In this document: positions 1 to 64,000 of the stretch, piece by piece
Numbering within the stretch: position 1 is the first letter of the stretch
Layout of the letters: the number at the start of each line of letters is the position of its first letter
Origin: a virus
DNA: 64,000 bases
IMG/VR virus record: IMGVR_UViG_3300005077_000003
Span: 32,001-96,000 of that record
Strand: one strand, 5' to 3'
Made by a program: the position numbers and the translations under genes
Notes under the pieces: model-generated
Told to the model about the DNA's origin: nothing
What the model saw: the letters and a program-made list of their open reading frames with translations, nothing else
Database searches by the model: none

Positions 1-311
1 TTCTCACCATTTGATTTCTCAAATGGGGCACCTGCTTCAAGCCAGCTATGTAGTCTTGCGTGTTGTGATTTAGTTAGGATTAGTAAATTAGAGCACCTAT
101 TATCTTCCCTAATACCATTTAGGTGATGTACAACTTCATCTTTATGAAGTTGTCTTCCTAATGATTGTTCGGCAAAATAAATGTGTTCATATACCCATCC
201 TAGCCAGTTCTCACACTTCATCGAGCTTGGGTGATCTGGCATATATATCACCCGATACCCGTTTAATATTCGGACTTTTATAGCTAACTCGTTAGATTCT
301 TGTTCTTTCAT
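1..311 (-). CDS. HNH homing endonuclease (3' end off window; not in ORF track)
   Basis: Manual translation: MKEQESNELAIKVRILNGYRVIYMPDHP...YEHIYFAEQSLGRQLHKDEVVHHLNGIREDNRCSNLLILTKSQHARLH, a typical phage HNH pattern. Open to position 1. Confidence 0.88.
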   Translation of the reverse strand, partial: MKEQESNELAIKVRILNGYRVIYMPDHPSSMKCENWLGWVYEHIYFAEQSLGRQLHKDEVVHHLNGIREDNRCSNLLILTKSQHARLHSWLEAGAPFEKSNGE

Positions 312-359
312 GCAGATATTATCGTAACATCTACATGTGAACCTTAAACCTAAGTTCAG

Positions 360-396
360 ATGAGGCGATTGCTCTAACCGACTGAGCTAAGAGCCC
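360..396 (-). tRNA. tRNA-Ile2/Met (CAU), 5' half only, interrupted immediately after the anticodon
   Basis: Minus strand GGGCTCT-TA-GCTC-AGTCGGTTA-GAGC-A-ATCGC-CT-CAT, then non-tRNA sequence. D-arm is perfect and the sequence resembles bacterial Ile2 tRNAs. The 3' half is not in the window. Confidence 0.8.
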
Positions 397-460
397 TTAT
401 TTTTAAAGATCTTACTACGATTACTTAAAAGAGTATACCAGAAGGAGAAATTTTCATTCG

Positions 461-1063
461 TTAAATCGTTTCATTAATCATCATTCTTCGGACCATATTA
501 GTAATACCAGGATTTACATATGATTTAATTACTGGTACTACATGACTGCGCAAATTAGTGCGCAGATCGTCTCCTACGCTACTAATAGTAGTAATAGAAT
601 TGCGATCGCACCAACTGATAAACCTATACTTAGGAGTAAGTCTAAATGGTCTAAAGATGAATGTGTCATATTTTTCAGAGTATCTAAAGTACGGGATAAC
701 ACTAGAAAACCCCCTTTTTAGTGTGCTAATAATATATTCTTCTACACAGTCATCAAGATGATGACAAGTAATTACTGGTATATTTTGACTATGCAACCAT
801 TCATATCTCTCTTCCCTAAAGTAAGCTTCAGAAGTATCTGAGCTATCTAAAATAACTCCTTCTTTATAAGAAAGATGGTGCGTACCACAATAATTTAAAA
901 CGATTTCTCTGCCTTTCCTGCTTTCCTGAGTTCCATGGTGAAAGAATAGTGCGGTTACTTCCTTTTTCCCCTTTCGTAAAAAGTCAAGTACCGCCATACT
1001 ATCAGGCCCACCACTAACAGCTACTCCTACTTTATTAGGGATGGTTCCTTGGATTTTAATCAT
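461..1063 (-). CDS. tilS: tRNA(Ile)-lysidine synthetase, N-terminal PP-loop domain only
   Basis: VAVSGGPDS PP-loop, FFHHG, R..RY, TCHHLDDCVE, RPF, RTNLRSHVVP motifs. 200 aa, lacks the usual C-terminal domains. Confidence 0.85.
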   Translation of the reverse strand: MIKIQGTIPNKVGVAVSGGPDSMAVLDFLRKGKKEVTALFFHHGTQESRKGREIVLNYCGTHHLSYKEGVILDSSDTSEAYFREERYEWLHSQNIPVITCHHLDDCVEEYIISTLKRGFSSVIPYFRYSEKYDTFIFRPFRLTPKYRFISWCDRNSITTISSVGDDLRTNLRSHVVPVIKSYVNPGITNMVRRMMINETI

Positions 1064-1425
1064 TTTCTCTTATTCCTTCCTTCATCCATTAATACCATCG
1101 CTTGGCAAGCTTCTAGCAATGTTTTAACATGATTAGGATACAAGAAAAACTCTACTATTTCTCTTTCACATTGTCCACAATATATTACATTATAGCCCAT
1201 TAGTTCTTCTTCAGTCATACTAGGAATGAAGAATATATCAGAGTTCATAAAGCAATCATCGTCACAATGAGCAGATAGTATTTCTGGATATTCTTCTTGT
1301 AACTTGAATAATGCTTCTGCTGCATCAAGTGGAGATAAATCTTCTATTGCTCTTTTTGCTTTATGAATTAGCCAATGTAGTTTAGAAGTTCTATCTACAA
1401 AATCTAAAGGGTTATCTTCTTTCAT
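1060..1425 (-). CDS. hypothetical protein
   Basis: 121-aa ORF, 4-nt overlap with tilS start. Confidence 0.7.
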   Translation of the reverse strand: MKEDNPLDFVDRTSKLHWLIHKAKRAIEDLSPLDAAEALFKLQEEYPEILSAHCDDDCFMNSDIFFIPSMTEEELMGYNVIYCGQCEREIVEFFLYPNHVKTLLEACQAMVLMDEGRNKRK

Positions 1426-1635
1426 TTATAATCTACCCATTGTTCGATGTAAATACTCTCTCCGCCAGTAGTTCCATCCTCATTAAGAATAACATTACCT
1501 ATACCTGTAAAGGGATATACTTTTGCATAATATCTCCCTTCCTAGTTCACTAGGCATAGGACATTCGCTTTCTTTCATCCAACGCGGGCTTTTTTGTTCA
1601 TTTTGCCTTGTTAATCTTTATTATAATACTTATAT

Positions 1636-1914
1636 TCAAGTGGTTTTTTCTTCTAAAAGATCATTAATTTGATCTTTTAGCTTTCTAAGCATTCCTTCTG
1701 TAGTAAAAATAGATTCGTGTCCTTTAGGAGAGTCTTCTGCAATATTTTCTGGGACTTCTCCAAAAGGGAACCAGCCCCAAGAAAGCTGGTATATCTTTTC
1801 TGTTCTATCAGAATATGTATCCAAACGCTCAAATCTTACATAAATAGGCCAATAAAAATCTCTATTAGTAAGTTCTACGTAATTATTTTCTTCTTTATTC
1901 ATCTTTAGTCCCAC
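1636..1914 (-). CDS. hypothetical protein
   Basis: 92-aa ORF in the co-oriented gene run. Confidence 0.6.
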   Translation of the reverse strand: MGLKMNKEENNYVELTNRDFYWPIYVRFERLDTYSDRTEKIYQLSWGWFPFGEVPENIAEDSPKGHESIFTTEGMLRKLKDQINDLLEEKTT

Positions 1915-1989
1915 AAATCAAAAATGTCCCGATAGCTTTTTCAAAAAAATCCAGTTTATTTCTCAATTTTTCTTAGATTATCAGGAATA

Positions 1990-2289
1990 TTATTTATGGA
2001 ATCCACGGTCATTATTAAGATAGTTAACCATTTCCTCTTTACTCAAATTATTCCACATACTATTTTGGTCTCCAAAAATTCTATAATTATTTAAAAGGAA
2101 ACCAGAAATATAAAACCTTCCACACATTTCAATTAGATACCGAGGATAACCCTTCATAAAGAACTTAAAACCAGGTTTAATATCATCAATAGAAAATATA
2201 GGTTCTGCTTTTCCTAATTCTTTTTTAGCTTCTTCTAGTTCACGCTCAGCGGCTTCAATGCGTTTTTTGATTTCTTCTACGTTCTTCAT
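1990..2289 (-). CDS. hypothetical protein with N-terminal coiled coil
   Basis: 99-aa ORF overlapping the upstream stop. Confidence 0.65.
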   Translation of the reverse strand: MKNVEEIKKRIEAAERELEEAKKELGKAEPIFSIDDIKPGFKFFMKGYPRYLIEMCGRFYISGFLLNNYRIFGDQNSMWNNLSKEEMVNYLNNDRGFHK

Positions 2290-2705
2290 TAATTAATCTC
2301 CGGGAAAGTTACACAATGCCTACACCCTTCAACCTCAGTAGCCAAAAGCTTTTCTCTAAATCTCTTTACTTCTGTAGAGTGCCAGACATCAATAAAAGAA
2401 TCAAATTCCAGTACGTTTACAGGTTTCCAATCTAGCTCATTCTCTGAGAAGCTGCAATTCCAATACTCCCCAAGCACATTAATATAAGCAGAGAATAAAG
2501 AACTTTCACAGCTTTCAGAGAGAGAAAGGTATCTTTGTAGCTCCCCTTCATTTAGTTCCCCTGAGATATTTTTAATAGCGGCTTCAAATTTTGGAGCAGA
2601 GCAACTATCAAAACCAATTAGCCTTCCTTGAACTTTTCCTTTTTCAGTGGCTACGATAAAAGAACTACTAGAACTGTTACTTACAAATCCGTTTCTAATT
2701 TTCAT
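2289..2705 (-). CDS. conserved phage hypothetical protein (MKIRxGFVSNSSSSSF family)
   Basis: MKIRNGFVSNSSSSSFIV N-terminal motif places the start at 2705 rather than 2726. Confidence 0.75.
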   Translation of the reverse strand: MKIRNGFVSNSSSSSFIVATEKGKVQGRLIGFDSCSAPKFEAAIKNISGELNEGELQRYLSLSESCESSLFSAYINVLGEYWNCSFSENELDWKPVNVLEFDSFIDVWHSTEVKRFREKLLATEVEGCRHCVTFPEIN

Positions 2706-2940
2706 AAATTTTATCCCAATTAGCAATTTTTTCAGGAAGACTTTTTGCTTTAATTAGAGTTAAAGTAGAAGAATAGCCATCTGACCAAACTAATCTATCA
2801 TGCATGATTAGGTTGTTCTAAAGTCCAACCAGAGCTTTCTACAAATATTAGAGCTTTGTCTATTGCATCCTTATAAGTATCAAAAGGCCCATAGCGTTTA
2901 TCGTTATATATAATTACATACATTTTATTTTACCTAGTAG

Positions 2941-3027
2941 TGGTGGCCAGTGGGGGACTCGAACCCCCACGCCCAAAAGGACATTAGATTTTGAATCTAA
3001 CGCGGCTGCCGATTACGCCAACTGGCC
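2941..3027 (-). tRNA. tRNA-Leu(CAA)
   Basis: GGCCAGT/ACTGGCC acceptor stem, TTAGA-TTCAAAA-TCTAA anticodon arm, long variable arm, GGGGG-TTCGAGT-CCCCC T-arm, encoded ACCA end. Confidence 0.95.
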
Positions 3028-3044
3028 ACATTACAAATATTTTA

Positions 3045-3413
3045 TTATCTTACTATCTCTCTAATTATTTTGCCATTTTTAGTTGTATACAAAACTCTTT
3101 TGATACCTGCCTCTTTAATTCGTTTCATACAATCTTTACATGGTCTACTCATTTGAGTACCATTTAATCTACAAACAAAAAGTTTGGCGCCTACCAGAGA
3201 AATGCCGCGATTTTCCGCCCAATCAATTGCCATCATCTCGGCATGTCTACCATTAGAATAACCACCACCTCTTGGGTGAGGCGTATAATCATTGTACCCA
3301 GTAGATAGTATTCTACCACCCTTGTAGATTACACAGCCATGTTTAGATTGTCTACACGGGTCACCCTCCTGTTCAGCTACTTTCTGTGCTTTGTTCTTGA
3401 TCTTTTTCTTCAT
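3045..3413 (-). CDS. dCMP/cytidine deaminase family protein
   Basis: KHGCVI..GGRILSTGYN, HAE and PCKDC zinc motifs, GIKRVLY. Start uncertain (3413 or 3431). Confidence 0.85.
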   Translation of the reverse strand: MKKKIKNKAQKVAEQEGDPCRQSKHGCVIYKGGRILSTGYNDYTPHPRGGGYSNGRHAEMMAIDWAENRGISLVGAKLFVCRLNGTQMSRPCKDCMKRIKEAGIKRVLYTTKNGKIIREIVR

Positions 3414-3836
3414 GTAATTTCTTTTGTTCATTCCAATAATTCATAGCTGATATCATATTTTCATCTTTAGCTTTTCTTTCAGGGCCACATGCTAAAAACA
3501 ATTGTTTTACTTTATCTGATTTAATATTATCTAAGTAAGGTGCTTGTGGCCTCATTCCTCTTACTTTTGAAGCAAATAGATCAGACAAATAAATATATGC
3601 ATAATCAAAGTCATCTTTTCCGTCTTCATCTAGAGCATTCCTTGCTTCTTCTAAAAGATGGACATTTTCTGGCGTAACTTCTTCACAATCTGCAGAAGCT
3701 ACACCAAAAAGTATCATTACAAATTGCTAAGATCCTAAATTTAGTTTCATCTCTTGGTCCATAACGCCAAAAGAATTGTTCTCCACAGAATGTGGTAGCA
3801 TCAAAAAAACCTTTGATAAGGTTCTAGTTTATCCAT
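3373..3836 (-). pseudogene. phage hypothetical protein apparently broken by two +1 homopolymer indels (or sequencing errors)
   Basis: MDKLEPYQRFF + DATTF...ICNDTF + GVASADCEEVTPEN...RGMRPQ...LFLACGPER join into one frame if the T7 and T5 runs (minus strand) are each one base shorter. Confidence 0.5.
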
Positions 3837-3848
3837 GATATAAAATTA

Positions 3849-3878
3849 GAAGACCCGGAGTAAAACTTCCGGGTCTTC
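3849..3878. terminator. intrinsic terminator-like hairpin
   Basis: gaagacccgga...tccgggtcttc inverted repeat downstream of the 3903-4595 gene. Confidence 0.65.
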
Positions 3879-3902
3879 CTTCTAAACTATGTAGATGATG
3901 TT

Positions 3903-4595
3903 CTAGGTCCCGTAAGTTACAATAACAGTAATTTCTTCAGTACCATTATTTGATGCTGAGAAAGAACCACCACTAAAAACGGATTTATATTCACTTTCTG
4001 CATGGAGATACAGTCCGTCTCCATTCTTCAATCCGTCAAGGATGGTAGAGTCTGTAATTACGGATCCTACGGTAAAATCACTAATAGACTGCTCAGTTTG
4101 TCCACCAGAACCAGTAAAATCTGGATTTGATCCATCGTAATCTGTTACACCATCATAAGGCCCTACAGGATCATAACTTGCTCTTACGGTTACGCATTTT
4201 TGAACATCAAAGAAGTCTTTGTGAGTTGCTAAAGTATTAGAAGGACTTGTCCAATAAGCTCTATATTTAACAAAAGCATCCCCCTCAGTACCTAATTCAG
4301 ACGGGTAAGGGAACCTTCCCCATGCTTGGTAGTCCCATGATTGATATCCTGCGGCAGACGACATACCAAGGCCTTCTACTCCTGACCACCAATATACATC
4401 TGCTGCAATAGTAACTTTGACCCAAGTAGCATTTGCTGGAAGATCTCCAATATCTACCCAAGGGTCTGAACACCAACCAGGGTTACTAAGTGTTACCCTA
4501 ATTGTTCCTGGAATAGGTGTTGGTGATGTAAAAGAACACAAAGTGAGCGTAGCCGTAGTTGCTAGCGTAGCAAGTGACAAAATTAGTTTCTTCAT
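3903..4595 (-). CDS. secreted protein, choice-of-anchor E-like
   Basis: N-terminal signal peptide MKKLILSLATLATTATLTL and a YDGVTDYDGS..DFTGSGG motif. Confidence 0.6.
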   Translation of the reverse strand: MKKLILSLATLATTATLTLCSFTSPTPIPGTIRVTLSNPGWCSDPWVDIGDLPANATWVKVTIAADVYWWSGVEGLGMSSAAGYQSWDYQAWGRFPYPSELGTEGDAFVKYRAYWTSPSNTLATHKDFFDVQKCVTVRASYDPVGPYDGVTDYDGSNPDFTGSGGQTEQSISDFTVGSVITDSTILDGLKNGDGLYLHAESEYKSVFSGGSFSASNNGTEEITVIVTYGT

Positions 4596-4598
4596 ATG

Positions 4599-5960
4599 TT
4601 AAACAGAATCCTCCCAAACTTCTCTAGGTAGATAGTTCATTGGCTGGCTACCGCCAGCATCCACTTGTCTTGCAGAACCCATCGTTAACCAATATTCTAA
4701 TGTTTCTCCAATAAGATCTTTGAACATTAAATGTGTAAAAGGAACCTTATCTCCAGTACGCCTACCATCAGGAGTAATATATTTCTGAGGATAGGTGCCA
4801 ACAAAGTTCATTAAATTATCATATTGAACTTGTAAACCTGGTCTTAATTTCATAGCTAAAGCTAAGAAATGTAATTCAAAACACGCAGCTATTTCTATTC
4901 CAGGCATAGATGGTTGCATAGTTGTCATATATGGAGATGGACAACTACCAGATGCTGCAAGTTTCACTATATCTTCTAATAATTGAGAAAACTCTGATTC
5001 TGGTTCTAATGTCCATACTAATCTAGCGACGTGAGCAAACTCACGTCCTAGTCTATAGCTGGGGCCGGGATTTTCCTCTAAGTGATCTTTTATTTGCCTA
5101 GCTGTCCAATAATAGCTAGGTTCATAGTCTCTATTTGGATCAGGATACCAAGCTAATTTTAAGTGATTCATTAGCCAACTAAGATAGTCTTTGGCAAATG
5201 GATCATCTTTAAATATTAAGGCGGCCCGGTATGCTCTATGGAAATGCTGGCCGTCATGTCTTTGGTACTCTGCTAAATTCCTAACTCCCTGCCACCATTC
5301 TGCAGCACAATCTAAATCATAACTATATCCAGCAGGTGGTATAATAGTTTGTAGACTATACTTTGGTGAAGATTTCCAACCTGGATTTGCATACTCATCT
5401 AAATAATATGCAATTGGATTACGCTGTGCTGTTGCAAGCATTTCATCCCAGGCTCTTTTATAGCCTGTTGCATGCATACGCCATCCAAACCAGTTTGGGT
5501 CTATTCCTTGTCCGCCATACATCCATCCTAAATGGTGCCAATATAAATTATATGGACCAATAGTAGCTAATGCTATTGGATGTGAAACCATCTTCCCTTC
5601 AGACCATGTCGGGCACTTTAAAATAGGATACTTGGCTTCAAAGTAATTTTTTGGATTGCCCGACCAGAAGGTTTTTGTCCATATACCTCCTGGCAATATA
5701 CCCCACTTATCACTATGGATATATGATTCACCACCATCTATCCTAATTGAAATCCCTTGTAATGGTGCAAAATCATTGTTTTCTTGACCATTAACAATTG
5801 CTATTGTGTGTTTATATGTTCCACCAGCTTCATCTCTGTAAACTATGACGTTAAGACCGTTTAGTATTTGTGCATTACGTTCTGCGTTTCTACCAGTAGT
5901 TATTTTGTGTCTTTTGCCAAATTCATCAGTAAATGAAGCCCTCAAAAGGGGCTCTTTCAT
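4599..5960 (-). CDS. hypothetical protein (Trp/Tyr-rich, 453 aa)
   Basis: Long ORF tightly packed between neighbours; no family recognised. Confidence 0.8.
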   Translation of the reverse strand: MKEPLLRASFTDEFGKRHKITTGRNAERNAQILNGLNVIVYRDEAGGTYKHTIAIVNGQENNDFAPLQGISIRIDGGESYIHSDKWGILPGGIWTKTFWSGNPKNYFEAKYPILKCPTWSEGKMVSHPIALATIGPYNLYWHHLGWMYGGQGIDPNWFGWRMHATGYKRAWDEMLATAQRNPIAYYLDEYANPGWKSSPKYSLQTIIPPAGYSYDLDCAAEWWQGVRNLAEYQRHDGQHFHRAYRAALIFKDDPFAKDYLSWLMNHLKLAWYPDPNRDYEPSYYWTARQIKDHLEENPGPSYRLGREFAHVARLVWTLEPESEFSQLLEDIVKLAASGSCPSPYMTTMQPSMPGIEIAACFELHFLALAMKLRPGLQVQYDNLMNFVGTYPQKYITPDGRRTGDKVPFTHLMFKDLIGETLEYWLTMGSARQVDAGGSQPMNYLPREVWEDSV

Positions 5961-5963
5961 GAA

Positions 5964-7298
5964 TTAAAGTATTTCCTGTTTTATTCTAAGATTATTTTGT
6001 TTATCAAGGTTCAATAGATAAGAATCTCTATCCCAGTTGTTTGTAATACGATTGCATCTATCTACTAATTCCGCTTGTGATATTTCATCGCTATAACATG
6101 TATCGTTAAAAGCTTTATTGAATACATCAGCATCTTGTTTAAAAACATTTACCCAAATAGAATGTGCTTGTTCTCTTGTTAACCTATTAAACTTAATAAT
6201 ATCAAATAGTCTGCCTTTGCGCAAAATAGCATCGTCTAGATTGGATATAACTTGGTTTGTTGCAATAATAATCTTGTTATCAAAAGAGCTAAATACACCT
6301 TGGCCAAATGTAAGTATGCTGTTTAAAACATTATTTCTAGAAGAGCCATTGGCTGGCTTCTTTAATAGAGAAGCATCAAAATCATCAAATATCAGTAAGT
6401 GAGTATCATCTGTTGCCATACTTGTCCAAAATTCTTGGTTATTAATGACATTTTCATCTTTTGTATAGGTACATACAATATCTCTTTTGTATGCTTCTAC
6501 ACATATTTTCCTAATAAACGATGTTTTACCCGTACCTGGTATGCCTTCTAAGATTAATATAGGTGCATCACTACTAAAAAATATGCTTATTAGTTTGTCT
6601 ACATTTAGCTCTGGATACAATTCATCAGTATATTTAAAAGCTTTAAGTTCTTTTAGAATGGAACAAGTTTGTAAACCATAATTATTAACATAACTTACAT
6701 TTATACTAAATGAATTTTGTTTATCTTCTTCTTTAATTTCAAAATGTAAGGTTAAATATTCTAATATTTCACTGCCAATAGTTTCATTATTGCACATTAC
6801 AATAATGGGGAGAACTGTGGTTTCTTTTGCATCTTTATCAAGTAATACTTCTGTATTCCCCAACGCTATGACAAAATCAACTTGATGCTTGTAAATATTT
6901 TTAATGGAGACTCTAATATATTTATATTTGTTATCGTTTAAGTTAAGGGAGATTGGATCATCATAAGAAAACTTATCAGAATTAGGACTTCCTACGTCTA
7001 GTCCAAACTTTTGACGTATATACTTTACATTTTTATAAAGAAATGAAAATGAACTAGCATTTTGTTCTTTATCAATAAATGATCTAATATATTTTAATTG
7101 TGTATAAATAACAGACCTATACCACAATTCCCTATTAGGATCAACAGTTAGCGTAAACTCATTATTAAATCCTTCCATACTATATGTGTATGAAACAGAG
7201 TTACATAAAGGAAGTGATTCTTTGCTAATAAAAGTATTAAGTAAATCAACTGCATCTTTGTCGGTCATTTTAAGTTTCTTTTTTCTTTTAGTTGACAT
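5964..7298 (-). CDS. AAA+ ATPase
   Basis: Walker A GIPGTGKT, Walker B LLIFDDFD, sensor IIIATN, LDDAILRKGR arginine-finger region. Confidence 0.9.
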   Translation of the reverse strand: MSTKRKKKLKMTDKDAVDLLNTFISKESLPLCNSVSYTYSMEGFNNEFTLTVDPNRELWYRSVIYTQLKYIRSFIDKEQNASSFSFLYKNVKYIRQKFGLDVGSPNSDKFSYDDPISLNLNDNKYKYIRVSIKNIYKHQVDFVIALGNTEVLLDKDAKETTVLPIIVMCNNETIGSEILEYLTLHFEIKEEDKQNSFSINVSYVNNYGLQTCSILKELKAFKYTDELYPELNVDKLISIFFSSDAPILILEGIPGTGKTSFIRKICVEAYKRDIVCTYTKDENVINNQEFWTSMATDDTHLLIFDDFDASLLKKPANGSSRNNVLNSILTFGQGVFSSFDNKIIIATNQVISNLDDAILRKGRLFDIIKFNRLTREQAHSIWVNVFKQDADVFNKAFNDTCYSDEISQAELVDRCNRITNNWDRDSYLLNLDKQNNLRIKQEIL

Positions 7299-7315
7299 AT
7301 TGTATGTTAATAAAA

Positions 7316-7343
7316 ATAGGCAGGACTTTTTGAATCCTGCCTA
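7316..7343 (-). terminator. intrinsic terminator
   Basis: Minus strand taggcagga...tcctgccta followed by ttttt. Confidence 0.65.
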
Positions 7344-7394
7344 TAAGTGGAGTTTTTCTCTCCACGGCGAAGAACCTTGCCTACGAAGGCGAGG

Positions 7395-8180
7395 TTAGTT
7401 TCTATAGTAGATTATTTCTCCCTTCAGTGTTGCATGTGAAGCGTAATATACTTCAGTCAACCCAATAATTGATGCAGTAAATGCTGTCCAGCCTTGACAA
7501 TCCAATTGCAGTCTAATGGTTGGAGTGGTAACACTTACTTGTATTGGTTCTCCATATACAAATGGATCACTACCTTGAACATCATGGTGACTTCCACCGC
7601 TAGTTCCTTTGTAGTCTTTTACTCCATCAGCTGGTGTATAAGGAAATACATTTTCGCTATTGTAGGCATATGCAATTTTGCCATATGATCTGGCTGCATC
7701 TACCAACTGATATGTGGTATTCCCTACTACCATAGATAGCGTACAATCCCAATGATTGTCAGAGATTTCATCTAGGTCATCTCTGTCAGGCCAATGTTTA
7801 TTATTATGATTTGGCCAATACCATCCTGCTGCTAGCTTTCCTTTAGCGTAAGTATCATAGTTCATATACTCAATGCCAATAAACCAGTCTACCTCTAGAT
7901 CTACACCAGCTTGTAAGCTAGTATAAGTTCCCCATTCTGGTTTAAAACCTGGAAAGACTAGTGTTGTAGGAAAACAACAAGATGCTGGATCATGTACAAT
8001 AAATGGGATTACTACTTTAGTTGGATCAGACAAGTCTGGAGTACCAATTTCTACATTTTCATTACTCCATTCTTTATTACTTTGTAATTGAATAATTTCA
8101 GACTCTACTCTTGGTAGAATAGAAAAATATGTTTTTGTGTTAACTAAAGGTAGTACAGTAAGTAGGCTTAAAAAAATCAT
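7395..8180 (-). CDS. secreted/surface protein, choice-of-anchor E-like (paralogue of 3903-4595)
   Basis: Hydrophobic N-terminus; PYTPADGVKDYKGTSGG parallels PYDGVTDYDGS..SGG. Confidence 0.55.
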   Translation of the reverse strand: MIFLSLLTVLPLVNTKTYFSILPRVESEIIQLQSNKEWSNENVEIGTPDLSDPTKVVIPFIVHDPASCCFPTTLVFPGFKPEWGTYTSLQAGVDLEVDWFIGIEYMNYDTYAKGKLAAGWYWPNHNNKHWPDRDDLDEISDNHWDCTLSMVVGNTTYQLVDAARSYGKIAYAYNSENVFPYTPADGVKDYKGTSGGSHHDVQGSDPFVYGEPIQVSVTTPTIRLQLDCQGWTAFTASIIGLTEVYYASHATLKGEIIYYRN

Positions 8181-8224
8181 TTTATTTTTTTTCTATGGGT
8201 AAATTCATAGGTGTAACTTATGAT

Positions 8225-8520
8225 GATATGCTGGTTTTATGCAGTAAAACCAGCAAAACTGCTTGGTTGATTTTTAATGTAAGTGACCCAGACGAACACC
8301 AAGAAACTTGGGTTTTACAATAGTAGGGATGAAGTTAACTTCAACCTACGCTGGAACTCTAGAAGTGGAATAGTGTATCGTTTAGGGGCTATTCCTACCC
8401 GCCGTACATATTGTACGATCTTTCTTATACCACAACTTCTAGAGTTATTTGGCGGCAGCCTTAGCTGATGGTAACACTGTTATGATGACCATGGAATATA
8501 ACTATCTAAATACCATCAGC
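8225..8520 (-). ncRNA. cluster of stable hairpins in non-coding DNA
   Basis: tgctggtttt/aaaaccagca, actctagaagt/acttctagagt and gctgatggta/taccatcagc stems; no credible ORF. Confidence 0.4.
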
Positions 8521-8529
8521 CTTATACAG

Positions 8530-8800
8530 GCTAGCATGGTCTAGGGCTGCCCACCTGTGCTAATTGGTAGGACCCGCTACGTCAGCGCACTGACACCGGG
8601 GCTTAGGGATTTTGCTGCATCCCTGCTGCGGCCGAACCTACCTCACCCTCCTAGTTATCCCTAATTCTAGGTTTAATGGCTGTTAGGGCAGCCTCCCCGT
8701 TGTTCACCCAGCAGGGATCTGGGAAGTTGAGAAGATACTAGCCTTATCCATCCTCTTGTGGACTAGTTCATCAAGAGGCCTCGCTCTCAACTGTGTCATT
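8530..8800 (-). ncRNA. multibranch structured RNA of unknown class
   Basis: Nested stems ggctgccc(8545-8552)/gggcagcc(8686-8693), ggtagg/cctacc, ccgc/gcgg, agggat/atccct, gtcag/ctgac, agttgaga/tctcaact, cctcttg/caagagg. Confidence 0.55.
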
Positions 8801-8809
8801 AGATGTAAA

Positions 8810-9705
8810 GTAGGCTGAGACTACACCTACTAACTGACCGGTCTTGGTGCCCGTATGATTATAACTTAGGCCTTATCCACCAACCTATGTTGGTATCCAG
8901 TCACAGCAGCCTTTTTGAATAGGTGGCGGTTCCTATGTGCTGTCAAACTACTCAATAGCTTTCATTAAGCCAACGCTGCCGCGCTGTTCGTATTGCTACC
9001 TACTACTCGCTGTCCACTATCAACACAATCATCCTTCCGGGAATCATGTGCCTGTATTCATCCGAAGATGTACAGGATTATGCTGCTTTCGCTTGACATC
9101 CGGCCAGGTTTGTGGTTTCTTCTAGTTTGTAGGCAGGACTCGAACCTGCAACCTATCGTTCCTAAAACGACTGAGCTACCAATTGCTCCACTACGTTTAC
9201 GTGAAGACCCCCTGGCCGAATGGTTCCTATATCTTTTGGATATAGAAATGCCAAGGATCTTCTAATGGCTACCTATTAGCTATAGGTTTAACCGGTTAGT
9301 ATGGACTTTGTCTCCGACTTCATAAAATCCACCGGAACCAAAGCACCAAGTAACTGCACTTCGCCTTTTGTTGCTATCCTTCAGACTCTGTGCTACCCTT
9401 TGTCTCTCATATATTCACTAGTTTGCATCCTATCCTCCTTGCGGGAGGAAATTGACCTGATCACCGTTGGCCACAGGCACTTGTCGGCTAGCGTCATATT
9501 TATTCACCCCAGGAGGGTAAACTAGGAGACTCGGCTTGCATGAATGGACCAAAATTAATTGGCGGGTTCCTCGTAACGCAGAATCCCTTTGGGCATATTA
9601 CTATGCTTGTCCTTAGCGACATCATGCTGCCGTACACTTACTCGCATAAGTGAGTAGTGTACTAGTTGTCAAAGAGTTTATTCACGCTCTCTCTTTGAGA
9701 GCTTA
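8810..9705 (-). ncRNA. large (~900 nt) structured ncRNA, GOLLD-like candidate
   Basis: No credible ORF, elevated GC, many stems (cctccc-GCAA-ggagg, acact..aagtgt, closing gtagg...cctac hairpin), tRNA-like insert, size and phage tRNA-region context. Confidence 0.55.
9125..9197 (-). tRNA. tRNA-like element (UAG anticodon), broken acceptor stem, no CCA; probably not a chargeable tRNA
   Basis: GAGC/GCTC D-arm, GTCGT-TTTAGGA-ACGAT anticodon arm, GCAGG-TTCGAGT-CCTGC T-arm; only 4 bp (GTAG/CTAC) of acceptor stem. Confidence 0.6.
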
Positions 9706-9752
9706 ATTGAAAAAAGAATTTTCTTTAGTGAATATCGTTCTATTTCCCACTC

Positions 9753-9929
9753 TTATTTAAGTTCTAATACTTCTTGACCTTCCCAAAAATCATTTTCATA
9801 TGAATCCTCCCATATGTCCACAATCTTTGTCCCTATATCATCCTTTTCTTCAAGAAGTTCAATTCGTTCACGTTCTAGGATAGCCTTAATAATACTATTG
9901 CGTAAGGTTGCTCTGCGATTAGTATCCAT
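9753..9929 (-). CDS. small acidic hypothetical protein (58 aa, below ORF-track cutoff)
   Basis: MDTNRRATLRNSIIKAILERERIELLEEKDD...; co-oriented with neighbours. Confidence 0.55.
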   Translation of the reverse strand: MDTNRRATLRNSIIKAILERERIELLEEKDDIGTKIVDIWEDSYENDFWEGQEVLELK

Positions 9930-9942
9930 TTTTAAATACTAC

Positions 9943-10221
9943 TTAAGAATTAAATACTTGTACTTTAATTAGTTTAGGAAAGCAAGTGTGTGAGAGCCAC
10001 TGCCAACCAGCAGACATATTAATGTCTTCGATTGGTTCAGCTGGTTCAACTATATTATTCATTACTTTTAGGGCTTCTGCCCTTTGTTTTTCATTCAGAT
10101 CCTTACATAGGATTTCTAGTTGTTTTACTACTCCTTCCCTAGTTGGCTTACCAAGAGTTCTTACTATCACATTCCCAGTACTAATAGGAATTGTAGTAAC
10201 AAATTGTAGTTTGTAAGTCAT
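9943..10221 (-). CDS. hypothetical protein
   Basis: 92-aa ORF, overlapping stop/start with upstream gene. Confidence 0.6.
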   Translation of the reverse strand: MTYKLQFVTTIPISTGNVIVRTLGKPTREGVVKQLEILCKDLNEKQRAEALKVMNNIVEPAEPIEDINMSAGWQWLSHTCFPKLIKVQVFNS

Positions 10222-10454
10222 TTCCTCTTCCTTTTATCTAAGTACAGTCTTACAAGTTGTTCAATAGTATATTGATCATTTTTATTGTTTATTACAGTAT
10301 AAAATATTTCTATTGCCTGAAATGCGGTAATGGGAGCTATTATAAGAAAATAAATACCAACAAATATTGTAGTAATACTATGAATTATTGCTATAATAAA
10401 TAATATAGCAATAAATATAGTATCAATCAGGAGTTTTTTCACCTTTTTTAGCAT
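10218..10454 (-). CDS. membrane protein
   Basis: Long hydrophobic stretch. Confidence 0.55.
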   Translation of the reverse strand: MLKKVKKLLIDTIFIAILFIIAIIHSITTIFVGIYFLIIAPITAFQAIEIFYTVINNKNDQYTIEQLVRLYLDKRKRK

Positions 10455-10608
10455 CGTCTTCTAACCAATTTAAGCGCATATTAATGTGATTAATGTCCAT
10501 TTTTACTTGTTTTAAGTCTTCTACAAGTTTTAACACATCAGCAAACAATTTAGAATGTGCTTCTACTTGTTTATCAAACCTAAATTCAAGCCTTTCTAGT
10601 TGTTCCAT
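10423..10608 (-). CDS. small coiled-coil protein
   Basis: Heptad-like pattern, 61 aa. Confidence 0.55.
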   Translation of the reverse strand: MEQLERLEFRFDKQVEAHSKLFADVLKLVEDLKQVKMDINHINMRLNWLEDDAKKGEKTPD

Positions 10609-10654
10609 ATTAGGGCGAGGTGCCTTTGTAGATAGTAAAAAAGTTGCTATTACA

Positions 10655-10771
10655 TTATCTTAGTAGCAGTACATCTACTATATTTAGTAGGCATCGTGTT
10701 TCTGTTAGATCTGGATGGCGTAATCGGTAAATTGTAAACAATACGCCGATGTAGATAATAATGGCCATCAT
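10655..10771 (-). CDS. small membrane peptide (38 aa)
   Basis: MMAIIIYIGVLFTIYRLRHPDLTETRCLLNIVDVLLLR by manual translation. Confidence 0.5.
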   Translation of the reverse strand: MMAIIIYIGVLFTIYRLRHPDLTETRCLLNIVDVLLLR

Positions 10772-10808
10772 AAGCTATGTTATCAAATCACGTTTTTTCA
10801 TTATATTG

Positions 10809-11174
10809 TTACCAGCTTACCTGGCCCAATAAACTTTCAGCTTCTGGCGAGTACATATACCTAAGTCCAAGAAGCAGGACAGATAGTACTGTTGCTTGAG
10901 TTACTGTACACATAAATGCTGTGGGTCCAGGACCCAAAAGCATTGAGAACATGACGAAAAGTAGTGCAGTCAGCGCAATGTCAGCTGCTAGCATATGTTT
11001 CGCCATCAGTCTTTTTAACCATACTGGGAACTTGTTGACCAGGAACCACAGGGCCATTGTTGACACCAGGCCCATAAACATTCCTGCCTGGATAAAGCCC
11101 CCAACAACAGTTGCGAAAAGGAGCGAAGCTCCAATTACAACAGGGAAACTATTCTTTAGCAGTAGTTCTTTCAT
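10809..11174 (-). CDS. multi-pass membrane protein
   Basis: About 4 hydrophobic segments, GGAGG RBS. Confidence 0.75.
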   Translation of the reverse strand: MKELLLKNSFPVVIGASLLFATVVGGFIQAGMFMGLVSTMALWFLVNKFPVWLKRLMAKHMLAADIALTALLFVMFSMLLGPGPTAFMCTVTQATVLSVLLLGLRYMYSPEAESLLGQVSW

Positions 11175-11376
11175 TTTCCTCCGTTCACTTGAAAATAAAA
11201 GTAGCCTTCTACTTTTACGCAGAAGGCTACTGTGTAGGCTGGCGTCTTTTATGCTATTCTCTACACCTACCGATAGAGGCTAACAGGGTGTTGATTGCTT
11301 ATGTCAGCACGCCAATGACCTAATGCTACCGTATTTTGGTAGCATTAGGTCACAGGAAAAAAGAATGGTGGACAGA

Positions 11377-12057
11377 CTATTCTTCGAGTTTGTCCATCTT
11401 TTGGTTGGCAGCATTGCTGCTGCCAGTCACTTTCAGGTTAGTCCAGAAAGCGGTCTCGGAGTCTGGCGAACCAGACGGAGACAAGATGACCAGCATGCGC
11501 CCCGCACTATAGCGGGGTTTGCTGTCGCCAAAGAAGTCCTGATCAAACCCTTGAGTAGAGGGTATCTCAAGGATCGCTTGGAGAACCTGGTTGGTCTCAG
11601 CGTTGCACATCTCGATTGCCTCACTAAAGGCAATCGCGGGAACGCGCGCATCTCGGAGCTGCTGGGCAAGCTTTTGGGCGTGGACGCCACGTTTCAGCTC
11701 AACGAGCGGAATAGACCACCAAGTTCCTCGTTCGCGTTTAACAGGATTTAATGTGGCAACGTCAATATTGCGCATGCCGTCTCTAGTCATCTTGTTGATA
11801 GACAAGCTACCAACAAGTTTTTGGTCATCACCAATGATTTTGGCTGCTTCATTCAGCAGCCTGACACGCCGTGTGGACATGAAGATATTAATACCTTCAT
11901 GCCCTTCCGCAGCTATCTGGGGAGCGGACTTGGAGAAGTAAGCTTCGAAGGTCTTTGCGATCTTATCAACAACGTTCATCAGAGGTTCTTGGTTAAGAGT
12001 TTTGGAAGAGCGACCAAAGCCGCTCAAGAAAGTCGCAACAGAAAAGGGAATTTTCAA
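11377..12057 (-). CDS. hypothetical protein
   Basis: 226-aa ORF in the minus-strand run. Confidence 0.75.
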   Translation of the reverse strand: MKIPFSVATFLSGFGRSSKTLNQEPLMNVVDKIAKTFEAYFSKSAPQIAAEGHEGINIFMSTRRVRLLNEAAKIIGDDQKLVGSLSINKMTRDGMRNIDVATLNPVKRERGTWWSIPLVELKRGVHAQKLAQQLRDARVPAIAFSEAIEMCNAETNQVLQAILEIPSTQGFDQDFFGDSKPRYSAGRMLVILSPSGSPDSETAFWTNLKVTGSSNAANQKMDKLEE

Positions 12058-12063
12058 GGTAAT

Positions 12064-12297
12064 TCATTCAAGGTACACAGGTCCAAAGTTGCTAAAGAAC
12101 TCAGGATCAATTAGGCTATTTAGCCATTTGTATCCCTTGCTAACTGCGAGCTTATTTGTGAAAATATCAAAATATCTCTTGATATAGTGATAGTCATCTT
12201 CATATGATTCACATAGAAGCTCCCATGCGGTCATTGGATCATTTGCAATTACGATGATTGCTTGACCGTCGTTTCTATTGAAGGCAAATCTTTTCAT
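12064..12297 (-). CDS. hypothetical protein
   Basis: 77-aa ORF abutting the upstream stop. Confidence 0.65.
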   Translation of the reverse strand: MKRFAFNRNDGQAIIVIANDPMTAWELLCESYEDDYHYIKRYFDIFTNKLAVSKGYKWLNSLIDPEFFSNFGPVYLE

Positions 12298-13782
12298 TTA
12301 TATCCTGCTATAGCCTACTGTTGTTTGTGGAATTGCTTCCCCGACAATGTCACAAAACAACACTATTTGGACATTCTCACGCTGTTCTTGTTTGGGGAAT
12401 CTTATCATGAATGAGCCAGGAGGGATATTGACTACCCAGTAAGCTTGGCGCACATAGTGTACTTTTTCGCCTACTACTTTCCAGCCCCAGTTAACACCTG
12501 TCCAGAATGGCTCTTTTTCCTGTGCAGTTTCCGACTTTATACACGTTTTCACTGTTCCTTTAGCAACCTTGCTAAGGAACGTGCTCACTAACGTGCTACC
12601 AAACGACGGACAATAGCAATATTTCCCTTGTGGATGGTATTCTTTACCCTTTTCGGGTGAAAGCTGATAGCTTCCCACGAACGGAATACCTCCACTAACG
12701 AACTTCTTGAAGATATGTCCGTTGACTGCTTCTTCTTTGAACTCCTGTTTGGGAGTCCACCATCTGTCAACAAATAGTGGATGGTTCCCGTCAAACAAGA
12801 TACCCACCCTGGGGTACCAGGCACCTGCTCTATTGTACATAATAGGTAGATACTTTTTTTTCTCGGGTATCACATCAAAATCATCAATATCAACTCCGCT
12901 GAGTTGGTATTGGATTCTGCTAATCAGGGGTGAAATGTACCATTCGCCCTCTGATTTATGAATTGAAACAATGTTGCGGTCTCGCATCCAACGAAGTGTT
13001 GGAACGAGTATTGCATTTACTGGGTGGGCTTCCTTGTCATACATCTTCCACTCACCTGTCAGAAAGTCAAGCTTTCTGAGTGGGAGTGACGAAAGAGCTG
13101 TTTTCGGTTTACCCTTTTCCAGATCCTCTTCCTGGTTCCGCCATAACCAAAAGAGGATCTGTTCCACATTGGGGCCAAAGCCTTTCTTGGGGATTATAAC
13201 ATCACAAATGGATGTAACCCTGTAAACATTGGCGGTTTCTGCCCCATATGGCTCATCGTTGTTCCAGGTGTTTACTGGAGTGTTAGGATACAATGCTTGT
13301 CGCATTATACTGATTTCATAATTGGCTTCCGTGGCAACAAGCTGCCATCCGTCCTTAAATCTATGGAATTCTCCATAGTACTCAGGACCATTTGGTACTA
13401 CAGAGTTTTCACCCAACTCTGTAAAGACAACAGACTGGCTGGTAATATCCCAGCAGTCGTCTTGTTTGCCACCATCAATGAATGGCAATTTATCCTTATC
13501 AAGAACCCAAATGGCTTGTTTTAGCAGCCTAAGAAGAGCGTTGGCTGCTCGGAGTTCTTCTCCCCATTTCAACAAAGACGCCAAATCCTCTGCTGCTACA
13601 ACGATTTCTTCAATCGTTGTAGCCCATTGCTTAGCCGCAGAGTATTTGGCGGCAATGTTTTCGATGCACGCGTACTCGCGCCCAACGACATCCTTGACTA
13701 GATTGATTTCAATGGCTTCTTGTTCTTTACGCTCAGCTACTTCCTCATCAAAGAACACGATTTCCTCCGCCGCATCGAACAT
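12298..13782 (-). CDS. hypothetical protein (494 aa)
   Basis: Long ORF with GGAG RBS; no family recognised. Confidence 0.85.
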   Translation of the reverse strand: MFDAAEEIVFFDEEVAERKEQEAIEINLVKDVVGREYACIENIAAKYSAAKQWATTIEEIVVAAEDLASLLKWGEELRAANALLRLLKQAIWVLDKDKLPFIDGGKQDDCWDITSQSVVFTELGENSVVPNGPEYYGEFHRFKDGWQLVATEANYEISIMRQALYPNTPVNTWNNDEPYGAETANVYRVTSICDVIIPKKGFGPNVEQILFWLWRNQEEDLEKGKPKTALSSLPLRKLDFLTGEWKMYDKEAHPVNAILVPTLRWMRDRNIVSIHKSEGEWYISPLISRIQYQLSGVDIDDFDVIPEKKKYLPIMYNRAGAWYPRVGILFDGNHPLFVDRWWTPKQEFKEEAVNGHIFKKFVSGGIPFVGSYQLSPEKGKEYHPQGKYCYCPSFGSTLVSTFLSKVAKGTVKTCIKSETAQEKEPFWTGVNWGWKVVGEKVHYVRQAYWVVNIPPGSFMIRFPKQEQRENVQIVLFCDIVGEAIPQTTVGYSRI

Positions 13783-13786
13783 TACT

Positions 13787-14104
13787 TTACTCCTCTTTTT
13801 GATTCTCCTCGACGCTATTTCTTTGCTTGGCGGTTTCTACAAGTTCAACCAAAACATCCCCATGACAACTATTAGGTTTGCACCAGCAACCTAGTATTTT
13901 GCCTTCCAACTCATGCAAATCATTGAGTAGATGTTTACCATCTCCCTCAGTGATCCATGTTCTGTATGCTTCTATGGCATCTTCGCGCGTCCCTACTACG
14001 TACTGAGCTTTTGTACCAGGTTTATGACTAAATGGGTTACCCCATTTACTTGGTCTACCTATGTAGACATCATATTTGTCACATTTACAGTGTACTACCT
14101 TCAC
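13787..14104 (-). CDS. DUF4326 family protein
   Basis: DVYIGRPSKWGNPF and LGCWCKPNSCHGDVL motifs. Confidence 0.88.
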   Translation of the reverse strand: MKVVHCKCDKYDVYIGRPSKWGNPFSHKPGTKAQYVVGTREDAIEAYRTWITEGDGKHLLNDLHELEGKILGCWCKPNSCHGDVLVELVETAKQRNSVEENQKEE

Positions 14105-14268
14105 GACTTCTCCTAATCGCGCTTTTTGTGGTTTCCCAGGTTATTGTTTAGCTCCTCTTACTGTTGCCTGAACAGTGCCTCCATAGCACAGCTCTCACAA
14201 GCACAGCAGAATTATGAAACAAATATAAATGTACAATATATAAATATATTGTACATCTACATACCCGA

Positions 14269-14778
14269 CTATTCTATCTTCTTTGTGGTCAGCTTCTTAA
14301 GAAGCTTCATTCTCAACCCAATACCTGCGCAAAAGCCTTTACAGGCTATCACGTGACCTTTGGAATCCCTTACCGCCTCTCCTGGATAAATAAGGTCGTA
14401 CCTGTTTATTGTGGAAGGATGTTCTGCTACTAAAGCAGAAACGATAACCCAGGTTCCCGCCTCTTGTTTTGGAAGACCTTCAGGTTCTCCAAGTGTAGTC
14501 TCTACAACAGAGAAGTCTTCCAAGTAGCCCAAAGGCCTTCTTCTGGCCTCTAAACGGGGTGCTGCCCCGTTTGGTGGGTAGGTCCTACTATTACCATCAT
14601 TGTCAAGCACTATAATAGAATGTGGAGTAAAGTTCTTGAACGTGGGTCTGAAGACCGAATCTACCCATGCAATATGGGCGTCTTCATATTCTTTTGAATC
14701 CTCCCCATATTCCCTTATGAAGTAGTCGAGATCAATCGGAACTGCATTCACGAGGCCCAAATTACTTGAGTATTTCAT
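14269..14778 (-). CDS. conserved phage hypothetical protein (N-x-TPH family)
   Basis: FKNFTPHSI, GLPKQEAGTWVIVSALVA, DLIYPGEAVRDSKGHVIACKGF. Confidence 0.7.
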   Translation of the reverse strand: MKYSSNLGLVNAVPIDLDYFIREYGEDSKEYEDAHIAWVDSVFRPTFKNFTPHSIIVLDNDGNSRTYPPNGAAPRLEARRRPLGYLEDFSVVETTLGEPEGLPKQEAGTWVIVSALVAEHPSTINRYDLIYPGEAVRDSKGHVIACKGFCAGIGLRMKLLKKLTTKKIE

Positions 14779-15296
14779 GTTATCTTCTCCTAGAGTATCT
14801 AAAACCTATCTAAACCACTTCAAACACCCAAACACCTCATAACACCCAGCCCCCGGCTGTGTCCAGGCGAAAAGACCTTTTTCAAGGTTTTCGCCAAGGT
14901 GATTAGCAATACTAACACACTATATGTTGTGGTTTGATTTCAGCATACTATTAGAGGTAAAATTGGTATTCTACCCCTAGAGCAAACCTTCCATTTCGCT
15001 ATCAAGAAATAGGAAGTTGCATATTACAACAGGCCCCAAAAAGGGCCTGTTTTGTAAACTGACACCACTATATATAGTGTGTTCACCACCTATTACTGCT
15101 GGTTCGTGTTATAGGTTCTGCATGCTAACAACTCCGTTGTTAGGGAAGAGGATACAAAGAAAGGAGGGTTTTCCAACCCCCCCAAAGTATTAGCGCCGGA
15201 GCCTACTTTAGGTCCTAATACCGAAATATATTGAATTTCGGTACTACTACCTAATTTTTACACTTTTGCTCTCACCCTACAAGGGGAGAGGCCGGA

Positions 15297-15463
15297 GCCC
15301 GCCTTTTTTCTTTTCGCGGGCTCCTTTGTGTTGTCCCCGTCTCTCCTTGGCGGCTTTCGCCGCCTTTGTTCTTTTGTTTGCCCTTTGTTCGCCGCTGTCG
15401 CGGCTCTTTGTCGGGCTTTTGTCTGTTGGTTGGTTGTCGCTCGCCCCCTGTTGGGGGCTCGCT
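15297..15463 (-). ncRNA. U-free structured RNA segment with repeated ACAA(A) linkers
   Basis: 167 nt with no A on +; GC hairpins joined by ACAAA repeats; begins right after the TAG of a 34-aa ORF. Confidence 0.55.
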
Positions 15464-15566
15464 ATCCCGCACCTAGCCACAACATCACCTTAAAGGCGAT
15501 GATGGCCATGATCGTTGCTGCAACAATGAAGCGCAGCACGATCGCCGCGGCTTTCCGTGCTCGCAT
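15462..15566 (-). CDS. small membrane peptide (34 aa)
   Basis: MRARKAAAIVLRFIVAATIMAIIAFKVMLWLGAG; start 1 nt after the upstream stop. Confidence 0.6.
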   Translation of the reverse strand: MRARKAAAIVLRFIVAATIMAIIAFKVMLWLGAG

Positions 15567-15567
15567 G

Positions 15568-15795
15568 TTATACCTTCTTGTAGTTGTTGTCAACCCACCA
15601 CTTCCGGTAGGCTCTCAGGCTCCCTCCGTGTTTTGCTATGGCAGCCCTGCTTGGATCAACAGGGCACCAGAACGAGTGAAGTTGAGAGAGCGTCTCCGGC
15701 GGTCCACAGACCGGACACGCGAGACGGGGGTCCTTTCTCTCTAGAATGGGCCACATCAGGCCCCAATCCACAGTGATCACTTCATCCATTTTCAA
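15568..15795 (-). CDS. small hypothetical protein with CPVC motif
   Basis: 75 aa, AAGGAG RBS. Confidence 0.6.
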   Translation of the reverse strand: MKMDEVITVDWGLMWPILERKDPRLACPVCGPPETLSQLHSFWCPVDPSRAAIAKHGGSLRAYRKWWVDNNYKKV

Positions 15796-15853
15796 CTCCT
15801 TTCGGACGTAGCGAGGGCTACTGGCTCCTCTTCAGGCGCATACAACCACGTAT

Positions 15854-15881
15854 GCGCTAGGAGAGGAGGAGCCCTTGCGGG
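15854..15881. terminator. terminator-like hairpin
   Basis: aggaggagccc-ttgc-gggctcctcct perfect inverted repeat. Confidence 0.65.
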
Positions 15882-15896
15882 CTCCTCCTATGTTAA

Positions 15897-16109
15897 TCAG
15901 CGATCACCGAGGTAATCCCCGGTGAAGGCGTCGAACACAGCCACTCGCTGCTGGCCGTACTCGACAAACGTGACGATGGCCGCCCATCGCCACAACCCGT
16001 CCATGTCCTGGACTTTGTCCAGGTGCATGAACTTGCTCTCCGGCATCTTCCGGAGAGCCTCCTCTGCCACGCCGTCGGGGCACTCTCGCCCCAGGGCATC
16101 TTTCCTCAT
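15897..16109 (-). CDS. hypothetical protein
   Basis: 70 aa; directly follows a small upstream ORF. Confidence 0.6.
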   Translation of the reverse strand: MRKDALGRECPDGVAEEALRKMPESKFMHLDKVQDMDGLWRWAAIVTFVEYGQQRVAVFDAFTGDYLGDR

Positions 16110-16110
16110 T

Positions 16111-16245
16111 TCAGTCCACCATGTGGCGAATCGCCACGTAGAGGGTGAAGCCGACCCAGTACCCGAAGAGGAACCGGGCGTGCTTCATCCTGTAGACGAA
16201 CGTAAGGATTCCCAGCGGGAACCCTATCAAAATCCCTAGCAGCAT
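16111..16245 (-). CDS. small membrane protein (44 aa)
   Basis: MLLGILIGFPLGILTFVYRMKHARFLFGYWVGFTLYVAIRHMVD, GAGGAG RBS. Confidence 0.6.
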   Translation of the reverse strand: MLLGILIGFPLGILTFVYRMKHARFLFGYWVGFTLYVAIRHMVD

Positions 16246-16247
16246 TG

Positions 16248-16703
16248 CTACTCCTCGCGGGCATAGGCCCGCCTCAGGTTGTAGAGGGGATACCCCCTCC
16301 GGTTACGCGAGACCCGAGTGATCTCCTGATCACCGTGATGAACGGTGATCTTCTTTGGCTCCAGTTCGGCTCTGAAGCTCTTCGTGGAAGCGGCCTCAGC
16401 CGCGTCCATTCCTGGTTGCAGTGCAGCGGGGTCGATCCCCACCGCGTTGCAGAAGTGGAGTACGCGCGCGGCGTACCCCTGCTGGGCCTTCTCGAAGGCA
16501 TCACTAGTGACGCCCTCGAACTTCTTGGGTGCCGTCCACGAGACGTGGACGTACCTTCCCAGGACCCCTAGCGTTATGTAGACTGATGGTAAAGGACCCT
16601 CCCCGTAGACGCGCGCGTTCAGGAGGAACGCGGCGTAGACGCCGCGGGGGAGGATTTCGCCCTCAGAATGGGCGAACGAATCGCTCAGCATGTCGTATGA
16701 CAT
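16248..16703 (-). CDS. hypothetical protein, weak resemblance to DUF669/ssDNA-binding OB folds
   Basis: ILPRGVYAAFLLNARV..V.ITLGV pattern; AAGGA RBS. Confidence 0.55.
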   Translation of the reverse strand: MSYDMLSDSFAHSEGEILPRGVYAAFLLNARVYGEGPLPSVYITLGVLGRYVHVSWTAPKKFEGVTSDAFEKAQQGYAARVLHFCNAVGIDPAALQPGMDAAEAASTKSFRAELEPKKITVHHGDQEITRVSRNRRGYPLYNLRRAYAREE

Positions 16704-16738
16704 GAGCAGTCCTTGTGTACTATGTACACTTTAGTCCT

Positions 16739-16837
16739 GTGACTACGCGCCTGCACGAAATGTGCTTACACCCTCACCTCTAGCCGTAGTCGCGGAGGGC
16801 ATTGGAGGGGCACCCCCCCACAAGAGGATGCCCCTGT
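16739..16837 (-). repeat. structured intergenic module, copy 1
   Basis: Shares cctgcac-N4-tgtgcttac-N6-acctctag and ggcatt..gaggggcaccc..acaagaggatgcccctgt with 17163-17258. Confidence 0.85.
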
Positions 16838-16880
16838 TGCTATGGTGCTGCTGTACTTGCAGTAGCTCAGGACTTCGATT

Positions 16881-17126
16881 CTAGTTCTTCTTGTAGTAGT
16901 CGTCAGCCTCTTGACGACGCCATGTGGTCATGATCCCCGTATCCTGCAGGAAGGTCATCACCTTCCCAAGCATGCTTCCGAGGAAGCTGGTGAAGCTGAC
17001 CATGTAGTCCTTACAGGCCTTTATGTACTCAATCTCCACCTCCACATCCACCTTTTCCAGGGTGAACTCGGGGGTATTGGTCTCGGGGTTGACAGAGATG
17101 TTCATCTTTTCGATCTTGAAATGCAT
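16881..17126 (-). CDS. hypothetical protein
   Basis: MHFKIEKMNISVNPETN...; start chosen downstream of the repeat module. Confidence 0.65.
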   Translation of the reverse strand: MHFKIEKMNISVNPETNTPEFTLEKVDVEVEIEYIKACKDYMVSFTSFLGSMLGKVMTFLQDTGIMTTWRRQEADDYYKKN

Positions 17127-17162
17127 GTGAATCCCTTTGTGCACTAAGGCACTTAGTAAGTT

Positions 17163-17258
17163 GTGACTGTCCACCTGCACTATGTGTGCTTACGCCACTA
17201 CCTCTAGTGACAGTCATGAGTGGCATTGAGGGGCACCCTCACAAGAGGATGCCCCTGT
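17163..17258 (-). repeat. structured intergenic module, copy 2
   Basis: Imperfect direct repeat of 16739-16837 with compensatory changes in the outer stem. Confidence 0.85.
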
Positions 17259-17262
17259 AGTA

Positions 17263-17514
17263 CTAGTCCTTCTTCACTTTGGCCTCGTTCCAGGCCCTCT
17301 TGGTGTTGTCCATGGTCGCCTTGACAACGGGGGCCACGCGCTGGATGCCCTTGCACACCAGCTTGGTGAACTTGTAGGCACCGTTCTTGACCGACTCGCC
17401 GACCTTACTGGCCAGCTTCTGCCTCTCGCGCTCTTGGAAGCGCTGAAAGGCTTCACGGCACTGGTCACACCAGATACCGGTCTCGATCTCCTTGTCACAT
17501 CCCTGGCACTTCAT
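17263..17514 (-). CDS. small zinc-finger protein
   Basis: MKCQGC..CDQC, AAGGAG RBS. Confidence 0.7.
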   Translation of the reverse strand: MKCQGCDKEIETGIWCDQCREAFQRFQERERQKLASKVGESVKNGAYKFTKLVCKGIQRVAPVVKATMDNTKRAWNEAKVKKD

Positions 17515-17623
17515 GCGTTCTCCTTGGTGTGAACGCCCAGCTTCCACAGCTTTAGGGCGGTTTCAGCCTCTTCCCGGCTGCCAGCGCAAACTCCTCGCTG
17601 GCCTTTGTGCCGTTGTAGGCCAT

Positions 17624-17681
17624 TAAAAAAAGAGTAAATAAAAAAAATAGGGATCCCTACCGCGAAGGCAGGGATCCCTAT
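17624..17681 (-). terminator. terminator plus conserved T-tract, copy 1
   Basis: Minus strand tagggatccct..agggatcccta-T8-atttactc-T7; 30 nt identical to 18483-18512. Confidence 0.8.
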
Positions 17682-17696
17682 GTTACCTAGGCCAAA

Positions 17697-18017
17697 TTAG
17701 AAGGGCGACCGCGAACGCCTGCAGTTGCAGGGCCGCGGCTTTCCGTGCTCGCATGCCGGACAGTCCGGCGCATGGGCCTTGAGGGCCAGCCCCTCAAGCA
17801 TGGCGACGCCCATAATCGCTCCAGCCGCCCAGTGCTGGGCTGCCCCAAAGCTCCCGAGACGCCCAATATAGGGCGCTCTGGCCCAGCAACGGAGCCAGCG
17901 ATACGTCTTGCGGGGGTGTTCCCCGTGCTCCCGGCGATCTCTCAGGACCGCCTCCACCGCCGAACGGGCCAACCAGGCCTGCGGGCTGTTCCCTGCTGTA
18001 AAAGACTTCGTATCCAT
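17697..18017 (-). CDS. hypothetical protein with C-terminal Cys motif
   Basis: 106 aa, AGGAGG RBS, CPAC..CNC. Confidence 0.65.
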   Translation of the reverse strand: MDTKSFTAGNSPQAWLARSAVEAVLRDRREHGEHPRKTYRWLRCWARAPYIGRLGSFGAAQHWAAGAIMGVAMLEGLALKAHAPDCPACEHGKPRPCNCRRSRSPF

Positions 18018-18209
18018 AATGGCCTCCTATGGCTATGCGTGCTATGGCGCAGACTTGGTTACATATCCAGCCCTACCGCGTGGAGGTGTCTGCATAGGGC
18101 CATTGGGCACACCACAAGGCATGCCCAAGCATGACCTGAGGGCTACTGGATAGTGGCCCTCAGTCTAACCGCCTCCTCCTTGAGACGAGTAAGCTCGTCC
18201 ATTTGGGGG

Positions 18210-18425
18210 TCAAGCTGTTCCCTCATGGCTAGGTCCTACACCATGAAGGTCAGCAGGATTAGCGCTGCCATCACTAGCAGCACCACCGCCTCGTTCATGG
18301 TGTTTAGACGCCTGTACTCGCTCACCGAGTATCTCCTTGCACTCCTCTACGAGTGCGGCTATGGCCCTGTTTACTTCTTGCAGGGCCGCGATCTCCTCCT
18401 CCAACACGTGCATGTGTAGGCACAT
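18210..18425 (-). CDS. small hypothetical protein (coiled-coil N-terminus)
   Basis: GGAGG RBS before MCLHMHVLEEEIAALQ; C-terminal part overlaps alternative tiny ORFs. Confidence 0.45.
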   Translation of the reverse strand: MCLHMHVLEEEIAALQEVNRAIAALVEECKEILGERVQASKHHERGGGAASDGSANPADLHGVGPSHEGTA

Positions 18426-18482
18426 GCGAACCTCCATGTTGGGGGCCTTTGAGCACAGTAGCCGATGTGCCACTGTGCTCAA

Positions 18483-18539
18483 TAAAAAAAGAGTAAATAA
18501 AAAAAATAGGGACCCCTAGTGTATACTAAGGGTCCCTAT
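18483..18539 (-). terminator. terminator plus conserved T-tract, copy 2
   Basis: Minus strand tagggaccc..ggggtcccta-T8-atttactc-T7. Confidence 0.8.
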
Positions 18540-18552
18540 GTGGGGGCAGCTC

Positions 18553-18750
18553 TTAGTAGAGCTGCCTTACCAAGCCAAGAACCCGCTGGTCCTTGACTTC
18601 GCCTGCGGCCAGCTGCCTCCTGAGCAGCTCAACCCCCTTCCGGGCCCACTTGGGGTCCCGGAGGAGGTTCACTACAACCACGTTCCTCTCGTCCGAGGAC
18701 AGGAGGGTGATGATCTGGCCGATGGTGTGGAAGAACTTGGAACTACGCAT
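18553..18750 (-). CDS. hypothetical protein (first gene of the leftward arm)
   Basis: MRSSKFFHTIGQ..., AGGAGG RBS within a 17-nt leader shared with the 17697-18017 gene. Confidence 0.7.
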   Translation of the reverse strand: MRSSKFFHTIGQIITLLSSDERNVVVVNLLRDPKWARKGVELLRRQLAAGEVKDQRVLGLVRQLY

Positions 18751-18900
18751 TGTATTGCCTCCTATGGCTATGCTTTCCATGTACACATTACCTAGTGTAC
18801 GTGTGCCATCGTACAGGCACAGGCTATAGCACACACTGTGTGTACTATAGTGCAGGCAGTACTTATATAGCACCCTGCCCTTGGCGCTTAAGCATATTAG

Positions 18901-19160
18901 AAGGGGGGGGGTGGGCGTGAAATGGGGAGATCCATCTCACAAGAAGCCCAAGTAGTACTATCCCTACCAATTAAACTACTATTTTCCAGGTATTAAGGCC
19001 TCCATCTCTCTTAAATTACTTTTTATGGGTATTAAGGCAAAATTTATTGTTTAAAATAATAAGAGTGGTGGAAATTTATATATTAGTTGTAATTTTTAGG
19101 GCATTAAGCGTTTATACCGATATCTTTTTAGGTTGCCCGCCAGTTTTTAGGGTTAATTAG
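18901..19160. promoter_or_regulatory. divergence point: G-run plus iteron-like repeats (possible terminus/pac/origin)
   Basis: G9 run at 18903-18911; three GG(T/C)ATTAAG motifs and TTTTTAGG motifs; strand switch and abrupt GC drop. Confidence 0.45.
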
Positions 19161-19162
19161 CA

Positions 19163-19501
19163 ATGACAGAACAATCAATAAGTTATCTTCCATTTTATCC
19201 ATTTTCACAGACTAGTGATAGTACTTTTTATATAGATAGTACTAGTAATAATAATACATTTACTATTGATAGTACTAATCATATTACTAATATAGTTTGG
19301 GGTGAAATGACAGATACTAAATATAATACTTATAATAATAGCCAGGTTGCTATTAAGTTTAGTAGCCTAGAGGCTATTATAATAGCCGCCAAGTTTACTT
19401 TGTTTATGAATATTAATGATTTAATGGAGATACCATTAGATGATTTAGTAGCACTGTCAAAAGAAGTAATGGCGGATACTAGTTTGCATTTAAAGAAGTA
19501 A
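19163..19501 (+). CDS. hypothetical protein
   Basis: 112-aa ORF; start uncertain. Confidence 0.55.
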   Translation: MTEQSISYLPFYPFSQTSDSTFYIDSTSNNNTFTIDSTNHITNIVWGEMTDTKYNTYNNSQVAIKFSSLEAIIIAAKFTLFMNINDLMEIPLDDLVALSKEVMADTSLHLKK

Positions 19502-19542
19502 GCGGAAATACTACTAGTGTATAATTAGTCTGCCTGGTTATC

Positions 19543-19770
19543 ATGGATAATATTATATTTGCTAGTAGTATCATGGAAAATAACCTATCAACAACTGAGG
19601 TGTATGCTTATTTTACCTGTGACAAAGCTGGGTGCGGGAAACAAAATATTAGACTACTAAAGAAGTATAGAAGTACGGGTAGTGGTAATAGGCCTATTCT
19701 TAATAGCGATGACGTATGCGACTTTTGTGGTATGCCAATACATGAGCCAGCGTATATTGAAGTAAAATAA
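19543..19770 (+). CDS. small Zn-ribbon-like protein
   Basis: CDKAGC...CDFC. Confidence 0.6.
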   Translation: MDNIIFASSIMENNLSTTEVYAYFTCDKAGCGKQNIRLLKKYRSTGSGNRPILNSDDVCDFCGMPIHEPAYIEVK

Positions 19771-19775
19771 ATAAA

Positions 19776-20186
19776 ATGAGTGAAAACAAAGAATTGAATC
19801 AAGTAACCAGTGTATATCCAGTAATACCTGCATCAGTAGTCCCGGTACCAACTAAAAAGGTCGCCGACCTTGCTAATGGGGGGATGAGGAATAGAAAGTA
19901 TGCCGCGTATGTTTCGGCAGCAATTATAAGAGACTTGGTAGATCACCAAGATCCTGTTATTATACAAGGTGATCTACCTAAGATTCTTATTGATGGGGAT
20001 ACTTTACAAGAAGTAAAGGAAAGGATGTTCGAAGAACTTAGCGCGGTTTTCCAGAATGCACAAGACCTGGTAGATGGTAAGATTACCATGGAAGATCTTG
20101 ATAGACAGGCTACGGAACAGGCTAAGATATACGAGGACGCAGTTAGAGCAGAATTTGCTAAAAAAGATGGAACCGAAACTAACTAG
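19776..20186 (+). CDS. hypothetical protein
   Basis: 136 aa, co-oriented run. Confidence 0.75.
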   Translation: MSENKELNQVTSVYPVIPASVVPVPTKKVADLANGGMRNRKYAAYVSAAIIRDLVDHQDPVIIQGDLPKILIDGDTLQEVKERMFEELSAVFQNAQDLVDGKITMEDLDRQATEQAKIYEDAVRAEFAKKDGTETN

Positions 20187-20364
20187 TATTAACTTAAATT
20201 GCTATCGGTGTGGTATGAGTAAACCATGCCTGCTAGATGTAAATGGTCCCCCTATTTGTAGGAATTGCTGGGAAACCAGTGCCCACATACAAATTAATGA
20301 TGAGTATGTAATTAAATTTGCTGGCGATAGCACTGCGGATGTATTCCCCGGGTATAGCTGCTAG
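20167..20364 (+). CDS. small Zn-finger protein
   Basis: CYRC..C..CRNC; start at ATG 20167 inferred. Confidence 0.55.
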   Translation: MEPKLTSINLNCYRCGMSKPCLLDVNGPPICRNCWETSAHIQINDEYVIKFAGDSTADVFPGYSC

Positions 20365-20411
20365 CTATAGTGTAATAGGAAACCCGGAAATTAATATAGC
20401 CGGGGAATATT

Positions 20412-20792
20412 ATGTTTACAACCCCGATAATACGTCGGGGTTATTTTATAACAAATATAATGGATGTTAACAAAACAAGAAGTATTCTTAAACAGTTTTT
20501 TAGAGTAAATCATACTAATAATACTGTTTTTATTGACTTTGACTCAATGTGTATGTTTTTAGTAAAGGACTGTAAAAGACATTTTTCGCCCAGTAGGTTT
20601 GAAAAAGTCTTAGAGGTTGAAGTACAGAAGTTAAAGGGCAAAATAATTTCACCTGAAATGTTTGATAGGCTTGCTGAATATGTTGACAATATGACTCTGT
20701 ATATACAACAAGAGGAGCGCAAGCTAGCCCTGGAAAGACAGAAGAAGGTTGAAAATAAACTAGTAAACTTTCATAAGAACAAAAGAAAATAG
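20412..20792 (+). CDS. hypothetical protein
   Basis: 126 aa. Confidence 0.65.
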   Translation: MFTTPIIRRGYFITNIMDVNKTRSILKQFFRVNHTNNTVFIDFDSMCMFLVKDCKRHFSPSRFEKVLEVEVQKLKGKIISPEMFDRLAEYVDNMTLYIQQEERKLALERQKKVENKLVNFHKNKRK

Positions 20793-20794
20793 CC

Positions 20795-21031
20795 ATGGAA
20801 GACTCTACGCTTAGGCTATGGCAGTCAGTGTTAGAAACCACTCTAAGGGATTACCTTACTAAGAAATACCCTGGAGAAATGGCCACGTATGATAGATTTA
20901 GGAAAAAAGTTGGCTTACACTGCAACTTTACGAAGGCAGCGGCAAGATTGATGTTCAAGTCAGAGGCAGTGAGTAAAAGCGACTTTCTTAGTAGGTTTAA
21001 GAGTAATAATTGGGATGGGTATACAAAGTAA
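20795..21031 (+). CDS. hypothetical protein
   Basis: 78 aa abutting neighbours. Confidence 0.65.
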   Translation: MEDSTLRLWQSVLETTLRDYLTKKYPGEMATYDRFRKKVGLHCNFTKAAARLMFKSEAVSKSDFLSRFKSNNWDGYTK

Positions 21032-21814
21032 ATGGACTTTTTTGAGATGAACGAAGCGCCGGACAAAGAAGAGCCGGAGCAGAAGAAAGAAGAGAGTATT
21101 GTAGTGGCAGATAGTAAGCATGACTTACTTACTGCTGCTGCAATAGAGGCAGGTGTAGTTGTGCCTCATGATAAGGCGGCTATACTCAAACAATTTCTTA
21201 AAAGTTCACAATATGGGCACCAGGCCTCTCTGGCAATGAAGTGCAAGGGAACCCAATGCCCATATCTTGATATTTGTCCTCTACATGCTATAGGAGCTAA
21301 CCTACCCAGAGGGAAACCGTGTCCGGTAGAGAATAGCCTTATCGAACAATGGGTCCAGCAGTTTATTGAAAGTATGGGACTGGATCCAGATGAACCATCT
21401 AATGCAGTAGAGATGCATATGGTGTATGAGTTAGCAGGATTGGAACTAATAAGACGTAGAGCTGCAACAGAATTATCTAAAGATCCGCTATTAGTTAAAA
21501 ACTCAATAGTTGGTTATTCTCCTCATGGAGAACCTATTTTTGATGATAAGCCTTCACAAGCTCTTCTAATATTAGAAAGACATTCTAAGATAGTAAACAA
21601 ATTACGTGAATCACTACTAGCTACGCCTAAGTCACAATCTCAAGCTGGGCAGGTATCTAGAGATATATCTACTAGAACTGCTAATATAATGGAGAGAGCT
21701 AGGAAGATTAGGGAGGCTAGGCAAAAGGGTGGTTCAATAGCTGATGCGGAGTATATACTAATTAATAATGAAGAAACAGAGAAGCAAGGTAAGGGATCAA
21801 ACGAAGAGGACTAG
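21032..21814 (+). CDS. Cys-motif helical protein, possible terminase small subunit
   Basis: CKGTQCPYLDICPL...PCPVE followed by helical/coiled region; lies upstream of the terminase. Function is inference. Confidence 0.5.
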   Translation: MDFFEMNEAPDKEEPEQKKEESIVVADSKHDLLTAAAIEAGVVVPHDKAAILKQFLKSSQYGHQASLAMKCKGTQCPYLDICPLHAIGANLPRGKPCPVENSLIEQWVQQFIESMGLDPDEPSNAVEMHMVYELAGLELIRRRAATELSKDPLLVKNSIVGYSPHGEPIFDDKPSQALLILERHSKIVNKLRESLLATPKSQSQAGQVSRDISTRTANIMERARKIREARQKGGSIADAEYILINNEETEKQGKGSNEED

Positions 21815-21886
21815 TTTAACTACAGCACCAAAGACTAGGATAAGACCTCATCCAAAGGATAAACAAAACTGCCCCAAGGTTTAGCA

Positions 21887-22336
21887 ATGCTAGGATTTTT
21901 TGCGCGTACATTTGAAGAGCTTTTACCAGTTAACCCGCTAGTGCTCTTTAAGAAGGAGCAAGCATCAAAGTTAGGTAAAGTTTTTGAGCGCGGTTTAGGA
22001 AGGTTCTCCACTAATGCACCAGAAATGATGAAGGAGTACTTTGCTGGGAAACAATACGGGAGTACTGCTGATCTTGGAGCAGAACTATCTAGAGCTAGAA
22101 CTAGGAAAGTTACTGCAGGTATAGGATTAGGTTTAGTAACAGCTAATGCACTTGGTATAAATCCTCTTGGTGTTACTGATGCTGCTACTAATACAGCTAT
22201 GCTTGGAGTACACTCTATGATTGGTAGTTCTATGATTAAATATGGAGCTGGTTTAAGTAAAGGACTAGGTGTTGGTTATTTAGGCTTAACTGCTCTAAAT
22301 ACTTTTAGGCGAGGCGAAAATGCTGGGCCTATGTAA
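21887..22336 (+). CDS. Gly/Ala-rich hypothetical protein (possible virion internal protein)
   Basis: 149 aa with hydrophobic Gly-rich helices. Confidence 0.7.
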   Translation: MLGFFARTFEELLPVNPLVLFKKEQASKLGKVFERGLGRFSTNAPEMMKEYFAGKQYGSTADLGAELSRARTRKVTAGIGLGLVTANALGINPLGVTDAATNTAMLGVHSMIGSSMIKYGAGLSKGLGVGYLGLTALNTFRRGENAGPM

Positions 22337-22345
22337 GGAGAAATA

Positions 22346-22417
22346 ATGGCTAAGAAAAAACAACCAGCAAAGAAGCCCATGAAGGGCTCCGACGCTAAGA
22401 AAAAGAAAAAGTGTTAA
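22346..22417 (+). CDS. tiny lysine-rich peptide (23 aa)
   Basis: AAGGAG RBS then MAKKKQPAKKPMKGSDAKKKKKC. Confidence 0.55.
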   Translation: MAKKKQPAKKPMKGSDAKKKKKC

Positions 22418-22423
22418 ACTATT

Positions 22424-23098
22424 ATGTTTGGTACATTAAAAACATTATTTGGCGGGCTGACTAAAATAGCCACAAAAGGAAAGGGTATTTCTACCGGTGC
22501 GAAGGTCGGTATGGGCGTATTTGGAGCTGGCTATGCTGCTAAAAAGGTAGCAAGCTCTGATCTATGGTCTCAGTATGAGATGTCGCGCTATGGTAAGAAA
22601 TACCTTGAAAGCAGGGGCGCCCTAGGTACTACTAGAGGCGTCGTAAGAGCTGCAGGCACTGCTGGTATGGCTGGTGGTATTGGTATTGGTGTAGGTGGAG
22701 GTAGAATAACTGCCAAAGCAACTAAATCAATATGGTCTAAAACATCTGGTCTGCCATCTAAAGCCTGGAAGGGAGCAACTACATGGCAGCCTGCAAGGCC
22801 ATCTTCTCCATTACCTCGCACTGCTAGACGTGGCTCGGCTGCCCCTACGTCAAGTATGGCGGCTATGAGAAGTGCTTATGGACACATAATGGATAGACCG
22901 GTAAGATACGGTCTAGCTACAGGAGGAGCTATTGGTACTGGTGCTGGCATAGCAACTCTTAAGAGAACCAACGTAATGCGCGAAGGTAGAATAACCGCGA
23001 TAGGTCGCGCACCACTTGGCGGCATATCTCCTAGTATGCAGTTTGGTGCAGCACAATCAAGATTTGTAAACAATAGATTATCTTCTAGAATTAGATAA
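22424..23098 (+). CDS. basic Gly-rich hypothetical protein
   Basis: 224 aa, K/R/G-rich. Confidence 0.75.
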   Translation: MFGTLKTLFGGLTKIATKGKGISTGAKVGMGVFGAGYAAKKVASSDLWSQYEMSRYGKKYLESRGALGTTRGVVRAAGTAGMAGGIGIGVGGGRITAKATKSIWSKTSGLPSKAWKGATTWQPARPSSPLPRTARRGSAAPTSSMAAMRSAYGHIMDRPVRYGLATGGAIGTGAGIATLKRTNVMREGRITAIGRAPLGGISPSMQFGAAQSRFVNNRLSSRIR

Positions 23099-23709
23099 TG
23101 TTACTAGATAACTCAACACTAGACAACTCTATTGATGAGTCTATGTTCGCGCCTGGGATTGAAGACAATCCTCTTCTTTCACCAATAGCTATAGCTGCTG
23201 ACCTTGGCTCTTTCTTTGTAGGCAAAAGCCTTATAAAGAAATCAGAAGCCCTATCAAAAAGAAAATCAAGGTTAACCAAACAAGTACGTACCATAAGACG
23301 CGCAACTAAAAAGCTATGGCGTTCTGGAAGAATAGACCCTAAAAAAGCTAGTCTTCTTAGAAAAACTAAGGCAGACAGAATAAGTGAACTTAAAAGTGTA
23401 AGAAAGTCAAAGATAACTAAACTATCTAGGGCAGGTAAAACTCTTACTGGAATATCAAAAGGTCTGCTTTTTATGGGTATGCTTGACCTTGGGTATAGTA
23501 TGGGTAAGGGAATATTCTCAATAGCAGAAAGCTATAGAACATCAAGAGATAGTTTAAACCAGTCTATTTCTGCAGGATATGAAGATACAGCCTACTATGA
23601 TAGTAGGAGAGCTTTTACTCAAAGACAGAGAGCTATTCAAGCTATTCACAATTCACAGCTATCAACGAGGTTCGCTTTTGGTGCGGAAGCCTCGTATTTG
23701 CATCAATGA
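23098..23709 (+). CDS. basic hypothetical protein
   Basis: 203 aa, TAATG-coupled to the previous gene. Confidence 0.75.
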   Translation: MLLDNSTLDNSIDESMFAPGIEDNPLLSPIAIAADLGSFFVGKSLIKKSEALSKRKSRLTKQVRTIRRATKKLWRSGRIDPKKASLLRKTKADRISELKSVRKSKITKLSRAGKTLTGISKGLLFMGMLDLGYSMGKGIFSIAESYRTSRDSLNQSISAGYEDTAYYDSRRAFTQRQRAIQAIHNSQLSTRFAFGAEASYLHQ

Positions 23710-23724
23710 TGAAAGGAATATAAC

Positions 23725-24135
23725 ATGGGCGAGTTAGAAGAAGATAAGGCTTCTAAAGAAGAGAGCTATATTATTTCAGCAGGAAATGGGGCTGGCTTAA
23801 AAGCCATTGCTTCTATAGCTATATTCTTTACTCTTTTAGGTGCATGTATAGCACCTTACTTATTTAGCAAGCAGGAACTAATGTCCGTAGAACAAAAGCT
23901 ACTTCATCAAGACGAAACTCAAGATGAAAATTCTAAAAGAAATCTTGAAGACATACTAAAAAGACTTAATTCTATAGAAGAGTGGAGACTGGAGCATGCT
24001 GCTATTGGGTCTGCAACTAATGCTCGCCAAGATGCTACCGATGAGTGGATGAAACAAATAATAATTACGCTTTTTGATAAAGTTTATTGCACAAAAGAAA
24101 TGTCCTACAATATGGTGGACAAGGAGAATAAATAA
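23725..24135 (+). CDS. single-TM coiled-coil protein (possible lysis accessory)
   Basis: One hydrophobic helix followed by a coiled coil. Confidence 0.6.
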   Translation: MGELEEDKASKEESYIISAGNGAGLKAIASIAIFFTLLGACIAPYLFSKQELMSVEQKLLHQDETQDENSKRNLEDILKRLNSIEEWRLEHAAIGSATNARQDATDEWMKQIIITLFDKVYCTKEMSYNMVDKENK

Positions 24136-24314
24136 TGATTATTCTGGTGTCTTTTTTTATGATAAGTGCACTAATTGTATTAGCACTTGCATTAATAGAG
24201 CCTGCTCTTATAGCAAATCATTTACCTCATGTACTTGGGTTACACAAACTATTTCCAGAGGTATTTGAGCACCCACATTTGCTAAAGAATAAACATAGCA
24301 AAATCAAGAGGTGA
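24135..24314 (+). CDS. small membrane protein (59 aa)
   Basis: MIILVSFFMISALIVLALALIEP..., TAATG-coupled. Confidence 0.55.
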   Translation: MIILVSFFMISALIVLALALIEPALIANHLPHVLGLHKLFPEVFEHPHLLKNKHSKIKR

Positions 24315-24398
24315 TCCATATTACACGAAATAGACAGTGTGTATTTGTATTAATGCGCAAAATTATATTGCGCTATATAGCCTATTATAGGTCAAATA

Positions 24399-25436
24399 AT
24401 GAGTAAGAATAAGCTTAGATTAATAGACAATTTAATATCAAAAGGCTTTGGCAGAAGAAGAATAGCTGAAGAACTTGAGATTACAGAATGGGCTGCTCGT
24501 AAACTTATAGCAGAATTAACAGAAGCTTTACAAGATAATTCAGATAGAACTATAACAAAAGGAAGTCCTTCTTCAAAAATATCACATCCTTATCATAAAT
24601 TAGTTAATACAAGCGGCAAACCATCAATAAAAGTTACTCCTAGTCGAATGTCGCACGGTGTTGAATCAATTGATTCAGATAGAGTAGTAAAAATTCAAAA
24701 AAGGCCAACATCATATTCGGTAGCAGTATTAGGTGATTGCCATTTTCCATATCAAAATGATACTGCACTAACAATAGCTAAAGCATATTTATCTGATAAT
24801 ATACCTGATTGCATAATATTTATAGGTGATATATGTGATTGCTATTCAGTAAGTCAGTATAATAAAAATACAGAAAGAAAACTTACTTTCCAAGATGAAA
24901 TAGATTATTGCAAAGAGAAATTACAAGAATGGGTAGAAGAGTTTCCATCAGTTAAGTTTTATTTCATAACTGGCAATCATGAGACTCGTCACAAAAGACT
25001 AATGCAAAAGTATGCAAACCAGCTATCTACCCTGAGATCAATGAAGATAGAGGAGCTTCTTGGACTGTCTGATATGGGTATACAATATATATCAGATGAT
25101 GAAGATCTTGAGATAGGCAGTCTTACATTTGTGCATGGAGAGTTTGCGCGCAAATATGCTGGCTCATCTATTCGCGCAACATTTGAAAAGATTGGCGCAT
25201 CAGCAATACAAGGGCATGTTCATAGGGGCTCGCTAGCATTTAAAAGAACAAAACAAGGAATACATACTCTTATTGAAAACATGTGTATGTGTGACTTAAA
25301 TGTTGAGTATGATAGATTTCCTGACTGGGTTAATGGTTTTACTGTAATTCATTATGATGGAGAAGATTTCCACGCTGATTTGCTGCCAATACCTGGAAAT
25401 AAATTAATTACTAATGGTTTAGTATATACTGTATGA
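24399..25436 (+). CDS. calcineurin-like metallophosphoesterase with N-terminal HTH
   Basis: GDCH, GDICD, GNHE, HG and GHVH motifs; N-terminal GFGRRRIAEELEIT HTH-like. Confidence 0.88.
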   Translation: MSKNKLRLIDNLISKGFGRRRIAEELEITEWAARKLIAELTEALQDNSDRTITKGSPSSKISHPYHKLVNTSGKPSIKVTPSRMSHGVESIDSDRVVKIQKRPTSYSVAVLGDCHFPYQNDTALTIAKAYLSDNIPDCIIFIGDICDCYSVSQYNKNTERKLTFQDEIDYCKEKLQEWVEEFPSVKFYFITGNHETRHKRLMQKYANQLSTLRSMKIEELLGLSDMGIQYISDDEDLEIGSLTFVHGEFARKYAGSSIRATFEKIGASAIQGHVHRGSLAFKRTKQGIHTLIENMCMCDLNVEYDRFPDWVNGFTVIHYDGEDFHADLLPIPGNKLITNGLVYTV

Positions 25437-28420
25437 CAGATAAGCTTGTAAAAGAAGACGCTCTAGTAAAATATATACCAGAAAACGACTATGAATCTCG
25501 TGACTTTAAGCCGTTTTATAGTCTTTCTGGTGATATGTGCACTAGGTGTAAGGCATACTATAGTATGCTACATGAGAAAGGACTAACAAAATATCCTTTC
25601 CCGCCTAATTGCAGCGGCAAAGTTCTAGATTCAACTATATCTGTAACAGAAGACGATTTTGATACTCTAGAAGATTATGAAAACTATATTATAGCCTCAG
25701 ATCCAGTATCGTGGGCATATAGATACTTAGGATGGGAAGCCCGGTGGTATCAAGAAGAAATACTAAGCTGTACTAGCTTACGCATAGTAGCTAGGATGGG
25801 CAGAAGGATAGGAAAGGCCCTAGATATAAATACTCCTATCCCAACTCCTAATGGCTGGAAAACTATGGGAGAACTCAATGTCGGAGATAAGGTTTTTGAT
25901 GACAACGGAGATCAGTGCAATGTAACATTTGTCACAGACGTACAATATGGTAGGAAGTGTTATGATGTATATTTTTCAGATGGCTCTAAAATTACTGCAG
26001 ACGAAGACCACCAGTGGACTGTTGTTAATAAAAACTCTAGAAAAGCACTAAAAGAGCCTCATAGAATATACAGGCCAATTACTCTTACTACCAGAGAAAT
26101 ATTAGCTGAAATAAAAGTTTCTAATAAAAAAGAATGTAACTATGCAATAGAAGTTGCAGGTGCAGTAGAATATTCAAAAAAAGAATTAGCGGTACACCCG
26201 TATGTTTTCGGTGTGTGGCTTGGTGATGGCAGTTCTTACTCTGGCCAGATTACTACTGAAGATAGCCAAATTTTAGATGAAGTATCTAAGCTTGGGTATG
26301 CTTATCATATAAACGTACCATTATCTAAAAACTGCGGAAATGCGAATGCATACCGCATTGACAGTCTTACTAGTGATTTAAACAAAGTAATTGCTCTTAA
26401 AAATACTAAAGATGATCTTCCATCAAAGTATATACCAGACATTTATCTTCAATCATCAATTGAAGACAGAAAAGAGCTTTTAAAAGGACTAATGGATACA
26501 GGTGGATGTATATATGGCAATGGAATATGCGAATTTTCAGTTACTTCTAAGAAATTAGCTGAAGGGTTTCATGAATTAATATCAAGTTTAGGTATAAAAT
26601 CTAAAATAAAAGAGTCTGATGCAAAATTATATAGTAAAATCATATCTAAACGATATAGGATAACATTTTGTCCAGATTTTAGCGTATTTAAACTAAAAAG
26701 AAAACTTTCCCGGCAACGCACCTATTCTAATAGAGTTAATTTTAGATATATAACTGATATAGTAGAGGTAAATTCTGTACCAGTAAAGTGTATTTCAGTA
26801 GATTCAGCTTCTTCACTATACTTAGCAGGGAAGAGTTTTATCCCTACACATAATACTATTTGCTTAGTTATTAAAATAATGTGGCTTCTAAACACAAATT
26901 CCAATTTCAGTATCCTTGTAGTTGCCCCATATGAGGTTCAAGTAAGAAAAATTTTTGATGAAATTGATAAGTTTATAGACTCATCTCCTGAGCTTACTAA
27001 CGCAGTTAAGCGTAGAACAAAAAGTCCTTGTCGTCTTGAATTCATGAATGGGTCAAAGGCACAAGGATTTTCTTCTGGTTCACAGTCGGCATCGGGATCT
27101 GACAAAATCCGTGGTCAAGACGCTCACTATATTGCAATAGATGAAGCAGATTACCTTGATGAAGATGATATAGATGCTATTTTAGCCATTTTAGCGTCTT
27201 ACCCAGATTGTGGTTTGTGGGCATCATCAACCCCCACCGGTCTGCATAAGAAGTTTTTCCAGTTTGTACAACAAAAAGATTTAGGATTCAAAGAATTCTG
27301 GATGATTTCTGCAGAAGCTCCCAACTGGACACCAGAAGTAGAGCAGTTTCTTAAAGAGAGTACAGCCTCAGCACAGTATGAACACGAGTACCTTGCATTA
27401 TTTGGTATACAAGAATCAGGCGTATTTAGAAACGACTTGGTGGATGAAAGTATAAGATCATACAAGCTTCCTATGAAACAAACTCCTGGGTCTATTACGT
27501 GCATAGGAGTGGACTGGAATGGACAGTCAATAGGTACGCACATAGTTGTGACTGAATGTGTAAGCAATCCTAATGGTGATGTTTACTACGTCTTACTAGA
27601 AAAGATAATAATCAAAGGCGTTGAGTTTACACAACATGTTGGCGTAGAGAAGCTAATAGAGCTTAATAATAAATATAATCCAAAATTTATCTATGTTGAT
27701 GCTGGATATGGAGAAGCTAATATAGAAATGCTTCGCAAATACGGCAAACAGCATAGAGCTTCTGGTTTACACAAGAAAGTTGTGCCTTATATGATGGGTA
27801 GTCTTATAGAAATAAGAGACCCAGTATCAAATCAGATAGTTAAAAAGAATGCAAAGCCATTTTTAGTAAATACAGCAGTAGTACAGCTAGAACAAGGCAG
27901 GGTAATATTCCCATCCTCAGAAGACACGAAAATACTTGTAGATAGTACTGAAAATAAAGAAACTGGAGCTATAAGTGGTATTGTACAGCAGATGAGAAAC
28001 TTTTGTATAGAAAGAGTTTCATCTACTGGGCTGCCATCATATTCACAAGGAGAAGATCATAGCTTGACTGCATGGATGCTTAGTATTGCCGCATTTGTTA
28101 TAGAACTTTCAGATATGAAAGGGAGGATACATATACAAACTCCAATGATAATGCGCAATATGTTACTGCCACCTACTACAGATGATGCTCATCCAACTAA
28201 ACAAGGAGACCTAGTTGCTACTGCCGCCCGCTCATTCTTGTTAAATAATAAGAATGTTGATATAAGAGATGCACGTAGAATATATTCAAGGGAGCGTAGT
28301 AATATAGCAAAAGGTGATGAAAAGACTATTAAGAAGTACTTTGGTAGAAAATCTGTTGACAGAACATCAGCACTAAAACCAGGCTGGCCTTTTAGAGATA
28401 AAGGAAGAGGTAGATTCTAA
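25433..28420 (+). CDS. terL: terminase large subunit with intein
   Basis: Walker A GRRIGK|T split by the intein, Walker B IAIDEAD, SSTP coupling motif, nuclease CIGVDW, YVDAGYG, DHSLTA. Confidence 0.95.
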   Translation: MTDKLVKEDALVKYIPENDYESRDFKPFYSLSGDMCTRCKAYYSMLHEKGLTKYPFPPNCSGKVLDSTISVTEDDFDTLEDYENYIIASDPVSWAYRYLGWEARWYQEEILSCTSLRIVARMGRRIGKALDINTPIPTPNGWKTMGELNVGDKVFDDNGDQCNVTFVTDVQYGRKCYDVYFSDGSKITADEDHQWTVVNKNSRKALKEPHRIYRPITLTTREILAEIKVSNKKECNYAIEVAGAVEYSKKELAVHPYVFGVWLGDGSSYSGQITTEDSQILDEVSKLGYAYHINVPLSKNCGNANAYRIDSLTSDLNKVIALKNTKDDLPSKYIPDIYLQSSIEDRKELLKGLMDTGGCIYGNGICEFSVTSKKLAEGFHELISSLGIKSKIKESDAKLYSKIISKRYRITFCPDFSVFKLKRKLSRQRTYSNRVNFRYITDIVEVNSVPVKCISVDSASSLYLAGKSFIPTHNTICLVIKIMWLLNTNSNFSILVVAPYEVQVRKIFDEIDKFIDSSPELTNAVKRRTKSPCRLEFMNGSKAQGFSSGSQSASGSDKIRGQDAHYIAIDEADYLDEDDIDAILAILASYPDCGLWASSTPTGLHKKFFQFVQQKDLGFKEFWMISAEAPNWTPEVEQFLKESTASAQYEHEYLALFGIQESGVFRNDLVDESIRSYKLPMKQTPGSITCIGVDWNGQSIGTHIVVTECVSNPNGDVYYVLLEKIIIKGVEFTQHVGVEKLIELNNKYNPKFIYVDAGYGEANIEMLRKYGKQHRASGLHKKVVPYMMGSLIEIRDPVSNQIVKKNAKPFLVNTAVVQLEQGRVIFPSSEDTKILVDSTENKETGAISGIVQQMRNFCIERVSSTGLPSYSQGEDHSLTAWMLSIAAFVIELSDMKGRIHIQTPMIMRNMLLPPTTDDAHPTKQGDLVATAARSFLLNNKNVDIRDARRIYSRERSNIAKGDEKTIKKYFGRKSVDRTSALKPGWPFRDKGRGRF
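25817..26854 (+). mobile_element. intein (346 aa) with LAGLIDADG-type domain in the TerL Walker A motif
   Basis: Starts ALDINTPIPTPNGW, ends CISVDS..LYLAG..IPTHN followed by Thr; blocks GVWLGDG and GLMDTGG. Confidence 0.95.
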
Positions 28421-30360
28421 TGTCATTAGATTATAACGGTATACCAAAACAGTCTTATACCAGAGACCTAAATGATACCAGTAGGTATTCAGGGAATCTA
28501 CAAGAAGATATTAAGCCAATAAAGGACGATGAGGCTACAGAGTTATTTAATGATGTTGCAAAGGTATTTATAAAAGGCAATAAGCTTATTACTGCACTAG
28601 GCCAATTAAATCCCGCCGCCTTTATACCAGTAGAAGAAGATTCAGCAGTAAGATCATCCTTAGCAAGACTTGATGAGCTACAGGACAGAATAACATTTGG
28701 ATTATTCCAAGATGCGTGCAAATTTATTAATAGTCGAGGAGAGGCTATTGATGAAGCGTTTATTATAAACCTAAAAACCATTGACCCAATAAATTTAAAT
28801 TCTGACGTAGTCAGAATGCATAAGGGGGTGGGTAATAGCTCAAAAGATTGGCTTACAGAATTTTTGACTAAATTATCCCCACTTGCTGGGCTTACAATAA
28901 TGGGATTCCTTAATGACTTGGCTTTTTCTAAATCAGGGAAAAGTCCAAATCCTGACGGAGAAAATTCTGGTACGCAGTCTATTATGTCCCATTTGCAGGG
29001 AATTGGTATTGGTATAGCACTACTTATTGAAGCAGGAATAACGCTAGCTGGTTTAGACATACTAACAGAGCCATTTAAAAGCGATGAAGCTAGCAATGAG
29101 GTTGCTAGTATGTATAACCAGCTTAAAAGTGACCCAAATAGGAGAAGGGAAGTCCTAGAAAATGGCGGGTATGATTACGAAGCTCTTAAAAAGAATAAAA
29201 AGTATGATGACTATTTAGCAGTAAAACAATATGCTTTAGAATATATCTCTAGACTTATAGACAATGTGCAGTATGATCACTGGATAGCTTTTGCAAATGT
29301 TGGTGATAACCAATCACTTTTAAGCTCTGCGTTATCTATGGCTCCTATGTACTCATTAAAATGGAGAAGATTTAACCAAACTAATGATGTCGCTACTCTT
29401 GAAAAAGAGGTGTATGAATACGAAGAAGACTCTTATCTAGAACAAGCAGTAGCATCTGGTCTCAACAGAGGGCTCAGAGATTACTTTAGTAGTCTTTTAT
29501 CAATTAGCAACGACCATTATGATAAAACTCTACAAGTATATTCTATGCAAATAGACGCGCGGGTTATATGCTGTTTAGTATGGTTTTTAGGCCCAATGAA
29601 CCTAGATAACCTCAAAAAGATGGCAAATATTTTGCATATATTAGGTGCTAGGTCGACATTAAATTGGAAGAGTTTGCTATCAAGGCTAGGAGAGGGGATG
29701 GCGAGGTCAATCGCCAATATGCTTCTTGGATATGTCGGAGTACTGGTCGAAAGCGTATTTGACAAAATATTGAGCGCGATGTTTAAAATACCAGACTCAG
29801 ACCTAGAAGTTGCACTAAAAAACTGTATAGGACTTGAAATGCTTTTTAATTTACTACAAGAAGCATGGCTGGAGATATTTGAACAAGTAAATAAATTGGT
29901 TACCCAGCTTAATAATATGCTTAATGATTTAAAAAATAAGGGCTCATTAAGCGTAGAGATAGCCGCAGAGAGAAGATATCTTGTTACTTTGGCGGGTATT
30001 TTGAGAGCAGTAATAAATAATATAGAAGCAGTACAACAAAACTGCTCATTTAATAGAAACCTAACAGAATCACAAATAAATGATATAGCAGCAGAAGCAG
30101 CTGTTGATTTTGTCTCCAGTCAAATAGTTGATAATACATATCCAACTATAGAGCTATCAGAAGATTTACGGAGGAAATTCTTTAGTGGAGTTCCTGAATT
30201 TACTACGTCTAGACTTAAATTACCGGTACCAGGCACAGATGAAGCTGGAAAACAACAAGACCTTACAAGGGATGATAAAATATCAGAGTGTGGAGAAGGC
30301 GGTAGAGCCGCTGCTGGTATTGCTATAGGCAAAAGAATTGCTGATATAATGAATAGTTAA
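28420..30360 (+). CDS. hypothetical protein (646 aa, helical) between terminase and portal
   Basis: Long ORF, TAATG-coupled. Confidence 0.85.
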   Translation: MSLDYNGIPKQSYTRDLNDTSRYSGNLQEDIKPIKDDEATELFNDVAKVFIKGNKLITALGQLNPAAFIPVEEDSAVRSSLARLDELQDRITFGLFQDACKFINSRGEAIDEAFIINLKTIDPINLNSDVVRMHKGVGNSSKDWLTEFLTKLSPLAGLTIMGFLNDLAFSKSGKSPNPDGENSGTQSIMSHLQGIGIGIALLIEAGITLAGLDILTEPFKSDEASNEVASMYNQLKSDPNRRREVLENGGYDYEALKKNKKYDDYLAVKQYALEYISRLIDNVQYDHWIAFANVGDNQSLLSSALSMAPMYSLKWRRFNQTNDVATLEKEVYEYEEDSYLEQAVASGLNRGLRDYFSSLLSISNDHYDKTLQVYSMQIDARVICCLVWFLGPMNLDNLKKMANILHILGARSTLNWKSLLSRLGEGMARSIANMLLGYVGVLVESVFDKILSAMFKIPDSDLEVALKNCIGLEMLFNLLQEAWLEIFEQVNKLVTQLNNMLNDLKNKGSLSVEIAAERRYLVTLAGILRAVINNIEAVQQNCSFNRNLTESQINDIAAEAAVDFVSSQIVDNTYPTIELSEDLRRKFFSGVPEFTTSRLKLPVPGTDEAGKQQDLTRDDKISECGEGGRAAAGIAIGKRIADIMNS

Positions 30361-30364
30361 TGCA

Positions 30365-32605
30365 ATGAGTATACTAGACTTTATTAGGGGAACATCTCAC
30401 TCTGCACAAATAGAGGAACTCCGTAAGCGCGTTGAGCTTCAGGTGGCAGAATTAGAGGACGTAAGAGCGCGCCTTGCTAATACTAATGAAAGAAGTAACA
30501 AACTAGAAGAGTACCTAAGAACAAGAAGAACTAATTTACCAAAACCAATACAATATTCTTCTAGGAATATATTATCTGGTGGCGATAGACGCAACCATGC
30601 GCCATTTGAAGGGCCTATATACGACCTAAGTGAAATAGCTAGAGCACTAGACGTAGAGGCATACATAGCTACATCAGTCAGGAAACATAGAGAACAAATA
30701 CTAAAAGAGGGCTTTACTATTACTGGGCAAACTCAAGAAACAATAGACTATATAAACAAAAGACTATTTGAGTTTTCTCTAGTAACTGGATTATCTTTTG
30801 ACGAAGTTGTTCGTGAATATACTACCAATTTGGTTCAGTATGCAACTAGCTTTATAGTAAAGCAGAGAGATGATGAAGCTAGCTCTGGTAAAAGGCATAG
30901 ATGGGGAGGTAAAGAATTATCTCCAATCGCAGGGATATTCCCTATGGATCCATCTACAGTTGGAGCACAACAGAATCAACTAGGCCACGTTGCTAATTGG
31001 ATGCAAAAAGTATTAGATCCAGTAACGGGTCAGCCTACGGAAAAAAAATACAAAAAAGAAGATATTGTAGTAGCTACTATAGATAAGAAATCAGGGTTTG
31101 TGTTCGGTACTCCATATATATTGCCAGTTCTAGATGACGTGAGAACGCTAAGGCGTATTGAAGAGATATCTGAAATAGTAGCTCAAAGACACGCATTCCC
31201 TTGGGTACACTGGAGAGTTGGAAGCGACGACAGGCCTGCTGATATATTTGAAGATGGTACTGGCGAAGTTGATCTAGTAAGAGCTATAATAGAGACCACT
31301 CCCCCAGAAGGCGGGATAGTTACAGATCACAGAGTAGAATCTGAAGTTTTAGGAATGAAAGGAGAGGCGCTTGACCTTGTCCCATACTTAGAATATTATG
31401 AAAAACGGGTGATGGCTGGTTTGCGCCTCTCTTCTATTGATTTAGGAAGAACAGAAGGTTCCAAGAGTAATGCGGTAACGGTATCAGAAACATTACAAGA
31501 TGCGTCAAAAGACTTCCAAGCAGTCATAGCCAATTCTCTTAGTCATCAACTTTTTGTTCCTCTTCTATTAGAAGGCGGTTTTGATGTAAACATAGAAACT
31601 ATGGTTACATTAGAGTTTAAACTAATAAACAGAGAAGAAGAGAGAGCACGTATTTCTCATGGCCAAGACCTATTTTTAGGCGGATCAATAACTCGTAATG
31701 AGTTCCGTAGAGATTACATTAACAAGAAAGATATGTCAGAAGAAGAAGACGCTGATACACTAATAGGGCGTAAAGAGCGTCATGACATGGAACTAGCTAA
31801 GTTGCAAGCAGCCGCTAAAGCGGCTCAGCAGGCAGCTACTGCAGCCAAAAATAAAACTGGAAATAAAACCAGGCCAAAGAATCAATATGGGCAAAAGCCT
31901 GCAAAAACAAGAGTAAAAGCAAATGACTCTAATAAAGAGATATATTTAACCAGCCTAATAGATCAATGGAAAAATACACAATCACTATTAATTGATTATG
32001 TTAAAAAATACTCTGGAGTTGTAGAAGATGATGGTTCTGATAATTTAGATGTTACTACTAGAGATATTGAGCTCACTTCTATATTAACAAGTTTTGTTAC
32101 TCTGTTTTCTGTTGACTCAAAATCATTATTGCTACCAATGATAATTGATGGCACTAAAAAGGCCGCAGATGACGCTTCTTGTGAAGAATATACTATAGCA
32201 AACAAACTTATTGATAGATTTATAAAAAATAATGTTACTAAATCACTAAATAAATTTATATCATCTGTAAAAGATGAAATACTATCCAACGATAGTATAG
32301 CTGGTATTCAAAACAAGGTTCACCCACAAACTGCGTTGGCGTCTATAGTAGACAATAGAATTGCCGATCTAGTTTTATTATCTTCTAAACACATAAATAT
32401 GGCGTTTAGATTTGGCTATGTAAAAGCAGCTCGCTCATATGGATATGACTCTGTAATACTCTCACCCATAGAAGAAGGCGCATGCGATGCCTGTATTGAA
32501 GCTGGAGATAAGGCTATTTCACTAACACAGAAAGATATACCATACAATATATTGCTTGATACTCATAGCACATGTAAATATGAAATATTTTTCAACGAAG
32601 AATAA
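30365..32605 (+). CDS. portal protein with C-terminal MuF/gpF-like extension
   Basis: Position, IFPMDPSTV and FGTPYILPVLDD portal-like motifs; C-terminal GY..A...CDAC...HSTC. Confidence 0.8.
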   Translation: MSILDFIRGTSHSAQIEELRKRVELQVAELEDVRARLANTNERSNKLEEYLRTRRTNLPKPIQYSSRNILSGGDRRNHAPFEGPIYDLSEIARALDVEAYIATSVRKHREQILKEGFTITGQTQETIDYINKRLFEFSLVTGLSFDEVVREYTTNLVQYATSFIVKQRDDEASSGKRHRWGGKELSPIAGIFPMDPSTVGAQQNQLGHVANWMQKVLDPVTGQPTEKKYKKEDIVVATIDKKSGFVFGTPYILPVLDDVRTLRRIEEISEIVAQRHAFPWVHWRVGSDDRPADIFEDGTGEVDLVRAIIETTPPEGGIVTDHRVESEVLGMKGEALDLVPYLEYYEKRVMAGLRLSSIDLGRTEGSKSNAVTVSETLQDASKDFQAVIANSLSHQLFVPLLLEGGFDVNIETMVTLEFKLINREEERARISHGQDLFLGGSITRNEFRRDYINKKDMSEEEDADTLIGRKERHDMELAKLQAAAKAAQQAATAAKNKTGNKTRPKNQYGQKPAKTRVKANDSNKEIYLTSLIDQWKNTQSLLIDYVKKYSGVVEDDGSDNLDVTTRDIELTSILTSFVTLFSVDSKSLLLPMIIDGTKKAADDASCEEYTIANKLIDRFIKNNVTKSLNKFISSVKDEILSNDSIAGIQNKVHPQTALASIVDNRIADLVLLSSKHINMAFRFGYVKAARSYGYDSVILSPIEEGACDACIEAGDKAISLTQKDIPYNILLDTHSTCKYEIFFNEE

Positions 32606-32646
32606 AATTATGCGTCGGAAATAAGTTTAGGAGATCACATAATATT

Positions 32647-34221
32647 ATGGAAATTATTGACACTTTCGGTATAGGGTTAGGCTGCCTAGTCGATGATGCC
32701 CTAAACTTGCTTACCGACGTTAAAGATTCCAAGAATAAGCCGGTATTGCAAATTAATATAGATGCAACACATTCAGGTAGGCTTACAAATGATAGAGTAT
32801 ATCCAGGGATACACGTGCGCAATGCTGCTGCCACCTGGACCAAACCTGCTCAAAAACCTGTCTTAAAGAACCATAGTTCTGATGCTGATCCAATAGGCAG
32901 GGTTACCTCGTCAAAATATATCCAGTTAAAAACAGGCAAAGCATTTGACGAGGACTACCTCCGCCCTTCTACTGGTGTGGGCTCTGGCGTAATACAACTA
33001 GATATAGACATAATGGATACCGACGCTATGGAGAAATTCCTCGACGGTAGATTTATGGAGTTCTCTACTCGCCAGCAGTTTTCAAGTATGATCTGCTCAT
33101 TCTGTGGTAATGACTATGTTAAAAACTATTGTGGGCACTACCCAGGAGACGTAGTAAAAGTAGAATCAAAAAAGAAGGGCGGAGCCGACAAAGAGTACAA
33201 AGTATATGGAATAACTGGCCCATTAACCTATAGAGAGGTTTCTGTGGTAAATATTCCAGCAGACAGCTTTACTCGTATCAATGAGATGAAGGCTGCCGAA
33301 GATGCTTTAGGAGATAGTATTATACTATCTGCATATGATGATACAAATCATGATATATCTAAAATATCATTAATTAGCAGCGCTGGTACTGACTCTGTTG
33401 ATCTTTTAAGATCCGGCAACCGGCAGACAGTTACATCTAGCGACAGAAGAAAACTAACCAACAAATCAATTTTCTGCGTTGCCGGTCCAGATTTCCAGCA
33501 ATTTATAGAAGATACAGATATGAATAAAGCTAAACTAGAAGATCCTCTTAAAGAAGAGGAAAAAGAGAACACTACCGTTATCGAAGACCAGACTGATAGC
33601 GATAGCGAGTCAAGTCAAGAAGGTCAAGAAACTGAAGGCGATCAGGAAGGTGTCGTAGCCCCTGACGGCGAAGGGACTGACGAAAATGATGAGACTATCC
33701 AAGACGTTTCTGATGAAGAAGTAAGAGAAGCTTCAATGAAGGCTCTTACTATTTCAAATAAGAAACTTGAACGCGATGTTAAAGAACTGCGTTCAGAGAT
33801 AGAGAGATTGAAGGGTGACAATACTCATAAAGATGAGGAAATTGATCGCCTACGCACTAGTGCATCTGAGTTCCAAAGTAAGCTAAAGCAAATAACTGCA
33901 AAGCAGCTATTGGATACTAAAATTATGTTAGGAAAACCTGATGTTTCTGATGTATCAGACAAAGAAACATACCAAGAGAAACTATCAGAACTAACAAAAA
34001 GATCTCTTGATTCTCTTAATGACGCCCTTACTGATATTTCTATTGAACTTTCAAATATGAAAAAAGATAAGGGCCTAATTGATTTTACTGAAAAGCCTAT
34101 TGAAAATCCAACTGTTAATGGTACACCAAATACAGAGAAGATAATCAACACCGACAGTAAAAGCGAGAATAAGAAGGTTAAACCTACTCGTAGTCAAATA
34201 ATAGATGCACAATTAAATTAG
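32647..34221 (+). CDS. prohead protease/scaffold
   Basis: ATHSG..NDRVY, KPVLKNH, PIGRV, FLDGRF.EFS, CSFCG..CGH.PG, EVSVVNIPAD; acidic coiled-coil C-terminus. Confidence 0.85.
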   Translation: MEIIDTFGIGLGCLVDDALNLLTDVKDSKNKPVLQINIDATHSGRLTNDRVYPGIHVRNAAATWTKPAQKPVLKNHSSDADPIGRVTSSKYIQLKTGKAFDEDYLRPSTGVGSGVIQLDIDIMDTDAMEKFLDGRFMEFSTRQQFSSMICSFCGNDYVKNYCGHYPGDVVKVESKKKGGADKEYKVYGITGPLTYREVSVVNIPADSFTRINEMKAAEDALGDSIILSAYDDTNHDISKISLISSAGTDSVDLLRSGNRQTVTSSDRRKLTNKSIFCVAGPDFQQFIEDTDMNKAKLEDPLKEEEKENTTVIEDQTDSDSESSQEGQETEGDQEGVVAPDGEGTDENDETIQDVSDEEVREASMKALTISNKKLERDVKELRSEIERLKGDNTHKDEEIDRLRTSASEFQSKLKQITAKQLLDTKIMLGKPDVSDVSDKETYQEKLSELTKRSLDSLNDALTDISIELSNMKKDKGLIDFTEKPIENPTVNGTPNTEKIINTDSKSENKKVKPTRSQIIDAQLN

Positions 34222-34265
34222 TCTTATTGTAATTAATTTGGAGCTGAAACACAAGGAGTCAAACA

Positions 34266-35120
34266 ATGGCTTATAGAATTCCGAGGGGGTACGCAGTAAA
34301 TCGCCCCCCATATCAGGAAATCTCCGAGGGTATCAGACCATCAGCTAGCGCAGTCCCAATGGGGGCCTGGACAGGGCTTCCTCCAGTCCGTATAGACGAT
34401 ATTACTCATGATCCGATAGTAATAGACGCCGGAACGGTTGTTGGTATAGCCACAGGCGGCTTTGCCGTAGGAAAGCTATTCCCAGCACACCAATTAACTG
34501 GTGCTACTACTATTACTCTTGAGCACCACTCTGATGGTGCTACATGGGGTCTTCCTGCTACTGATGCTGCTTTTACTAGTAACGTGCTTACTGGAGGTCC
34601 TGTACTTCCTCTTGGAGTTGTTTTCCAACCCATATACTCATTTATTCTTCAGGCAAACTTTACCAACTATACCAGAAACGTAAACGTTGGTATTGTTACT
34701 GATTATATGATACAAGTACCTGCAAAATGTGCTGCAGAAAAGAACATTAGAGCAGGACAGATGGTAATGGTGCACTCAACTGCACAAAACTATGGTGTTA
34801 TTGCTGCTGGCACAGCCAGCATGGGTGGATTCCAAGCATGGGATGGTACTGCAGGTACACTAAACTTCGTTGTTGGCAGATGCTTCTCAAACCTGCACTT
34901 CGCTACAGGTACTGCAACCAACACCATACTCTCTGATGATACTGCAGCTGCACTAACTACTAGTGGTGCTGCTGAGTATAAAGACCTAGCTAGGGTCAAT
35001 ACTGTACCAGGCCTAGGCCTCGCAGGCTCAGGCACTGGTGGTGTACCTTCATGGCTTATGAAAGCACAAAGTGATGCCAGTGGCTATTACTATGCTTTAA
35101 CTATTCTTATTAGGCTCTAA
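34266..35120 (+). CDS. capsid decoration/stabilising protein
   Basis: Directly precedes the MCP; Gly/Thr/Ala-rich; strong RBS. Confidence 0.7.
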   Translation: MAYRIPRGYAVNRPPYQEISEGIRPSASAVPMGAWTGLPPVRIDDITHDPIVIDAGTVVGIATGGFAVGKLFPAHQLTGATTITLEHHSDGATWGLPATDAAFTSNVLTGGPVLPLGVVFQPIYSFILQANFTNYTRNVNVGIVTDYMIQVPAKCAAEKNIRAGQMVMVHSTAQNYGVIAAGTASMGGFQAWDGTAGTLNFVVGRCFSNLHFATGTATNTILSDDTAAALTTSGAAEYKDLARVNTVPGLGLAGSGTGGVPSWLMKAQSDASGYYYALTILIRL

Positions 35121-35134
35121 GGGAGGTAACTGAT

Positions 35135-36547
35135 ATGGCTAAAAAAATAAATTTAGATACACAAGATATCGACCTTACTTGCTTTGATGAGAATCAACAG
35201 AAAGTAGTTCTGCAATTAGCACAAAAAATTGCAGATCAAGTAACCGAGGTTAACGACGATAGCCAAGAATATCTTGATATGCCTGTTGAGCATCAAGCAT
35301 TAATTGCTAAAGATGCCCGCAAAGCTAAGAAGATGACTGAGCTATGGAAATCAGGCGGCTATATTCCAGGTCTTCGTGACAGAGTAACTTTCAAAGAGTT
35401 TGCTGGTCACTCACAGAAATGGGATGAGCAATTCCAGCGCGAAGCTGCAGATGCTGGTTTTACTAGTACTGATCATCCAATCCTCATTGCTCGTACTATC
35501 TCCGAAGTAGTAAAAGAAGCTGTTGAACCAAATATAACACTTACCCCACTGCTTCAGCGCATTAACTACTCTCACGGTACAACCCTAACTTTCCCCGCTA
35601 TGGGCGCTTTCCCAGCAGCTGATATCGCGGAAGGTATGGAATACCCAGAGAGATCTATCGACTTCGCAGGGCAAACCGTAGCGACTATTGGGAAGAGCGG
35701 TGTCGCAGTCAAGATGACTGAGGAAATGATCCGCTACTCTCAATATGATGTTATGAGTATGAACCTTCGCGCAGCTGGTAGAGCACTTATCCGCTGGAAA
35801 GAAAGCAAGGTTGCAAGTATGATTACAACCAATGCGGGTGGAAGTAATACTATATTTGATAACACATCTGCTATTTATCCTTCAACTACTGGTCGTGATG
35901 CAGGAGGTACCTACAATGGCACCTTAACGCTAGATGACCTGTTTAAGGCATATGCTGAAATGATCAATAGGGGCTACAACCCCAATACTTTGATCATGAA
36001 CCCATTTGGATGGCAGATCTTTGCTGATGAAGCAATAGCTCGCGCATTTGGTTTCATTAACGGCCTTGCTATGTGGCAGCAGCTACAAGGCTCTCCAGCT
36101 CAAGTAGGCGCCTTTAGTGGTCCTTCACCACTACTTTCACAAAGTCAGCCAACTAGCCCACAGAACCTTGCTACTACATTCACCAACGTACCAACCCAAT
36201 TCCCAGTTGCATTTAATATCATAGTTAGCCCATTTGTGGACTATAACGCCACTAACGGCACTACTGATCTAATTCTTTGCGACAGAAATGAACTTGGTAT
36301 TATAGTAGTTGATGAGGAAGTTACTACAGACGAGTTCAAGGACCCAGCACGCGATATTTACAAAGTAAAACTCCGCGAGCGTTATGGTCTGGCTTCTCTA
36401 AACAACGGTTCTGGTACTGGTCTAATTAAGGCCGTCCACCTGAAGCGCGGTTTTGACTTCAGCCGTAGTCTACAGGCTACTATAGCTTCTACAGGACTTG
36501 GTTCACCACTGACTGGTGATGAAACTAACTATTCAGTAATTTCTTAG
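35135..36547 (+). CDS. major capsid protein (HK97 fold)
   Basis: FPAMG..A.DIAEG.EYPE, GKSGVAVKMTEEMIRYSQYDV, KLRERYG; optimised codons; followed by a terminator. Confidence 0.9.
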   Translation: MAKKINLDTQDIDLTCFDENQQKVVLQLAQKIADQVTEVNDDSQEYLDMPVEHQALIAKDARKAKKMTELWKSGGYIPGLRDRVTFKEFAGHSQKWDEQFQREAADAGFTSTDHPILIARTISEVVKEAVEPNITLTPLLQRINYSHGTTLTFPAMGAFPAADIAEGMEYPERSIDFAGQTVATIGKSGVAVKMTEEMIRYSQYDVMSMNLRAAGRALIRWKESKVASMITTNAGGSNTIFDNTSAIYPSTTGRDAGGTYNGTLTLDDLFKAYAEMINRGYNPNTLIMNPFGWQIFADEAIARAFGFINGLAMWQQLQGSPAQVGAFSGPSPLLSQSQPTSPQNLATTFTNVPTQFPVAFNIIVSPFVDYNATNGTTDLILCDRNELGIIVVDEEVTTDEFKDPARDIYKVKLRERYGLASLNNGSGTGLIKAVHLKRGFDFSRSLQATIASTGLGSPLTGDETNYSVIS

Positions 36548-36582
36548 TAGTTCCCCCAGCGGCAATAATAGCCGATAATACA

Positions 36583-36617
36583 GTGGGACCTTTGGGGCGA
36601 GTCCCTGGAGGTCCCAC
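36583..36617 (+). terminator. hairpin after the MCP gene
   Basis: gtgggacct...aggtcccac inverted repeat. Confidence 0.6.
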
Positions 36618-36653
36618 TACTAATATGTAAATAAAATAAGTTGAGATATAGTT

Positions 36654-37355
36654 ATGGCAAATGAGCAAAAAAAAGTAGTAAAAGTAACACGCAACCAATC
36701 TAATGATTCTCCTTCAAAGAAGGAGAATACTGGAGTACTTGGAGTTATGAACTCCTATAAAGGTCAATTTATTTCTTTAAATATGAAAGTTGCTCCATTC
36801 TTTGGGATAGGTACTTTAGAAGATGGGTCAAATAAAATTTGGCTGTCCGCCAATAATTGGTTTGATCAAGTACCTGATAATCTTACCGAAGAGGAAGTTG
36901 ATATGCTCACAAGAGCGATCAGGGATAAAAAGGTTATTCTTGGTAAGAGGTGGATACCAGCAATTGATAAAGATAAAGAAGTAAAGAATAAGTATATTAA
37001 GCACGTAAAATCTTTTAAGTTCTGCACTGAGGAATTTAAAGATATTGTGCGCGGGTTAGTTAGAAGAAAGAAAGAAGGTAACTATACTGCTATAGAACTA
37101 TTAAGGGCCATGATTGAAACAGAAAGGGCCGCCAATAATAGACCGGACTTTGTCAAGTATCTAGAGGATGCAATTGACCATTGTTCTGGGCCAGTATCTT
37201 TAGTAGAAGATTACCCAACAGATCCTGAAAACTTTACTGTGACAATAGATCCTTTAACAAAGCAAGTGGTAGAAAGCACTAAAAAGATTAAAGAGCCCAC
37301 CATGTCTGATGATCCAGTAACAAGATCAGCCAAAATAGAAGACGCACTAAATTAG
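36654..37355 (+). CDS. hypothetical protein (head-assembly region)
   Basis: 233 aa. Confidence 0.8.
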   Translation: MANEQKKVVKVTRNQSNDSPSKKENTGVLGVMNSYKGQFISLNMKVAPFFGIGTLEDGSNKIWLSANNWFDQVPDNLTEEEVDMLTRAIRDKKVILGKRWIPAIDKDKEVKNKYIKHVKSFKFCTEEFKDIVRGLVRRKKEGNYTAIELLRAMIETERAANNRPDFVKYLEDAIDHCSGPVSLVEDYPTDPENFTVTIDPLTKQVVESTKKIKEPTMSDDPVTRSAKIEDALN

Positions 37356-37373
37356 TGAATACGGAGCTAACTG

Positions 37374-38708
37374 ATGGCAATACCAGTATTAAGTTCATCT
37401 ACGCCCGCAGAAGGCGCCACAGATGTATATATAAATATACCACTGGATATTACATTTACTGATGATATACTTGAGTCATCAGTTAGTTCAACATCTGTAT
37501 TACTAGAAGATGTTGGCGCAAATGATCTTGTTCCGATAAGTGTTGAGCTAATAGAATCAAATAAAATTCGCATTAGTCCAATAGGGTCTCTTCCAGAAGA
37601 TACTCTATGGAAAATAAGTTTTCCAGGCACTGATATAGCAATAAGCGCAAGCTATGTAATTCAGGGGCTCGCCGGTACTTCGGAAGCCCTTGAAGATACT
37701 ATAACAATAACTTTTAGAACAGGATCTAGAACATACATAGATGATACTTCTATAGATAAAGATGCAGCAGATTTATCTTTAGAAGGAGATCTAAATCTAC
37801 CTATCCACGTAAAGGCTTTAGGAGATTTGGCATTAGATTATGTTGTACCAAAAAATAACTCATACGATGTAGCAGTAGATACAACAATAGTATTTACATT
37901 TAACCAGGTACTTTCAACTGGTGACTTTACACAAAACTGGTTAAATGTTGATATATATCCAATGCTTGATTCTACGGCCTACCTTGCATCTGGAGATACC
38001 CTTGGTAGCGGAAGTATACCAGACTATGGGGTTACTCATAGTGACAAAACATTGACGGTAACATTTTCTGGATATCTACCACAAAATGCTGGTATTGAAA
38101 TAACACTAGATGATAGCATAACTGATGTTGATGGTTCTGAGTATGGGCCAAATAATTATAAATATTCAATAACTACTGATAGATATCCAAGTGTGTCTGG
38201 TATACATGTAATACACAGAGAATTAAAAGCTATTTCCGATGAACTTACTAATGACTATATAGCTGCGACATTATTATCAAGCACTATAAGATATCTAAAT
38301 AGCTTTAGAAATCCAGATATAGATTCACATTTAGCACTTAGGTGGATAACAGCTAGGTCAGTAGTAGATATCCTAGATGATAAAGAATTAGAAAAAGCAG
38401 TAGTAGCTGGCACAAGAAGGCAGCTTGGCGATATGAGTGTATCAGTAGATCCAATAATAGGTCTGCTAGCACTGAAACATAAGCGCGCCCTTGATGAATT
38501 AGATAATATATCTAAAACAATATGCAAAGTTACTGCGGTTAATTATTCATTAGAAGCACAGGTTGGTATATCCAGAACGCCTAGACTTTGGTTTGGAGTA
38601 AACCAGAAGCTTATTGAAGCTAGATTCGTCTATTGGCAGCCAGATATACCAGCCTCTAATATAGCACTAAACCGTGGCGCTAAAGTGCCACCATCATATT
38701 ATTTTTAA
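37374..38708 (+). CDS. virion protein with two Ig-like domains plus putative head-tail adaptor C-terminus
   Basis: SSTPAEGATDVYINIPLDITF and VVPKNNSYDVAVDTTIVFTFNQ Big_5-like repeats. Confidence 0.75.
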   Translation: MAIPVLSSSTPAEGATDVYINIPLDITFTDDILESSVSSTSVLLEDVGANDLVPISVELIESNKIRISPIGSLPEDTLWKISFPGTDIAISASYVIQGLAGTSEALEDTITITFRTGSRTYIDDTSIDKDAADLSLEGDLNLPIHVKALGDLALDYVVPKNNSYDVAVDTTIVFTFNQVLSTGDFTQNWLNVDIYPMLDSTAYLASGDTLGSGSIPDYGVTHSDKTLTVTFSGYLPQNAGIEITLDDSITDVDGSEYGPNNYKYSITTDRYPSVSGIHVIHRELKAISDELTNDYIAATLLSSTIRYLNSFRNPDIDSHLALRWITARSVVDILDDKELEKAVVAGTRRQLGDMSVSVDPIIGLLALKHKRALDELDNISKTICKVTAVNYSLEAQVGISRTPRLWFGVNQKLIEARFVYWQPDIPASNIALNRGAKVPPSYYF

Positions 38709-38710
38709 TC

Positions 38711-38884
38711 ATGGCAAAACCACATAAATCAGTAGATAATCCAAAACTAACCAAGATAGCCAAGCAAGCTGCAGAAGAACTTCTAGCAAAGGGGTCTAAT
38801 ATTAGTGGCAAAGTATCTACTACTTATAAGCCACCAATAAAGAACCCAAAAGCAAATAAACTAGTTCATGGTACTGACCTGTAG
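38711..38884 (+). CDS. small basic protein (57 aa)
   Basis: MAKPHKSVDNPKLTKIAKQAAEE... fills the gap in the operon. Confidence 0.55.
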   Translation: MAKPHKSVDNPKLTKIAKQAAEELLAKGSNISGKVSTTYKPPIKNPKANKLVHGTDL

Positions 38885-38887
38885 TAA

Positions 38888-39358
38888 ATGAGAAAAATTG
38901 AATTCATAGACCTTAGGGGTGAAGTAGATTTTATACAAAAGAGATACTCATTCTACTGGGTAGCTCTCAGGTCTATGTATTTAAATACTAAGTGCCCATG
39001 TTTTGATGGAATTCCAAACAAGAAGTGCTCTAAATGTATGGGTACTGGTTATCTATATGTAGATAAATTAGTTAAGGCACAAAATGCTAGAACCACTCCT
39101 GGATTAGATTTTAGTACTCAAATAGGGAAAATAAATACACAAACTATTACCTGGATAATTCAGCACGACAAGAGACCTAAAACTACTGATTGGATATTAG
39201 AACTAGATTTAGATGAATCTACGAGAATACCAAGACAGCCGTTTGTGGTAAAAAGATCGTTTGCCATACAGGATGCTTGGCCTTATAGAGGCAAAAATGG
39301 CGAAATAATATACTGGTATTGTCTCTCTGAAGAGCGAAACTTTGTGTCTATTAATTAA
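38888..39358 (+). CDS. neck/head-closure-like protein with Cys motif
   Basis: KCPC..CSKC.GTGYLYVDKLVKA; paralogue of the next gene. Confidence 0.65.
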   Translation: MRKIEFIDLRGEVDFIQKRYSFYWVALRSMYLNTKCPCFDGIPNKKCSKCMGTGYLYVDKLVKAQNARTTPGLDFSTQIGKINTQTITWIIQHDKRPKTTDWILELDLDESTRIPRQPFVVKRSFAIQDAWPYRGKNGEIIYWYCLSEERNFVSIN

Positions 39359-39866
39359 GATGACTGATTTTTTTAGAGAGCGCCTAGATATAAGAAAAGA
39401 GCTGCGTGTTCTTGTAGAGACATCTGGATTCAGATGGGTAGCATTAAGGTCCGCACAGCTTGATCAGGCGTGCACAAGGTGCATAAATAAGATATCACCT
39501 CAATATGACAGCCCTACAGGAGTATGTCTCAAGTGCCTAAATACCGGCCACCTATTTGCAGATAAGCTCGTAAAAGCCTATAGCTATTTACCAGCAGCTG
39601 GTAGAGACTTTCTATCAGATATAGGGATAATAAACACTGAAACAGTAGTATATATATTTGAACACGGCTCAAAGCCCAAAACTGGTGATATAGTATGTGA
39701 ATTAGACCTAAATGAAGCTACGGGTACTCCAAGGCAACCATTTTCTATAAGGCGGATGTTCACTATACAAGACTCAAAAGAAATGCGCGGAGATGATGGT
39801 AGAATAGAATTCTATAAAACATATTGTGAAGAACTTAATTTAGACAAGGGTCAAAGCATACTATAA
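39342..39866 (+). CDS. neck/head-closure-like protein with Cys motif (tandem paralogue)
   Basis: CTRC..CLKC.NTGHLFADKLVKA; shares ELDLNE.T..PRQPF. Confidence 0.65.
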   Translation: MCLLIKMTDFFRERLDIRKELRVLVETSGFRWVALRSAQLDQACTRCINKISPQYDSPTGVCLKCLNTGHLFADKLVKAYSYLPAAGRDFLSDIGIINTETVVYIFEHGSKPKTGDIVCELDLNEATGTPRQPFSIRRMFTIQDSKEMRGDDGRIEFYKTYCEELNLDKGQSIL

Positions 39867-39882
39867 TAGCGGAAATATAATA

Positions 39883-40968
39883 GTGAGTACTACTAATGAC
39901 AAATATGGCATGCCTGATCTAGAATCATCAGATCAGCCATTCTATATGAAACATATTGTATCATCTACAATGCCTTTAAGCGTATTCCCGCGCCTTAAGG
40001 CAGATAGGTGTGCATCTTTGTCAGACTCTATGATGATGATAGATATTCTGATAAAGAAATATGAAGCACAATATTATACCGCTACAAAAGATAAAAATTT
40101 ATTAGTACTACCAAATTTATTTCTTAAGCCCTTACAGGGCACTAAAATTAAAAACCTGAACACTGATGAGGTATATGAAATTGCTGATGTAATCAGCAAT
40201 CCCGTAACTGGTCTATGGGAGGGCCTTATCAGAATTAATTCTATTACACCACCCAATAGAGATCTGCAAGAAAAACTGCAATTCCTTACTGATGATAGAT
40301 TAGTAAGATTTTCTGCAGAATTTACGCGCTCTCTAGGTGTAGAGAATCAGACTGAAGATGAGTTATTAAAAGACGTTGGGCCAATAAGGCCAACAATAAT
40401 ATATGCGCTCATTAAAAAAGAACCAGGGTCAATAGGCAAAACGCCTTTTGGTCCTCAAAAACAAGCCAAACCTATGCACCGCGAATTTATTCGCGATCAA
40501 CACTGGGCTGGTCACTCTGTTGAGATGCTTGGTCAATGGTTTGATCTGCTTGTAGAGTTTGGGTGCTTTACAACAGACAACCGCTCTGCTGATCTGTTAG
40601 CTGATTGGTTTGAGCGATTTATGCGGCAGAATACATGGGTTCTAAAGCTAAATGGTGTACAAGAACTTATGTACTTCCAAAGACTACGTGATAGTGCTGT
40701 TACGAAGTGGAGACAAGATCTTATAAGTAGGACAGTCCAATATTACTTCAGGTTAGAGGAGATTCTGCCAACCGTCGTACGTAATATTAGAAAGCTAGAT
40801 ACAACAGTAAACCTAGCAACTGAAATTGCTGAATCAGGAAAGCGTTGGATTGCCGGTAGAGAAGTGACTGGTCCACTTACTCAAGAGGAATATAATGCTT
40901 TATTCTATGGTCCAGACGGTACAAGAATCTTTGACACTATCTTAGTAAACGATAACAATTTAACATAA
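39883..40968 (+). CDS. tail terminator/neck-like protein
   Basis: Position before sheath; FDLLVEFGCFTTDNRSADLLADWFERFM. Confidence 0.6.
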   Translation: MSTTNDKYGMPDLESSDQPFYMKHIVSSTMPLSVFPRLKADRCASLSDSMMMIDILIKKYEAQYYTATKDKNLLVLPNLFLKPLQGTKIKNLNTDEVYEIADVISNPVTGLWEGLIRINSITPPNRDLQEKLQFLTDDRLVRFSAEFTRSLGVENQTEDELLKDVGPIRPTIIYALIKKEPGSIGKTPFGPQKQAKPMHREFIRDQHWAGHSVEMLGQWFDLLVEFGCFTTDNRSADLLADWFERFMRQNTWVLKLNGVQELMYFQRLRDSAVTKWRQDLISRTVQYYFRLEEILPTVVRNIRKLDTTVNLATEIAESGKRWIAGREVTGPLTQEEYNALFYGPDGTRIFDTILVNDNNLT

Positions 40969-40980
40969 TGGAGGTCCTAA

Positions 40981-42510
40981 ATGGCTTATCCGCATCTTCC
41001 TGGAGTTACGCTAAACTTAGCTGACCTAGGACTTAAGATTGCGCCACCGCCTGCTGGTCCTAAAGTAACTTTACTTGGTGTTACATGCAATACTGGAGTT
41101 CCACTACTAGAGCCATTATCAGTAACCAACGTAGGTAAAACTATTAATGCTCTATGGGCTTCTGGTGCTACATCATCATTAACATTCCCAAGTGAACTTG
41201 CTTTAGCGGTAGAAGAAGCATCCGCTGCTGGCGCTGAAAACATTGAAATATTAGTCATTGCCAATCCAACTGGCAATGATTATGACTATTGGATTGATCC
41301 AACAAGTGCTGTTGGACGATCTGCGCGCTTCTCGGCGCTTAGTGGAGCATATGATGTATTGCTTCAATCCAACGTAGACGTTGTTCATCCAGTAAATGCC
41401 TGGATTGATAATCCCGGTAGCACTATTAGATTTGGGAGCCAACTAGCTAATTTCTGTCACCAAAAATCAAAAGAGTTTGATAATACTTGTGTTGGAGTTC
41501 TTCCAATGATGACTCCAGTAGAGTGGGCTCAAACTATGACTGGCAGAATAACCGGTGGGGGTTTTAGCTTCTCTGCCACAGTTTCTGGAGAAATGTCGGA
41601 TGTTACTGGTGCAGCAGATAGATATTTTGGTTCTGCTTCAAGTGCACTAGTAACAGAATGGGCAAAATATGCTTCAAATGTTTCTGCAGATCCAACTTGC
41701 TATTATACTCCTGAATTCTCAGGTTACTTAGCAGGCTCTGAAGATACTACTAATACTTATTATCCAACAAACTATGAAAACGAAGCTACTGCAGTTAACT
41801 CTGCTTACTGGACATACTGGCAGGCGGTTGATGCTGATGGTACTGCAGCTACAGACCAAAAGGGAAATAAAGTTGACGCAGGCAGAAGAGTGTGCGTATT
41901 TGGATGCCCAGTAGTTACTAACGGTACTCAAACATCATTGCTCGCGGCTGGAGTTGGAGCATCGTTAACTAATACTGTTTATAACACCAATGGCGCTGCT
42001 GCATATGCTGCTAGAATAACTACACTAGCACCACAGTCTGCAACTACCAATAAACCAATTTACAACCTAACTTATTCGCGTCCTCTTTCTGGTTCGCAAG
42101 CTAATAAACTTGCAGGAAGACGTATTACCACCATGCACAATAGAGCCAATGGCTTCGTTGTTACTAGTGGTATAACTGGCGCCCATAACGTTAGCAAGTA
42201 TGTAAGATCTGACTTCGTAAGACTAACCACGATTAGAATCGTTGACTCAGTCGTTAACCTGACCAGATCAGTATCTGACAAATATATTGGCGAGCCCAAT
42301 ACTGCAACAGCACGTAATGCGCTATACAATGACATAGAAAAATACCTGAAGCAGATGCGCGTTGCAAATGCATTAAGAGGTTGGACTATGTATATTTCTT
42401 CTTCACCAGATCAACAAGTACTAGGTGAAGCTACCATTGACCTTACCTTAGTCCCAGCATTTGAACTTGTTAAGATCGAATGCAACATAGCCCTCGCTAA
42501 GAGCGTATAA
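40981..42510 (+). CDS. tail sheath protein
   Basis: LPGVTLNLAD N-terminus; LTTIRIVD, YIGEPN and IDLTLVPAFEL C-terminal sheath motifs. Confidence 0.92.
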   Translation: MAYPHLPGVTLNLADLGLKIAPPPAGPKVTLLGVTCNTGVPLLEPLSVTNVGKTINALWASGATSSLTFPSELALAVEEASAAGAENIEILVIANPTGNDYDYWIDPTSAVGRSARFSALSGAYDVLLQSNVDVVHPVNAWIDNPGSTIRFGSQLANFCHQKSKEFDNTCVGVLPMMTPVEWAQTMTGRITGGGFSFSATVSGEMSDVTGAADRYFGSASSALVTEWAKYASNVSADPTCYYTPEFSGYLAGSEDTTNTYYPTNYENEATAVNSAYWTYWQAVDADGTAATDQKGNKVDAGRRVCVFGCPVVTNGTQTSLLAAGVGASLTNTVYNTNGAAAYAARITTLAPQSATTNKPIYNLTYSRPLSGSQANKLAGRRITTMHNRANGFVVTSGITGAHNVSKYVRSDFVRLTTIRIVDSVVNLTRSVSDKYIGEPNTATARNALYNDIEKYLKQMRVANALRGWTMYISSSPDQQVLGEATIDLTLVPAFELVKIECNIALAKSV

Positions 42511-42523
42511 GGAGGATTGAACT

Positions 42524-43195
42524 ATGGCTAGTACATTAGATAGTTATACTAAGAGCTATAACTCATTCTCTGGTGCTGATATGGTTGTAACCTTCGGTAA
42601 ATATATTATCGGAGAGCTACAGGGTATATCATATACAATACAAAGAGAAAAGGCTCCACAGTATGTACTAGGTCAATCTGACCCAGTATCATTTTCAAGA
42701 GGGAAGCGCGGGATAGCAGGTTCTTGTGTATTCCTGGTATTTGACCGGTCTGCATTACTTGATGCGTTCCAGGATACGCCATTCTTAGCATGGGAGCATG
42801 AATTTGCTGCACTCGTATCCGATCCAATAGTAAGTGCGCCCGTCCTGATAACAGCAGGATTAAGCAGTGCTTCTTCTGGGTATGGTCAACCTCAAACCGC
42901 CAACTCTTTTGCGGTTGCTAATTCAATTCAAATTAGCAAAATACTTGCGCGCCCCGCTTACCATGACCAAGTATTACCATTTGAAATAGTGGTTACTGGT
43001 GCAAACGAGTATGGTGCTACAGCATCCATGAAAATACACGGTGTCGAAGTCATCAATGTCGGCTCCGGGTTCTCAATTGATGATATGCAAATTGATGAAG
43101 CTTGTACTTGGATAGCCAAGGGTATTACCAACTGGCGTCCAGGAATACAAATACATATTCCTAACTATACTCTACCTACTACTATCGCTGGCTAG
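42524..43195 (+). CDS. tail tube protein
   Basis: SFSGADM, GELQGISY.IQREKAP.YVLG, GKRGIAGS; follows the sheath. Confidence 0.85.
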   Translation: MASTLDSYTKSYNSFSGADMVVTFGKYIIGELQGISYTIQREKAPQYVLGQSDPVSFSRGKRGIAGSCVFLVFDRSALLDAFQDTPFLAWEHEFAALVSDPIVSAPVLITAGLSSASSGYGQPQTANSFAVANSIQISKILARPAYHDQVLPFEIVVTGANEYGATASMKIHGVEVINVGSGFSIDDMQIDEACTWIAKGITNWRPGIQIHIPNYTLPTTIAG

Positions 43196-43211
43196 ATGCT
43201 ATAACTATTTT

Positions 43212-43240
43212 GGGTAGACCCAGAAATGGGTCTACCCTTT
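43212..43240 (+). terminator. intrinsic terminator
   Basis: gggtagaccc-agaaat-gggtctaccc-ttt. Confidence 0.7.
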
Positions 43241-43247
43241 AATTATA

Positions 43248-44141
43248 ATGCCTTTATTTGATCCACAAACAGTTTTAGGTAAAGAAAAAGTATCATTTTC
43301 TGGTACTGATGTTAGCGTTGTATTTAGTATTCATGGCAGTATGCCATCGTACATAGCAGATAAGCGATACTTTAGATCAGCACAATTACAAACTATATCT
43401 TTAACTTCAGCAGCATCATTATTCCCAGTTCGCAGATGCGGAGAAGCATCTGCCACAACGCTCACAAAGGGTGCGCGTACGGTTGCGGGTTCTATGGTAT
43501 TTACCATACTAGGACAAGATCCTTTACAAGAAATATTTTCTATTGATGCAATAAAATCTGCAGCCAGAACAGATAGTTTATGGCACATAGATCAAATGCC
43601 ACCAATAGACTGTTTGCTAATATTTGCTACTGAAACTGGCGGTAGAGGATTACAAGTAATCCAAAACATGCAAATATCTAACTGGGGAGAAGTAGTAAGT
43701 ATTGATGACATGTATATTGAATCTAGTTATACTTTTATTGCTGAACATATAACTCCATTTTTGTCTATGGATCTTATGTCAGCAAGCGGCACCAGTAGTA
43801 ATAGGGTTGCTAAAGTATTAGAAGATAGAATGTCAGACATAAGATCTAATGCATTAACCCCAGATGATGCAGCTATAACTGCGATAGGTATTTCTCAGAA
43901 AGAAATAATAGATAAGTATGGATGGCATGCGCCTACTATTATGGCACAACTTGCTAAGGATGAATTAAAATTAAGAGCAGGCAAAGCTCTTAATTTAATG
44001 GATATAGGAGTCTCAAGACTTATAGATAATATAGAAACAGGTACAACAAAAGCTGGAGAAGTATATGCAATATGGACAACAGCACCAGAAATACCTTCAA
44101 CAATATTTGATCTTACTAATTTAAAATATGTCACGCGCTAG
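43248..44141 (+). CDS. tail tube-like paralogue
   Basis: SFSGTDV, LQTISL, GARTVAGSMVF. Confidence 0.75.
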   Translation: MPLFDPQTVLGKEKVSFSGTDVSVVFSIHGSMPSYIADKRYFRSAQLQTISLTSAASLFPVRRCGEASATTLTKGARTVAGSMVFTILGQDPLQEIFSIDAIKSAARTDSLWHIDQMPPIDCLLIFATETGGRGLQVIQNMQISNWGEVVSIDDMYIESSYTFIAEHITPFLSMDLMSASGTSSNRVAKVLEDRMSDIRSNALTPDDAAITAIGISQKEIIDKYGWHAPTIMAQLAKDELKLRAGKALNLMDIGVSRLIDNIETGTTKAGEVYAIWTTAPEIPSTIFDLTNLKYVTR

Positions 44142-44883
44142 GCATTATCCAACACCAATAACTACTACCTTTTACATAGGGCAGTATTTAATTGATGATG
44201 TATATAGGGTTGATTTTACAAGAAAAGTAACTCATCAACCAATATGGGGGTATGCCAGTAAACAATATGATTTTATTGCCAAAGGTAGAGAAATAGTAAC
44301 TGGCAATATTATAATTAACTTTAGGTATCCAGGCTATCTGACTAATGCCATTAAAGTAGCAACTCAAGATTCTGATACAAATAAAGTTCTAGTTAAATCT
44401 GGAATTAAAAAGGATTCAAAACAATCACTTGGAAACCTACTTGATGATATACACAATGTTAATAGTATTTCATCGGTAATGGAAAAAATAAGCAATATAT
44501 TGCTTGGCACTAAAATAAATAATTCGCAACAAGAGAATACCGCATCTCTTAGTAATATAAATGAAATAAACGAAACATATAATGAACTAAAAAAATCTTT
44601 AGTTGAGCGACATACTAAACAGTTTTCAAAACTCGATACTGGCGTTAAGCACTTAGAATCTCCATTATCAATAGAACTTCCTTTATTTGATCTTGAAATC
44701 CAGTATGGTTTCCAAGGAGTATCTGGTGGGTGGAGAAGAATATTTAAAGATATAACACTGGTTGGAGAGTCGCAAGTAATACAAGCAGGGGGAGATGGCA
44801 GCGGTATGGGTAGTAGTGCACAATGTTTATTAGAAGCATACCCATTTTTTGCATCTAGTACAATAGTTAAAAGGACAGTATAA
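44128..44883 (+). CDS. tail tube-like paralogue (diverged)
   Basis: FYIGQYLIDDV, PIWGYAS..YD.IAKGREIVTGNIIINF. Confidence 0.65.
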   Translation: MSRARHYPTPITTTFYIGQYLIDDVYRVDFTRKVTHQPIWGYASKQYDFIAKGREIVTGNIIINFRYPGYLTNAIKVATQDSDTNKVLVKSGIKKDSKQSLGNLLDDIHNVNSISSVMEKISNILLGTKINNSQQENTASLSNINEINETYNELKKSLVERHTKQFSKLDTGVKHLESPLSIELPLFDLEIQYGFQGVSGGWRRIFKDITLVGESQVIQAGGDGSGMGSSAQCLLEAYPFFASSTIVKRTV

Positions 44884-45239
44884 TGAATATGTTACCAGAA
44901 GACGTAAAGGAAGCCGCCGAAAAAGCAAAGGCCGATGGCTTCCGTCCATATTGGATTACACTTAATGGCGTTAGTTTTGTATATAGACCAATTAAGCGTA
45001 AAGAATGGAGAGAATTAACTAGAGCTCAAAATAAAGAGCTTGTTGCTTCTCAAGAAGATCCTCTAGAATTGGCTGAAATAAAGGCTAAATATGTTGAGGA
45101 AATAGTAAAAATGTGTGTTCTATGGAGCGAGCTACCTATTGATGACAATCTAGGTGCAGGCTATGTAGAAACACTTTCCGACGCAATCTTAATAGATTCA
45201 GGTTTTGGTTCTCCTGATGTTCCTTCAGTTGAAGTATAA
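44883..45239 (+). CDS. putative tail assembly chaperone
   Basis: Small acidic protein, FVYRPIKRKEW, precedes the tape-measure-like gene. Confidence 0.65.
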   Translation: MNMLPEDVKEAAEKAKADGFRPYWITLNGVSFVYRPIKRKEWRELTRAQNKELVASQEDPLELAEIKAKYVEEIVKMCVLWSELPIDDNLGAGYVETLSDAILIDSGFGSPDVPSVEV

Positions 45240-45874
45240 TGGAAAACAATGTACTGGATAAGTACACAGAGCTAATACTTCAAGGTAACAAAGACATATT
45301 TATTACCGAACTCGGGGGCTTGTCATTTATTTGCAAGCCCCTTACTTATTATCAGTATAAGCTTTGTTTAGATATAGAAAAGAATGTGGGCGCACCAGAT
45401 TCTAATGAAGCCATTCTAAAATTATCAATTATATTTCCAGAAAGGAATGAGTTAGAAAATTGGATAGATAGCACAAACGCCTGTTTCCCAGATATATTAG
45501 CAGATAAAATCCTAGCTAAATCTAGTTTTAAAAGCCAAGAAGATATATATAGCTTATATCTTTCATCCAGGGATGATGTTGAAAAAGACTTTATTGGCTT
45601 AGCACAAATATATATTTGCACCGCATTTAAGGCCATATCGCCAGCAGATATAGATAAAATGCCAATGAAAGATATTATGTGCCTACTAGTAAAGGCAGAA
45701 GAAGCTTTAGGTAAAAAGATTAATATAGAAGAATTATTTAATATAGAATCAGAAGGTAAACAAAAAATACCTATTCCTCCAGGAATGGAGTCAACTGCTT
45801 TTGATCCTTTCTCTAAAGAGTATATGTTAGATCCAGATAATGCGAGCCCAATACCACCAGAGGCATTCAGATAA
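45239..45874 (+). CDS. putative tail assembly chaperone 2
   Basis: FICKPLTYYQY parallels the previous gene; position. Confidence 0.6.
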   Translation: MENNVLDKYTELILQGNKDIFITELGGLSFICKPLTYYQYKLCLDIEKNVGAPDSNEAILKLSIIFPERNELENWIDSTNACFPDILADKILAKSSFKSQEDIYSLYLSSRDDVEKDFIGLAQIYICTAFKAISPADIDKMPMKDIMCLLVKAEEALGKKINIEELFNIESEGKQKIPIPPGMESTAFDPFSKEYMLDPDNASPIPPEAFR

Positions 45875-48800
45875 TGGCCAGGCAAGGAGAAGAGCCTAGG
45901 TATACTGGTCCACGCGAGGGTGAACTAGAAGCCTATAATGCAGAAGTAGATCAGGCCAATGAGCGTGATGCTAGTTGGCTAGCCAAAATAGCTATAATAG
46001 GTTTTGGTACACACGTACTAGGAAGGGCAGTTGGGCGAAATATAATTGCTGATATTATCCACACTGGTGGATTAATGTCCAAGTGGGCTGGCGGCCTCTA
46101 TAAGAGAAAAGGCAAATCTTTATTAAGACCAGAAGTATACAATAGAGTTGCTAGGGCTATTGATGATAATAGTGGCGTTTCTGGTGAGGTAATAAAAAGA
46201 ACCTGGGAAGGTTCAAACCTAGAAGAAATAGAGGGCGTAAGAAGGCTAATAGAGATGTCCTCTATTATAGGGGATCCTAAAAATATTACTTCCCGCCCTA
46301 GACTAATAGAGTTTTTTAAAGAAGAGCTCGCCAGAGATGCGCGGGTTCTTCAAAGACCAACACCTTTACAAAAAGAAATGTCGCATAGCCTAGATAGGCT
46401 AACCTTTGGTGACATTCTAGAAAATGAATCATATTTCTTTAGACCAAAAGAAATAGCAAAGTCATACCAAATAGAATCTATTAATCTTGCAATAGATCAA
46501 GGGCTTATAACAAAAGAAACAGTAGTAGGACCAAAACTATTTAAGCGCCTCGATAAACAAGGCAAGTTTGCATCACTAATAGATTTAAGACTTACTGATC
46601 CAAGATATGCACTTGAAAGTGCAGCTAAAATAGTTGGCGACGTAGCTGGTATATTTAGGGGTTTCGCGTCTTTATTTGGTAATGCCAGAACATTAGCTGA
46701 ACTACCAAGCGAGCATCCAGGTGGACCGCTAAGGGTATTTATAAAAGGACAAGCCGATTCTGCCGTAGCACCGCGCAGACCAACAATAAAAGGTCCATGG
46801 AATGATGCAGATGTATTAGCTTTTGATATAGAGACAAACAAAGCCAAAGCAATTAATGATGTAACAAAATTGCATATGGTTTCTATCGCCGCCAAAGAGA
46901 AGGGCGGAGCATGGAAGAGCTATACATTCTGGGATGATACTGCAGTAACCCACCCTGATGTTGTAAGATCTGGCAGTATACAAGACGCCTTAGATATACT
47001 AGAGGCTCATAAGGGTACATTATTTGGCCATAAGATTTTAGATTTTGACTTACCCGTAATTAAAAACTTACGCGGTGGGCTTACTATAGAAAGCGGCGCA
47101 GAAATAAGGGATACACTAGAAATGTCCCACGTTGCTTTTGGTACCTTTAAATCTGGAAAGCTACGCGAGATAGACAGACTAGCAGCTATAGGAAAAGAAC
47201 AAGAGTTCTCTGGACAAGTTCTTCATAAAATACCAAGCGAAATGAGGGGGAGACATTCCCTAGAAGCTTGGGGGCAAAGGCTTGGTAAAACTGCAAAACT
47301 GGAATATAAGGGCGACTGGTAAGCCCTAACGCCAGATATGCTTAAGTATGGATCGCATGATCCAGTAGTAACTGGTGACCTATTTGACTTTCTCAAAACA
47401 CTAGCTAAACCAACACATAAAGAAGTAAGCGCCACTGCTTCTATTGCTAAAAAAGCAGAAGACATTAAAGGAAGTGTCGGTAGAGTATATGAGTTTGTTG
47501 GTGATGAGCCTCCAAAACTAGTAGAATCTGGTGTTCGTCTTGGAGAAACCGGAGATATATTGTTCAAGCCTTCTGTTCTTAGAAAGCTCCATAGAGAAGG
47601 CAAATTAGAATCTATTTATACAAAACCCGGCCCTAATGCTACTTGGCTCCAAAAGTTACAACACAAGGCTGGTATAGGACCAGAATTCCAAGAGCGACCT
47701 GGTGGCTTTGTTCAAACACTATTAAGAGCAGTTAGGTCTATAAAGGCAATACATACTGGTGAAGCAAAGTTTGCTGGTAAAAGATATAAATCTAGTCCAA
47801 GCTCATTATTAAACGTTGTAGCTGGCAGCACAATACCACTAGAGGAAAGACTGCCTGAATATATTTCTCGTGGTAAATATTATAAACAAGCCGGTGAGCC
47901 AATAAAACCCGGGTTCTTTGATAGGATCAAAGCATACTTAGGGATATCTGAAGACGTAGATATAGTAAAAGCATCAGCTTTTGAGCCAGGTCGTATGCAA
48001 ATAGAAGCAGCAGATCTGCTAATCCCTCCAAAAACAGGTGGATTAAAACCACTTACTAAATCAGCATATTCTGCTACAGAAAAAACAATTGGCCCAACTG
48101 GAACGTTATCAGCCAGAAGAACTTCAGAATTTTATACTTCTAGTGCCAATCCTATAGATAAGCTATATGATTTTGCAAACTATTTAACAATAAGATTAAA
48201 TACATTAGCTAGCAGCCAAATGCTTGGCATAGGATACCGCGCATCAGGTAGCCTTACTGCTAATGCATTAAGATTGGCGGCAATCCCAGCAATATATATA
48301 GCTGGTACTGAAGCAATAAAATATGCTGATTATGAAATAGGCGAGCTAACAGGAGTCCGCCCATCATTCTTGGTATCAGATTTATATACTAAAGCTAGAG
48401 TACTACAACAGCAAGCAAGAGAAACCACTGGAATACGTAAAGGGGCAGAGACATTTGAGCTTACTTTCCCAGGCATAAGTGCCGGCCTAGCAGGAACAGG
48501 GCTAGCAGCCTTAGGCGCATTTGCTACCCTAAAAGGCACTGGATCATTTAAAGCCGCAGCTGCTGCTGGCGCCGCCATTTATTCATTGATAGGCGGCCCA
48601 GATGTAGCTCAAAAGCCAAAAGAATTAGAAGAGGAATATGAAGGCATACGCAAAGTGCCAGTAAGGTCATCTTCCTATTGGTTACTGGGATACGCTCCTT
48701 TTATTGGCGGCCACATAACCCACCATGAGCCAAGTTGGTATGTAAAACACAAATCGCAAGCGTATAAAACAAATATATATGGATCTGAAAAAGAATATTG

Positions 48801-51243
48801 GTCCAGCGGCACATTCTTACCAACGCCACAAAATTGGTTTGGTTTAAAAAATATAATTGATCCATATAAATTAGAAAGGGAAAACTACTACAGAAGGCCA
48901 TACCCTACTACTGCTGGCTGGGGAGAAGAGTTCCCAATTATTGGCCCATTAGTAGCAGATACAATAGGTGAGATATTTAAGCCTCGTGTAAGAATGCATG
49001 AGGAAGACAACCAACGTGTTGTAATAAGCAACTTACAACAAAGAGGTGCGCCAAAAGATATTGCATCATATCTCGGTATACCAGAATTGCCAGTATCAAT
49101 TGTAGAATATGGCAAACCTGAAGTATTAAGAGAAAGGCTTAAAAAATATGCAAATGTCGCTTTAGAGCCTGCTGGTATATGGAAGTTTGCTTTACAATAC
49201 TTTGGTATTAGTTTTGACGAAGGATATGAGGAAGCTACTGCTTCTAATATGGGATCCATATCAAGAAGATTCTATGAAGCAAACCTGGGCGGGGCATTCG
49301 GAGAAAGTGAATTCCTTAGGCGCTTCCTACTATCTGATTATGGTAGGGCTTCAAAGTTCAACCAACAATTAAATCCAATACCAAACTATCTTCCTAGATG
49401 GCTACCTGGATCATTAAGCAACTTCGAAGAAGACAGAGCTGCATTCTATGATTTTTCTCTTGGAGATGCATATACCAAGATACAAGGCGGGGAATATAAT
49501 TTACCTGGTGTTGGATATGAAAGCTATACTCCGCTACACGGTAAAGAAGCAGAAAGAGAAGAAGAGAAAATTAAATTTACTGCTAGAGTAGTTAAAGTAG
49601 TTGACGCTGATACTGTTGATATATCAATTAATGGCGGCAGACAGCGTATACGTCTAGCAGAAACTATGGCTCCAGAGAAGAATACGACAGAAGGTCAAAT
49701 TGCTATAGCAGCAATGAAATCTTTGTTGTCTCCTGGTGACAATATAACAGTAGAAACTACAAGAGACGAATTTGATTCTGGTGAATCTCAAGGCCCTTAC
49801 GGACGGACTATCGCGCGTATTTGGAAGAATGGCCTGTCTATTAATAGGGCAATGGTAGACTCTGGACACGCTACACAAATAGATTCAAGCTATGATGCAG
49901 TAGACAGATTCTTAATACTATCCAATATAGCACCATTCTCAAGAGCTTACAAAGATGCAGAACGCCAAGTTCGCCATATGCATCTTACAGAAGATTGGCA
50001 GGCCAGGGTTAATGCTGCCTATGAAGAAAGAGAGGCAAAAGTAGATAGGTTAGGGCTAAAAAAGTACCTACAAGAAGAAGCCGAAGCAGCTAAATTAAGT
50101 CCTCAACTAAGAGTCATAAGAAGTACATATCAATCTGTACATGAGAATCTACTTTCAGAAATACCAATAGTTGGATCAAAGTTTTTCCCAAAAAGAAATC
50201 CAGTTGATTTATATAGGAAGTTTGAAGTAGAAGGATCTGGCTTTGCAAACTGGGAAGAGCCATATGAAACCATATTACGCCCAGCTATATATGATATAAT
50301 TGGAAACAACCCAGTAATAGCTACAGCAAAAGCAGGTGGTTTAACTTGGCTAGCATCATCCTCTATGGGTAAATGGCTAAATCCAATAAGCGCCTTAGCA
50401 TATCCAGCAAATAGAGCTGCCACAATAGCAAGTGCCGCCGCAGTAGGTGGCGCGTTGTCAACTACAAGAATGGTTGCTACCGGCAAACTGGAAGGAGGAT
50501 TTACCCCGCCTCATATTGAAGAAGAGAGAGAAGTAGAAGAATATTTTGATCAACTAAAATATTTAAAGCATAGAAACTTAGAAGAAGCCGCTAATGATGA
50601 ACAGGCATACCATGTAGCAAACTATGCTAAAAAGCAATCGCGCAAAACATTGTTATATGGTCTACATGCACTAGAAACTAAAGGAAATATATTTGCTTAT
50701 AAAGGAGCACTTAAATCTAAAGAGAGGGCTTACTTTGAGGCCTTTGTAGAGGCTCCAGAAGAGGACAGGAGTGACATCCTATCAATGACCCCTGACCATA
50801 TGAAACGCGCGCTGGAAGCAATATGGGACCGCCAGCGTAAAGATAGACCGCCCGTAGAAGAACAGGCAGAACAATACTGGGATAAACATGCTATGCCAAA
50901 GCCGACGTGGATAGGTTGGCACCCAGATATTGATGATGATGAGGTAAGAATAAAAGCTATTGAGGGTGGCATAAATGGTATTTCTGATAATTTACAAAGA
51001 TTTGGTTATTTCCCCTCACAAAGAAGAGAAGTAAAAGCCAGATTTGGCTACCTTACTTCGCCAGTAGATGATATACATCCAGCAAGTAAAACATTTGAAT
51101 TACCATGGAAAGTTAAGAAGAGAGGAGGAAATATACTTAGCGAGTTCAATTTTGGTGCTGGCGCTGCAATTAATTTATCTAATATTAATATATCAGATGA
51201 TCGCAGTGAAGAGATAGCCTATTTTGCTAATTATATTAGATAA
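45874..51243 (+). CDS. tape-measure-like giant virion protein with embedded DEDDy exonuclease and SNase-like domains; one in-frame TAA at 47320-47322
   Basis: ORFs 45874-47322 and 47338-51243 are in the same frame; the stop falls inside the exonuclease domain and there is no SD before 47338. Confidence 0.75.
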
Positions 51244-54200
51244 TGAGTATAATAAATGAAATTATAGCATCCCTGATAGGTGATGAAGGGAAAGCTGCAA
51301 TAGGCTATGCTTCAGTAAGCACGAACAGGGTTAGACCTGCTCTAGACAAAGTAGGCATAGAGGCATCTCTTGGCAGTACCAGAGTAAAGTCTATTAGGGC
51401 AAAACAGTACTTGACTACTGATTTTGGTGAGTCTAGAACAGCGTCTACTTTAGTAAAACAGATTGGCATTAAAATGCCAGAGACGCTTACTTCTGTTATT
51501 GGGAAAACAACAGAAGAAAATATACCAAAAGCTCTGTTTGTATACGACGTAGAATTCTTTAAGAGAGCTGCTCTACAAACTGGCGCTAGGCCAAAAAGTG
51601 GTATGGCGCATCTTATAGATGTAAAGCAATTAGTTTTACAAACACTTCCAGAGCTTGCTCCCCAAAACACAAGGATTGAGAACGTATATAGGGCACTGGG
51701 GTTAAGGGGCATAAGCATCCCCGAAGGTAGGGAATTTTTTACAAATAAAGAACGCCTTCAAGCAGTAGAAGAAATAGTACAAGAGGTTTTTTCAAGATCT
51801 CCTGTAGAAGCAAAAAGATTTTTAGAAAGATCTGTCGGACGCCGCTTTGGGATAAATCCACTTGATAAGTATGCCTCATTAATTGATGAGCACCCTTTAC
51901 AAAAGCTTATTGGCCCGGAAACGCTTAACGTAATCCCAGTTAAGAATAAGCTAAAGTCAACTGTACATGTAAGCAACCTAAAATCTCTTAATGAGGGATT
52001 AGTACCGATATTAGAATCTAGGTTTGGGAAACCATTTGCGGAAACATTCAAAACCTTTTCGCATAGATTATTTGAAAGCGTTGACCGCCCAGGAGACGTA
52101 TCCTTCTTACTAACAGGCGGCAATAGACTATTTGTTGGTGTTACTGGTGTAGCCAGTACATACGAAGAGCTTCCTACCCAAATAGGCGGCCTTATAGGCT
52201 ATAAAGGCAAACTGGCTTCTGCGCGCAATATTCTTATAGAGTCAAAAGAAGAAGGCGTTAAAGGAGTAAAAACACTAACAGAAGCTTTCTTTGATGAATT
52301 CATTAAGGGCGTAGAAGAGTATGGAGAAGGTGGTAAGAACGTTACCGCCGCCTTAGAAAAAGGTAGAAAACAAGCTCTTGGTACAGAGCTTTTACCAGGC
52401 TTAAGATTCAAAGATATCAAGGGAGCAGTATCCACATATGGCGATATAAGTTTCCATCAAGCTGCATATATGCAGCACTCTCTTGTAGTTGGCAAAGAGT
52501 CTATGCCACTGCTAGATGAGGAGATTAGGGAAGCTTCACTTAAGGCACAAACATTCCAGGTTACTAAGGAAAGTACTACAGAAAGACTATTAAAAGCACA
52601 AGAAGCAGATCTCGCTAAGCTTGAAGCCAAAGGTATAGAACTCCAAAAAATAACTGGAAGTGATGTTACCATAGGCAAAGAAGGGTATGAAATGATAAGC
52701 AATAAAACAGGCTTATCATTAGCCCCATACTCTTCAATAAGATCATATTTCCCTCCTGGTGCACAAACAGAAAGAGATCTATCAAAGGGAGCCTATCAAC
52801 TAGGTGGTATCAAGGAGACGTGGGAGCCACTAAGACATAGAGTTTTAGAACTTACCAGAAGAAGGCTAGGTCTCACAAGTGCACATCCAGTAGGTACTAC
52901 AATAGGAGTAGTGTCCGAAGAGCAGACTATGCACCAAATGCTTAAGTCTGCTACTGGGAAAGCTGTGATCGAAAAGCCGCTACTTATGTGGCAAGGCTTA
53001 ACCACAGTAGTAGCTCCAGGAGAAAGCCTAAAAGTAAGGAGCATGCTTGGTGATCAAGGTGCTATACTTACTCCTATAGGAAGATTATCTACTCAGAAAA
53101 GAAGAGCACTAGTAGGTACTGAAGCCGCGCTCAATGCGAGCGATTTAATAGATACTATTCGCACCCTTGCTGGGGTAAGAAAAGGAGAAGAATTACCTAA
53201 ACAGTGGAGCAATATATTAGAAAAAGCTCTACAGCAACAAGAGGTCTCTATTAGAGATATTGGCGAAGGTATAAAAATAAAAGGGAAAAGCTCTCTTGTT
53301 CCAAGGGGTGCAGAAGTACTTACTGGCATCTCATATGACGACTGGAATAAAGTATATAAATTTAATTGGAAGACCAAAGCAGGTAGCACATTAACAGAAG
53401 CCTTATTACTAGACAATCAAAGAATAACAGCTAGCGTAGCTGGTGAGTCTTTTCTAGAAGAGCTATTCGGAACTAAAGCCCTAAGAAGTGATATAATCAC
53501 TTCTTCTGAAACCTTTGCAAAAGCAGGTAAAGCCAATATACTTTATACACATATGCTTGGTCTGCTTGGCACCGAAAAGCTACAAAAAGCTGGTGGTGTA
53601 GCAAGGTTCTTAAGGTTATATGAAAAGCATGGCGGTAAGGGATTAGAAAGGGTAGGCAGAAAACAGCAGATCATAGCGACTTCTGAATTTTCATTTAAAA
53701 ACTTCCTTAGCCAAGGTGCTATAGAAGGGCCTGCTGAAAAAGCTCTATCTGAAATGGGCGCATCAGTAGCGCAAATATATGGACTTGCTAAAAGCTCTAC
53801 AGAGTATGGGGAGAGTATATATGAACTTTTCCCGCAAGCTATTAAGCCTGGTCCTAAAGGACCAGAAGTAAAAGGCACTATTTTAGATGAAATAGGAGCA
53901 AAAACTCTTCCTACTTTAGAGGAGCTTAGAGAGGTATCTATGAAAAGCAATATGTTTGCTTTCATAACCAATATGGCAAATAGAACCTCTGAAGTAACTG
54001 ACTTCTTAAATTCTGAAAAGTCATTTAGAATGAGACTCTTTACTTTGCATCAAATGGGTCAATCTCTACCAACTATGTTTGGCCTAGAAAATCCAATGCA
54101 ACATCCTATATATAGGATGGAAATAGAACATCTACAAGAAAGTGTGCCGGGATTAATCTTGAATCCTAACGCCAAAGCAGCTATTGGGAAACCAGGAGGA

Positions 54201-56663
54201 GAAGCTTTCGTAAAACAATTACCAAGAGACATTAAAAATGTGGCATATGCACTCAAATTACCTGCTCTTGAAAAGCTGAAAGTACGTGGCGGCAAAAAAT
54301 ATTTTAAAGGTGTAGAGGTATTAACAAGACAAGAGGCCGCAGAAAGATTCATAAATGCTCCTGGCGGTATAAATGTACAAATGTTAGAAGGAGAAATGAG
54401 TGCCAAAGAGCTTTTTGAAAAAGAGCTCTTAAGAAAGGAAAGACCCGGGTTCTTCCTTCATACTGGAGATACGCCATGGTTTGCGCCAGAAAACCTCGAA
54501 GCAGAAGGCAAAGTTATGAAGGCCTTGCCAGTTAGGGGTACATATATACCGTCTGGTGAAGAACTAAGAAGAATGATAGGACAAGGGGAATTTCCAAGAG
54601 GATCTCTGCTGCATTCTATGGTATCATTGCTACAGCAACCTAATGCAGTATATGGAGCCAAAGAACCTAGCGCAGCAACTAGTGTTACAGTAAGAGGTGC
54701 ATTTGAAAATGTATGGAGGTGGTGGGCTAAAGCTGGAGCAAAAGGCGGCTATTTCCATGAAACTAAGCTTACTAGCAAAAAAATGCCTGGCTCTGCCAGG
54801 GTCAGGCTAACACAGAAAATAGCAAGTAATCGTTCAGAGTTTAATCTTATAAACTCTATGGAGGACATTTATTCCGTTAAAATACAGAAAGATACTCTCC
54901 ATAAAATGGCAAAAGAAATTGCAATAGCTGAGGGTGCAAAAACTCCAGAAGAATTACTTGCAATAGAGGAAGACCTTATTGAAAAAGCATCAAAAGGAAA
55001 ACTATATGGCGCAGTTACGCCAAGACCTCAACATGCTCCATCACATCAAAGGCTGGTAAAATTACAACTTATAAAAGAAGAGGTTACAAAGAAATTAATA
55101 TATGCTGATCAGGCTACTGCAGGAGTTAGTCCATACTTGGCACACGAACTAAGTAGAGACTTTGACAAGGACGCAATAGAAGTTGCAATAATAAGAGCTA
55201 GGCATCTCAAAGGAACTGTCGACCCAGAAGAACTTATAAAGAAGCAGTATGAGATGTCTGCATCACAAAGGAAGCAGTTTGATAGACTAAAAATAGAAGC
55301 AGATAAAGCTCTTTCCACTATAGAAGAAACATTGGAAGGGGCAACAAAAATAGAACAAAAACAGCTGCTAAATAAATATGCGCTAAAGTACTTTGCATTT
55401 GGTAGGACCCCGGCCCTATCACAAGTAGGCTCTTGGACAACCCTTGCATTTGCTCAAAAGATAGCTGATACGGCTACTAGTGAAAAACAAATTGCTGAAG
55501 AGCTAAATAGATTGTTTACAATTTCTGCTGGCGGTGAATATACAGAAGGAATCATACAAAGATATAGAGATATTTTAGGAGAAGGGTCCGAAGCTGGATT
55601 TGCTGGTAGAGTAGAGCGCGCCATAGAAATGTATAGAACTCCATTCCAAGGCGCTCTTACAAAAGCAGGAGAGATTAAAGACTTGCTTGATGATTTCCTA
55701 AATATTCCCGGCATTATTAAAGAAAGAGCAGAATCTTATGTAGTTGGTAAGGAAAAACCATTAATAGAAGAAACCATAAGTATGGTTGAAGAATATCTAA
55801 CTAAAGCCCTTGGAGCTACAGATGAGGAAGTTCTTGGAAATATAGCCACAGGATATGGAGAATACTACGTAAGAGAGGCAGCAAAATCAGCAACTAGTGG
55901 AGTCAAGAAAGCCATCACCAGATTAGCGGCAGAAGATCTTGGCACCGTTATAGGCGTTTCTGCTATTGCAATGCAGAGACATCACGGCGGGAGAGTAATA
56001 GGTAACCCAATGAGAGACGCTTTCCAAAAAGTAAAAGGATCAATGGCGTCTCTGTGGTCGTTTGTTACTGGTGAACCAGTTCAAAATATTAGAGAGTCCA
56101 TGGTAGAAATTGCTATGGAACATAGCGATAGATCTGCTGAAGAACTTGGCGAAAAAGCTGCCAAGGTCATGGAAAAGACCATAGACAAAGCAACCACTAA
56201 AGCCAGCAATATTCTGAAAGATTCAGAAGTACTAAATGATATCTCTGCGAAGATGAAAGGTAAGTGGGGATTAGTTGCTGGTATAGCTGCCGGGCTATTT
56301 GTTTTGCGAGAGTTAAGCGGAATAGTTTCTGATGTTGGCGGGTTTGCCGGCGGTAGTGCTCCTATCCCAAGACAGCCACTGCTGTCATTCCCAGAAGTGC
56401 ATAATTTATTCGATAGCCAACAACCTACTGCCAACGTAATGCCGGTTGAAGGATATAACTCTTCACTAAACTATCAAGGTGGTGGCTATCAAGATGTTGA
56501 AGATATCACAGATAATCTAGGTGAAATCACAAATAGAGGTGCCAACTTCTCTAATATAAATATCAGAGATAGCAGAAAATACTCTAGTAATTTTGCTATG
56601 TCACAAGCATACAAGAAACAGGGTGTTAGTGATTTTACACACCAATATCAATATAATCAGTAA
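51243..56663 (+). CDS. 1806-aa giant virion protein, candidate single-chain two-barrel RNA polymerase
   Basis: KGGYFHETKLTSKKMPGSARVRL and GVSPYLAHELSRDFDKDAIEV resemble beta-prime motifs; upstream beta-like segments. Confidence 0.65.
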   Translation: MSIINEIIASLIGDEGKAAIGYASVSTNRVRPALDKVGIEASLGSTRVKSIRAKQYLTTDFGESRTASTLVKQIGIKMPETLTSVIGKTTEENIPKALFVYDVEFFKRAALQTGARPKSGMAHLIDVKQLVLQTLPELAPQNTRIENVYRALGLRGISIPEGREFFTNKERLQAVEEIVQEVFSRSPVEAKRFLERSVGRRFGINPLDKYASLIDEHPLQKLIGPETLNVIPVKNKLKSTVHVSNLKSLNEGLVPILESRFGKPFAETFKTFSHRLFESVDRPGDVSFLLTGGNRLFVGVTGVASTYEELPTQIGGLIGYKGKLASARNILIESKEEGVKGVKTLTEAFFDEFIKGVEEYGEGGKNVTAALEKGRKQALGTELLPGLRFKDIKGAVSTYGDISFHQAAYMQHSLVVGKESMPLLDEEIREASLKAQTFQVTKESTTERLLKAQEADLAKLEAKGIELQKITGSDVTIGKEGYEMISNKTGLSLAPYSSIRSYFPPGAQTERDLSKGAYQLGGIKETWEPLRHRVLELTRRRLGLTSAHPVGTTIGVVSEEQTMHQMLKSATGKAVIEKPLLMWQGLTTVVAPGESLKVRSMLGDQGAILTPIGRLSTQKRRALVGTEAALNASDLIDTIRTLAGVRKGEELPKQWSNILEKALQQQEVSIRDIGEGIKIKGKSSLVPRGAEVLTGISYDDWNKVYKFNWKTKAGSTLTEALLLDNQRITASVAGESFLEELFGTKALRSDIITSSETFAKAGKANILYTHMLGLLGTEKLQKAGGVARFLRLYEKHGGKGLERVGRKQQIIATSEFSFKNFLSQGAIEGPAEKALSEMGASVAQIYGLAKSSTEYGESIYELFPQAIKPGPKGPEVKGTILDEIGAKTLPTLEELREVSMKSNMFAFITNMANRTSEVTDFLNSEKSFRMRLFTLHQMGQSLPTMFGLENPMQHPIYRMEIEHLQESVPGLILNPNAKAAIGKPGGEAFVKQLPRDIKNVAYALKLPALEKLKVRGGKKYFKGVEVLTRQEAAERFINAPGGINVQMLEGEMSAKELFEKELLRKERPGFFLHTGDTPWFAPENLEAEGKVMKALPVRGTYIPSGEELRRMIGQGEFPRGSLLHSMVSLLQQPNAVYGAKEPSAATSVTVRGAFENVWRWWAKAGAKGGYFHETKLTSKKMPGSARVRLTQKIASNRSEFNLINSMEDIYSVKIQKDTLHKMAKEIAIAEGAKTPEELLAIEEDLIEKASKGKLYGAVTPRPQHAPSHQRLVKLQLIKEEVTKKLIYADQATAGVSPYLAHELSRDFDKDAIEVAIIRARHLKGTVDPEELIKKQYEMSASQRKQFDRLKIEADKALSTIEETLEGATKIEQKQLLNKYALKYFAFGRTPALSQVGSWTTLAFAQKIADTATSEKQIAEELNRLFTISAGGEYTEGIIQRYRDILGEGSEAGFAGRVERAIEMYRTPFQGALTKAGEIKDLLDDFLNIPGIIKERAESYVVGKEKPLIEETISMVEEYLTKALGATDEEVLGNIATGYGEYYVREAAKSATSGVKKAITRLAAEDLGTVIGVSAIAMQRHHGGRVIGNPMRDAFQKVKGSMASLWSFVTGEPVQNIRESMVEIAMEHSDRSAEELGEKAAKVMEKTIDKATTKASNILKDSEVLNDISAKMKGKWGLVAGIAAGLFVLRELSGIVSDVGGFAGGSAPIPRQPLLSFPEVHNLFDSQQPTANVMPVEGYNSSLNYQGGGYQDVEDITDNLGEITNRGANFSNINIRDSRKYSSNFAMSQAYKKQGVSDFTHQYQYNQ

Positions 56664-59600
56664 TGACCTTAAATATATTTGATGAGACTGGTATTGAAAG
56701 ATCTGAGCAGACTCTTACCAGTGAGCAGCTAGCTGCAGCGCATGCTTCTACTAGGAACCTTGGTACTCCTATTAGAAGTACGTATAATACTCCATCTACT
56801 AATAGAAACAATCCAGTACTACCACCTATCAAACATACTGTTTACGGTAAAAATCCTGGTTCATTAGCTGCCAAGGATCAAACCTTTTTACAGATAGGAC
56901 CACATATATATGGTGGTGAAGTACAGGATATACAAATATTAGAGAATAAGGCAGTCGCACAATTTCTTGGTGTTAGAACATCAGCAGACTTTTTAGTTGA
57001 TAGCGGAGATGGTGATGCAAATATAGTTATTAGTTTACTATTTTCTGGAGTAGAACATATCTACTCTGGTTTAGTACCACTTATAGCTTTATTTAAAATA
57101 TCTCCGCTAACAAGTATAAAAAATGAGATGATAACATCATCTCTATCAAATGAATTTGTTGATAATATTGCTGATGGTGCGACAAAGCTTGCTCTAGATA
57201 AAGCTGACGAAATAATAAACAAAGCTTCTTTATATGAAGCATCAAGTATATTTATAGAGAATATTAGGCCATATTATGATGGCATACTCCCACAGGTTGT
57301 TAATTTAGAGTTTTTTAACAGTTTTAGAAATAATCAAGATTATAATAAACTACCCATGTGGGGTTACTATAACTGGGATACTTATGATGATTTTATTAAC
57401 TATAAAGCATTACCAAGATACAGCAACTCTGAAAAACTTAAATTAGCTTCTTCGGAAGAATATACTGAAAAACTTAAGAAGAAGCTAGTAAACAGAAAGC
57501 CCTCTAATTTCGTTCCGGTAGCTTTTACTGATATAACAATACAAACACATACTGAACTATCTGATACACTAATAGCCCGCTTAGTGTTTAAGAGGGTAGA
57601 TGTTTCTGCTTATAGCTCAACTAGTTTATTATATAGAAGTGCTAACAATACTCCTACAGATGATCCATTGAACGCCTATTGGCTACGTAGGATGCTAGAT
57701 CTTTATATAAACAAGTATTTAGATAAGAGCTATGTATTTGCTAATATGGGAGATGGGATAAGTGAAGAAGTATCACTAAGGTTTGCAGGCAATGATATAG
57801 TATTAAATATATTTAAGAAAGAATATAATCTAAATAATCTTGTGGTACAAGATACAGGATCAAATAGAGATTCTGTTGTAATGCAAATGCAAATTGCATA
57901 TGGTAATAAATTTTCTTTTGTAAGAAGGGCGGGTACAAGCTTCCCAACAGCACAGTTTATGGGCTATGGTAGTGGCACCTGTGCGATGGCTATAAAAACA
58001 AAGTCTGCTGAAAAGTTTAAGTCCATACATGCATACAAATCTGCCGCCGACTTCTTTATAAGAACACAAGATAGATTTGATAGATTTACTGGTTGGGAAA
58101 TAAGATCATCAATAGTTAAGATGTTTAATACATCTAGCTTACCCAATTCTTTACCAAATAAGCCAGCAGAATTTAAATCAGCATGGTATCCAATACAAGT
58201 ACAGTCATCTACTGATCCAGATTATCCTAATGTAAAAAATATATCTATAACATTTAAAGAAACAAACCCGGATTTCTATTCTGATTTTGGATTTTCAGTA
58301 TATAGAAAAGGATATCGCCTTGATAACCTAAGAGATTTCTTTAATGAAATATGGGATAGAGCAGTAAGGTATAGAAAAGGTGAGGGAGATTCTTTAGACA
58401 TTACTGCACATACAGCAGTATTTGGTACAGGAGATCCATATGAACTAGAATACAGTATGGTTAATGAAGATACTATAGCTGCTGTATTCTATAACGCATA
58501 TAGATTTAATACAAAAAGTCAATACTTCTCTCCAGAAGCTAATGATATTAGTGAAAAACTTTTTTCAAGACTAATGTACAGTAAAAAGTTTTCTGGATTT
58601 GAAGGATCATCTGTTACACTACCAGAGCATTTAAATAATGAACTTGGAGAAATCTTATCTCCTTTTGAATTAACTAGTGATTTTGAACTTAATAATGAAA
58701 CATTTGCAAATCTAGCTACTCTAGTAGCTGACTATTATTTTGATGTAGATGACACAGATGTATATAATGGTCTTGTAAATGCTATAAATAAAGTAGCATC
58801 TGGAGAATCTGGCAGAAGGAGTTTATATTCATATATATACCAACACATGGATATATTAATGAATAATGAATTTAGAGACTCTCTGTTTGCAGTAATCGCC
58901 AGAAGACCAAAGCCAGAAGTTAATGAGCATCAGTATAGCCTACACGGACTAAGTTCTGCGTTTTCGACACTGTCGCTTGTTTTGGAAGCAAAAGGTAAAG
59001 AACTATTAAGTGACGAATCCTACAGTGCACTATCTCAAACAAAAAGAGATGAAACAAAAATAATATTGGATTCTAATAATACGCAATCTAGAACAGAAAC
59101 CGCAACAGCATATCCAGATTATTTTAGAGCCACTTATGGTGAGCTGTTTAATGTTGTAGATGGCAACCCATTATATTGGAAAAACTTTGCCCCTACATTT
59201 CAGGATATGGGCATAATAAATGCCGATCCAAAGTTCTTAGAAAAGTATGATAGTTTTACAGAGTCGTCTGTTAAAGATGCGCAAAATCAGACTATAGCTA
59301 CTATAGATAGTCCAGTACCACCAAGTATAATATTCTATCACGAAAGATTATTAGACAAAGAGTTTATGCATCAGGTAGATGAAGATGTGTCTAACTATCA
59401 TGACAAACTTTCTAAGATGCGCATGTATATATCTTTTGATATACAAAAAGTATTAAAAGATGAATATGGCAGATATCTTGGGGAGAATGAAAACTTTGAC
59501 CAGTCTAAAATAGACGGATTAGCTGACGTAATAGAAAAAGGATTACAAAAACAAAACTCTTCTAAGAGCAGACAAGACTATATCAAATCAGGCGGTTTAC

Positions 59601-62600
59601 TTGTAAATGATTTACTTGATCAATACAGTAAGCAAAGGGGGGTTGATAGAACCGAAGTAATAAAAAAAGATTCATCATATAGAGCTGAATTTGAAAAGCA
59701 TATTAGAGATATACTTGATGGTAAAATAGAAAATTACAGTGATTATGATTTTAACAAAATATTGACCCCATTCTTAATTGGTACTAATATAAATGCTCCA
59801 GTAGCAAAGTGGAAATCATATTCAAGCGTTATTGGCGAAGGTATATCCAGAGGAATACTTAAAGGTGCTGGAGCAAACGTAGACTTGTCATCGTTTTTAG
59901 ATAATACATTAGTAACAACTGAAAATGGTGGTGTTACTCTTTCATGTGCAAATAGAGATGAAGAAAGAGTATCTATGTTAAAAATTATGCAGCGAGTCGC
60001 TGATAATTCATACTCTATGATAAGAGCATTCCCAACTATGAGATTATATCTTATAGAATTTCTTGGGCCTAGAATAATAGTACAAGATAACTTTTGGGGA
60101 TATAATGCTATTATATCTATGGACATAACTCTTGATAAAAATGATGCAGATCTAGCTGTAATAAGAATAGCCGACCCCTTCCACATATTACAAGGTTCCG
60201 CATTTGGTTCTGAATGGGCTGGTGGAGATACTGTGGTTGATCATATAGCTGTTCCAGTAACAAATGATGATCCATCACAAGGAAATATACTAGAAAGAAT
60301 AAAACTAAAAGTTGGTAGAGCAATTCAGATACGCGGCGGCTATTGCGTGGACGATAGGACCGAAATTCTCACACAAAGAGGATGGCTTACAAAGGACGAG
60401 TTAAAGGTTGGCGATATGTCTCTAACTCTCAACCACAATACCGGCTTATCTGAATGGCAGCCAGTAAAAGAGATCCACGTTTTTCAGCATGATGGCCCAA
60501 TGGTCTCTATAGATGGCAATAGGCATTCGTCTCTAACAACTTTAGGGCACAAATGGCCCGTCATCTATAAATCCAGAATGATAAATAGAAAGACCATCAA
60601 AAAGGTTAGAGAGTGGACTACTTCTGAGAAATTAAATGGCGCCCACATTCTTATCGGCGGGGCGAAGCATAATAGCGATATAAAAGAAAAAGTATATAGC
60701 GATGCCTTTGTTGAAATAGTAGCATGGTTTTGGACAGAGGGAAATATAAGAAACAATATAGGAATAAAAAGGGCTCCTATTATTAGGATATCTCAATCTC
60801 CTACTGCTAATCCAGATAATGTAAAAAGAATAAGTGCAGCTCTGGAAAATGAGTTTGGTAAACCAAGTGATAATATTAGTTCTGGTAATAGAATATCTCT
60901 GGGTGTCCCAAAATGGAAATCAAAAAAAAGACGTACTAGGAATGAGATTGTATTTAGTTTGAATAAAGCTGCTTCTGCTTTAATACTAAAGGTTGCACCA
61001 GGCAAGGTAGTGTCTAAAGAGTTCATACTTCAGCTTACCCAAGATCAGCTTGAGCTATTTGTCCAGATCTCTAACAAGGCTGATGGTCACAATAGTAAAT
61101 TAAATGATAAAATACTATTGTCACAAAAAAATCCTAAGTTTTTAGATGCGCTGGAGCTCGCAGCTATTCTCGCAGGATATAGAACTCATAGATACTTTGC
61201 AAAAGCAAGCTGTCAAGATCGTAGAGGTAACTGGTATCATCCTGATAGACTAAACATAAGCCCTAAAGTCAACATTTGGGTTGATACTTCTAGACCTGAA
61301 GTAGTAAACTACAAAGGCATTGTATGGTGCCCAACAACAAAAAATCATTCGTGGATGGCACGCAGAAATGGACACTGCTATTTTACCGGGAACAGTAGTG
61401 ATCCTGAAAACTTAGATATTATATTTACAGGTAGAGTAGCTGAAGTAGAATATGGAGATATCATAACTATAGCGGCACAAGGCTGGAAGTCAGAACTATT
61501 AGGTAGAACAGTAGAATTCCAGCTTAATAATAGGAATGAAAGTTCTGTTAAAGATTTAGTTGTAACGACTATTCAAAAAGCTTCTCCAGGAGGAATTGGA
61601 GAAGAATACTCTGGCAAAGTCACTGACGTTCTTACTTCAATAGGAGGTAATCTGCCAGCATCTCAAGCTATATTTAACTCACTACTAAACAGTAGCGGGA
61701 CTGCCGTAGGAGTCCCAGGTTCTGGCGGGACAGCTGGTATAGGTACTATTATAGGCAGCTGGAGATTCCTTAAAAATCTAGGGATGGGCCTAGATACTAG
61801 GCTAAGAAACATATGGATACCAGATAAAGACAGGACGCGACTTGACTATTTTGCAGATATATCTGATACAGGTTGGGAAGGCAAACACTGGGTATTCCCG
61901 CCTACGGATGCGTGGGAGATATTACAAAAAGCCACTAATTATACATGGAGATATATTTGTCAAGTAGTACCATATGAAGGAGAAGCCACATTATTTTTTG
62001 GGAGACCAGATCAACTCTATTACCATAGAGACGTAGATACTCGCCAATATCAAGCACAGGATAAAAGAAGAACTGCTTATAAAACAGAGTTGACAAAACT
62101 AATATCTGAAGTGATTGAACAATGGTATTCTACGTTAAACCCTGTTGTATCAAATAAATATTCTGATGGATATGAAAATCCAGGCGTAACGCTTCCCGCC
62201 CTTAATAGAAATTCGTATTATCCTTTATTTAAAGCTAGCTTCTATAAAAATTCAATATGGGATGTATTTAAATCATATAAAGACTTAGCAACCATATATA
62301 AAGTAGAAAATAGCTGGATTGCTCAAGCATCAAAGGACATATTAAATGTAGATGTTTATAATGATTTTGAAACTATTATAGAGTATTTTGGTGATCCAAT
62401 AATCATATCTAAGTTACTTCTTGTAGAGTTCTATGGGCTTAATTATGATTATGTAGAACAATATTTAGAACCTTATGTTTTATCATCTGTTATAGCTAGA
62501 AAGCTAACTGAAAATGACCTAATATCACTAAAGAATACTTTAGTTGAAGAAACTAATAATAACAAAGTTAGTGATGTTTTAGAAAAAATAAGTGCTTTAC

Positions 62601-64000
62601 CACAACAAAAAATTATTGAGGCTCAAGAGTTTTTTAAATCAATTCCTCAATCTGTAAGAGATATTAGGATAATATCAGTAGAACCAGGAGGTAGGTTTGA
62701 AAACAATATAATAGTTAAACTTGAAGAGTATGATAGTGATTTAGATAGCTATATTAATAAAACTAATGATTTTATTAATTATGTACGGAAAACTTCAGTT
62801 GAAAATCCACATTCTATAGCCTCAATACAATTACGGAATCATCTTTTCAGAGATAAATATATTTCTGTACCATCAAATGCTAAAACTAAATTACATTATG
62901 ATATATTGGCTGTTTTATCTGTAGGTTCTACATTTGGTAGAATTATACATATAGCAGAAGAATATGCTAGACTAAACTATAATCAACAGAACTTAGTAGA
63001 TACTGTCAATATAGCGCAGAAATTTATTCCGCTATCTAACTCTCCTTCTATATTATCAAAAGATAATCTTGGTGATACTAAAGATACGTCAGAGTATATA
63101 ATATACTATATGCCATTATACAAAGTATTTATACATAGTTTTGCCGAATTCTTAAGAAGATCATCAAGTAGTGGAAATACTAATGTAATTGACCCAATTA
63201 ATAAATTTAGATCTATTAGCACATTCCCGTTTGATAAAGCACTAAACATGAAAGTGTTTAGGGATTATCATTATATTAATAACTATGATGATATTATAGA
63301 AAACAATATATCAGCAAGCACCAGAGAAATGTTTAATACAGTCTTGTTGAGACATCCTGGTGACTTAGAAACTACGAACTCTAATTGGTATGATATATCA
63401 GATTTTTTTGGCAGTGGAAGGCAGAACTTTGATTCTGTAGAAATATCTGGTGATACAGAATGGCGCACATGGCCAGAGTCAAAAGACTATGGGCAAATAG
63501 GGCTGCAATTCCAACCAAACATAATACTACAAGAAAAGAAGGTCGCAGTATATAGTGATCTAAACGTTCATAGGAGGGACCAAGCTTCTAAGGTAGCTAC
63601 TAATGTTCTTGCAAAAGTAATGCGCCCAATGTATAGGGATAATTTGCTTATACTTGGTAGAGTTATAAAACCATGGGATGTAATATATCTTAAAGATGAC
63701 TATAATGATATGTATGGCCCACTAGAAGTAGAAAGGGTAGTACATCATTATAGTGCAGAAACTGGATGGGTAACCAATATAGTTCCCCACTTAATGTGTG
63801 AAGCGAACCCCGGCAATAGTGCTGTGCAAATTGCTTTGTTTAATAATAAAATAGATAAAATATTTAATCTAGTTGATTACGGCCTTTGGGCGTTGACAAT
63901 AGCATCAATGGGATCTGCCTTAGGAGTAGCTGGCATTGCAGGAATAGCCAAGAGCTCATATGCTGCCGGTTCAAATAGTTTTAAATATATTCTTGGTAAT
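56663..64000 (+). CDS. giant baseplate-hub-like protein with intein (>2400 aa, runs off window)
   Basis: TAATG-coupled start at 56663; same frame open wherever spot-checked to the end. Absent from the track, consistent with no in-window stop. AIQIRGGY..IIFTGRV and IKPWDVIYLKD..LEVERVVHHYS hub-like motifs. Confidence 0.8.
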   Translation, partial: MTLNIFDETGIERSEQTLTSEQLAAAHASTRNLGTPIRSTYNTPSTNRNNPVLPPIKHTVYGKNPGSLAAKDQTFLQIGPHIYGGEVQDIQILENKAVAQFLGVRTSADFLVDSGDGDANIVISLLFSGVEHIYSGLVPLIALFKISPLTSIKNEMITSSLSNEFVDNIADGATKLALDKADEIINKASLYEASSIFIENIRPYYDGILPQVVNLEFFNSFRNNQDYNKLPMWGYYNWDTYDDFINYKALPRYSNSEKLKLASSEEYTEKLKKKLVNRKPSNFVPVAFTDITIQTHTELSDTLIARLVFKRVDVSAYSSTSLLYRSANNTPTDDPLNAYWLRRMLDLYINKYLDKSYVFANMGDGISEEVSLRFAGNDIVLNIFKKEYNLNNLVVQDTGSNRDSVVMQMQIAYGNKFSFVRRAGTSFPTAQFMGYGSGTCAMAIKTKSAEKFKSIHAYKSAADFFIRTQDRFDRFTGWEIRSSIVKMFNTSSLPNSLPNKPAEFKSAWYPIQVQSSTDPDYPNVKNISITFKETNPDFYSDFGFSVYRKGYRLDNLRDFFNEIWDRAVRYRKGEGDSLDITAHTAVFGTGDPYELEYSMVNEDTIAAVFYNAYRFNTKSQYFSPEANDISEKLFSRLMYSKKFSGFEGSSVTLPEHLNNELGEILSPFELTSDFELNNETFANLATLVADYYFDVDDTDVYNGLVNAINKVASGESGRRSLYSYIYQHMDILMNNEFRDSLFAVIARRPKPEVNEHQYSLHGLSSAFSTLSLVLEAKGKELLSDESYSALSQTKRDETKIILDSNNTQSRTETATAYPDYFRATYGELFNVVDGNPLYWKNFAPTFQDMGIINADPKFLEKYDSFTESSVKDAQNQTIATIDSPVPPSIIFYHERLLDKEFMHQVDEDVSNYHDKLSKMRMYISFDIQKVLKDEYGRYLGENENFDQSKIDGLADVIEKGLQKQNSSKSRQDYIKSGGLLVNDLLDQYSKQRGVDRTEVIKKDSSYRAEFEKHIRDILDGKIENYSDYDFNKILTPFLIGTNINAPVAKWKSYSSVIGEGISRGILKGAGANVDLSSFLDNTLVTTENGGVTLSCANRDEERVSMLKIMQRVADNSYSMIRAFPTMRLYLIEFLGPRIIVQDNFWGYNAIISMDITLDKNDADLAVIRIADPFHILQGSAFGSEWAGGDTVVDHIAVPVTNDDPSQGNILERIKLKVGRAIQIRGGYCVDDRTEILTQRGWLTKDELKVGDMSLTLNHNTGLSEWQPVKEIHVFQHDGPMVSIDGNRHSSLTTLGHKWPVIYKSRMINRKTIKKVREWTTSEKLNGAHILIGGAKHNSDIKEKVYSDAFVEIVAWFWTEGNIRNNIGIKRAPIIRISQSPTANPDNVKRISAALENEFGKPSDNISSGNRISLGVPKWKSKKRRTRNEIVFSLNKAASALILKVAPGKVVSKEFILQLTQDQLELFVQISNKADGHNSKLNDKILLSQKNPKFLDALELAAILAGYRTHRYFAKASCQDRRGNWYHPDRLNISPKVNIWVDTSRPEVVNYKGIVWCPTTKNHSWMARRNGHCYFTGNSSDPENLDIIFTGRVAEVEYGDIITIAAQGWKSELLGRTVEFQLNNRNESSVKDLVVTTIQKASPGGIGEEYSGKVTDVLTSIGGNLPASQAIFNSLLNSSGTAVGVPGSGGTAGIGTIIGSWRFLKNLGMGLDTRLRNIWIPDKDRTRLDYFADISDTGWEGKHWVFPPTDAWEILQKATNYTWRYICQVVPYEGEATLFFGRPDQLYYHRDVDTRQYQAQDKRRTAYKTELTKLISEVIEQWYSTLNPVVSNKYSDGYENPGVTLPALNRNSYYPLFKASFYKNSIWDVFKSYKDLATIYKVENSWIAQASKDILNVDVYNDFETIIEYFGDPIIISKLLLVEFYGLNYDYVEQYLEPYVLSSVIARKLTENDLISLKNTLVEETNNNKVSDVLEKISALPQQKIIEAQEFFKSIPQSVRDIRIISVEPGGRFENNIIVKLEEYDSDLDSYINKTNDFINYVRKTSVENPHSIASIQLRNHLFRDKYISVPSNAKTKLHYDILAVLSVGSTFGRIIHIAEEYARLNYNQQNLVDTVNIAQKFIPLSNSPSILSKDNLGDTKDTSEYIIYYMPLYKVFIHSFAEFLRRSSSSGNTNVIDPINKFRSISTFPFDKALNMKVFRDYHYINNYDDIIENNISASTREMFNTVLLRHPGDLETTNSNWYDISDFFGSGRQNFDSVEISGDTEWRTWPESKDYGQIGLQFQPNIILQEKKVAVYSDLNVHRRDQASKVATNVLAKVMRPMYRDNLLILGRVIKPWDVIYLKDDYNDMYGPLEVERVVHHYSAETGWVTNIVPHLMCEANPGNSAVQIALFNNKIDKIFNLVDYGLWALTIASMGSALGVAGIAGIAKSSYAAGSNSFKYILGN
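60344..61393 (+). mobile_element. intein (350 aa) with LAGLIDADG-type domain
   Basis: Starts CVDDRTEILTQRGW, ends VWCPTTKNHSWMARRNGHCYFTGN followed by Ser; blocks AWFWTEG and ISNKADG. Confidence 0.93.

What the first reader, a model, noticed from the sequence alone, without database searches (positions are those of the whole stretch)
16739..17258. Duplicated intergenic motif with a covarying stem around an invariant core
Seen: the outer stem differs in sequence but stays paired (gactac/gtagtc in copy 1; tgactgtc/gacagtca in copy 2). It encloses a conserved 37-39-nt core, minus strand CTAGAGGT-N6-GTAAGCACA-N4-GTGCAGG, with a GCAC/GTGC inner hairpin of variable loop. Each copy follows a conserved aggggcatcctc-ttgt hairpin with no U-tract and precedes a gene start. 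Inference: a novel cis-acting RNA motif (ribozyme, processing or translation element) or an ssDNA hairpin promoter for a phage polymerase.
Basis: partly seen in the sequence, partly recalled or inferred. Interest (0 to 1): 0.72.

Follow-up and report, generated by a model that had tools for sequence, protein, structure and literature searches.

The report
Pseudoknotted RNA cassette between phage genes
Two gaps between small genes of an uncultured 178-kb phage carry the same folded RNA module: a strongly conserved hairpin followed by a pseudoknot whose two stems stay paired through six compensating double changes. The module matches no catalogued RNA family and probably marks, shields or cuts the border between messages, but its job is untested.

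Summary
Both copies lie on the sense (minus) strand inside a 3.6-kb, 55-60% GC island of orphan genes in a 36% GC phage.

Each gap reads as follows:
- stop codon;
- hairpin P0 (12-13 bp, no U-tract);
- a 62-nt pseudoknot;
- small hairpin P5;
- ribosome-binding site and start codon.

Together they show 6 double compensatory changes and 100% pairing, which no column shuffle matched.

The strand order equals that of HDV-like ribozymes. However, the P3/L3/P1.1 core is missing and copy 2 has no cytosine in J4/2. No Rfam family matches.

No further copy turned up in the genome, IMG/VR or the metagenome and genome collections. One 2.7-kb metagenomic relative keeps P0 and P5 almost unchanged, although its neighbouring proteins are only about 25-45% identical. 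Its middle part folds differently.

Best reading: a portable intercistronic RNA boundary or leader cassette. Self-cleavage, protein binding or switching remain open. An ssDNA hairpin promoter is disfavoured.

Other reports of this scan describe similar portable structured leaders on other DNA, but not this motif.

The parts
17229..17256 (-). Copy 2, hairpin P0: AGGGGCAUCCUC-UUGU-GAGGGUGCCCCU. 12 bp including 1 G.U. It starts 6 nt after the stop codon of the 83-aa zinc-ribbon gene (stop at 17265-17263). No U-tract follows.
17165..17226 (-). Copy 2, pseudoknot. P1 is 17226-17219 with 17199-17192. P2 is 17215-17209 with 17171-17165. The junction ACUAGAGGU is 17208-17200 and AA is 17191-17190. Hairpin P4 (GCAC-ACAUA-GUGC) is 17189-17177. 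Linker AGGUG is 17176-17172.
17127..17164 (-). Copy 2, leader 3' part: hairpin P5 (GUGC...GCAC, 17152-17139), Shine-Dalgarno-like AAGGGA (17137-17132), then the ATG at 17126 of the 81-aa orphan gene (16881-17126).
16806..16835 (-). Copy 1, hairpin P0: 13 bp including 3 G.U, loop UGUG. It starts 45 nt after the stop codon of the 81-aa gene. No U-tract follows.
16741..16802 (-). Copy 1, pseudoknot. P1 is 16802-16795 with 16775-16768. P2 is 16791-16785 with 16747-16741. The junction GCUAGAGGU is 16784-16776 and AA is 16767-16766. Hairpin P4 (GCAC-AUUUC-GUGC) is 16765-16753. Linker AGGCG is 16752-16748.
16704..16740 (-). Copy 1, leader 3' part: hairpin P5 (GUGUAC-AUA-GUACAC, 16729-16715), Shine-Dalgarno-like AAGGA (16714-16710), then the ATG at 16703 of the 151-aa gene (16248-16703). 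That gene's predicted fold resembles DUF669.

Best explanation
The two copies are a portable intercistronic RNA cassette of the phage's GC-rich orphan-gene operon, and it acts in cis on the sense transcript.

Layout, 5' to 3':
- P0, a very stable hairpin placed after the upstream stop codon. It has no U-tract, and its sequence (not only its pairing) is conserved.
- An H-type pseudoknot of 62 nt. P1 (8 bp) and P2 (7 bp) interleave. Between them lie a conserved 9-nt junction ending in CUAGAGGU, an embedded 4-bp hairpin P4, and an AGGYG linker.
- A small hairpin P5 that abuts the ribosome-binding site, 37-38 nt before the start codon.

Proposed working: the cassette is a boundary module. P0 ends or shields the 3' side of the upstream message. 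The pseudoknot plus P5 give the downstream cistron a compact, nuclease-resistant 5' leader with an exposed ribosome-binding site. The orphan genes it flanks are therefore expressed and stabilised as separate units, and can be swapped at the cassette.

Shown: the repeats, the helices, their covariation, their strand, and their place between genes.

Inferred: co-transcription of the flanking genes, any cut between P0 and P1, and the effects on stability and translation.
For: Structure:
- All 19 pairs form in both copies, with 6 double compensatory changes.
- 0 of 3000 column shuffles reach the observed two-helix covariation.
- Each helix is worth -8 to -11 kcal/mol.
- G.U pairs in P0 and P1 fit only the minus-strand reading.

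Place:
- Both copies fill a gap from stop codon to start codon between minus-strand genes.
- Neither gap holds a sigma-70-like promoter or a U-tract terminator. The nearest U-tract terminators are at 17681-17647 upstream and 15183-15162 downstream.

Portability:
- The flanking genes are not paralogues.
- In the one relative found (L042), one cassette precedes the homologue of the 151-aa gene, and the genes between differ.

Constraint:
- L042 keeps P0 with 1 substitution and 1 insertion over 34 nt, and keeps P5 plus the ribosome-binding site.
- Its proteins are 45% (zinc-ribbon gene) and about 25-32% (151-aa gene) identical.
- By contrast, another hairpin of the same operon (GCAA loop, near 15890) changes its stem letters between the two loci.

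Precedents:
- PeSL regulatory cassettes flank ORFans in T4-type phages (PMC2839356).
- Hammerhead ribozymes flank genes in phage polycistronic RNAs (PMC3088659).
Against: - Only two sequences carry the pseudoknot, so covariation rests on a single comparison.
- The relative L042 has a differently folded middle part: stem GCUAGU/ACUAGC plus hairpin CCAGG/CCUGG. The pseudoknot may therefore be dispensable for the cassette's job.
- Nested minimum-free-energy folds of the 66-nt core alone are not better than shuffles (z -0.3 and -1.0).
- RNAalifold finds a competing local hairpin that uses the 5' arm of P2, with 3 one-sided consistent changes. The fold may therefore alternate.
- There are no transcript ends, no expression data, and no cultured phage or host.
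- The conserved single-stranded letters and the letter-for-letter conservation of P0 suggest specific recognition or chemistry, which is more than a passive shield needs.
Confidence: 0.45

Rival explanations
1. It is a self-cleaving ribozyme of an undescribed class. The pseudoknot cuts the polycistronic RNA, most plausibly just 5' of P1. This leaves P0 as the protective 3' hairpin of the upstream message.
For: - The strand order P1-5', P2-5', junction, P1-3', hairpin, linker, P2-3' equals that of the HDV ribozyme fold (PMC4836649).
- It is a compact fold of about 62 nt with conserved unpaired purines (CUAGAGGU, AA, AGG).
- Two copies lie 424 nt apart between phage genes, as with intercistronic hammerheads (PMC3088659).
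- A stable hairpin sits 3-4 nt upstream of P1 (the unpaired CAA or CCAA).
Against: - No Rfam ribozyme model matches, even at E up to 10.
- Only 9 nt lie where HDV needs P3, L3 and the P1.1 strand.
- The loose HDV descriptor gives no fold that both copies share while keeping the covarying pairs.
- Linker J4/2 is AGGCG in copy 1 but AGGUG in copy 2, so there is no conserved cytosine.
- The relative L042 lacks the core.
- The motif is absent from the large collections, unlike known ribozyme classes.
Confidence: 0.15
2. It is a translational or stability operator bound by a phage protein. Candidates are the conserved 83-aa zinc-ribbon protein encoded just upstream, or the DUF669-like (SSB-like) product of the 151-aa gene, in the manner of T4 gp32 on its own leader pseudoknot.
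For: - P0 is conserved in its letters, not only in its pairing, across a relative whose proteins are 25-45% identical. This is typical of sequence-specific recognition.
- The zinc-ribbon gene co-occurs with the cassette in both loci.
- The Atlas model of the 151-aa protein resembles DUF669 clusters (TM 0.57-0.64). DUF669 is linked to the phage N4 SSB (PMC4889955).
- T4 gp32 represses its own mRNA through a 5' pseudoknot (PMC535899).
- The pseudoknot ends 37-38 nt before the start codon.
Against: - Copy 2 precedes an unrelated 81-aa gene.
- The stretch between pseudoknot and start is folded (P5) and lacks the UUAAA/UAAA repeats of the gp32 operator.
- The DUF669 likeness rests on predicted structures only. 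Pfam gives no hit.
- The ribosome-binding site is not sequestered in any conserved helix.
Confidence: 0.15
3. It is a conformational switch, either riboswitch-like or a co-transcriptional folding switch. The 5' arm of P2 alternates between the pseudoknot and a local hairpin with UAG of the conserved junction.
For: - Both alternatives are possible in both copies.
- P2 shows 3 double changes. The local extension of P1 shows 3 one-sided changes that all keep pairing.
- The minimum-free-energy fold picks P1 in copy 1 and P2 in copy 2.
Against: - No conserved alternative pairing reaches the ribosome-binding site or a terminator, so no expression platform is visible.
- No riboswitch family matches.
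- A ligand sensor confined to one phage island would be unusual.
Confidence: 0.07
4. It is a DNA-level element: a promoter for the phage's own RNA polymerase (hairpin or double-stranded), or merely a recombination patch at which genes are shuffled, with no RNA function.
For: - Per an earlier report that was not re-tested here, the phage encodes a virion-type two-barrel RNA polymerase at 51243-56663.
- The repeats flank an orphan gene as PeSLs do.
- Gene content between the zinc-ribbon gene and the 151-aa gene differs from L042.
Against: - Interleaved covarying helices and strand-specific G.U pairs are not explained by duplex DNA recognition.
- Template-strand hairpins would carry A.C mismatches.
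- Copy 1 has 2 extra bases in one arm of P0. This shifts the half-sites of a palindromic operator but only lengthens an RNA stem.
- There are only two copies in 178 kb.
- P23-45-type virion polymerases use AT-rich promoters (PMC10770324).
Confidence: 0.08
5. It is a neutral remnant of a duplication, or a short coding leader. An AUG in CAAUGCC opens 19- and 65-codon frames.
For: The gapless alignment keeps one frame open from the shared AUG, with 11 of 19 residues identical.
Against: - The differences concentrate in paired columns and are compensated.
- Only 3 of 11 differing codons are synonymous.
- The frame stops after 19 codons in copy 1 and overlaps the 81-aa gene out of frame in copy 2.
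- There is no free ribosome-binding site, because the nearest GAGGG is inside P0.
- L042 has AAGGC in place of the AUG.
- The flanking genes are not paralogues.
Confidence: 0.04

Closest known systems
HDV-like self-cleaving ribozymes (nested double pseudoknot; PMC4836649)
   Same: Same 5'-to-3' order of strands: P1, linker, P2, inner segment, P1', hairpin P4, linker J4/2, P2'. P1 starts 3-4 nt after an upstream hairpin. The size is similar, about 62 nt.
   Different: - The inner segment is 9 nt, too short for a 3-bp P3 plus L3 plus the P1.1 strand.
- There is no conserved cytosine in J4/2 (AGGCG versus AGGUG).
- There is a G.U pair at the base of P1 only under one register, and only in copy 1.
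- No Rfam HDV-type model matches.
- Cleavage is untested.
PeSL mobile regulatory cassettes of T4-type phages (Arbiol et al. 2010, PMC2839356)
   Same: Conserved intergenic repeats of about 100-135 nt that run from stop codon to start codon. They contain a GGGG...CCCC stem-loop, flank orphan genes in a plastic region, and mark differences in gene content between relatives.
   Different: - No sigma-70-like promoter is present.
- The stem-loop has no U-tract.
- The bulk of the cassette is a covarying RNA pseudoknot.
- There are two copies here, against about 50 per genome for PeSLs.
Intercistronic hammerhead (and twister or pistol) ribozymes of phage operons (Perreault et al. 2011, PMC3088659; PMC4604425)
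   Same: A small pseudoknotted RNA repeated between short genes of a phage transcription unit, with the identity of the flanked genes not constant.
   Different: The catalytic cores of those families are absent, and no Rfam match appears at E up to 10.
Phage T4/RB69 gene 32 translational operator (PMC535899)
   Same: An H-type pseudoknot at the 5' end of a leader. It ends about 40 nt before the start of a gene for a possibly SSB-like protein.
   Different: - The T4 pseudoknot is about 28 nt, and it is followed by an unstructured tract with UUAAA/UAAA repeats.
- Here the pseudoknot is 62 nt with an embedded hairpin, the tract is folded, and a second copy precedes an unrelated gene.
RNase III processing sites of the coliphage T7 early region (own knowledge)
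   Same: Repeated intercistronic structured elements with conserved letters. They cut and stabilise individual messages.
   Different: T7 sites are single irregular hairpins of about 20 bp or more. Here the helices are 7-8 bp and interleaved. Only P0 stacked on P1 would approach that length.

Membership tests
HDV-like ribozyme | Nested double-pseudoknot strand order: P1 and P2 interleaved, with P4 between P1-3' and P2-3' | tested here: met
   P1 is columns 9-16 with 36-43. P2 is columns 20-26 with 64-70. P4 is columns 46-49 with 55-58. All are paired in both copies.
HDV-like ribozyme | Internal P3 hairpin with loop L3 that forms P1.1 with the bases 3' of P1 | tested here: not met
   Only 9 nt (R-CUAGAGGU) lie between P2-5' and P1-3'. 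The descriptor search finds different, mutually inconsistent solutions in the two copies and none in L042. The HDV control is found.
HDV-like ribozyme | Catalytic cytosine in J4/2 | tested here: not met
   J4/2 reads AGGCG in copy 1 and AGGUG in copy 2.
HDV-like ribozyme | Match to the Rfam HDV-type covariance models | tested here: not met
   cmscan of 14800-19200, both strands, at E up to 10: no ribozyme family is listed.
HDV-like ribozyme | Self-cleavage immediately 5' of P1 | not testable with these tools
   Needs in-vitro transcription and a cleavage assay.
Any Rfam family (hammerhead, twister, pistol, hatchet, preQ1-II, SAM-II and others) | Covariance-model match | tested here: not met
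   There are 7 sub-threshold chance matches in the island, and none lies on the motif.
PeSL-type mobile regulatory cassette | Conserved intergenic repeat with a G-run/C-run stem-loop that flanks orphan genes | tested here: met
   The two copies flank the 81-aa orphan gene. P0 reads AGGGGCA...UGCCCCU.
PeSL-type mobile regulatory cassette | Strong sigma-70-like early promoter inside the cassette | tested here: not met
   No promoter-like site was found in 16704-16880 or 17127-17262. A promoter of another type is not excluded.
PeSL-type mobile regulatory cassette | Gene shuffling at the cassettes between related genomes | tested here: inconclusive
   L042 has the order zinc-ribbon gene, a different 89-aa gene, one cassette, then the homologue of the 151-aa gene. 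This window has zinc-ribbon gene, cassette, 81-aa gene, cassette, 151-aa gene. Only one relative is available, and homology of the 81-aa gene is not supported.
Intrinsic (rho-independent) terminator | GC-rich hairpin followed by a U-tract | tested here: not met
   P0 is followed by C(C)AAUGCC. The scan lists the two U-tract terminators of the island but not P0.
N4-type hairpin promoter for a virion RNA polymerase | Short (5-7 bp) hairpin with a 3-nt loop, formed on the template strand (own knowledge) | tested here: not met
   P0 has 12-13 bp and a 4-nt loop. Its 1-3 G.U pairs become A.C mismatches on the template strand.
T4 gene 32-type operator | Pseudoknot followed by an unstructured tract of more than 40 nt with UUAAA/UAAA repeats, upstream of an SSB gene | tested here: not met
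   The 37-38-nt tract contains hairpin P5 and at most one UAAA. The SSB-like nature of the 151-aa protein is a lead only.

The most novel reading that the evidence does not exclude
The 62-nt pseudoknot is a new class of self-cleaving ribozyme. It uses the HDV-type double-pseudoknot strand order but has a different, purine-rich active site (CUAGAGGU / AA / AGG) with no P3-L3 and no catalytic cytosine. It would cut the operon RNA just after the P0 hairpin.
Probability: 0.13. Interest if true: 0.85.

Novelty: new variant of a known kind. Interest (0 to 1): 0.5.

Why it matters
Structured RNA modules between phage genes are known in a few forms: RNase III sites, PeSL cassettes, and hammerhead, twister and pistol ribozymes. 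What they do for the phage is still largely unproven.

This cassette adds an uncatalogued pseudoknot with clean covariation. It also adds a hairpin whose letters are far better conserved than the proteins around it. Both sit in an unusual GC-rich orphan-gene island of a phage that appears to bring its own RNA polymerase.

If the RNA cuts itself or binds a phage protein, it would be a new small ribozyme or operator class and a compact part for insulating genes in synthetic operons. If it is only a passive boundary, it is one more example of a portable leader.

The evidence base (two copies plus one partial relative) limits how far it can be generalised.

Tried and rejected
Searches for more copies:
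- A regex with up to 3 mismatches and covariance model R1 on the whole genome found only the two copies.
- Exact and relaxed patterns in IMG/VR, in metagenome contigs and in genome contigs gave only chance hits. They lay in coding DNA, or lacked the flanking CT/AGG and P1/P2 complementarity.
- R1 found nothing on five contigs of portal relatives or on L042.
- blastn of 14000-20000 against GenBank phages gave nothing relevant.

Relatives through proteins:
- The 151-aa and 81-aa proteins, and the L042 190-aa protein, have no word-based homologues.
- The flanking 169-aa and 494-aa genes have no close IMG/VR relatives.
- The zinc-ribbon alignment found no IMG/VR locus.

Other checks:
- No tRNA or tmRNA is present.
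- The HDV-like fold is rejected as membership.
- The RNase III site reading is rejected because the helices are too short.
- The stop-codon readthrough signal is rejected because the read-through frame ends after 8 codons in copy 2.
- The mini-ORF reading (a GUG shortly before the conserved UAA, after GAGGU) is rejected because the spacing is inconsistent.
- Homology of the 81-aa gene to the first ORF of L042 is not supported by BLASTP. The two leaders are only weakly alike (4 of 500 shuffles).

Full report
**Setting.** The window is bases 32001-96000 of a single 177,611-nt IMG/VR phage contig, 92% complete by CheckV. The genome has 36% GC. The finding lies in a sharply bounded island at about 15250-18920, with 55-60% GC. 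The island holds small minus-strand genes that have no family assignment. A second GC-rich stretch lies 1-3 kb left of the window. A portal relative, contig G003, also joins 35% GC DNA to a 55-61% GC arm. Such arms therefore seem to be a trait of the lineage.

**The observation.** On the minus strand both gaps read: stop codon, hairpin P0, conserved core, start codon.
- Self-blastn gives 76% identity over 100 nt.
- The genes on either side (83, 81 and 151 aa) are not paralogues, so this is not a duplicated gene-plus-spacer unit.

**The fold.** From CAAUGCC to AGUCACA the two copies align without gaps: 68 columns, 47 identical. Enumerating all helices that can form in both copies gives two long ones.
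- P1 is AUGCCCUC/GAGGGUGU in copy 1 and AUGCCACU/AGUGGCGU in copy 2. It has 8 bp, with 3 pairs changed on both sides and 1 changed on one side.
- P2 is GACUACG/CGUAGUC in copy 1 and GACUGUC/GACAGUC in copy 2. It has 7 bp, with 3 pairs changed on both sides.

The strands interleave in the order P1-5', P2-5', P1-3', P2-3', so the fold is a pseudoknot. The invariant hairpin P4 (GCAC-N5-GUGC) lies in its last loop.

Thirteen of the 21 differing columns lie in P1 or P2, and all of them are compensated.
- No column shuffle out of 3000 gave two such helices.
- The count of structure pairs gives 100% pairing and 6 double changes, against 0 for every slid control.
- The helices are worth about -9 to -11 kcal/mol (P1) and -8 to -9 kcal/mol (P2).
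- A nested-only folding program picks P1 in copy 1 and P2 in copy 2. This is what a pseudoknot would produce. It also explains why the core's nested energy is no better than that of shuffles.
- RNAalifold adds a local hairpin inside P1 that competes with P2 for the letters CUA/CUG. It has three one-sided, pairing-preserving changes. A two-state fold therefore cannot be excluded.

**Strand and molecule.** P0 has 1 G.U pair in copy 2, 3 in copy 1 and 2 in L042. P1 has 1-2. All become A.C mismatches on the other strand. The variable positions of P0 are transitions that keep pairing only in the sense reading. Interleaved helices plus sense-only wobble pairs argue for RNA, and against a template-strand DNA hairpin promoter.

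**Searches for relatives.** Rfam gives nothing on the motif at E up to 10, and there is no tRNA. A covariance model built on the two copies finds only them in the genome. It finds nothing in five contigs of portal relatives or in L042. Four pattern scans of IMG/VR, one of metagenome contigs and one of genome contigs gave only chance matches.

The only lead came from the 83-aa zinc-ribbon protein, which has two homologues among 1.8 billion representatives. One lies on L042, a 2,658-nt JGI contig of 52% GC. L042 carries the zinc-ribbon gene (45% identity), an unrelated 89-aa gene, a 132-nt gap, and then a homologue of the 151-aa gene (tblastn E 2e-18, about 25-32% identity).

That gap keeps P0 with one substitution and one inserted base over 34 nt. 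It also keeps P5 plus AAGGACU. Its middle part lacks CUAGAGGU and folds as an outer stem GCUAGU/ACUAGC around the hairpin CCAGG/CCUGG. A neighbouring hairpin of the operon (GCAA loop) changed its stem letters between the two loci. P0 is therefore constrained in sequence, not only in shape. The pseudoknot is either specific to this phage's two copies or has been remodelled in L042.

**Interpretation.** The shown facts are as follows.
- The module is repeated and lies on the sense strand.
- It is structured, and it spans the gap from stop codon to start codon.
- It flanks an orphan gene.
- Its ends (P0, and P5 with the ribosome-binding site) are inherited across a deep divergence.
- It holds no sigma-70-like promoter and no U-tract terminator.

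This fits best a portable intercistronic boundary or leader cassette. It is analogous in role to PeSL cassettes and to the ribozyme-flanked genes of phage operons. In this reading P0 guards the upstream 3' end, and the pseudoknot plus P5 form a compact 5' leader. I put this at 0.45.

The letter-level conservation of P0 and the conserved unpaired purines leave room for two further readings:
- a specific protein partner (0.15). The candidates are the co-occurring zinc-ribbon protein, or the 151-aa protein, whose Atlas model resembles DUF669, a family linked to the N4 SSB (compare T4 gp32);
- self-cleavage (0.15).

The HDV comparison is instructive. The strand order is identical (for the definition). 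But the P3/L3/P1.1 core and the J4/2 cytosine are not there, so this is not a member of that family. Smaller shares go to a switch (0.07), a DNA-level element (0.08), and a neutral or coding remnant (0.04).

**Earlier notes of this scan.** Notes on this genome supplied context: a two-barrel RNA polymerase gene at 51243-56663, a GC gradient, and a U-free hairpin array at the operon's end. Notes on other genomes pointed me to the PeSL and hammerhead papers, which I read. Similar 'portable structured leader' modules have been reported by the scan on other DNA, but not this sequence.

Noticed in passing
window 15250-18920; also genome 29000-31200 (1-3 kb left of the window); L028/L029 (contig G003): Sharply bounded islands of 55-60% GC hold orphan genes in a 36% GC phage. 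A portal relative likewise has a 55-61% GC arm joined to 35% GC DNA, and that arm holds a homologue of the 169-aa gene 14269-14778.
   Followed up: partly
window 17681-17607 and 18539-18466 (minus strand): This is a second duplicated cassette, 87% identical over 54 nt. It is a 15-bp U-tract terminator (AUAGGGAYCC...) followed by the AT-rich TTATTTACTCTTTTTTTA and another hairpin, and it has only two copies in the genome. P23-45's tape-measure-fused virion RNA polymerase uses AT-rich promoters, so this AT-rich block could be a promoter of the phage's own enzyme. This is a lead only.
   Followed up: partly
window 16248-16703 (minus strand): The 151-aa gene behind copy 1 has no sequence family. 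Its Atlas model resembles DUF669 clusters (TM 0.57-0.64). DUF669 has been linked to the phage N4 single-strand-binding protein.
   Followed up: partly
window 17263-17514 (minus strand); L042 344-598: An 83-aa protein with CxxC-x9-CxxC and a conserved KGIQ...KAWNEAK tail belongs to a tiny family of 3 members among 1.8 billion representatives. It is always found in this kind of operon.
   Followed up: partly
window 15895-15790 (minus strand); L042 1690-1785: The gap before the 73-aa gene holds a GCAA-tetraloop hairpin, then a second hairpin, then cgaaaggagt. L042 keeps the layout but with different stem letters (AGGAGGAGCCC versus GGGGGCGCCCC), that is, covariation.
   Followed up: no
window 15544-15567 and 17732-17755: A 24-nt exact repeat (ATGCGAGCACGGAAAGCCGCGGC with one flanking base) is shared by the 3' part of the 106-aa gene and the start of the 34-aa membrane ORF. 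It may be a recombination scar.
   Followed up: no
window 18860-18826 (minus strand): The leader of the first island gene holds an 11-bp hairpin, CUAUAG-U-ACACAC...GUGUG-CUAUAG, preceded by GCCUGCACUAUAG. That letter run recalls the -7 to +1 part of T7-type promoters (from memory). It also contains CCUGCAC, the complement of the motif's GUGCAGG.
   Followed up: no
L029 1284-1303, 1597-1616, 3294-3317, 7987-8010: The relative's GC-rich arm repeats a different short leader, CTTTCCCTTAAGGAGGG, in front of several genes.
   Followed up: no

Follow-up and report, generated by a model that had tools for sequence, protein, structure and literature searches.

What is a domain of the type that proofreads for T7 DNA polymerase doing inside the gene of a large phage structural protein, and how should the single in-frame TAA that divides it be read? 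The question is posed by an uncultured 178-kb contractile-tailed phage, a 0305phi8-36-like myovirus, which is represented by a 177,611-bp IMG/VR virus record (92% complete by CheckV). The window analysed here comprises 64,000 nt, bases 32001-96000 of that record; positions are those of the window, and features lie on its plus strand unless described as antisense. The answer that we favor, and consider somewhat better than an even bet, is that a real and long-resident module was inserted into the gene and that its frame was broken by a recent nonsense mutation or by a base-call error.

The Interrupted Gene and Its Place in the Tail Module

The interruption leaves an upstream ORF of 482 aa (45874-47322) and a downstream ORF of 1301 aa (47338-51243) in one and the same frame, with only the TAA (47320-47322) and four sense codons between them. 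This is the layout that the initial annotation, made from the sequence alone, had described, i.e., a gene split by a single in-frame stop. The upstream ORF, which ends in the TAA, consists of the conserved 293 N-terminal residues of a protein like gp145 of Bacillus phage 0305phi8-36 and the first 189 residues of an insert, while the downstream ORF holds the end of the insert and the remaining gp145-like scaffold. Read-through of the stop, at residue position 483, would give a product of 1789 residues. Two antisense ORFs in the region (47223-47603 and 46497-46895) had no family match, and scans for promoters and terminators returned hits at chance level only.

The identity of the host protein as a homologue of 0305phi8-36 gp145, and by that homology a virion structural protein, is supported by the matches of its 1301-aa part to structural proteins from the virions of jumbo myoviruses, 0305phi8-36 ORF145 among them, and by collinear homology to gp145 over five segments (BLASTP, E 7e-22 to 8e-8). 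In its database record, gp145 carries the annotation of a protein detected in virions by mass spectrometry. The surroundings of the gene are in keeping with this assignment: upstream (40981-45874) are genes for the sheath, the tube and a tube paralogue, a 251-aa ORF and two small ORFs in the position of the chaperones (PHROG 16991, E 6.6e-50), in the order of 0305phi8-36 ORF139-144, and the gp145-like gene follows directly after the chaperone-position ORFs. Next comes a cysteine-free ORF of 1806 aa (51243-56663), which by synteny occupies the position of the putative tape measure gp146, and which had no BLAST similarity to gp146. The order of chaperone-position genes, gp145-like gene, giant gene and a hub with cell-wall-degrading parts is common to both phages, and in 0305phi8-36 it was to gp146, the gene after gp145, that the tape-measure role was assigned from tail length (PMC2147016). 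Searches of Pfam and PHROG produced no tape-measure profile match in the gp145-like gene. The protein had initially been described as tape-measure-like, which was roughly right as to its position, but it is better regarded as a gp145-type protein that precedes the gene in the tape-measure position; that it is structural agrees with both its homology and its gene position relative to gp145, the annotated virion protein. By analogy with this distant homologue, the host protein would be present in the virion, and it may also pass into the cell.

The exonuclease-like domain is not the only addition to this scaffold. An SNase-like module at residues 1227-1337 (49552-49884), identified by PHROG 452 (E 6.6e-15), by alignment and by PF00565 matches in the homologues P0004 and P0005, forms a second insert that is common to only the two closest homologues, and a further homologue, P0016, has an intein at a different site of its gp145-like protein. 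Judging from these comparisons, the gp145 scaffold is one that accepts varied inserts: three lineages have the SNase-like module, one the intein and one the exonuclease. A Cas4-like nuclease in the gp145 protein was not recovered among the relatives examined for it: in five related viral records PF12705 matched small open frames only (67-456 aa), in the one record compared with its gp145-like locus (G004) the match was some 60 kb distant, and the homologues P0018 and P0019 had intein domains alone.

A T7-Type Exonuclease Domain

The exonuclease core (46822-47403) corresponds to approximately residues 3-180 of T7-like family A DNA polymerases, an assignment reached alike by tblastn, phmmer, PHROG 17 and fold matching. 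The motifs that had been noticed at the outset, ExoI as FDIET, ExoII, an HSLEAWG block and an ExoIII beyond the stop, were all found where they had been placed, and the four acidic catalytic residues claimed to be present (D318, E320, D392 and D496) are kept, as is the accompanying Tyr. ExoI D-x-E (46825-46833) is formed by D318 (codon 46825-46827) and E320 (46831-46833), both at invariant positions (columns D25 and E27) of A1, an alignment of 44 sequences from which the invariant motif columns were read. ExoII, GHKILDFD (47032-47049), retains the catalytic D392 (47047-47049), but has Lys (K387) in place of the near-invariant Asn of the N-x2-3-(F/Y)-D motif, which is present in at least 90% of relatives. 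The HSLEAWG block lies between ExoII and ExoIII, and ExoIII Y-x3-D (47347-47361) is formed by Y492 (47347-47349) and D496 (47359-47361), on the invariant columns Y199 and D203. Both of the latter codons are 3' of the TAA at 47320-47322 and so, if the sequence is read literally, ExoIII is not on the same polypeptide as ExoI and ExoII.

The relatives of the domain were identified in several searches. The upstream ORF matched PHROG 17 "DNA polymerase" (E 8.8e-13) and also PHROG 403 "DNA polymerase exonuclease subunit". A phmmer search of 1.84 billion representatives returned 413 matches at E<=1e-3, with alignments that span the stop; the best foreign matches (E 3e-15, identities reaching about 40%) were to residues ~3-180 of proteins of 590-680 aa, the nearest relatives being PolA proteins with a C-terminal Pfam DNA_pol_A domain (PF00476), and some of the matches were short free-standing exonucleases. 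Among isolated phages, tblastn matched 404 records, almost entirely T7-like DNA polymerase genes, in alignments that run from residue ~315 to 505-520 and thus over the stop at 483, and PolA proteins searched against the genome by tblastn (E 5e-22) likewise gave an alignment continuous over the stop. An AlphaFold2 model built on the read-through insert, with X at the stop, had a mean pLDDT of 83.5, and its top PDB matches in Foldseek were chains of T7 DNA polymerase (E 5e-8), followed by the Klenow fragment, in support of a predicted DnaQ-like fold. Of the curated profiles, PHROG 17 gave a match, but Pfam PF01612 stayed below threshold, at 16.6 bits against a cut-off of 23.6 bits; PF01612 was likewise silent (E<=0.001) on three genuine T7-like polymerases among the relatives. 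Together, the PHROG 17, phmmer, tblastn and T7 structure matches far exceed chance, and the proposal of a T7-polymerase-type exonuclease domain has held: sequence and model support a DEDDy exonuclease of T7/PolA type with a full set of acidic residues.

The closest well-known counterpart is the exonuclease domain of T7 gp5 (PDB 2ajq, 6p7e), which, with those of other T7-like family A polymerases, shares the fold, as well as the order of the motifs (ExoI D-x-E, ExoII D, the HSLEAWG block and ExoIII Y-x3-D), and metagenomic PolA proteins have up to ~40% identity to the domain. In contrast to T7 gp5, the domain has no attached polymerase and sits in a virion protein, and it differs also in the ExoII Lys for Asn, in having no Cys and in its internal stop. 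At columns conserved in at least 80% of relatives it has nine mismatches versus 3.3±1.9 in the relatives, more than nearly all of them, and these include the ExoII Asn to Lys change and D136 to Lys. Because of this unusual divergence at conserved columns, that at ExoII included, the activity of the domain is uncertain and it may be inactive; at some time the module may have been an active nuclease.

An Insert Confined to One Lineage

Comparison with homologous proteins provided the feature that had been missed initially: a nuclease domain had been correctly seen in the protein, but not that this domain belongs to an insert lacking in every homologue. The in-frame insert has 244 residues (294-537 of the read-through product; 46753-47484) and begins with a linker of 20 residues, continues with the exonuclease domain of PolA type and ends in a tail of ~25 residues. 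Fourteen homologues of the read-through product were compared (1433-1866 aa, 33-51% identity), each of them one unbroken protein, and in both pairwise and multiple alignments all 14 align to residues 1-293 and 538-1789 with nothing opposite 294-537, continuing without a break through the conserved FIGG(N/D)|VFE junction at which the insert sits. A profile scan of IMG/VR identified 80 related loci, none of which matched the insert; the six with a recognizable N-terminal part are contiguous at the junction, with no space for an insert, and in one of these (L006) the matches flanking the insertion site directly adjoin.

Other searches for a second copy were negative, each within its own scope. 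No free-standing N-terminal piece was present in 5.8 billion protein clusters except for the ORF of the window itself, a related-locus search with the insert as the query found no relative, 12 kb searched by megablast against isolated phages matched nothing, and exact-pattern scans around the stop in viral and metagenome contigs revealed no further copy. Among known relatives, the exonuclease insert is, on this evidence, unique to the present lineage.

The favored reading proposes that a gp145-type giant virion protein gained an N-terminal DEDDy proofreading module, solely in the present lineage, and that the module entered in frame at the FIGG(N/D)|VFE junction. The donor would have been a family A DNA polymerase like that of T7 or else a separate exonuclease of the same type. 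The genome itself was considered as the donor and rejected: it had no match to PF00476, PF01612 or PF00136, and neither profile searches nor tblastn found a PolA polymerase domain in it. The replicase of the genome is a PHROG 405 polymerase, and since there is this replicase and no PolA polymerase, the module is foreign to the phage's own replication set. A target-site duplication was also rejected, there being no meaningful direct repeats flanking the insert, and a repeat of the segment preceding the insert in the insert's own tail, to which BLAST had pointed, had no support at the DNA level.

An insert found once raises the possibility of an assembly chimera, or of a self-splicing element (an intein or an intron), in which case it would not be in the mature protein. 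The genome is rich in mobile elements, e.g., a terminase with a LAGLIDADG domain, HNH-endonuclease matches within the RNR gene and endonuclease-family matches in the primase-helicase gene, and the homologue P0016 has its intein elsewhere in the same protein. Nevertheless, both junctions of the insert are in frame and its composition is native, it has neither a Hint/intein profile match nor a terminal His-Asn nor a Cys, Ser or Thr after it (the insert starts with Ala and the next residue is Val), Rfam finds no intron, and the insert is almost wholly exonuclease-coding, all of which make a chimera or a splicing element extremely improbable.

Probable Long Residence and Adaptation of the Insert

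The insert resembles the genes around it. Its GC content (0.421) and GC3 (0.299) are typical for the structural genes of the phage, its codon-usage distance is 0.386 versus 0.431±0.070 for native segments of equal length, and there is no frameshift within its 732 nt. Cysteine is absent from the insert and from the whole 1789-residue product, as it is from 13 intein-free homologues (of the 14 compared) and from the neighboring 1806-aa protein, whereas the exonuclease domains of 43 relatives have a mean of 2.8 Cys, only two of the 43 being Cys-free, and two columns that are usually Cys in the relatives are Met and Gly in the insert. The absence of Cys is suggestive of adaptation to the scaffold, although at about p 0.04 it is not proof. 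The combination of native codon usage, retained catalytic residues and a Cys-free composition like that of the host protein argues for an insert that has been resident for a long time.

The favored reading accordingly assumes a residence long enough for the module to have acquired the codon usage of the phage and a Cys-free composition while its catalytic residues were retained. As its composition would have been adapted while those residues were kept, the module probably served a function within the particle protein, in a role that may have lain in the binding or the trimming of 3' ends.

The same data bear on a less flattering view of the insert, i.e., that it is a decaying passenger which never was, or no longer is, a nuclease, and that the stop is one step of its loss. 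Its confinement to one genome would fit such a history, as would its excess of conserved-column mismatches over nearly all relatives and the position of the stop within the domain. Against it are the four acidic ligands and the Tyr that have been kept, the intact reading frame over 732 nt and the confident model, and native codon usage and the lost Cys residues indicate a long period of selection within the host protein; moreover, the stop truncates the conserved scaffold as well, and hence is not neutral. Loss in progress therefore seems to us decidedly unlikely.

The Stop Codon and the Downstream ATG

The TAA aligns without a gap to a column of variable composition, after a Trp kept in 32 of the 35 relatives, and the model places it in a coil immediately 5' of the ExoIII helix. 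In the 36-sequence alignment, the relatives have Glu (10), Asp (7), Ser (6), Lys (5), His (3), Ala (3) or Gln (1) at this column, and 22 of the 35 have Glu, Lys, Ser or Gln, residues that each have a codon convertible to TAA by one base change. Homologue alignment had been recommended as a means of distinguishing a sense codon from a conserved stop; the exonuclease relatives show sense codons at the column (E, D, S, K and others), and the homologues of the gp145 family are without the insert. The TAA most likely reflects one altered base, whether by nonsense mutation or by miscalling. In the favored reading, the codon of a variable loop residue, such as GAA, AAA, CAA or TCA, would have been changed at one base, and the TAA would be either a recent nonsense allele or a miscalled base, with no recoding signal.

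Two observations argue against this. Intact ORFs elsewhere in the genome reach 2613 aa, and such lengths imply an accurate assembly, in which a random error is less likely; and the preservation of ExoIII after the stop fits a very recent stop, but fits equally a split or read-through protein that is under selection.

Of the three explanations that the initial annotation had offered for the TAA, sequencing error and nonsense allele are those now favored, while the third, a programmed readthrough that yields both a short product with a dead exonuclease and a long one in which the exonuclease is complete, is disfavored. Its appeal is that the frame is open and the homology unbroken over the stop, that all homologues need the full-length protein and that the RNA in this region folds a little more stably than its shuffled versions do (z -2.1). 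However, that fold was equaled in stability by 8 of 200 shuffles, and Rfam had no match at E<=1 within 45500-48500. TAA is, as had been noted, a normal stop elsewhere, terminating 89 of 157 ORFs, and this commonest stop of the genome also ends the gp145-like gene itself and its neighbors. In bacteria, UAA with a following G terminates efficiently, and the known cases of phage readthrough use UGA. A suppressor tRNA can be rejected, as the three tRNAs of the genome are for Arg, Leu and Met. Programmed readthrough is consequently very improbable in our estimation. Ribosome hopping was also considered and rejected, since a UGG landing site would be out of frame.

A more substantial competitor is based on the ATG at 47338-47340 (Met489), a possible re-initiation codon that lies 15 nt 3' of the stop as an AUG in the message. 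It was correctly observed at the outset that no Shine-Dalgarno motif precedes this ATG; many genes of the operon are also without one, and five gene starts there use a TAATG overlap. The genome has nine other pairs of same-frame ORFs parted by one stop, and in view of these pairs and of the TAATG-coupled starts, expression of the downstream part by termination-reinitiation is plausible. Taken literally, then, the sequence would specify a 482-aa product that is without ExoIII, and so without a complete active site, and a 1301-aa product made by termination-reinitiation at the AUG.

The unit TAA-12 nt-ATG might be a true gene boundary, at which coupled products are made that reassemble the exonuclease fold non-covalently and in so doing join the halves of the virion protein. 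The predicted coil before the ExoIII helix would be a permissive site for such a break, a conserved Met codon is available five codons on, coupled starts are common, further single-stop pairs exist and ExoIII has been kept downstream. Yet in no other lineage is the protein in two pieces, and the evidence for the arrangement is one sequence. The Met encoded by this ATG, which lacks a Shine-Dalgarno motif, is among the conserved residues of the family's ExoIII region, so that the codon is there by descent, through homology and without visible selection. A functional split is in our judgment rather unlikely.

A bolder version of these ideas has the particle protein carry a working DEDDy 3'-end exonuclease or clamp beside the SNase-like module, by means of two coupled polypeptides that re-fold together or of occasional readthrough, and travel through the tail with the DNA, so that, as infection begins, DNA ends are processed or protected or the nucleic acids of the host are attacked. 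If so, the absence of Cys would be explained by the protein's being unfolded during passage. This scenario, too, we hold to be quite unlikely.

Comparison with Known Systems and Significance

The gp145 of 0305phi8-36 shares with the interrupted gene its collinear segments and its position before the putative tape measure and hub (PMC2147016), but it is one unbroken ORF, in which BLASTP found no exonuclease match and Pfam no domain. Tape-measure and tail-lumen proteins with swappable enzyme or effector modules have been described, e.g., the Sle1-type tape-measure-related effectors of contractile injection systems (PMC13277306), which like the present gene have a long tail-module scaffold with lineage-specific functional inserts. 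Literature searches for tape measure proteins with exonuclease or nuclease domains brought up no paper on a proofreading exonuclease of PolA type in a protein of this sort.

Proteins of the tail lumen and the tape-measure region are increasingly viewed as bringing enzymes into the cell along with the phage genome, and this locus shows that more than one kind of nucleic-acid module is accepted by the gp145 scaffold: a small clade has one that is SNase-like, and a single genome has the proofreading domain of a polymerase. The value of the latter case is limited by its being a single metagenomic sequence with a broken domain; nevertheless, an insert apparently remodeled to the Cys-free composition of its scaffold offers a testable case of a replication domain recruited into a virion protein. 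Its plausible source can be pointed to among the free-standing T7-type exonuclease subunits (PHROG 403; P0034 and P0035), which belong to the same family and have ~190-240 residues; these are replication proteins, whereas the present copy is embedded in a structural gene.

Nuclease-like and intein segments

Comparison of the gp145-like read-through protein with 14 homologues placed a second insert, an SNase-like module, at window 49552-49884, which is common only to the source protein and its closest relatives, P0004 and P0005, while the 12 remaining homologues run uninterrupted from GYEAVN..LHSG into YD.VD at that site. Asp40 of staphylococcal nuclease is a calcium ligand; in the three proteins that have the module, the position that we take to be its equivalent apparently holds Met, Phe and Met. 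Because of these replacements, the module may bind nucleic acid without cleaving it.

Another of the gp145-family homologues, P0016 from a different contig, contains an intein with a LAGLIDADG endonuclease (residues 904-1330), at a site distinct from both the exonuclease and the SNase-like insert sites of the source protein. On the source genome, the LAGLIDADG_3 domain of the 995-aa large terminase (window 25433-28420) is probably an intein. Outside the window, an HNH endonuclease segment in the 1467-aa ribonucleotide reductase large subunit (G000:C1:172990-177393) and additional endonuclease-like segments in the 1218-aa primase-helicase (G000:C1:160184-163840) suggest further inteins.

Cysteine content and the tail genes

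In window region 45874-56663, the 1789-residue read-through protein has no cysteine, nor do its 13 intein-free homologues among the 14 compared or the adjacent 1806-aa protein in the tape-measure position (51243-56663); for sheath, portal and capsid proteins the cysteine count is two to seven. This absence fits proteins that exit the particle unfolded or traverse an oxidising compartment.

The tail tube and its paralogue (window 42524-44141) both match PHROG 9206, labelled "major head protein", a label that looks wrong for this pair, since it is syntenic with ORF140/141 of Bacillus thuringiensis phage 0305phi8-36. The 2613-aa hub-position protein (window 56663-64000, its ORF extending to 64504) is endolysin-like at residues 2195-2381 (PHROG 20474, E 2.8e-23), and such a segment is also present in gp147 of 0305phi8-36.

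Other genome features

Outside the window, G000:C1:6176-7594 encodes a 472-aa protein with matches to a reverse-transcriptase family and to PHROG 2825, labelled "polymerase". Within the window, G+C rises to 0.46-0.51 at 12001-20000, versus 0.35-0.40 elsewhere, in a stretch that lies between divergent gene blocks and has only short ORFs.

Follow-up and report, generated by a model that had tools for sequence, protein, structure and literature searches.

What is a very large gene doing in the middle of the tail module of a 178-kb contractile-tailed, uncultured phage, and does it encode, as the initial annotation had proposed, a single-chain, two-barrel RNA polymerase (RNAP) that travels in the virion? 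The gene, here P0001, lies in a 64 000-nt stretch of phage DNA that was analysed as a whole (the window), and its features and neighbours are collected in the table. From motifs and predicted structures, we consider it somewhat probable that its product is a single-chain two-barrel nucleotide polymerase, most likely a DNA-dependent RNAP, delivered with the virion.

Features of P0001 and of neighbouring genes in the window (domain and motif assignments are predictions)
Feature	Coordinates	Strand	Details
Tail sheath gene	40981-42510	+	contractile-tail module
Putative tail tube gene	42524-43195	+	assigned by position
Upstream gene, 482 aa	45874..47322	+	DnaQ-type exonuclease-like C-terminus; no cysteine
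Upstream giant gene, 1301 aa	47338..51243	+	staphylococcal-nuclease-like domain, residues 746-845; no cysteine
RNAP-like gene P0001	51243..56663	+	1806 aa
N-terminal region, residues 1-480	51243..52682	+	family-conserved; G156, G262, G299, G400 invariant
Beta/Rpb2-like module with barrel B, residues ~490-920	52710..54002	+	VIA-align Z 9.0-11.2 to nine second-largest subunits; up to 12.3
Motif t-K-G-x-Y-Q-x-R-G-x-x-E, K515 invariant	52779..52820	+	family alignment
FGDAGA..T motif with D604	53046..53072	+	family alignment
PAS/LOV-like alpha/beta insertion, residues ~620-715	53100..53387	+	VIA-align Z 4.3-4.8, weak
Beta-hairpin with invariant R727	53394..53438	+	model and family alignment
DIITSS...THMLG segment, residues 750-773	53490..53561	+	H770 nearly invariant
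Region before barrel A	54240..54737	+	VIA-align rows 10-15: model 540-927 against largest-subunit chain residues ~13-800
Beta-prime-like barrel A, residues ~1167-1320	54741..55202	+	largest subunits Z 7.3-9.0; isolated double-psi barrels Z ~6-7
Switch-2-like K-x-G-x-L...G-x-x-x-x-R	54741..54809	+	family alignment
P-x-P-x-H-x-x-x-H loop (P1260, P1262, H1264, H1268)	55020..55046	+	family alignment
Candidate catalytic loop n-R-D-x-D-K-D (S1304, R1305, D1306, D1308, D1310)	55152..55172	+	conservation and model
Helical region, residues 1321-1676	55203..56270	+	conserved F1386-G-x-x-P1390 and n..Q1469..I.K1474-G-G
Single hydrophobic segment, residues 1677-1695	56271..56327	+	family-conserved NWK..G..G.L.GLR
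C-terminal tail	56328..56660	+	low-confidence model; conserved APLPP.PMV, DSR.Y.SNWEMQ, SDF.H.Y
Downstream giant gene, 2613 aa	56663..64000	+	runs 504 nt past the window end

P0001 had no match in Pfam (E<=1) or PHROG, none among PDB sequences by phmmer or, with the family profile, by hmmsearch, none by tblastn in 50,697 phage records, and none in a pattern scan of IMG/VR. A word-indexed homologue search returned one relative for the single sequence and none for the profile. The family is small: grouping at 50% identity leaves about 25 metagenomic clusters, its members share 19-30% identity with P0001, and current profile libraries do not recognise it. PF00562 and PF00623 likewise gave no match anywhere in the phage genome, with all control genomes detected.

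The fold was predicted for residues 460-1400 by template-free AlphaFold2 (pLDDT 75, pTM 0.59) from a family alignment that is shallow, at 25 sequences; within the catalytic loop itself pLDDT is low. Foldseek against the PDB gave 71 matches at E<=1e-3, every one of them a largest RNAP subunit, headed by beta-prime of the AR9 non-virion RNAP (6e-6, 17-18% identity). An exhaustive VIA-align search placed second-largest subunits in ranks 1-9, aligned on residues 490-920, and largest subunits in ranks 10-15, aligned on residues 1000-1386 (Z 7.3-7.9), with QDE-1, plant RDR2, P23-45 gp96 and isolated double-psi barrels, these last over residues 1180-1320, also among the matches. PolD-type DNA polymerases, phi14:2 gp66 (6VR4) and YonO were absent among the structural matches listed, an absence that is compatible with some relationship to them. 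Re-alignment of Foldseek's top chains yielded 393 at a Z of at least 8, and an independent second model matched 11 largest subunits (Z 8.1-9.0) over the catalytic barrel. All rows of the ESM Atlas structure matches bore PF00623 or PF00562, and a search of the Atlas by sequence features was uninformative. In the model both double-psi beta-barrel modules are present, the beta-like one followed by the beta-prime-like one, which is the order of single-chain two-barrel RNAPs; the two barrels predicted by the initial annotation are thus found, and their matches are almost exclusively to RNAP. In BFVD, weak matches were seen to proteins of Microcystis phage Ma-LMM01 and Acinetobacter phage ME3 (probabilities 0.38-0.66); a transcriptome paper on Ma-LMM01 describes sigma-70-like promoters only.

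Within the beta-prime-like half, the motifs that had been picked out all lie where they had been placed, among them DFDKD at residues 1306-1310 (nt 55158-55172) in the segment GVSPYLAHELSRDFDKDAIEV (residues 1294-1314). Conservation of the three aspartates across homologues had been set as a further check, and in the family alignment D1306, D1308 and D1310 are invariant in 19/19 sequences, as is the preceding R1305 (R-D-x-D-x-D). P1262, H1264, H1268, V1272 and R1188 are also invariant among these 19 sequences, and eight of the 31 invariant columns of the alignment fall within residues 1262-1310. A lone DxDxD is not significant, because both giant neighbours have one as well and chance alone would supply about 0.3 in a protein this large; it is the family alignment that gives the motif its weight. 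The modelled loop has a short helix before it and a strand after it, like NADFDGD. When family sub-alignments were compared by hhalign with E. coli beta-prime, an E of 0.15 was obtained, which is not significant, and the best local match, likewise not significant, fell on beta-prime residues 446-466, the DxDxD region; against the single sequence of E. coli beta, nothing significant was returned.

Further upstream, the switch-2-like motif lies in KGGYFHETKLTSKKMPGSARVRL (residues 1167-1189), where position 1167 is K or R in most members and G1169 is conserved. On sequence grounds, the P-x-P-x-H-x-x-x-H loop is the counterpart of N-R-A-P-T-L-H in beta-prime. Of the R-x-P that precedes DxDxD (R446 and P448 in Rpb1), the proline is kept as P1262 and the arginine has become proline, so that the TPRP of P0001 (residues 1259-1262), to which a caveat had been attached, turns out to reflect a replacement throughout the family (P-x-P-T-H). 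Neither a bridge helix nor a trigger loop could be recognised after barrel A in the models; residues 1330-1590 are helical with conserved motifs and gave no specific structural match, and the C-terminal 220 residues have a low-confidence fold.

In the beta-like half, K515, the acidic position 604 and R727 follow in canonical order with plausible spacing, the residue equivalences to canonical RNAPs being based on motifs and secondary structure, not superposition. The K515 motif resembles P-R-N-T-Y-Q of Rpb2, which holds the NTP-contacting R766, and to judge from motif and order the two may be equivalent. Position 604 is acidic in 19/19 sequences (17 D, 2 E), and in the model FGDAG runs from helix through the acid to a strand, the acid preceding the strand as in N-x-E-D-S; D604 is a candidate counterpart of Rpb2 D837 and beta D814, the fourth acid that binds metal. 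Between this motif and the basic hairpin, the PAS/LOV-like insertion sits at the point occupied in beta/Rpb2 by the flap/wall domain. The R727 hairpin is a candidate equivalent of the K979/K987 basic loop, and no second conserved basic residue to complete the Rpb2 pair was found in the family alignment; the doubt previously raised over the two beta lysines was well placed, one basic residue being kept family-wide. Among the beta-like segments proposed from the single sequence, LGDQGAILT (residues 602-610; FGDAGA..T in the family) and the HMLG end (family f.HRTGLLG) held up, and SLAPY (492-496) and GLTTVVA (585-591) are not conserved. The DIITSS...THMLG segment had earlier been aligned to beta DIVLNP...ETHLG.

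Eight residues have been described as invariant in all two-barrel RNAPs, and K-to-R changes at the K979 and K987 sites are lethal in yeast (PMC2919709). In P0001, the equivalent of Rpb1 R446 is proline, no equivalent of K979 was seen and K987 would be arginine. The lysine of DxDKD is compatible with activity, because DDDKD is also what an active enzyme, the non-virion RNAP of AR9, has at this motif (PMC5449584).

The genomic setting bears on how such a protein would be used. P0001 is flanked by sheath and tube genes on one side and by baseplate-wedge genes on the other, in agreement with the contractile-tailed, non-crAss lineage that had been suggested; it overlaps both neighbouring genes, with its start on the stop codon of the preceding gene and its stop on the start of the following one. 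The giant trio is syntenic in three relatives (a protein of ~1440 aa, the RNAP-like gene, then one of ~2300-2600 aa; 20-24% identity), and in two of the three a Baseplate_J gene comes after it. The downstream protein, which has an endolysin-like domain (residues 2195-2381) and eight cysteines, is likely to be a tape measure or hub protein. Cysteine is missing from 26/26 sequences of the P0001 family and from the upstream giant protein in this phage and the three relatives, against a genome average of 1.27%; this composition fits ejection of unfolded proteins through the tail. We infer the virion location of P0001 from gene position, synteny and composition.

The phage also has a sigma-70 gene. 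A DxDxD scan of all long frames and a profile search of the genome found no second RNAP; the other frames with the motif are the upstream giant gene, a repeat protein and a DnaE-like polymerase. Counting of k-mers in upstream regions gave no convincing recurrent promoter motif, and the repeated upstream words were set aside as hairpin/terminator units in a GC-rich non-coding stretch.

The phage probably carries a polymerase in its particle and injects it to start its own transcription. P0001 would be made late from the tail operon with the two other giant proteins, packed in the particle, either inside the tail lumen or as cargo going from head to tail, and passed unfolded through the contracted tail. 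It may then refold at or in the inner membrane, anchored by its C-terminal hydrophobic segment, and transcribe the first phage genes during DNA entry, later transcription probably falling to the host enzyme under the phage sigma factor. We infer catalytic activity, the type of template and product, packaging and ejection alike. More broadly, and with chances that we put just short of even, there may be a lineage of large contractile-tailed phages whose tape-measure slot holds cysteine-free cargo, namely an exonuclease-like protein, a nuclease-bearing giant and a one-chain RNAP of cellular type with a rewired active site, threaded out unfolded and refolding in the host to begin transcription. 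The rewiring refers to the missing ribose-sensing arginine and to a single arginine in place of two lysines.

Other explanations were weighed against this evidence. P0001 might be an active two-barrel polymerase with another job or chemistry, for instance priming, DNA synthesis or RNA-templated synthesis as in QDE-1, or one that is not packaged and simply shares a transcript with the tail genes. The family-wide proline in place of the arginine that touches the ribose of the incoming NTP, the altered basic loop, and QDE-1 and plant RDR2 among the structural matches all point that way. However, the best and most extensive matches are to subunits of DNA-dependent RNAPs, including the N-terminal region of the largest subunit, the switch-2-like K-x-G is regarded as specific to DNA-templated enzymes, and strict tail-module position with zero cysteine argues for a particle-borne protein, and we therefore regard such a role as unlikely, though far from negligible.

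We think it quite unlikely that P0001 is a structural or ejection protein, part of a tape measure or channel, whose polymerase-derived core no longer polymerises and instead binds or threads DNA. Its gene does occupy the tape-measure slot, its C-terminal hydrophobic segment and long helical region would suit such a part, and P0001 lacks two of the eight canonical catalytic residues; but the 2613-aa protein downstream, with its lysin domain, is the better tape-measure candidate, and the three aspartates, the preceding arginine and the acid of the other barrel are all kept at 19-30% identity, which is hard to explain without metal-dependent chemistry. That P0001 is no relative of polymerases, its motifs due to chance and its predicted fold an artefact, is very improbable: the shallow alignment, the pTM of 0.59, the poorly modelled catalytic loop and the lack of a significant sequence match to any known RNAP would all allow it, yet with two independent models and three search methods each half is matched to RNAP subunits, the halves standing in the correct order, and the loops that the fold predicts are exactly where the invariant residues lie.

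The virion-delivered polymerase that we favour has few characterised counterparts, namely the multisubunit enzymes of PhiKZ and AR9, crAss-like gp66 and P23-45 gp96. Like P0001, gp96 of the Thermus phage P23-45 (8H2M/8H2N; PMC10770324) is a single-chain two-barrel protein of the tail module with transmembrane segments, presumed to be delivered through the tail for pre-early transcription, and in both, the DxDxD region is the one stretch with sequence similarity to other RNAPs; barrel A aligns with gp96 over 99 residues (Z 5.7, rmsd 3.1). In contrast, gp96 is the N-terminal part of a metallopeptidase-containing tape measure of 5002 aa in a non-contractile-tailed phage, whereas P0001 has a gene of its own beside that of a lysin-bearing giant, a single hydrophobic segment and no peptidase. 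Furthermore, RxP and DFDGD are intact in gp96, which has no clamp, whereas P0001 has PxP, DxDKD and a region that matches the N-terminal part of beta-prime; no second, gp64-like polymerase was found in its phage.

The crAss-like virion RNAPs, typified by gp66 of the Cellulophaga phage phi14:2, are also giant, virion-associated single-chain two-barrel proteins flanked by giant virion proteins, as P0001 would be if its virion location is correct. Neither has glycine as the fourth residue of the motif (DFDID, DFDKD), and host transcription of later genes, as in the crAss-like phages, is what we propose here. However, gp66 and P0001 have no detectable sequence relationship (no tblastn match; hhalign P ~0.5), gp66 is closest to QDE-1 and P0001 to multisubunit-type beta and beta-prime, and the sheath and baseplate genes around P0001 differ from the Crassvirales context. 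AR9 and PhiKZ (7S00, 7OGP) are large contractile-tailed phages that inject a polymerase, their beta-like chains match P0001 at Z 10.2 and 9.0 respectively, and the AR9 non-virion enzyme shares D-x-D-K-D; their RNAPs, however, are split over four or five Pfam-recognised polypeptides encoded outside the tail operon, unlike the one unrecognised chain of P0001. YonO of the SPbeta prophage and QDE-1 (Z 6.4, 143 residues aligned, rmsd 3.8) likewise have both barrels in one chain, beta-like first and beta-prime-like second, but are not virion or tail proteins, keep RxP and are much smaller, and QDE-1 is RNA/DNA-templated.

We found no paper on tail-module single-chain two-barrel polymerases in contractile-tailed phages, and P0001 would add a family from such phages that profile searches do not detect. 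A published survey filtered on '[RK]xP x20-100 DxDxD', and the P0001 consensus is without the arginine of that pattern; since the family is also invisible to profiles, phage-encoded transcription may be under-counted. The cargo-carrying lineage proposed above, if real, would have reached a virion two-barrel RNAP by a third, independent route. The family does without two of the eight 'universally invariant' residues, which makes it a natural experiment on how little a catalytic site requires and on how the sugar is selected; if the polymerase is active, it would test which of those residues are really needed. The lack of cysteine, which P0001 has in common with the giant genes upstream, provides an easily read marker, at the sequence level, of proteins that pass along the tail.

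All motifs on which the initial annotation had based its proposal of a single-chain, two-barrel virion RNA polymerase (RNAP) were found where it had placed them in the open reading frame of the RNAP-like gene. Pfam and PHROG scans of the RNAP-like protein matched no family, PDB sequences held no relative with either the single sequence or the family profile as query, and tblastn against 50,697 phage records gave no match. Querying 1.84 billion cluster representatives exhaustively by phmmer with residues 400-1500 recovered 25 homologous proteins, mostly of 1700-1870 aa. Comparison by hhalign with the single sequences of E. coli beta, E. coli beta-prime and phi14:2 gp66 yielded nothing significant; the best, non-significant match to E. 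coli beta-prime was exactly to residues 446-466, around NADFDGD. The protein represents a very divergent form of a known kind of system, and we found no paper on phages with contractile tails that describes a single-chain two-barrel RNAP encoded in the tail module.

The fold was predicted for residues 460-1400 (model 1) using AlphaFold2 without templates and a 25-sequence alignment (mean pLDDT 75, pTM 0.59). Foldseek of model 1 against the PDB gave 71 matches at E<=1e-3, every one a largest RNAP subunit, headed by the AR9 non-virion RNAP (6e-6). VIA-align, run exhaustively over 48,161 representative chains, placed second-largest subunits at ranks 1-9 (Z 9.0-11.2; 235-328 residues aligned, rmsd 3.7-6.6), including those of Pol IV, plastid, Pol I, vaccinia, Pol III, AR9, ASFV, Xanthomonas and PhiKZ, all on residues ~490-920. 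The next six chains were largest subunits on residues ~1000-1386 at Z 7.3-7.9, in a range (Z 7-8) that can also occur between unrelated folds, and these were followed by QDE-1 (Z 6.4), isolated or designed double-psi barrels (Z ~6) and, further down, P23-45 gp96 (Z 5.7) and P74 gp62 (Z 5.1). When the top 1000 Foldseek chains were re-aligned to model 1, 393 reached Z>=8, with a maximum of 12.3. An independent model of residues 1150-1806 (pLDDT 60) matched 11 largest subunits over the catalytic barrel at Z 8.1-9.0, and PF00623 and/or PF00562 appeared on every row listed from the ESM Atlas. The two-barrel architecture anticipated by the initial annotation was borne out in the models, which match second-largest and then largest subunits. 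Because each half independently matches the correct subunit class, in the correct order, and invariant residues fall in the predicted catalytic loops, the modelled protein is very likely homologous at fold level to two-barrel RNAPs. VIA-align also indicated, weakly, a PAS-like insertion (residues ~620-715) at the position of the beta/Rpb2 flap/wall domain.

In BFVD, the best two matches covered the whole 941-residue model 1 and were followed by phage and giant-virus RNAP subunits. One of this pair (A0A8S5SD80/A0A7R7G2L5) comes from an uncultured siphovirus and is annotated 'minor tail protein' (E 2.6e-13); the other is a viral protein that carries no name (E 4e-12). At E 1e-12 to 1e-13, the pair far outscores any annotated RNAP there. 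Tail-encoded one-chain polymerases may occur in further lineages.

Across 19 aligned sequences, which share 19-30% identity with the RNAP-like protein, 31 columns were invariant, eight of them within residues 1262-1310 (P1262, H1264, H1268, V1272, R1305, D1306, D1308 and D1310). The DxDxD motif singled out earlier is thus invariant across the family. The consensus of this stretch, YG...P.P.HG.GH...VK ... nRD.DkD.I, is laid out in model 1 as strand-loop-strand and strand-helix-loop-strand, as in beta-prime NRAPTLH ... NADFDGD, and the beta-prime pattern K-Q-G-R-F-R ... S-G-R-S-V-I, also aligned by the initial annotation, fits K/R1167-x-G1169 and the invariant R1188. On the beta-like side, K515 is conserved within t-K-G-x-Y-Q, residue 604 is acidic in all aligned sequences, within FGDAG, and R727 is conserved and opens a hairpin strand. 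Their order and rough spacing are those of Rpb2 R766, D837 and K987, to which, judging from motifs and predicted secondary structure, they would be equivalent.

Eight residues are common to all two-barrel polymerases according to Ruprich-Robert and Thuriaux (PMC2919709). Of these, the family keeps the three Asp and the Pro, and plausibly the fourth acid. The reservations previously voiced over the RxP arginine and the beta lysines were justified, as the family has Pro at the Arg position and the two-lysine loop holds a single basic residue, an Arg. The fourth position of the DxDxD motif is Lys, which is compatible with catalysis because the AR9 non-virion RNAP, an active enzyme, also reads DDDKD. 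Neither a bridge helix nor a trigger loop could be assigned in the RNAP-like protein, which we consider a candidate, and probably active, metal-dependent polymerase.

The locus is preceded by the genes for terminase, portal, major capsid and sheath and by a putative tube gene, and 3' of the 2613-aa gene come small genes and one for a baseplate wedge. The gene pair after the sheath probably encodes tail tube paralogues. Phage matches to the large terminase fall in two separate blocks (~100-536 and ~425-895), suggesting an insertion or extra domain. The RNAP-like gene is translationally coupled to both giant neighbours. The nuclease-like domain of the upstream 1301-aa protein was detected by PDB phmmer (1e-7) and as a PHROG endonuclease (7e-15); this protein also has a DIDDD of its own at residue 1197. 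The C-terminus of the 482-aa protein matches the PHROG DNA polymerase and DNA polymerase exonuclease subunit families (DnaQ-like). The 2613-aa protein, with a weak hydrophobic segment near residue 2410, is a probable tape measure or hub and, if fully extended, would imply a very long tail. This trio of giant genes is repeated on contigs of three relatives only 20-24% identical; in L004 and L010 genes of ~370, ~146 and ~380 aa come next, and the matches of the ~380-aa product to Baseplate_J are faint or weak, while the L011 contig holds the trio, one further gene and nothing else.

Coordinates of features in the window (genome coordinates where indicated)
Feature	Position	Strand	Remarks
Sigma-70 region 2 match	genome 24941-25111, outside window	-	238-aa frame; 35.5 bits, above Pfam cut-off
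Repeat pairs in GC-rich stretch (examples)	16815-16858/17236-17279, 17621-17659/18480-18518, 18019-18046/18754-18781	-	
Large terminase gene	25433-28420	+	995 aa, unusually long
Tail sheath gene	40981-42510		
Two adjacent genes after sheath gene	42524-43195 and 43248-44141	+	both match PHROG 9206 (labelled major head protein)
482-aa gene inside tail operon	45874-47322	+	C-terminal 170 residues match PHROG families
Upstream giant gene	47338-51243	+	1301 aa; staphylococcal-nuclease (thermonuclease)-like domain, residues 746-845
RNAP-like gene	51243-56663	+	ORF, 1806 aa
Downstream giant gene	56663-64000 and beyond, ends at 64504		2613 aa; endolysin-like domain, residues 2195-2381

Cysteine is absent from all 26 family sequences, although a protein of 1806 residues would be expected to have ~23 at the genome average of 1.27% (other structural genes, 0.1-1.4%). 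Three consecutive genes here (482, 1301 and 1806 aa; 3589 residues; 45874-56663) contain none, the 2613-aa protein has only 8, and the gene directly upstream of the homologue is cysteine-free in all three relatives (truncated to 519 aa in L011, ~1440 aa in the other two). We infer a constraint that acts on proteins when they cross the tail and periplasm unfolded. Delivery of the RNAP-like protein with the virion, as a putative early transcriptase, is the reading towards which we lean.

In the genome (an IMG/VR record of 177,611 bp, estimated 92% complete, of which the window is bases 32001-96000), neither a Pfam-type RNAP gene nor a second family member was detectable, and no recurrent motif was found for early promoters. 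A sigma-70 region 2 match exceeds the Pfam cut-off, so the phage encodes a sigma factor of its own. The presence of this gene suggests a later switch to host RNAP, as in phi14:2 and P23-45.

Elsewhere in the window, a GOLLD RNA Rfam match of full model length (8812-9263, minus strand; E 6e-41, 150.8 bits where the gathering score is 150) embeds a tRNA-like element (9129-9194, minus strand) that matches the tRNA model and is absent from ARAGORN output. The stretch at ~14000-19000 is GC-rich, reaching 58% G+C compared with ~38% elsewhere, and contains few convincing ORFs. Its minus-strand repeat units, which are GC hairpins (GGGGCATCCTCTTGTG...GCCCC) and hairpin/T-run terminator-like elements, are possibly several structured RNAs, and the stretch lies just before the divergence point of two gene arms.
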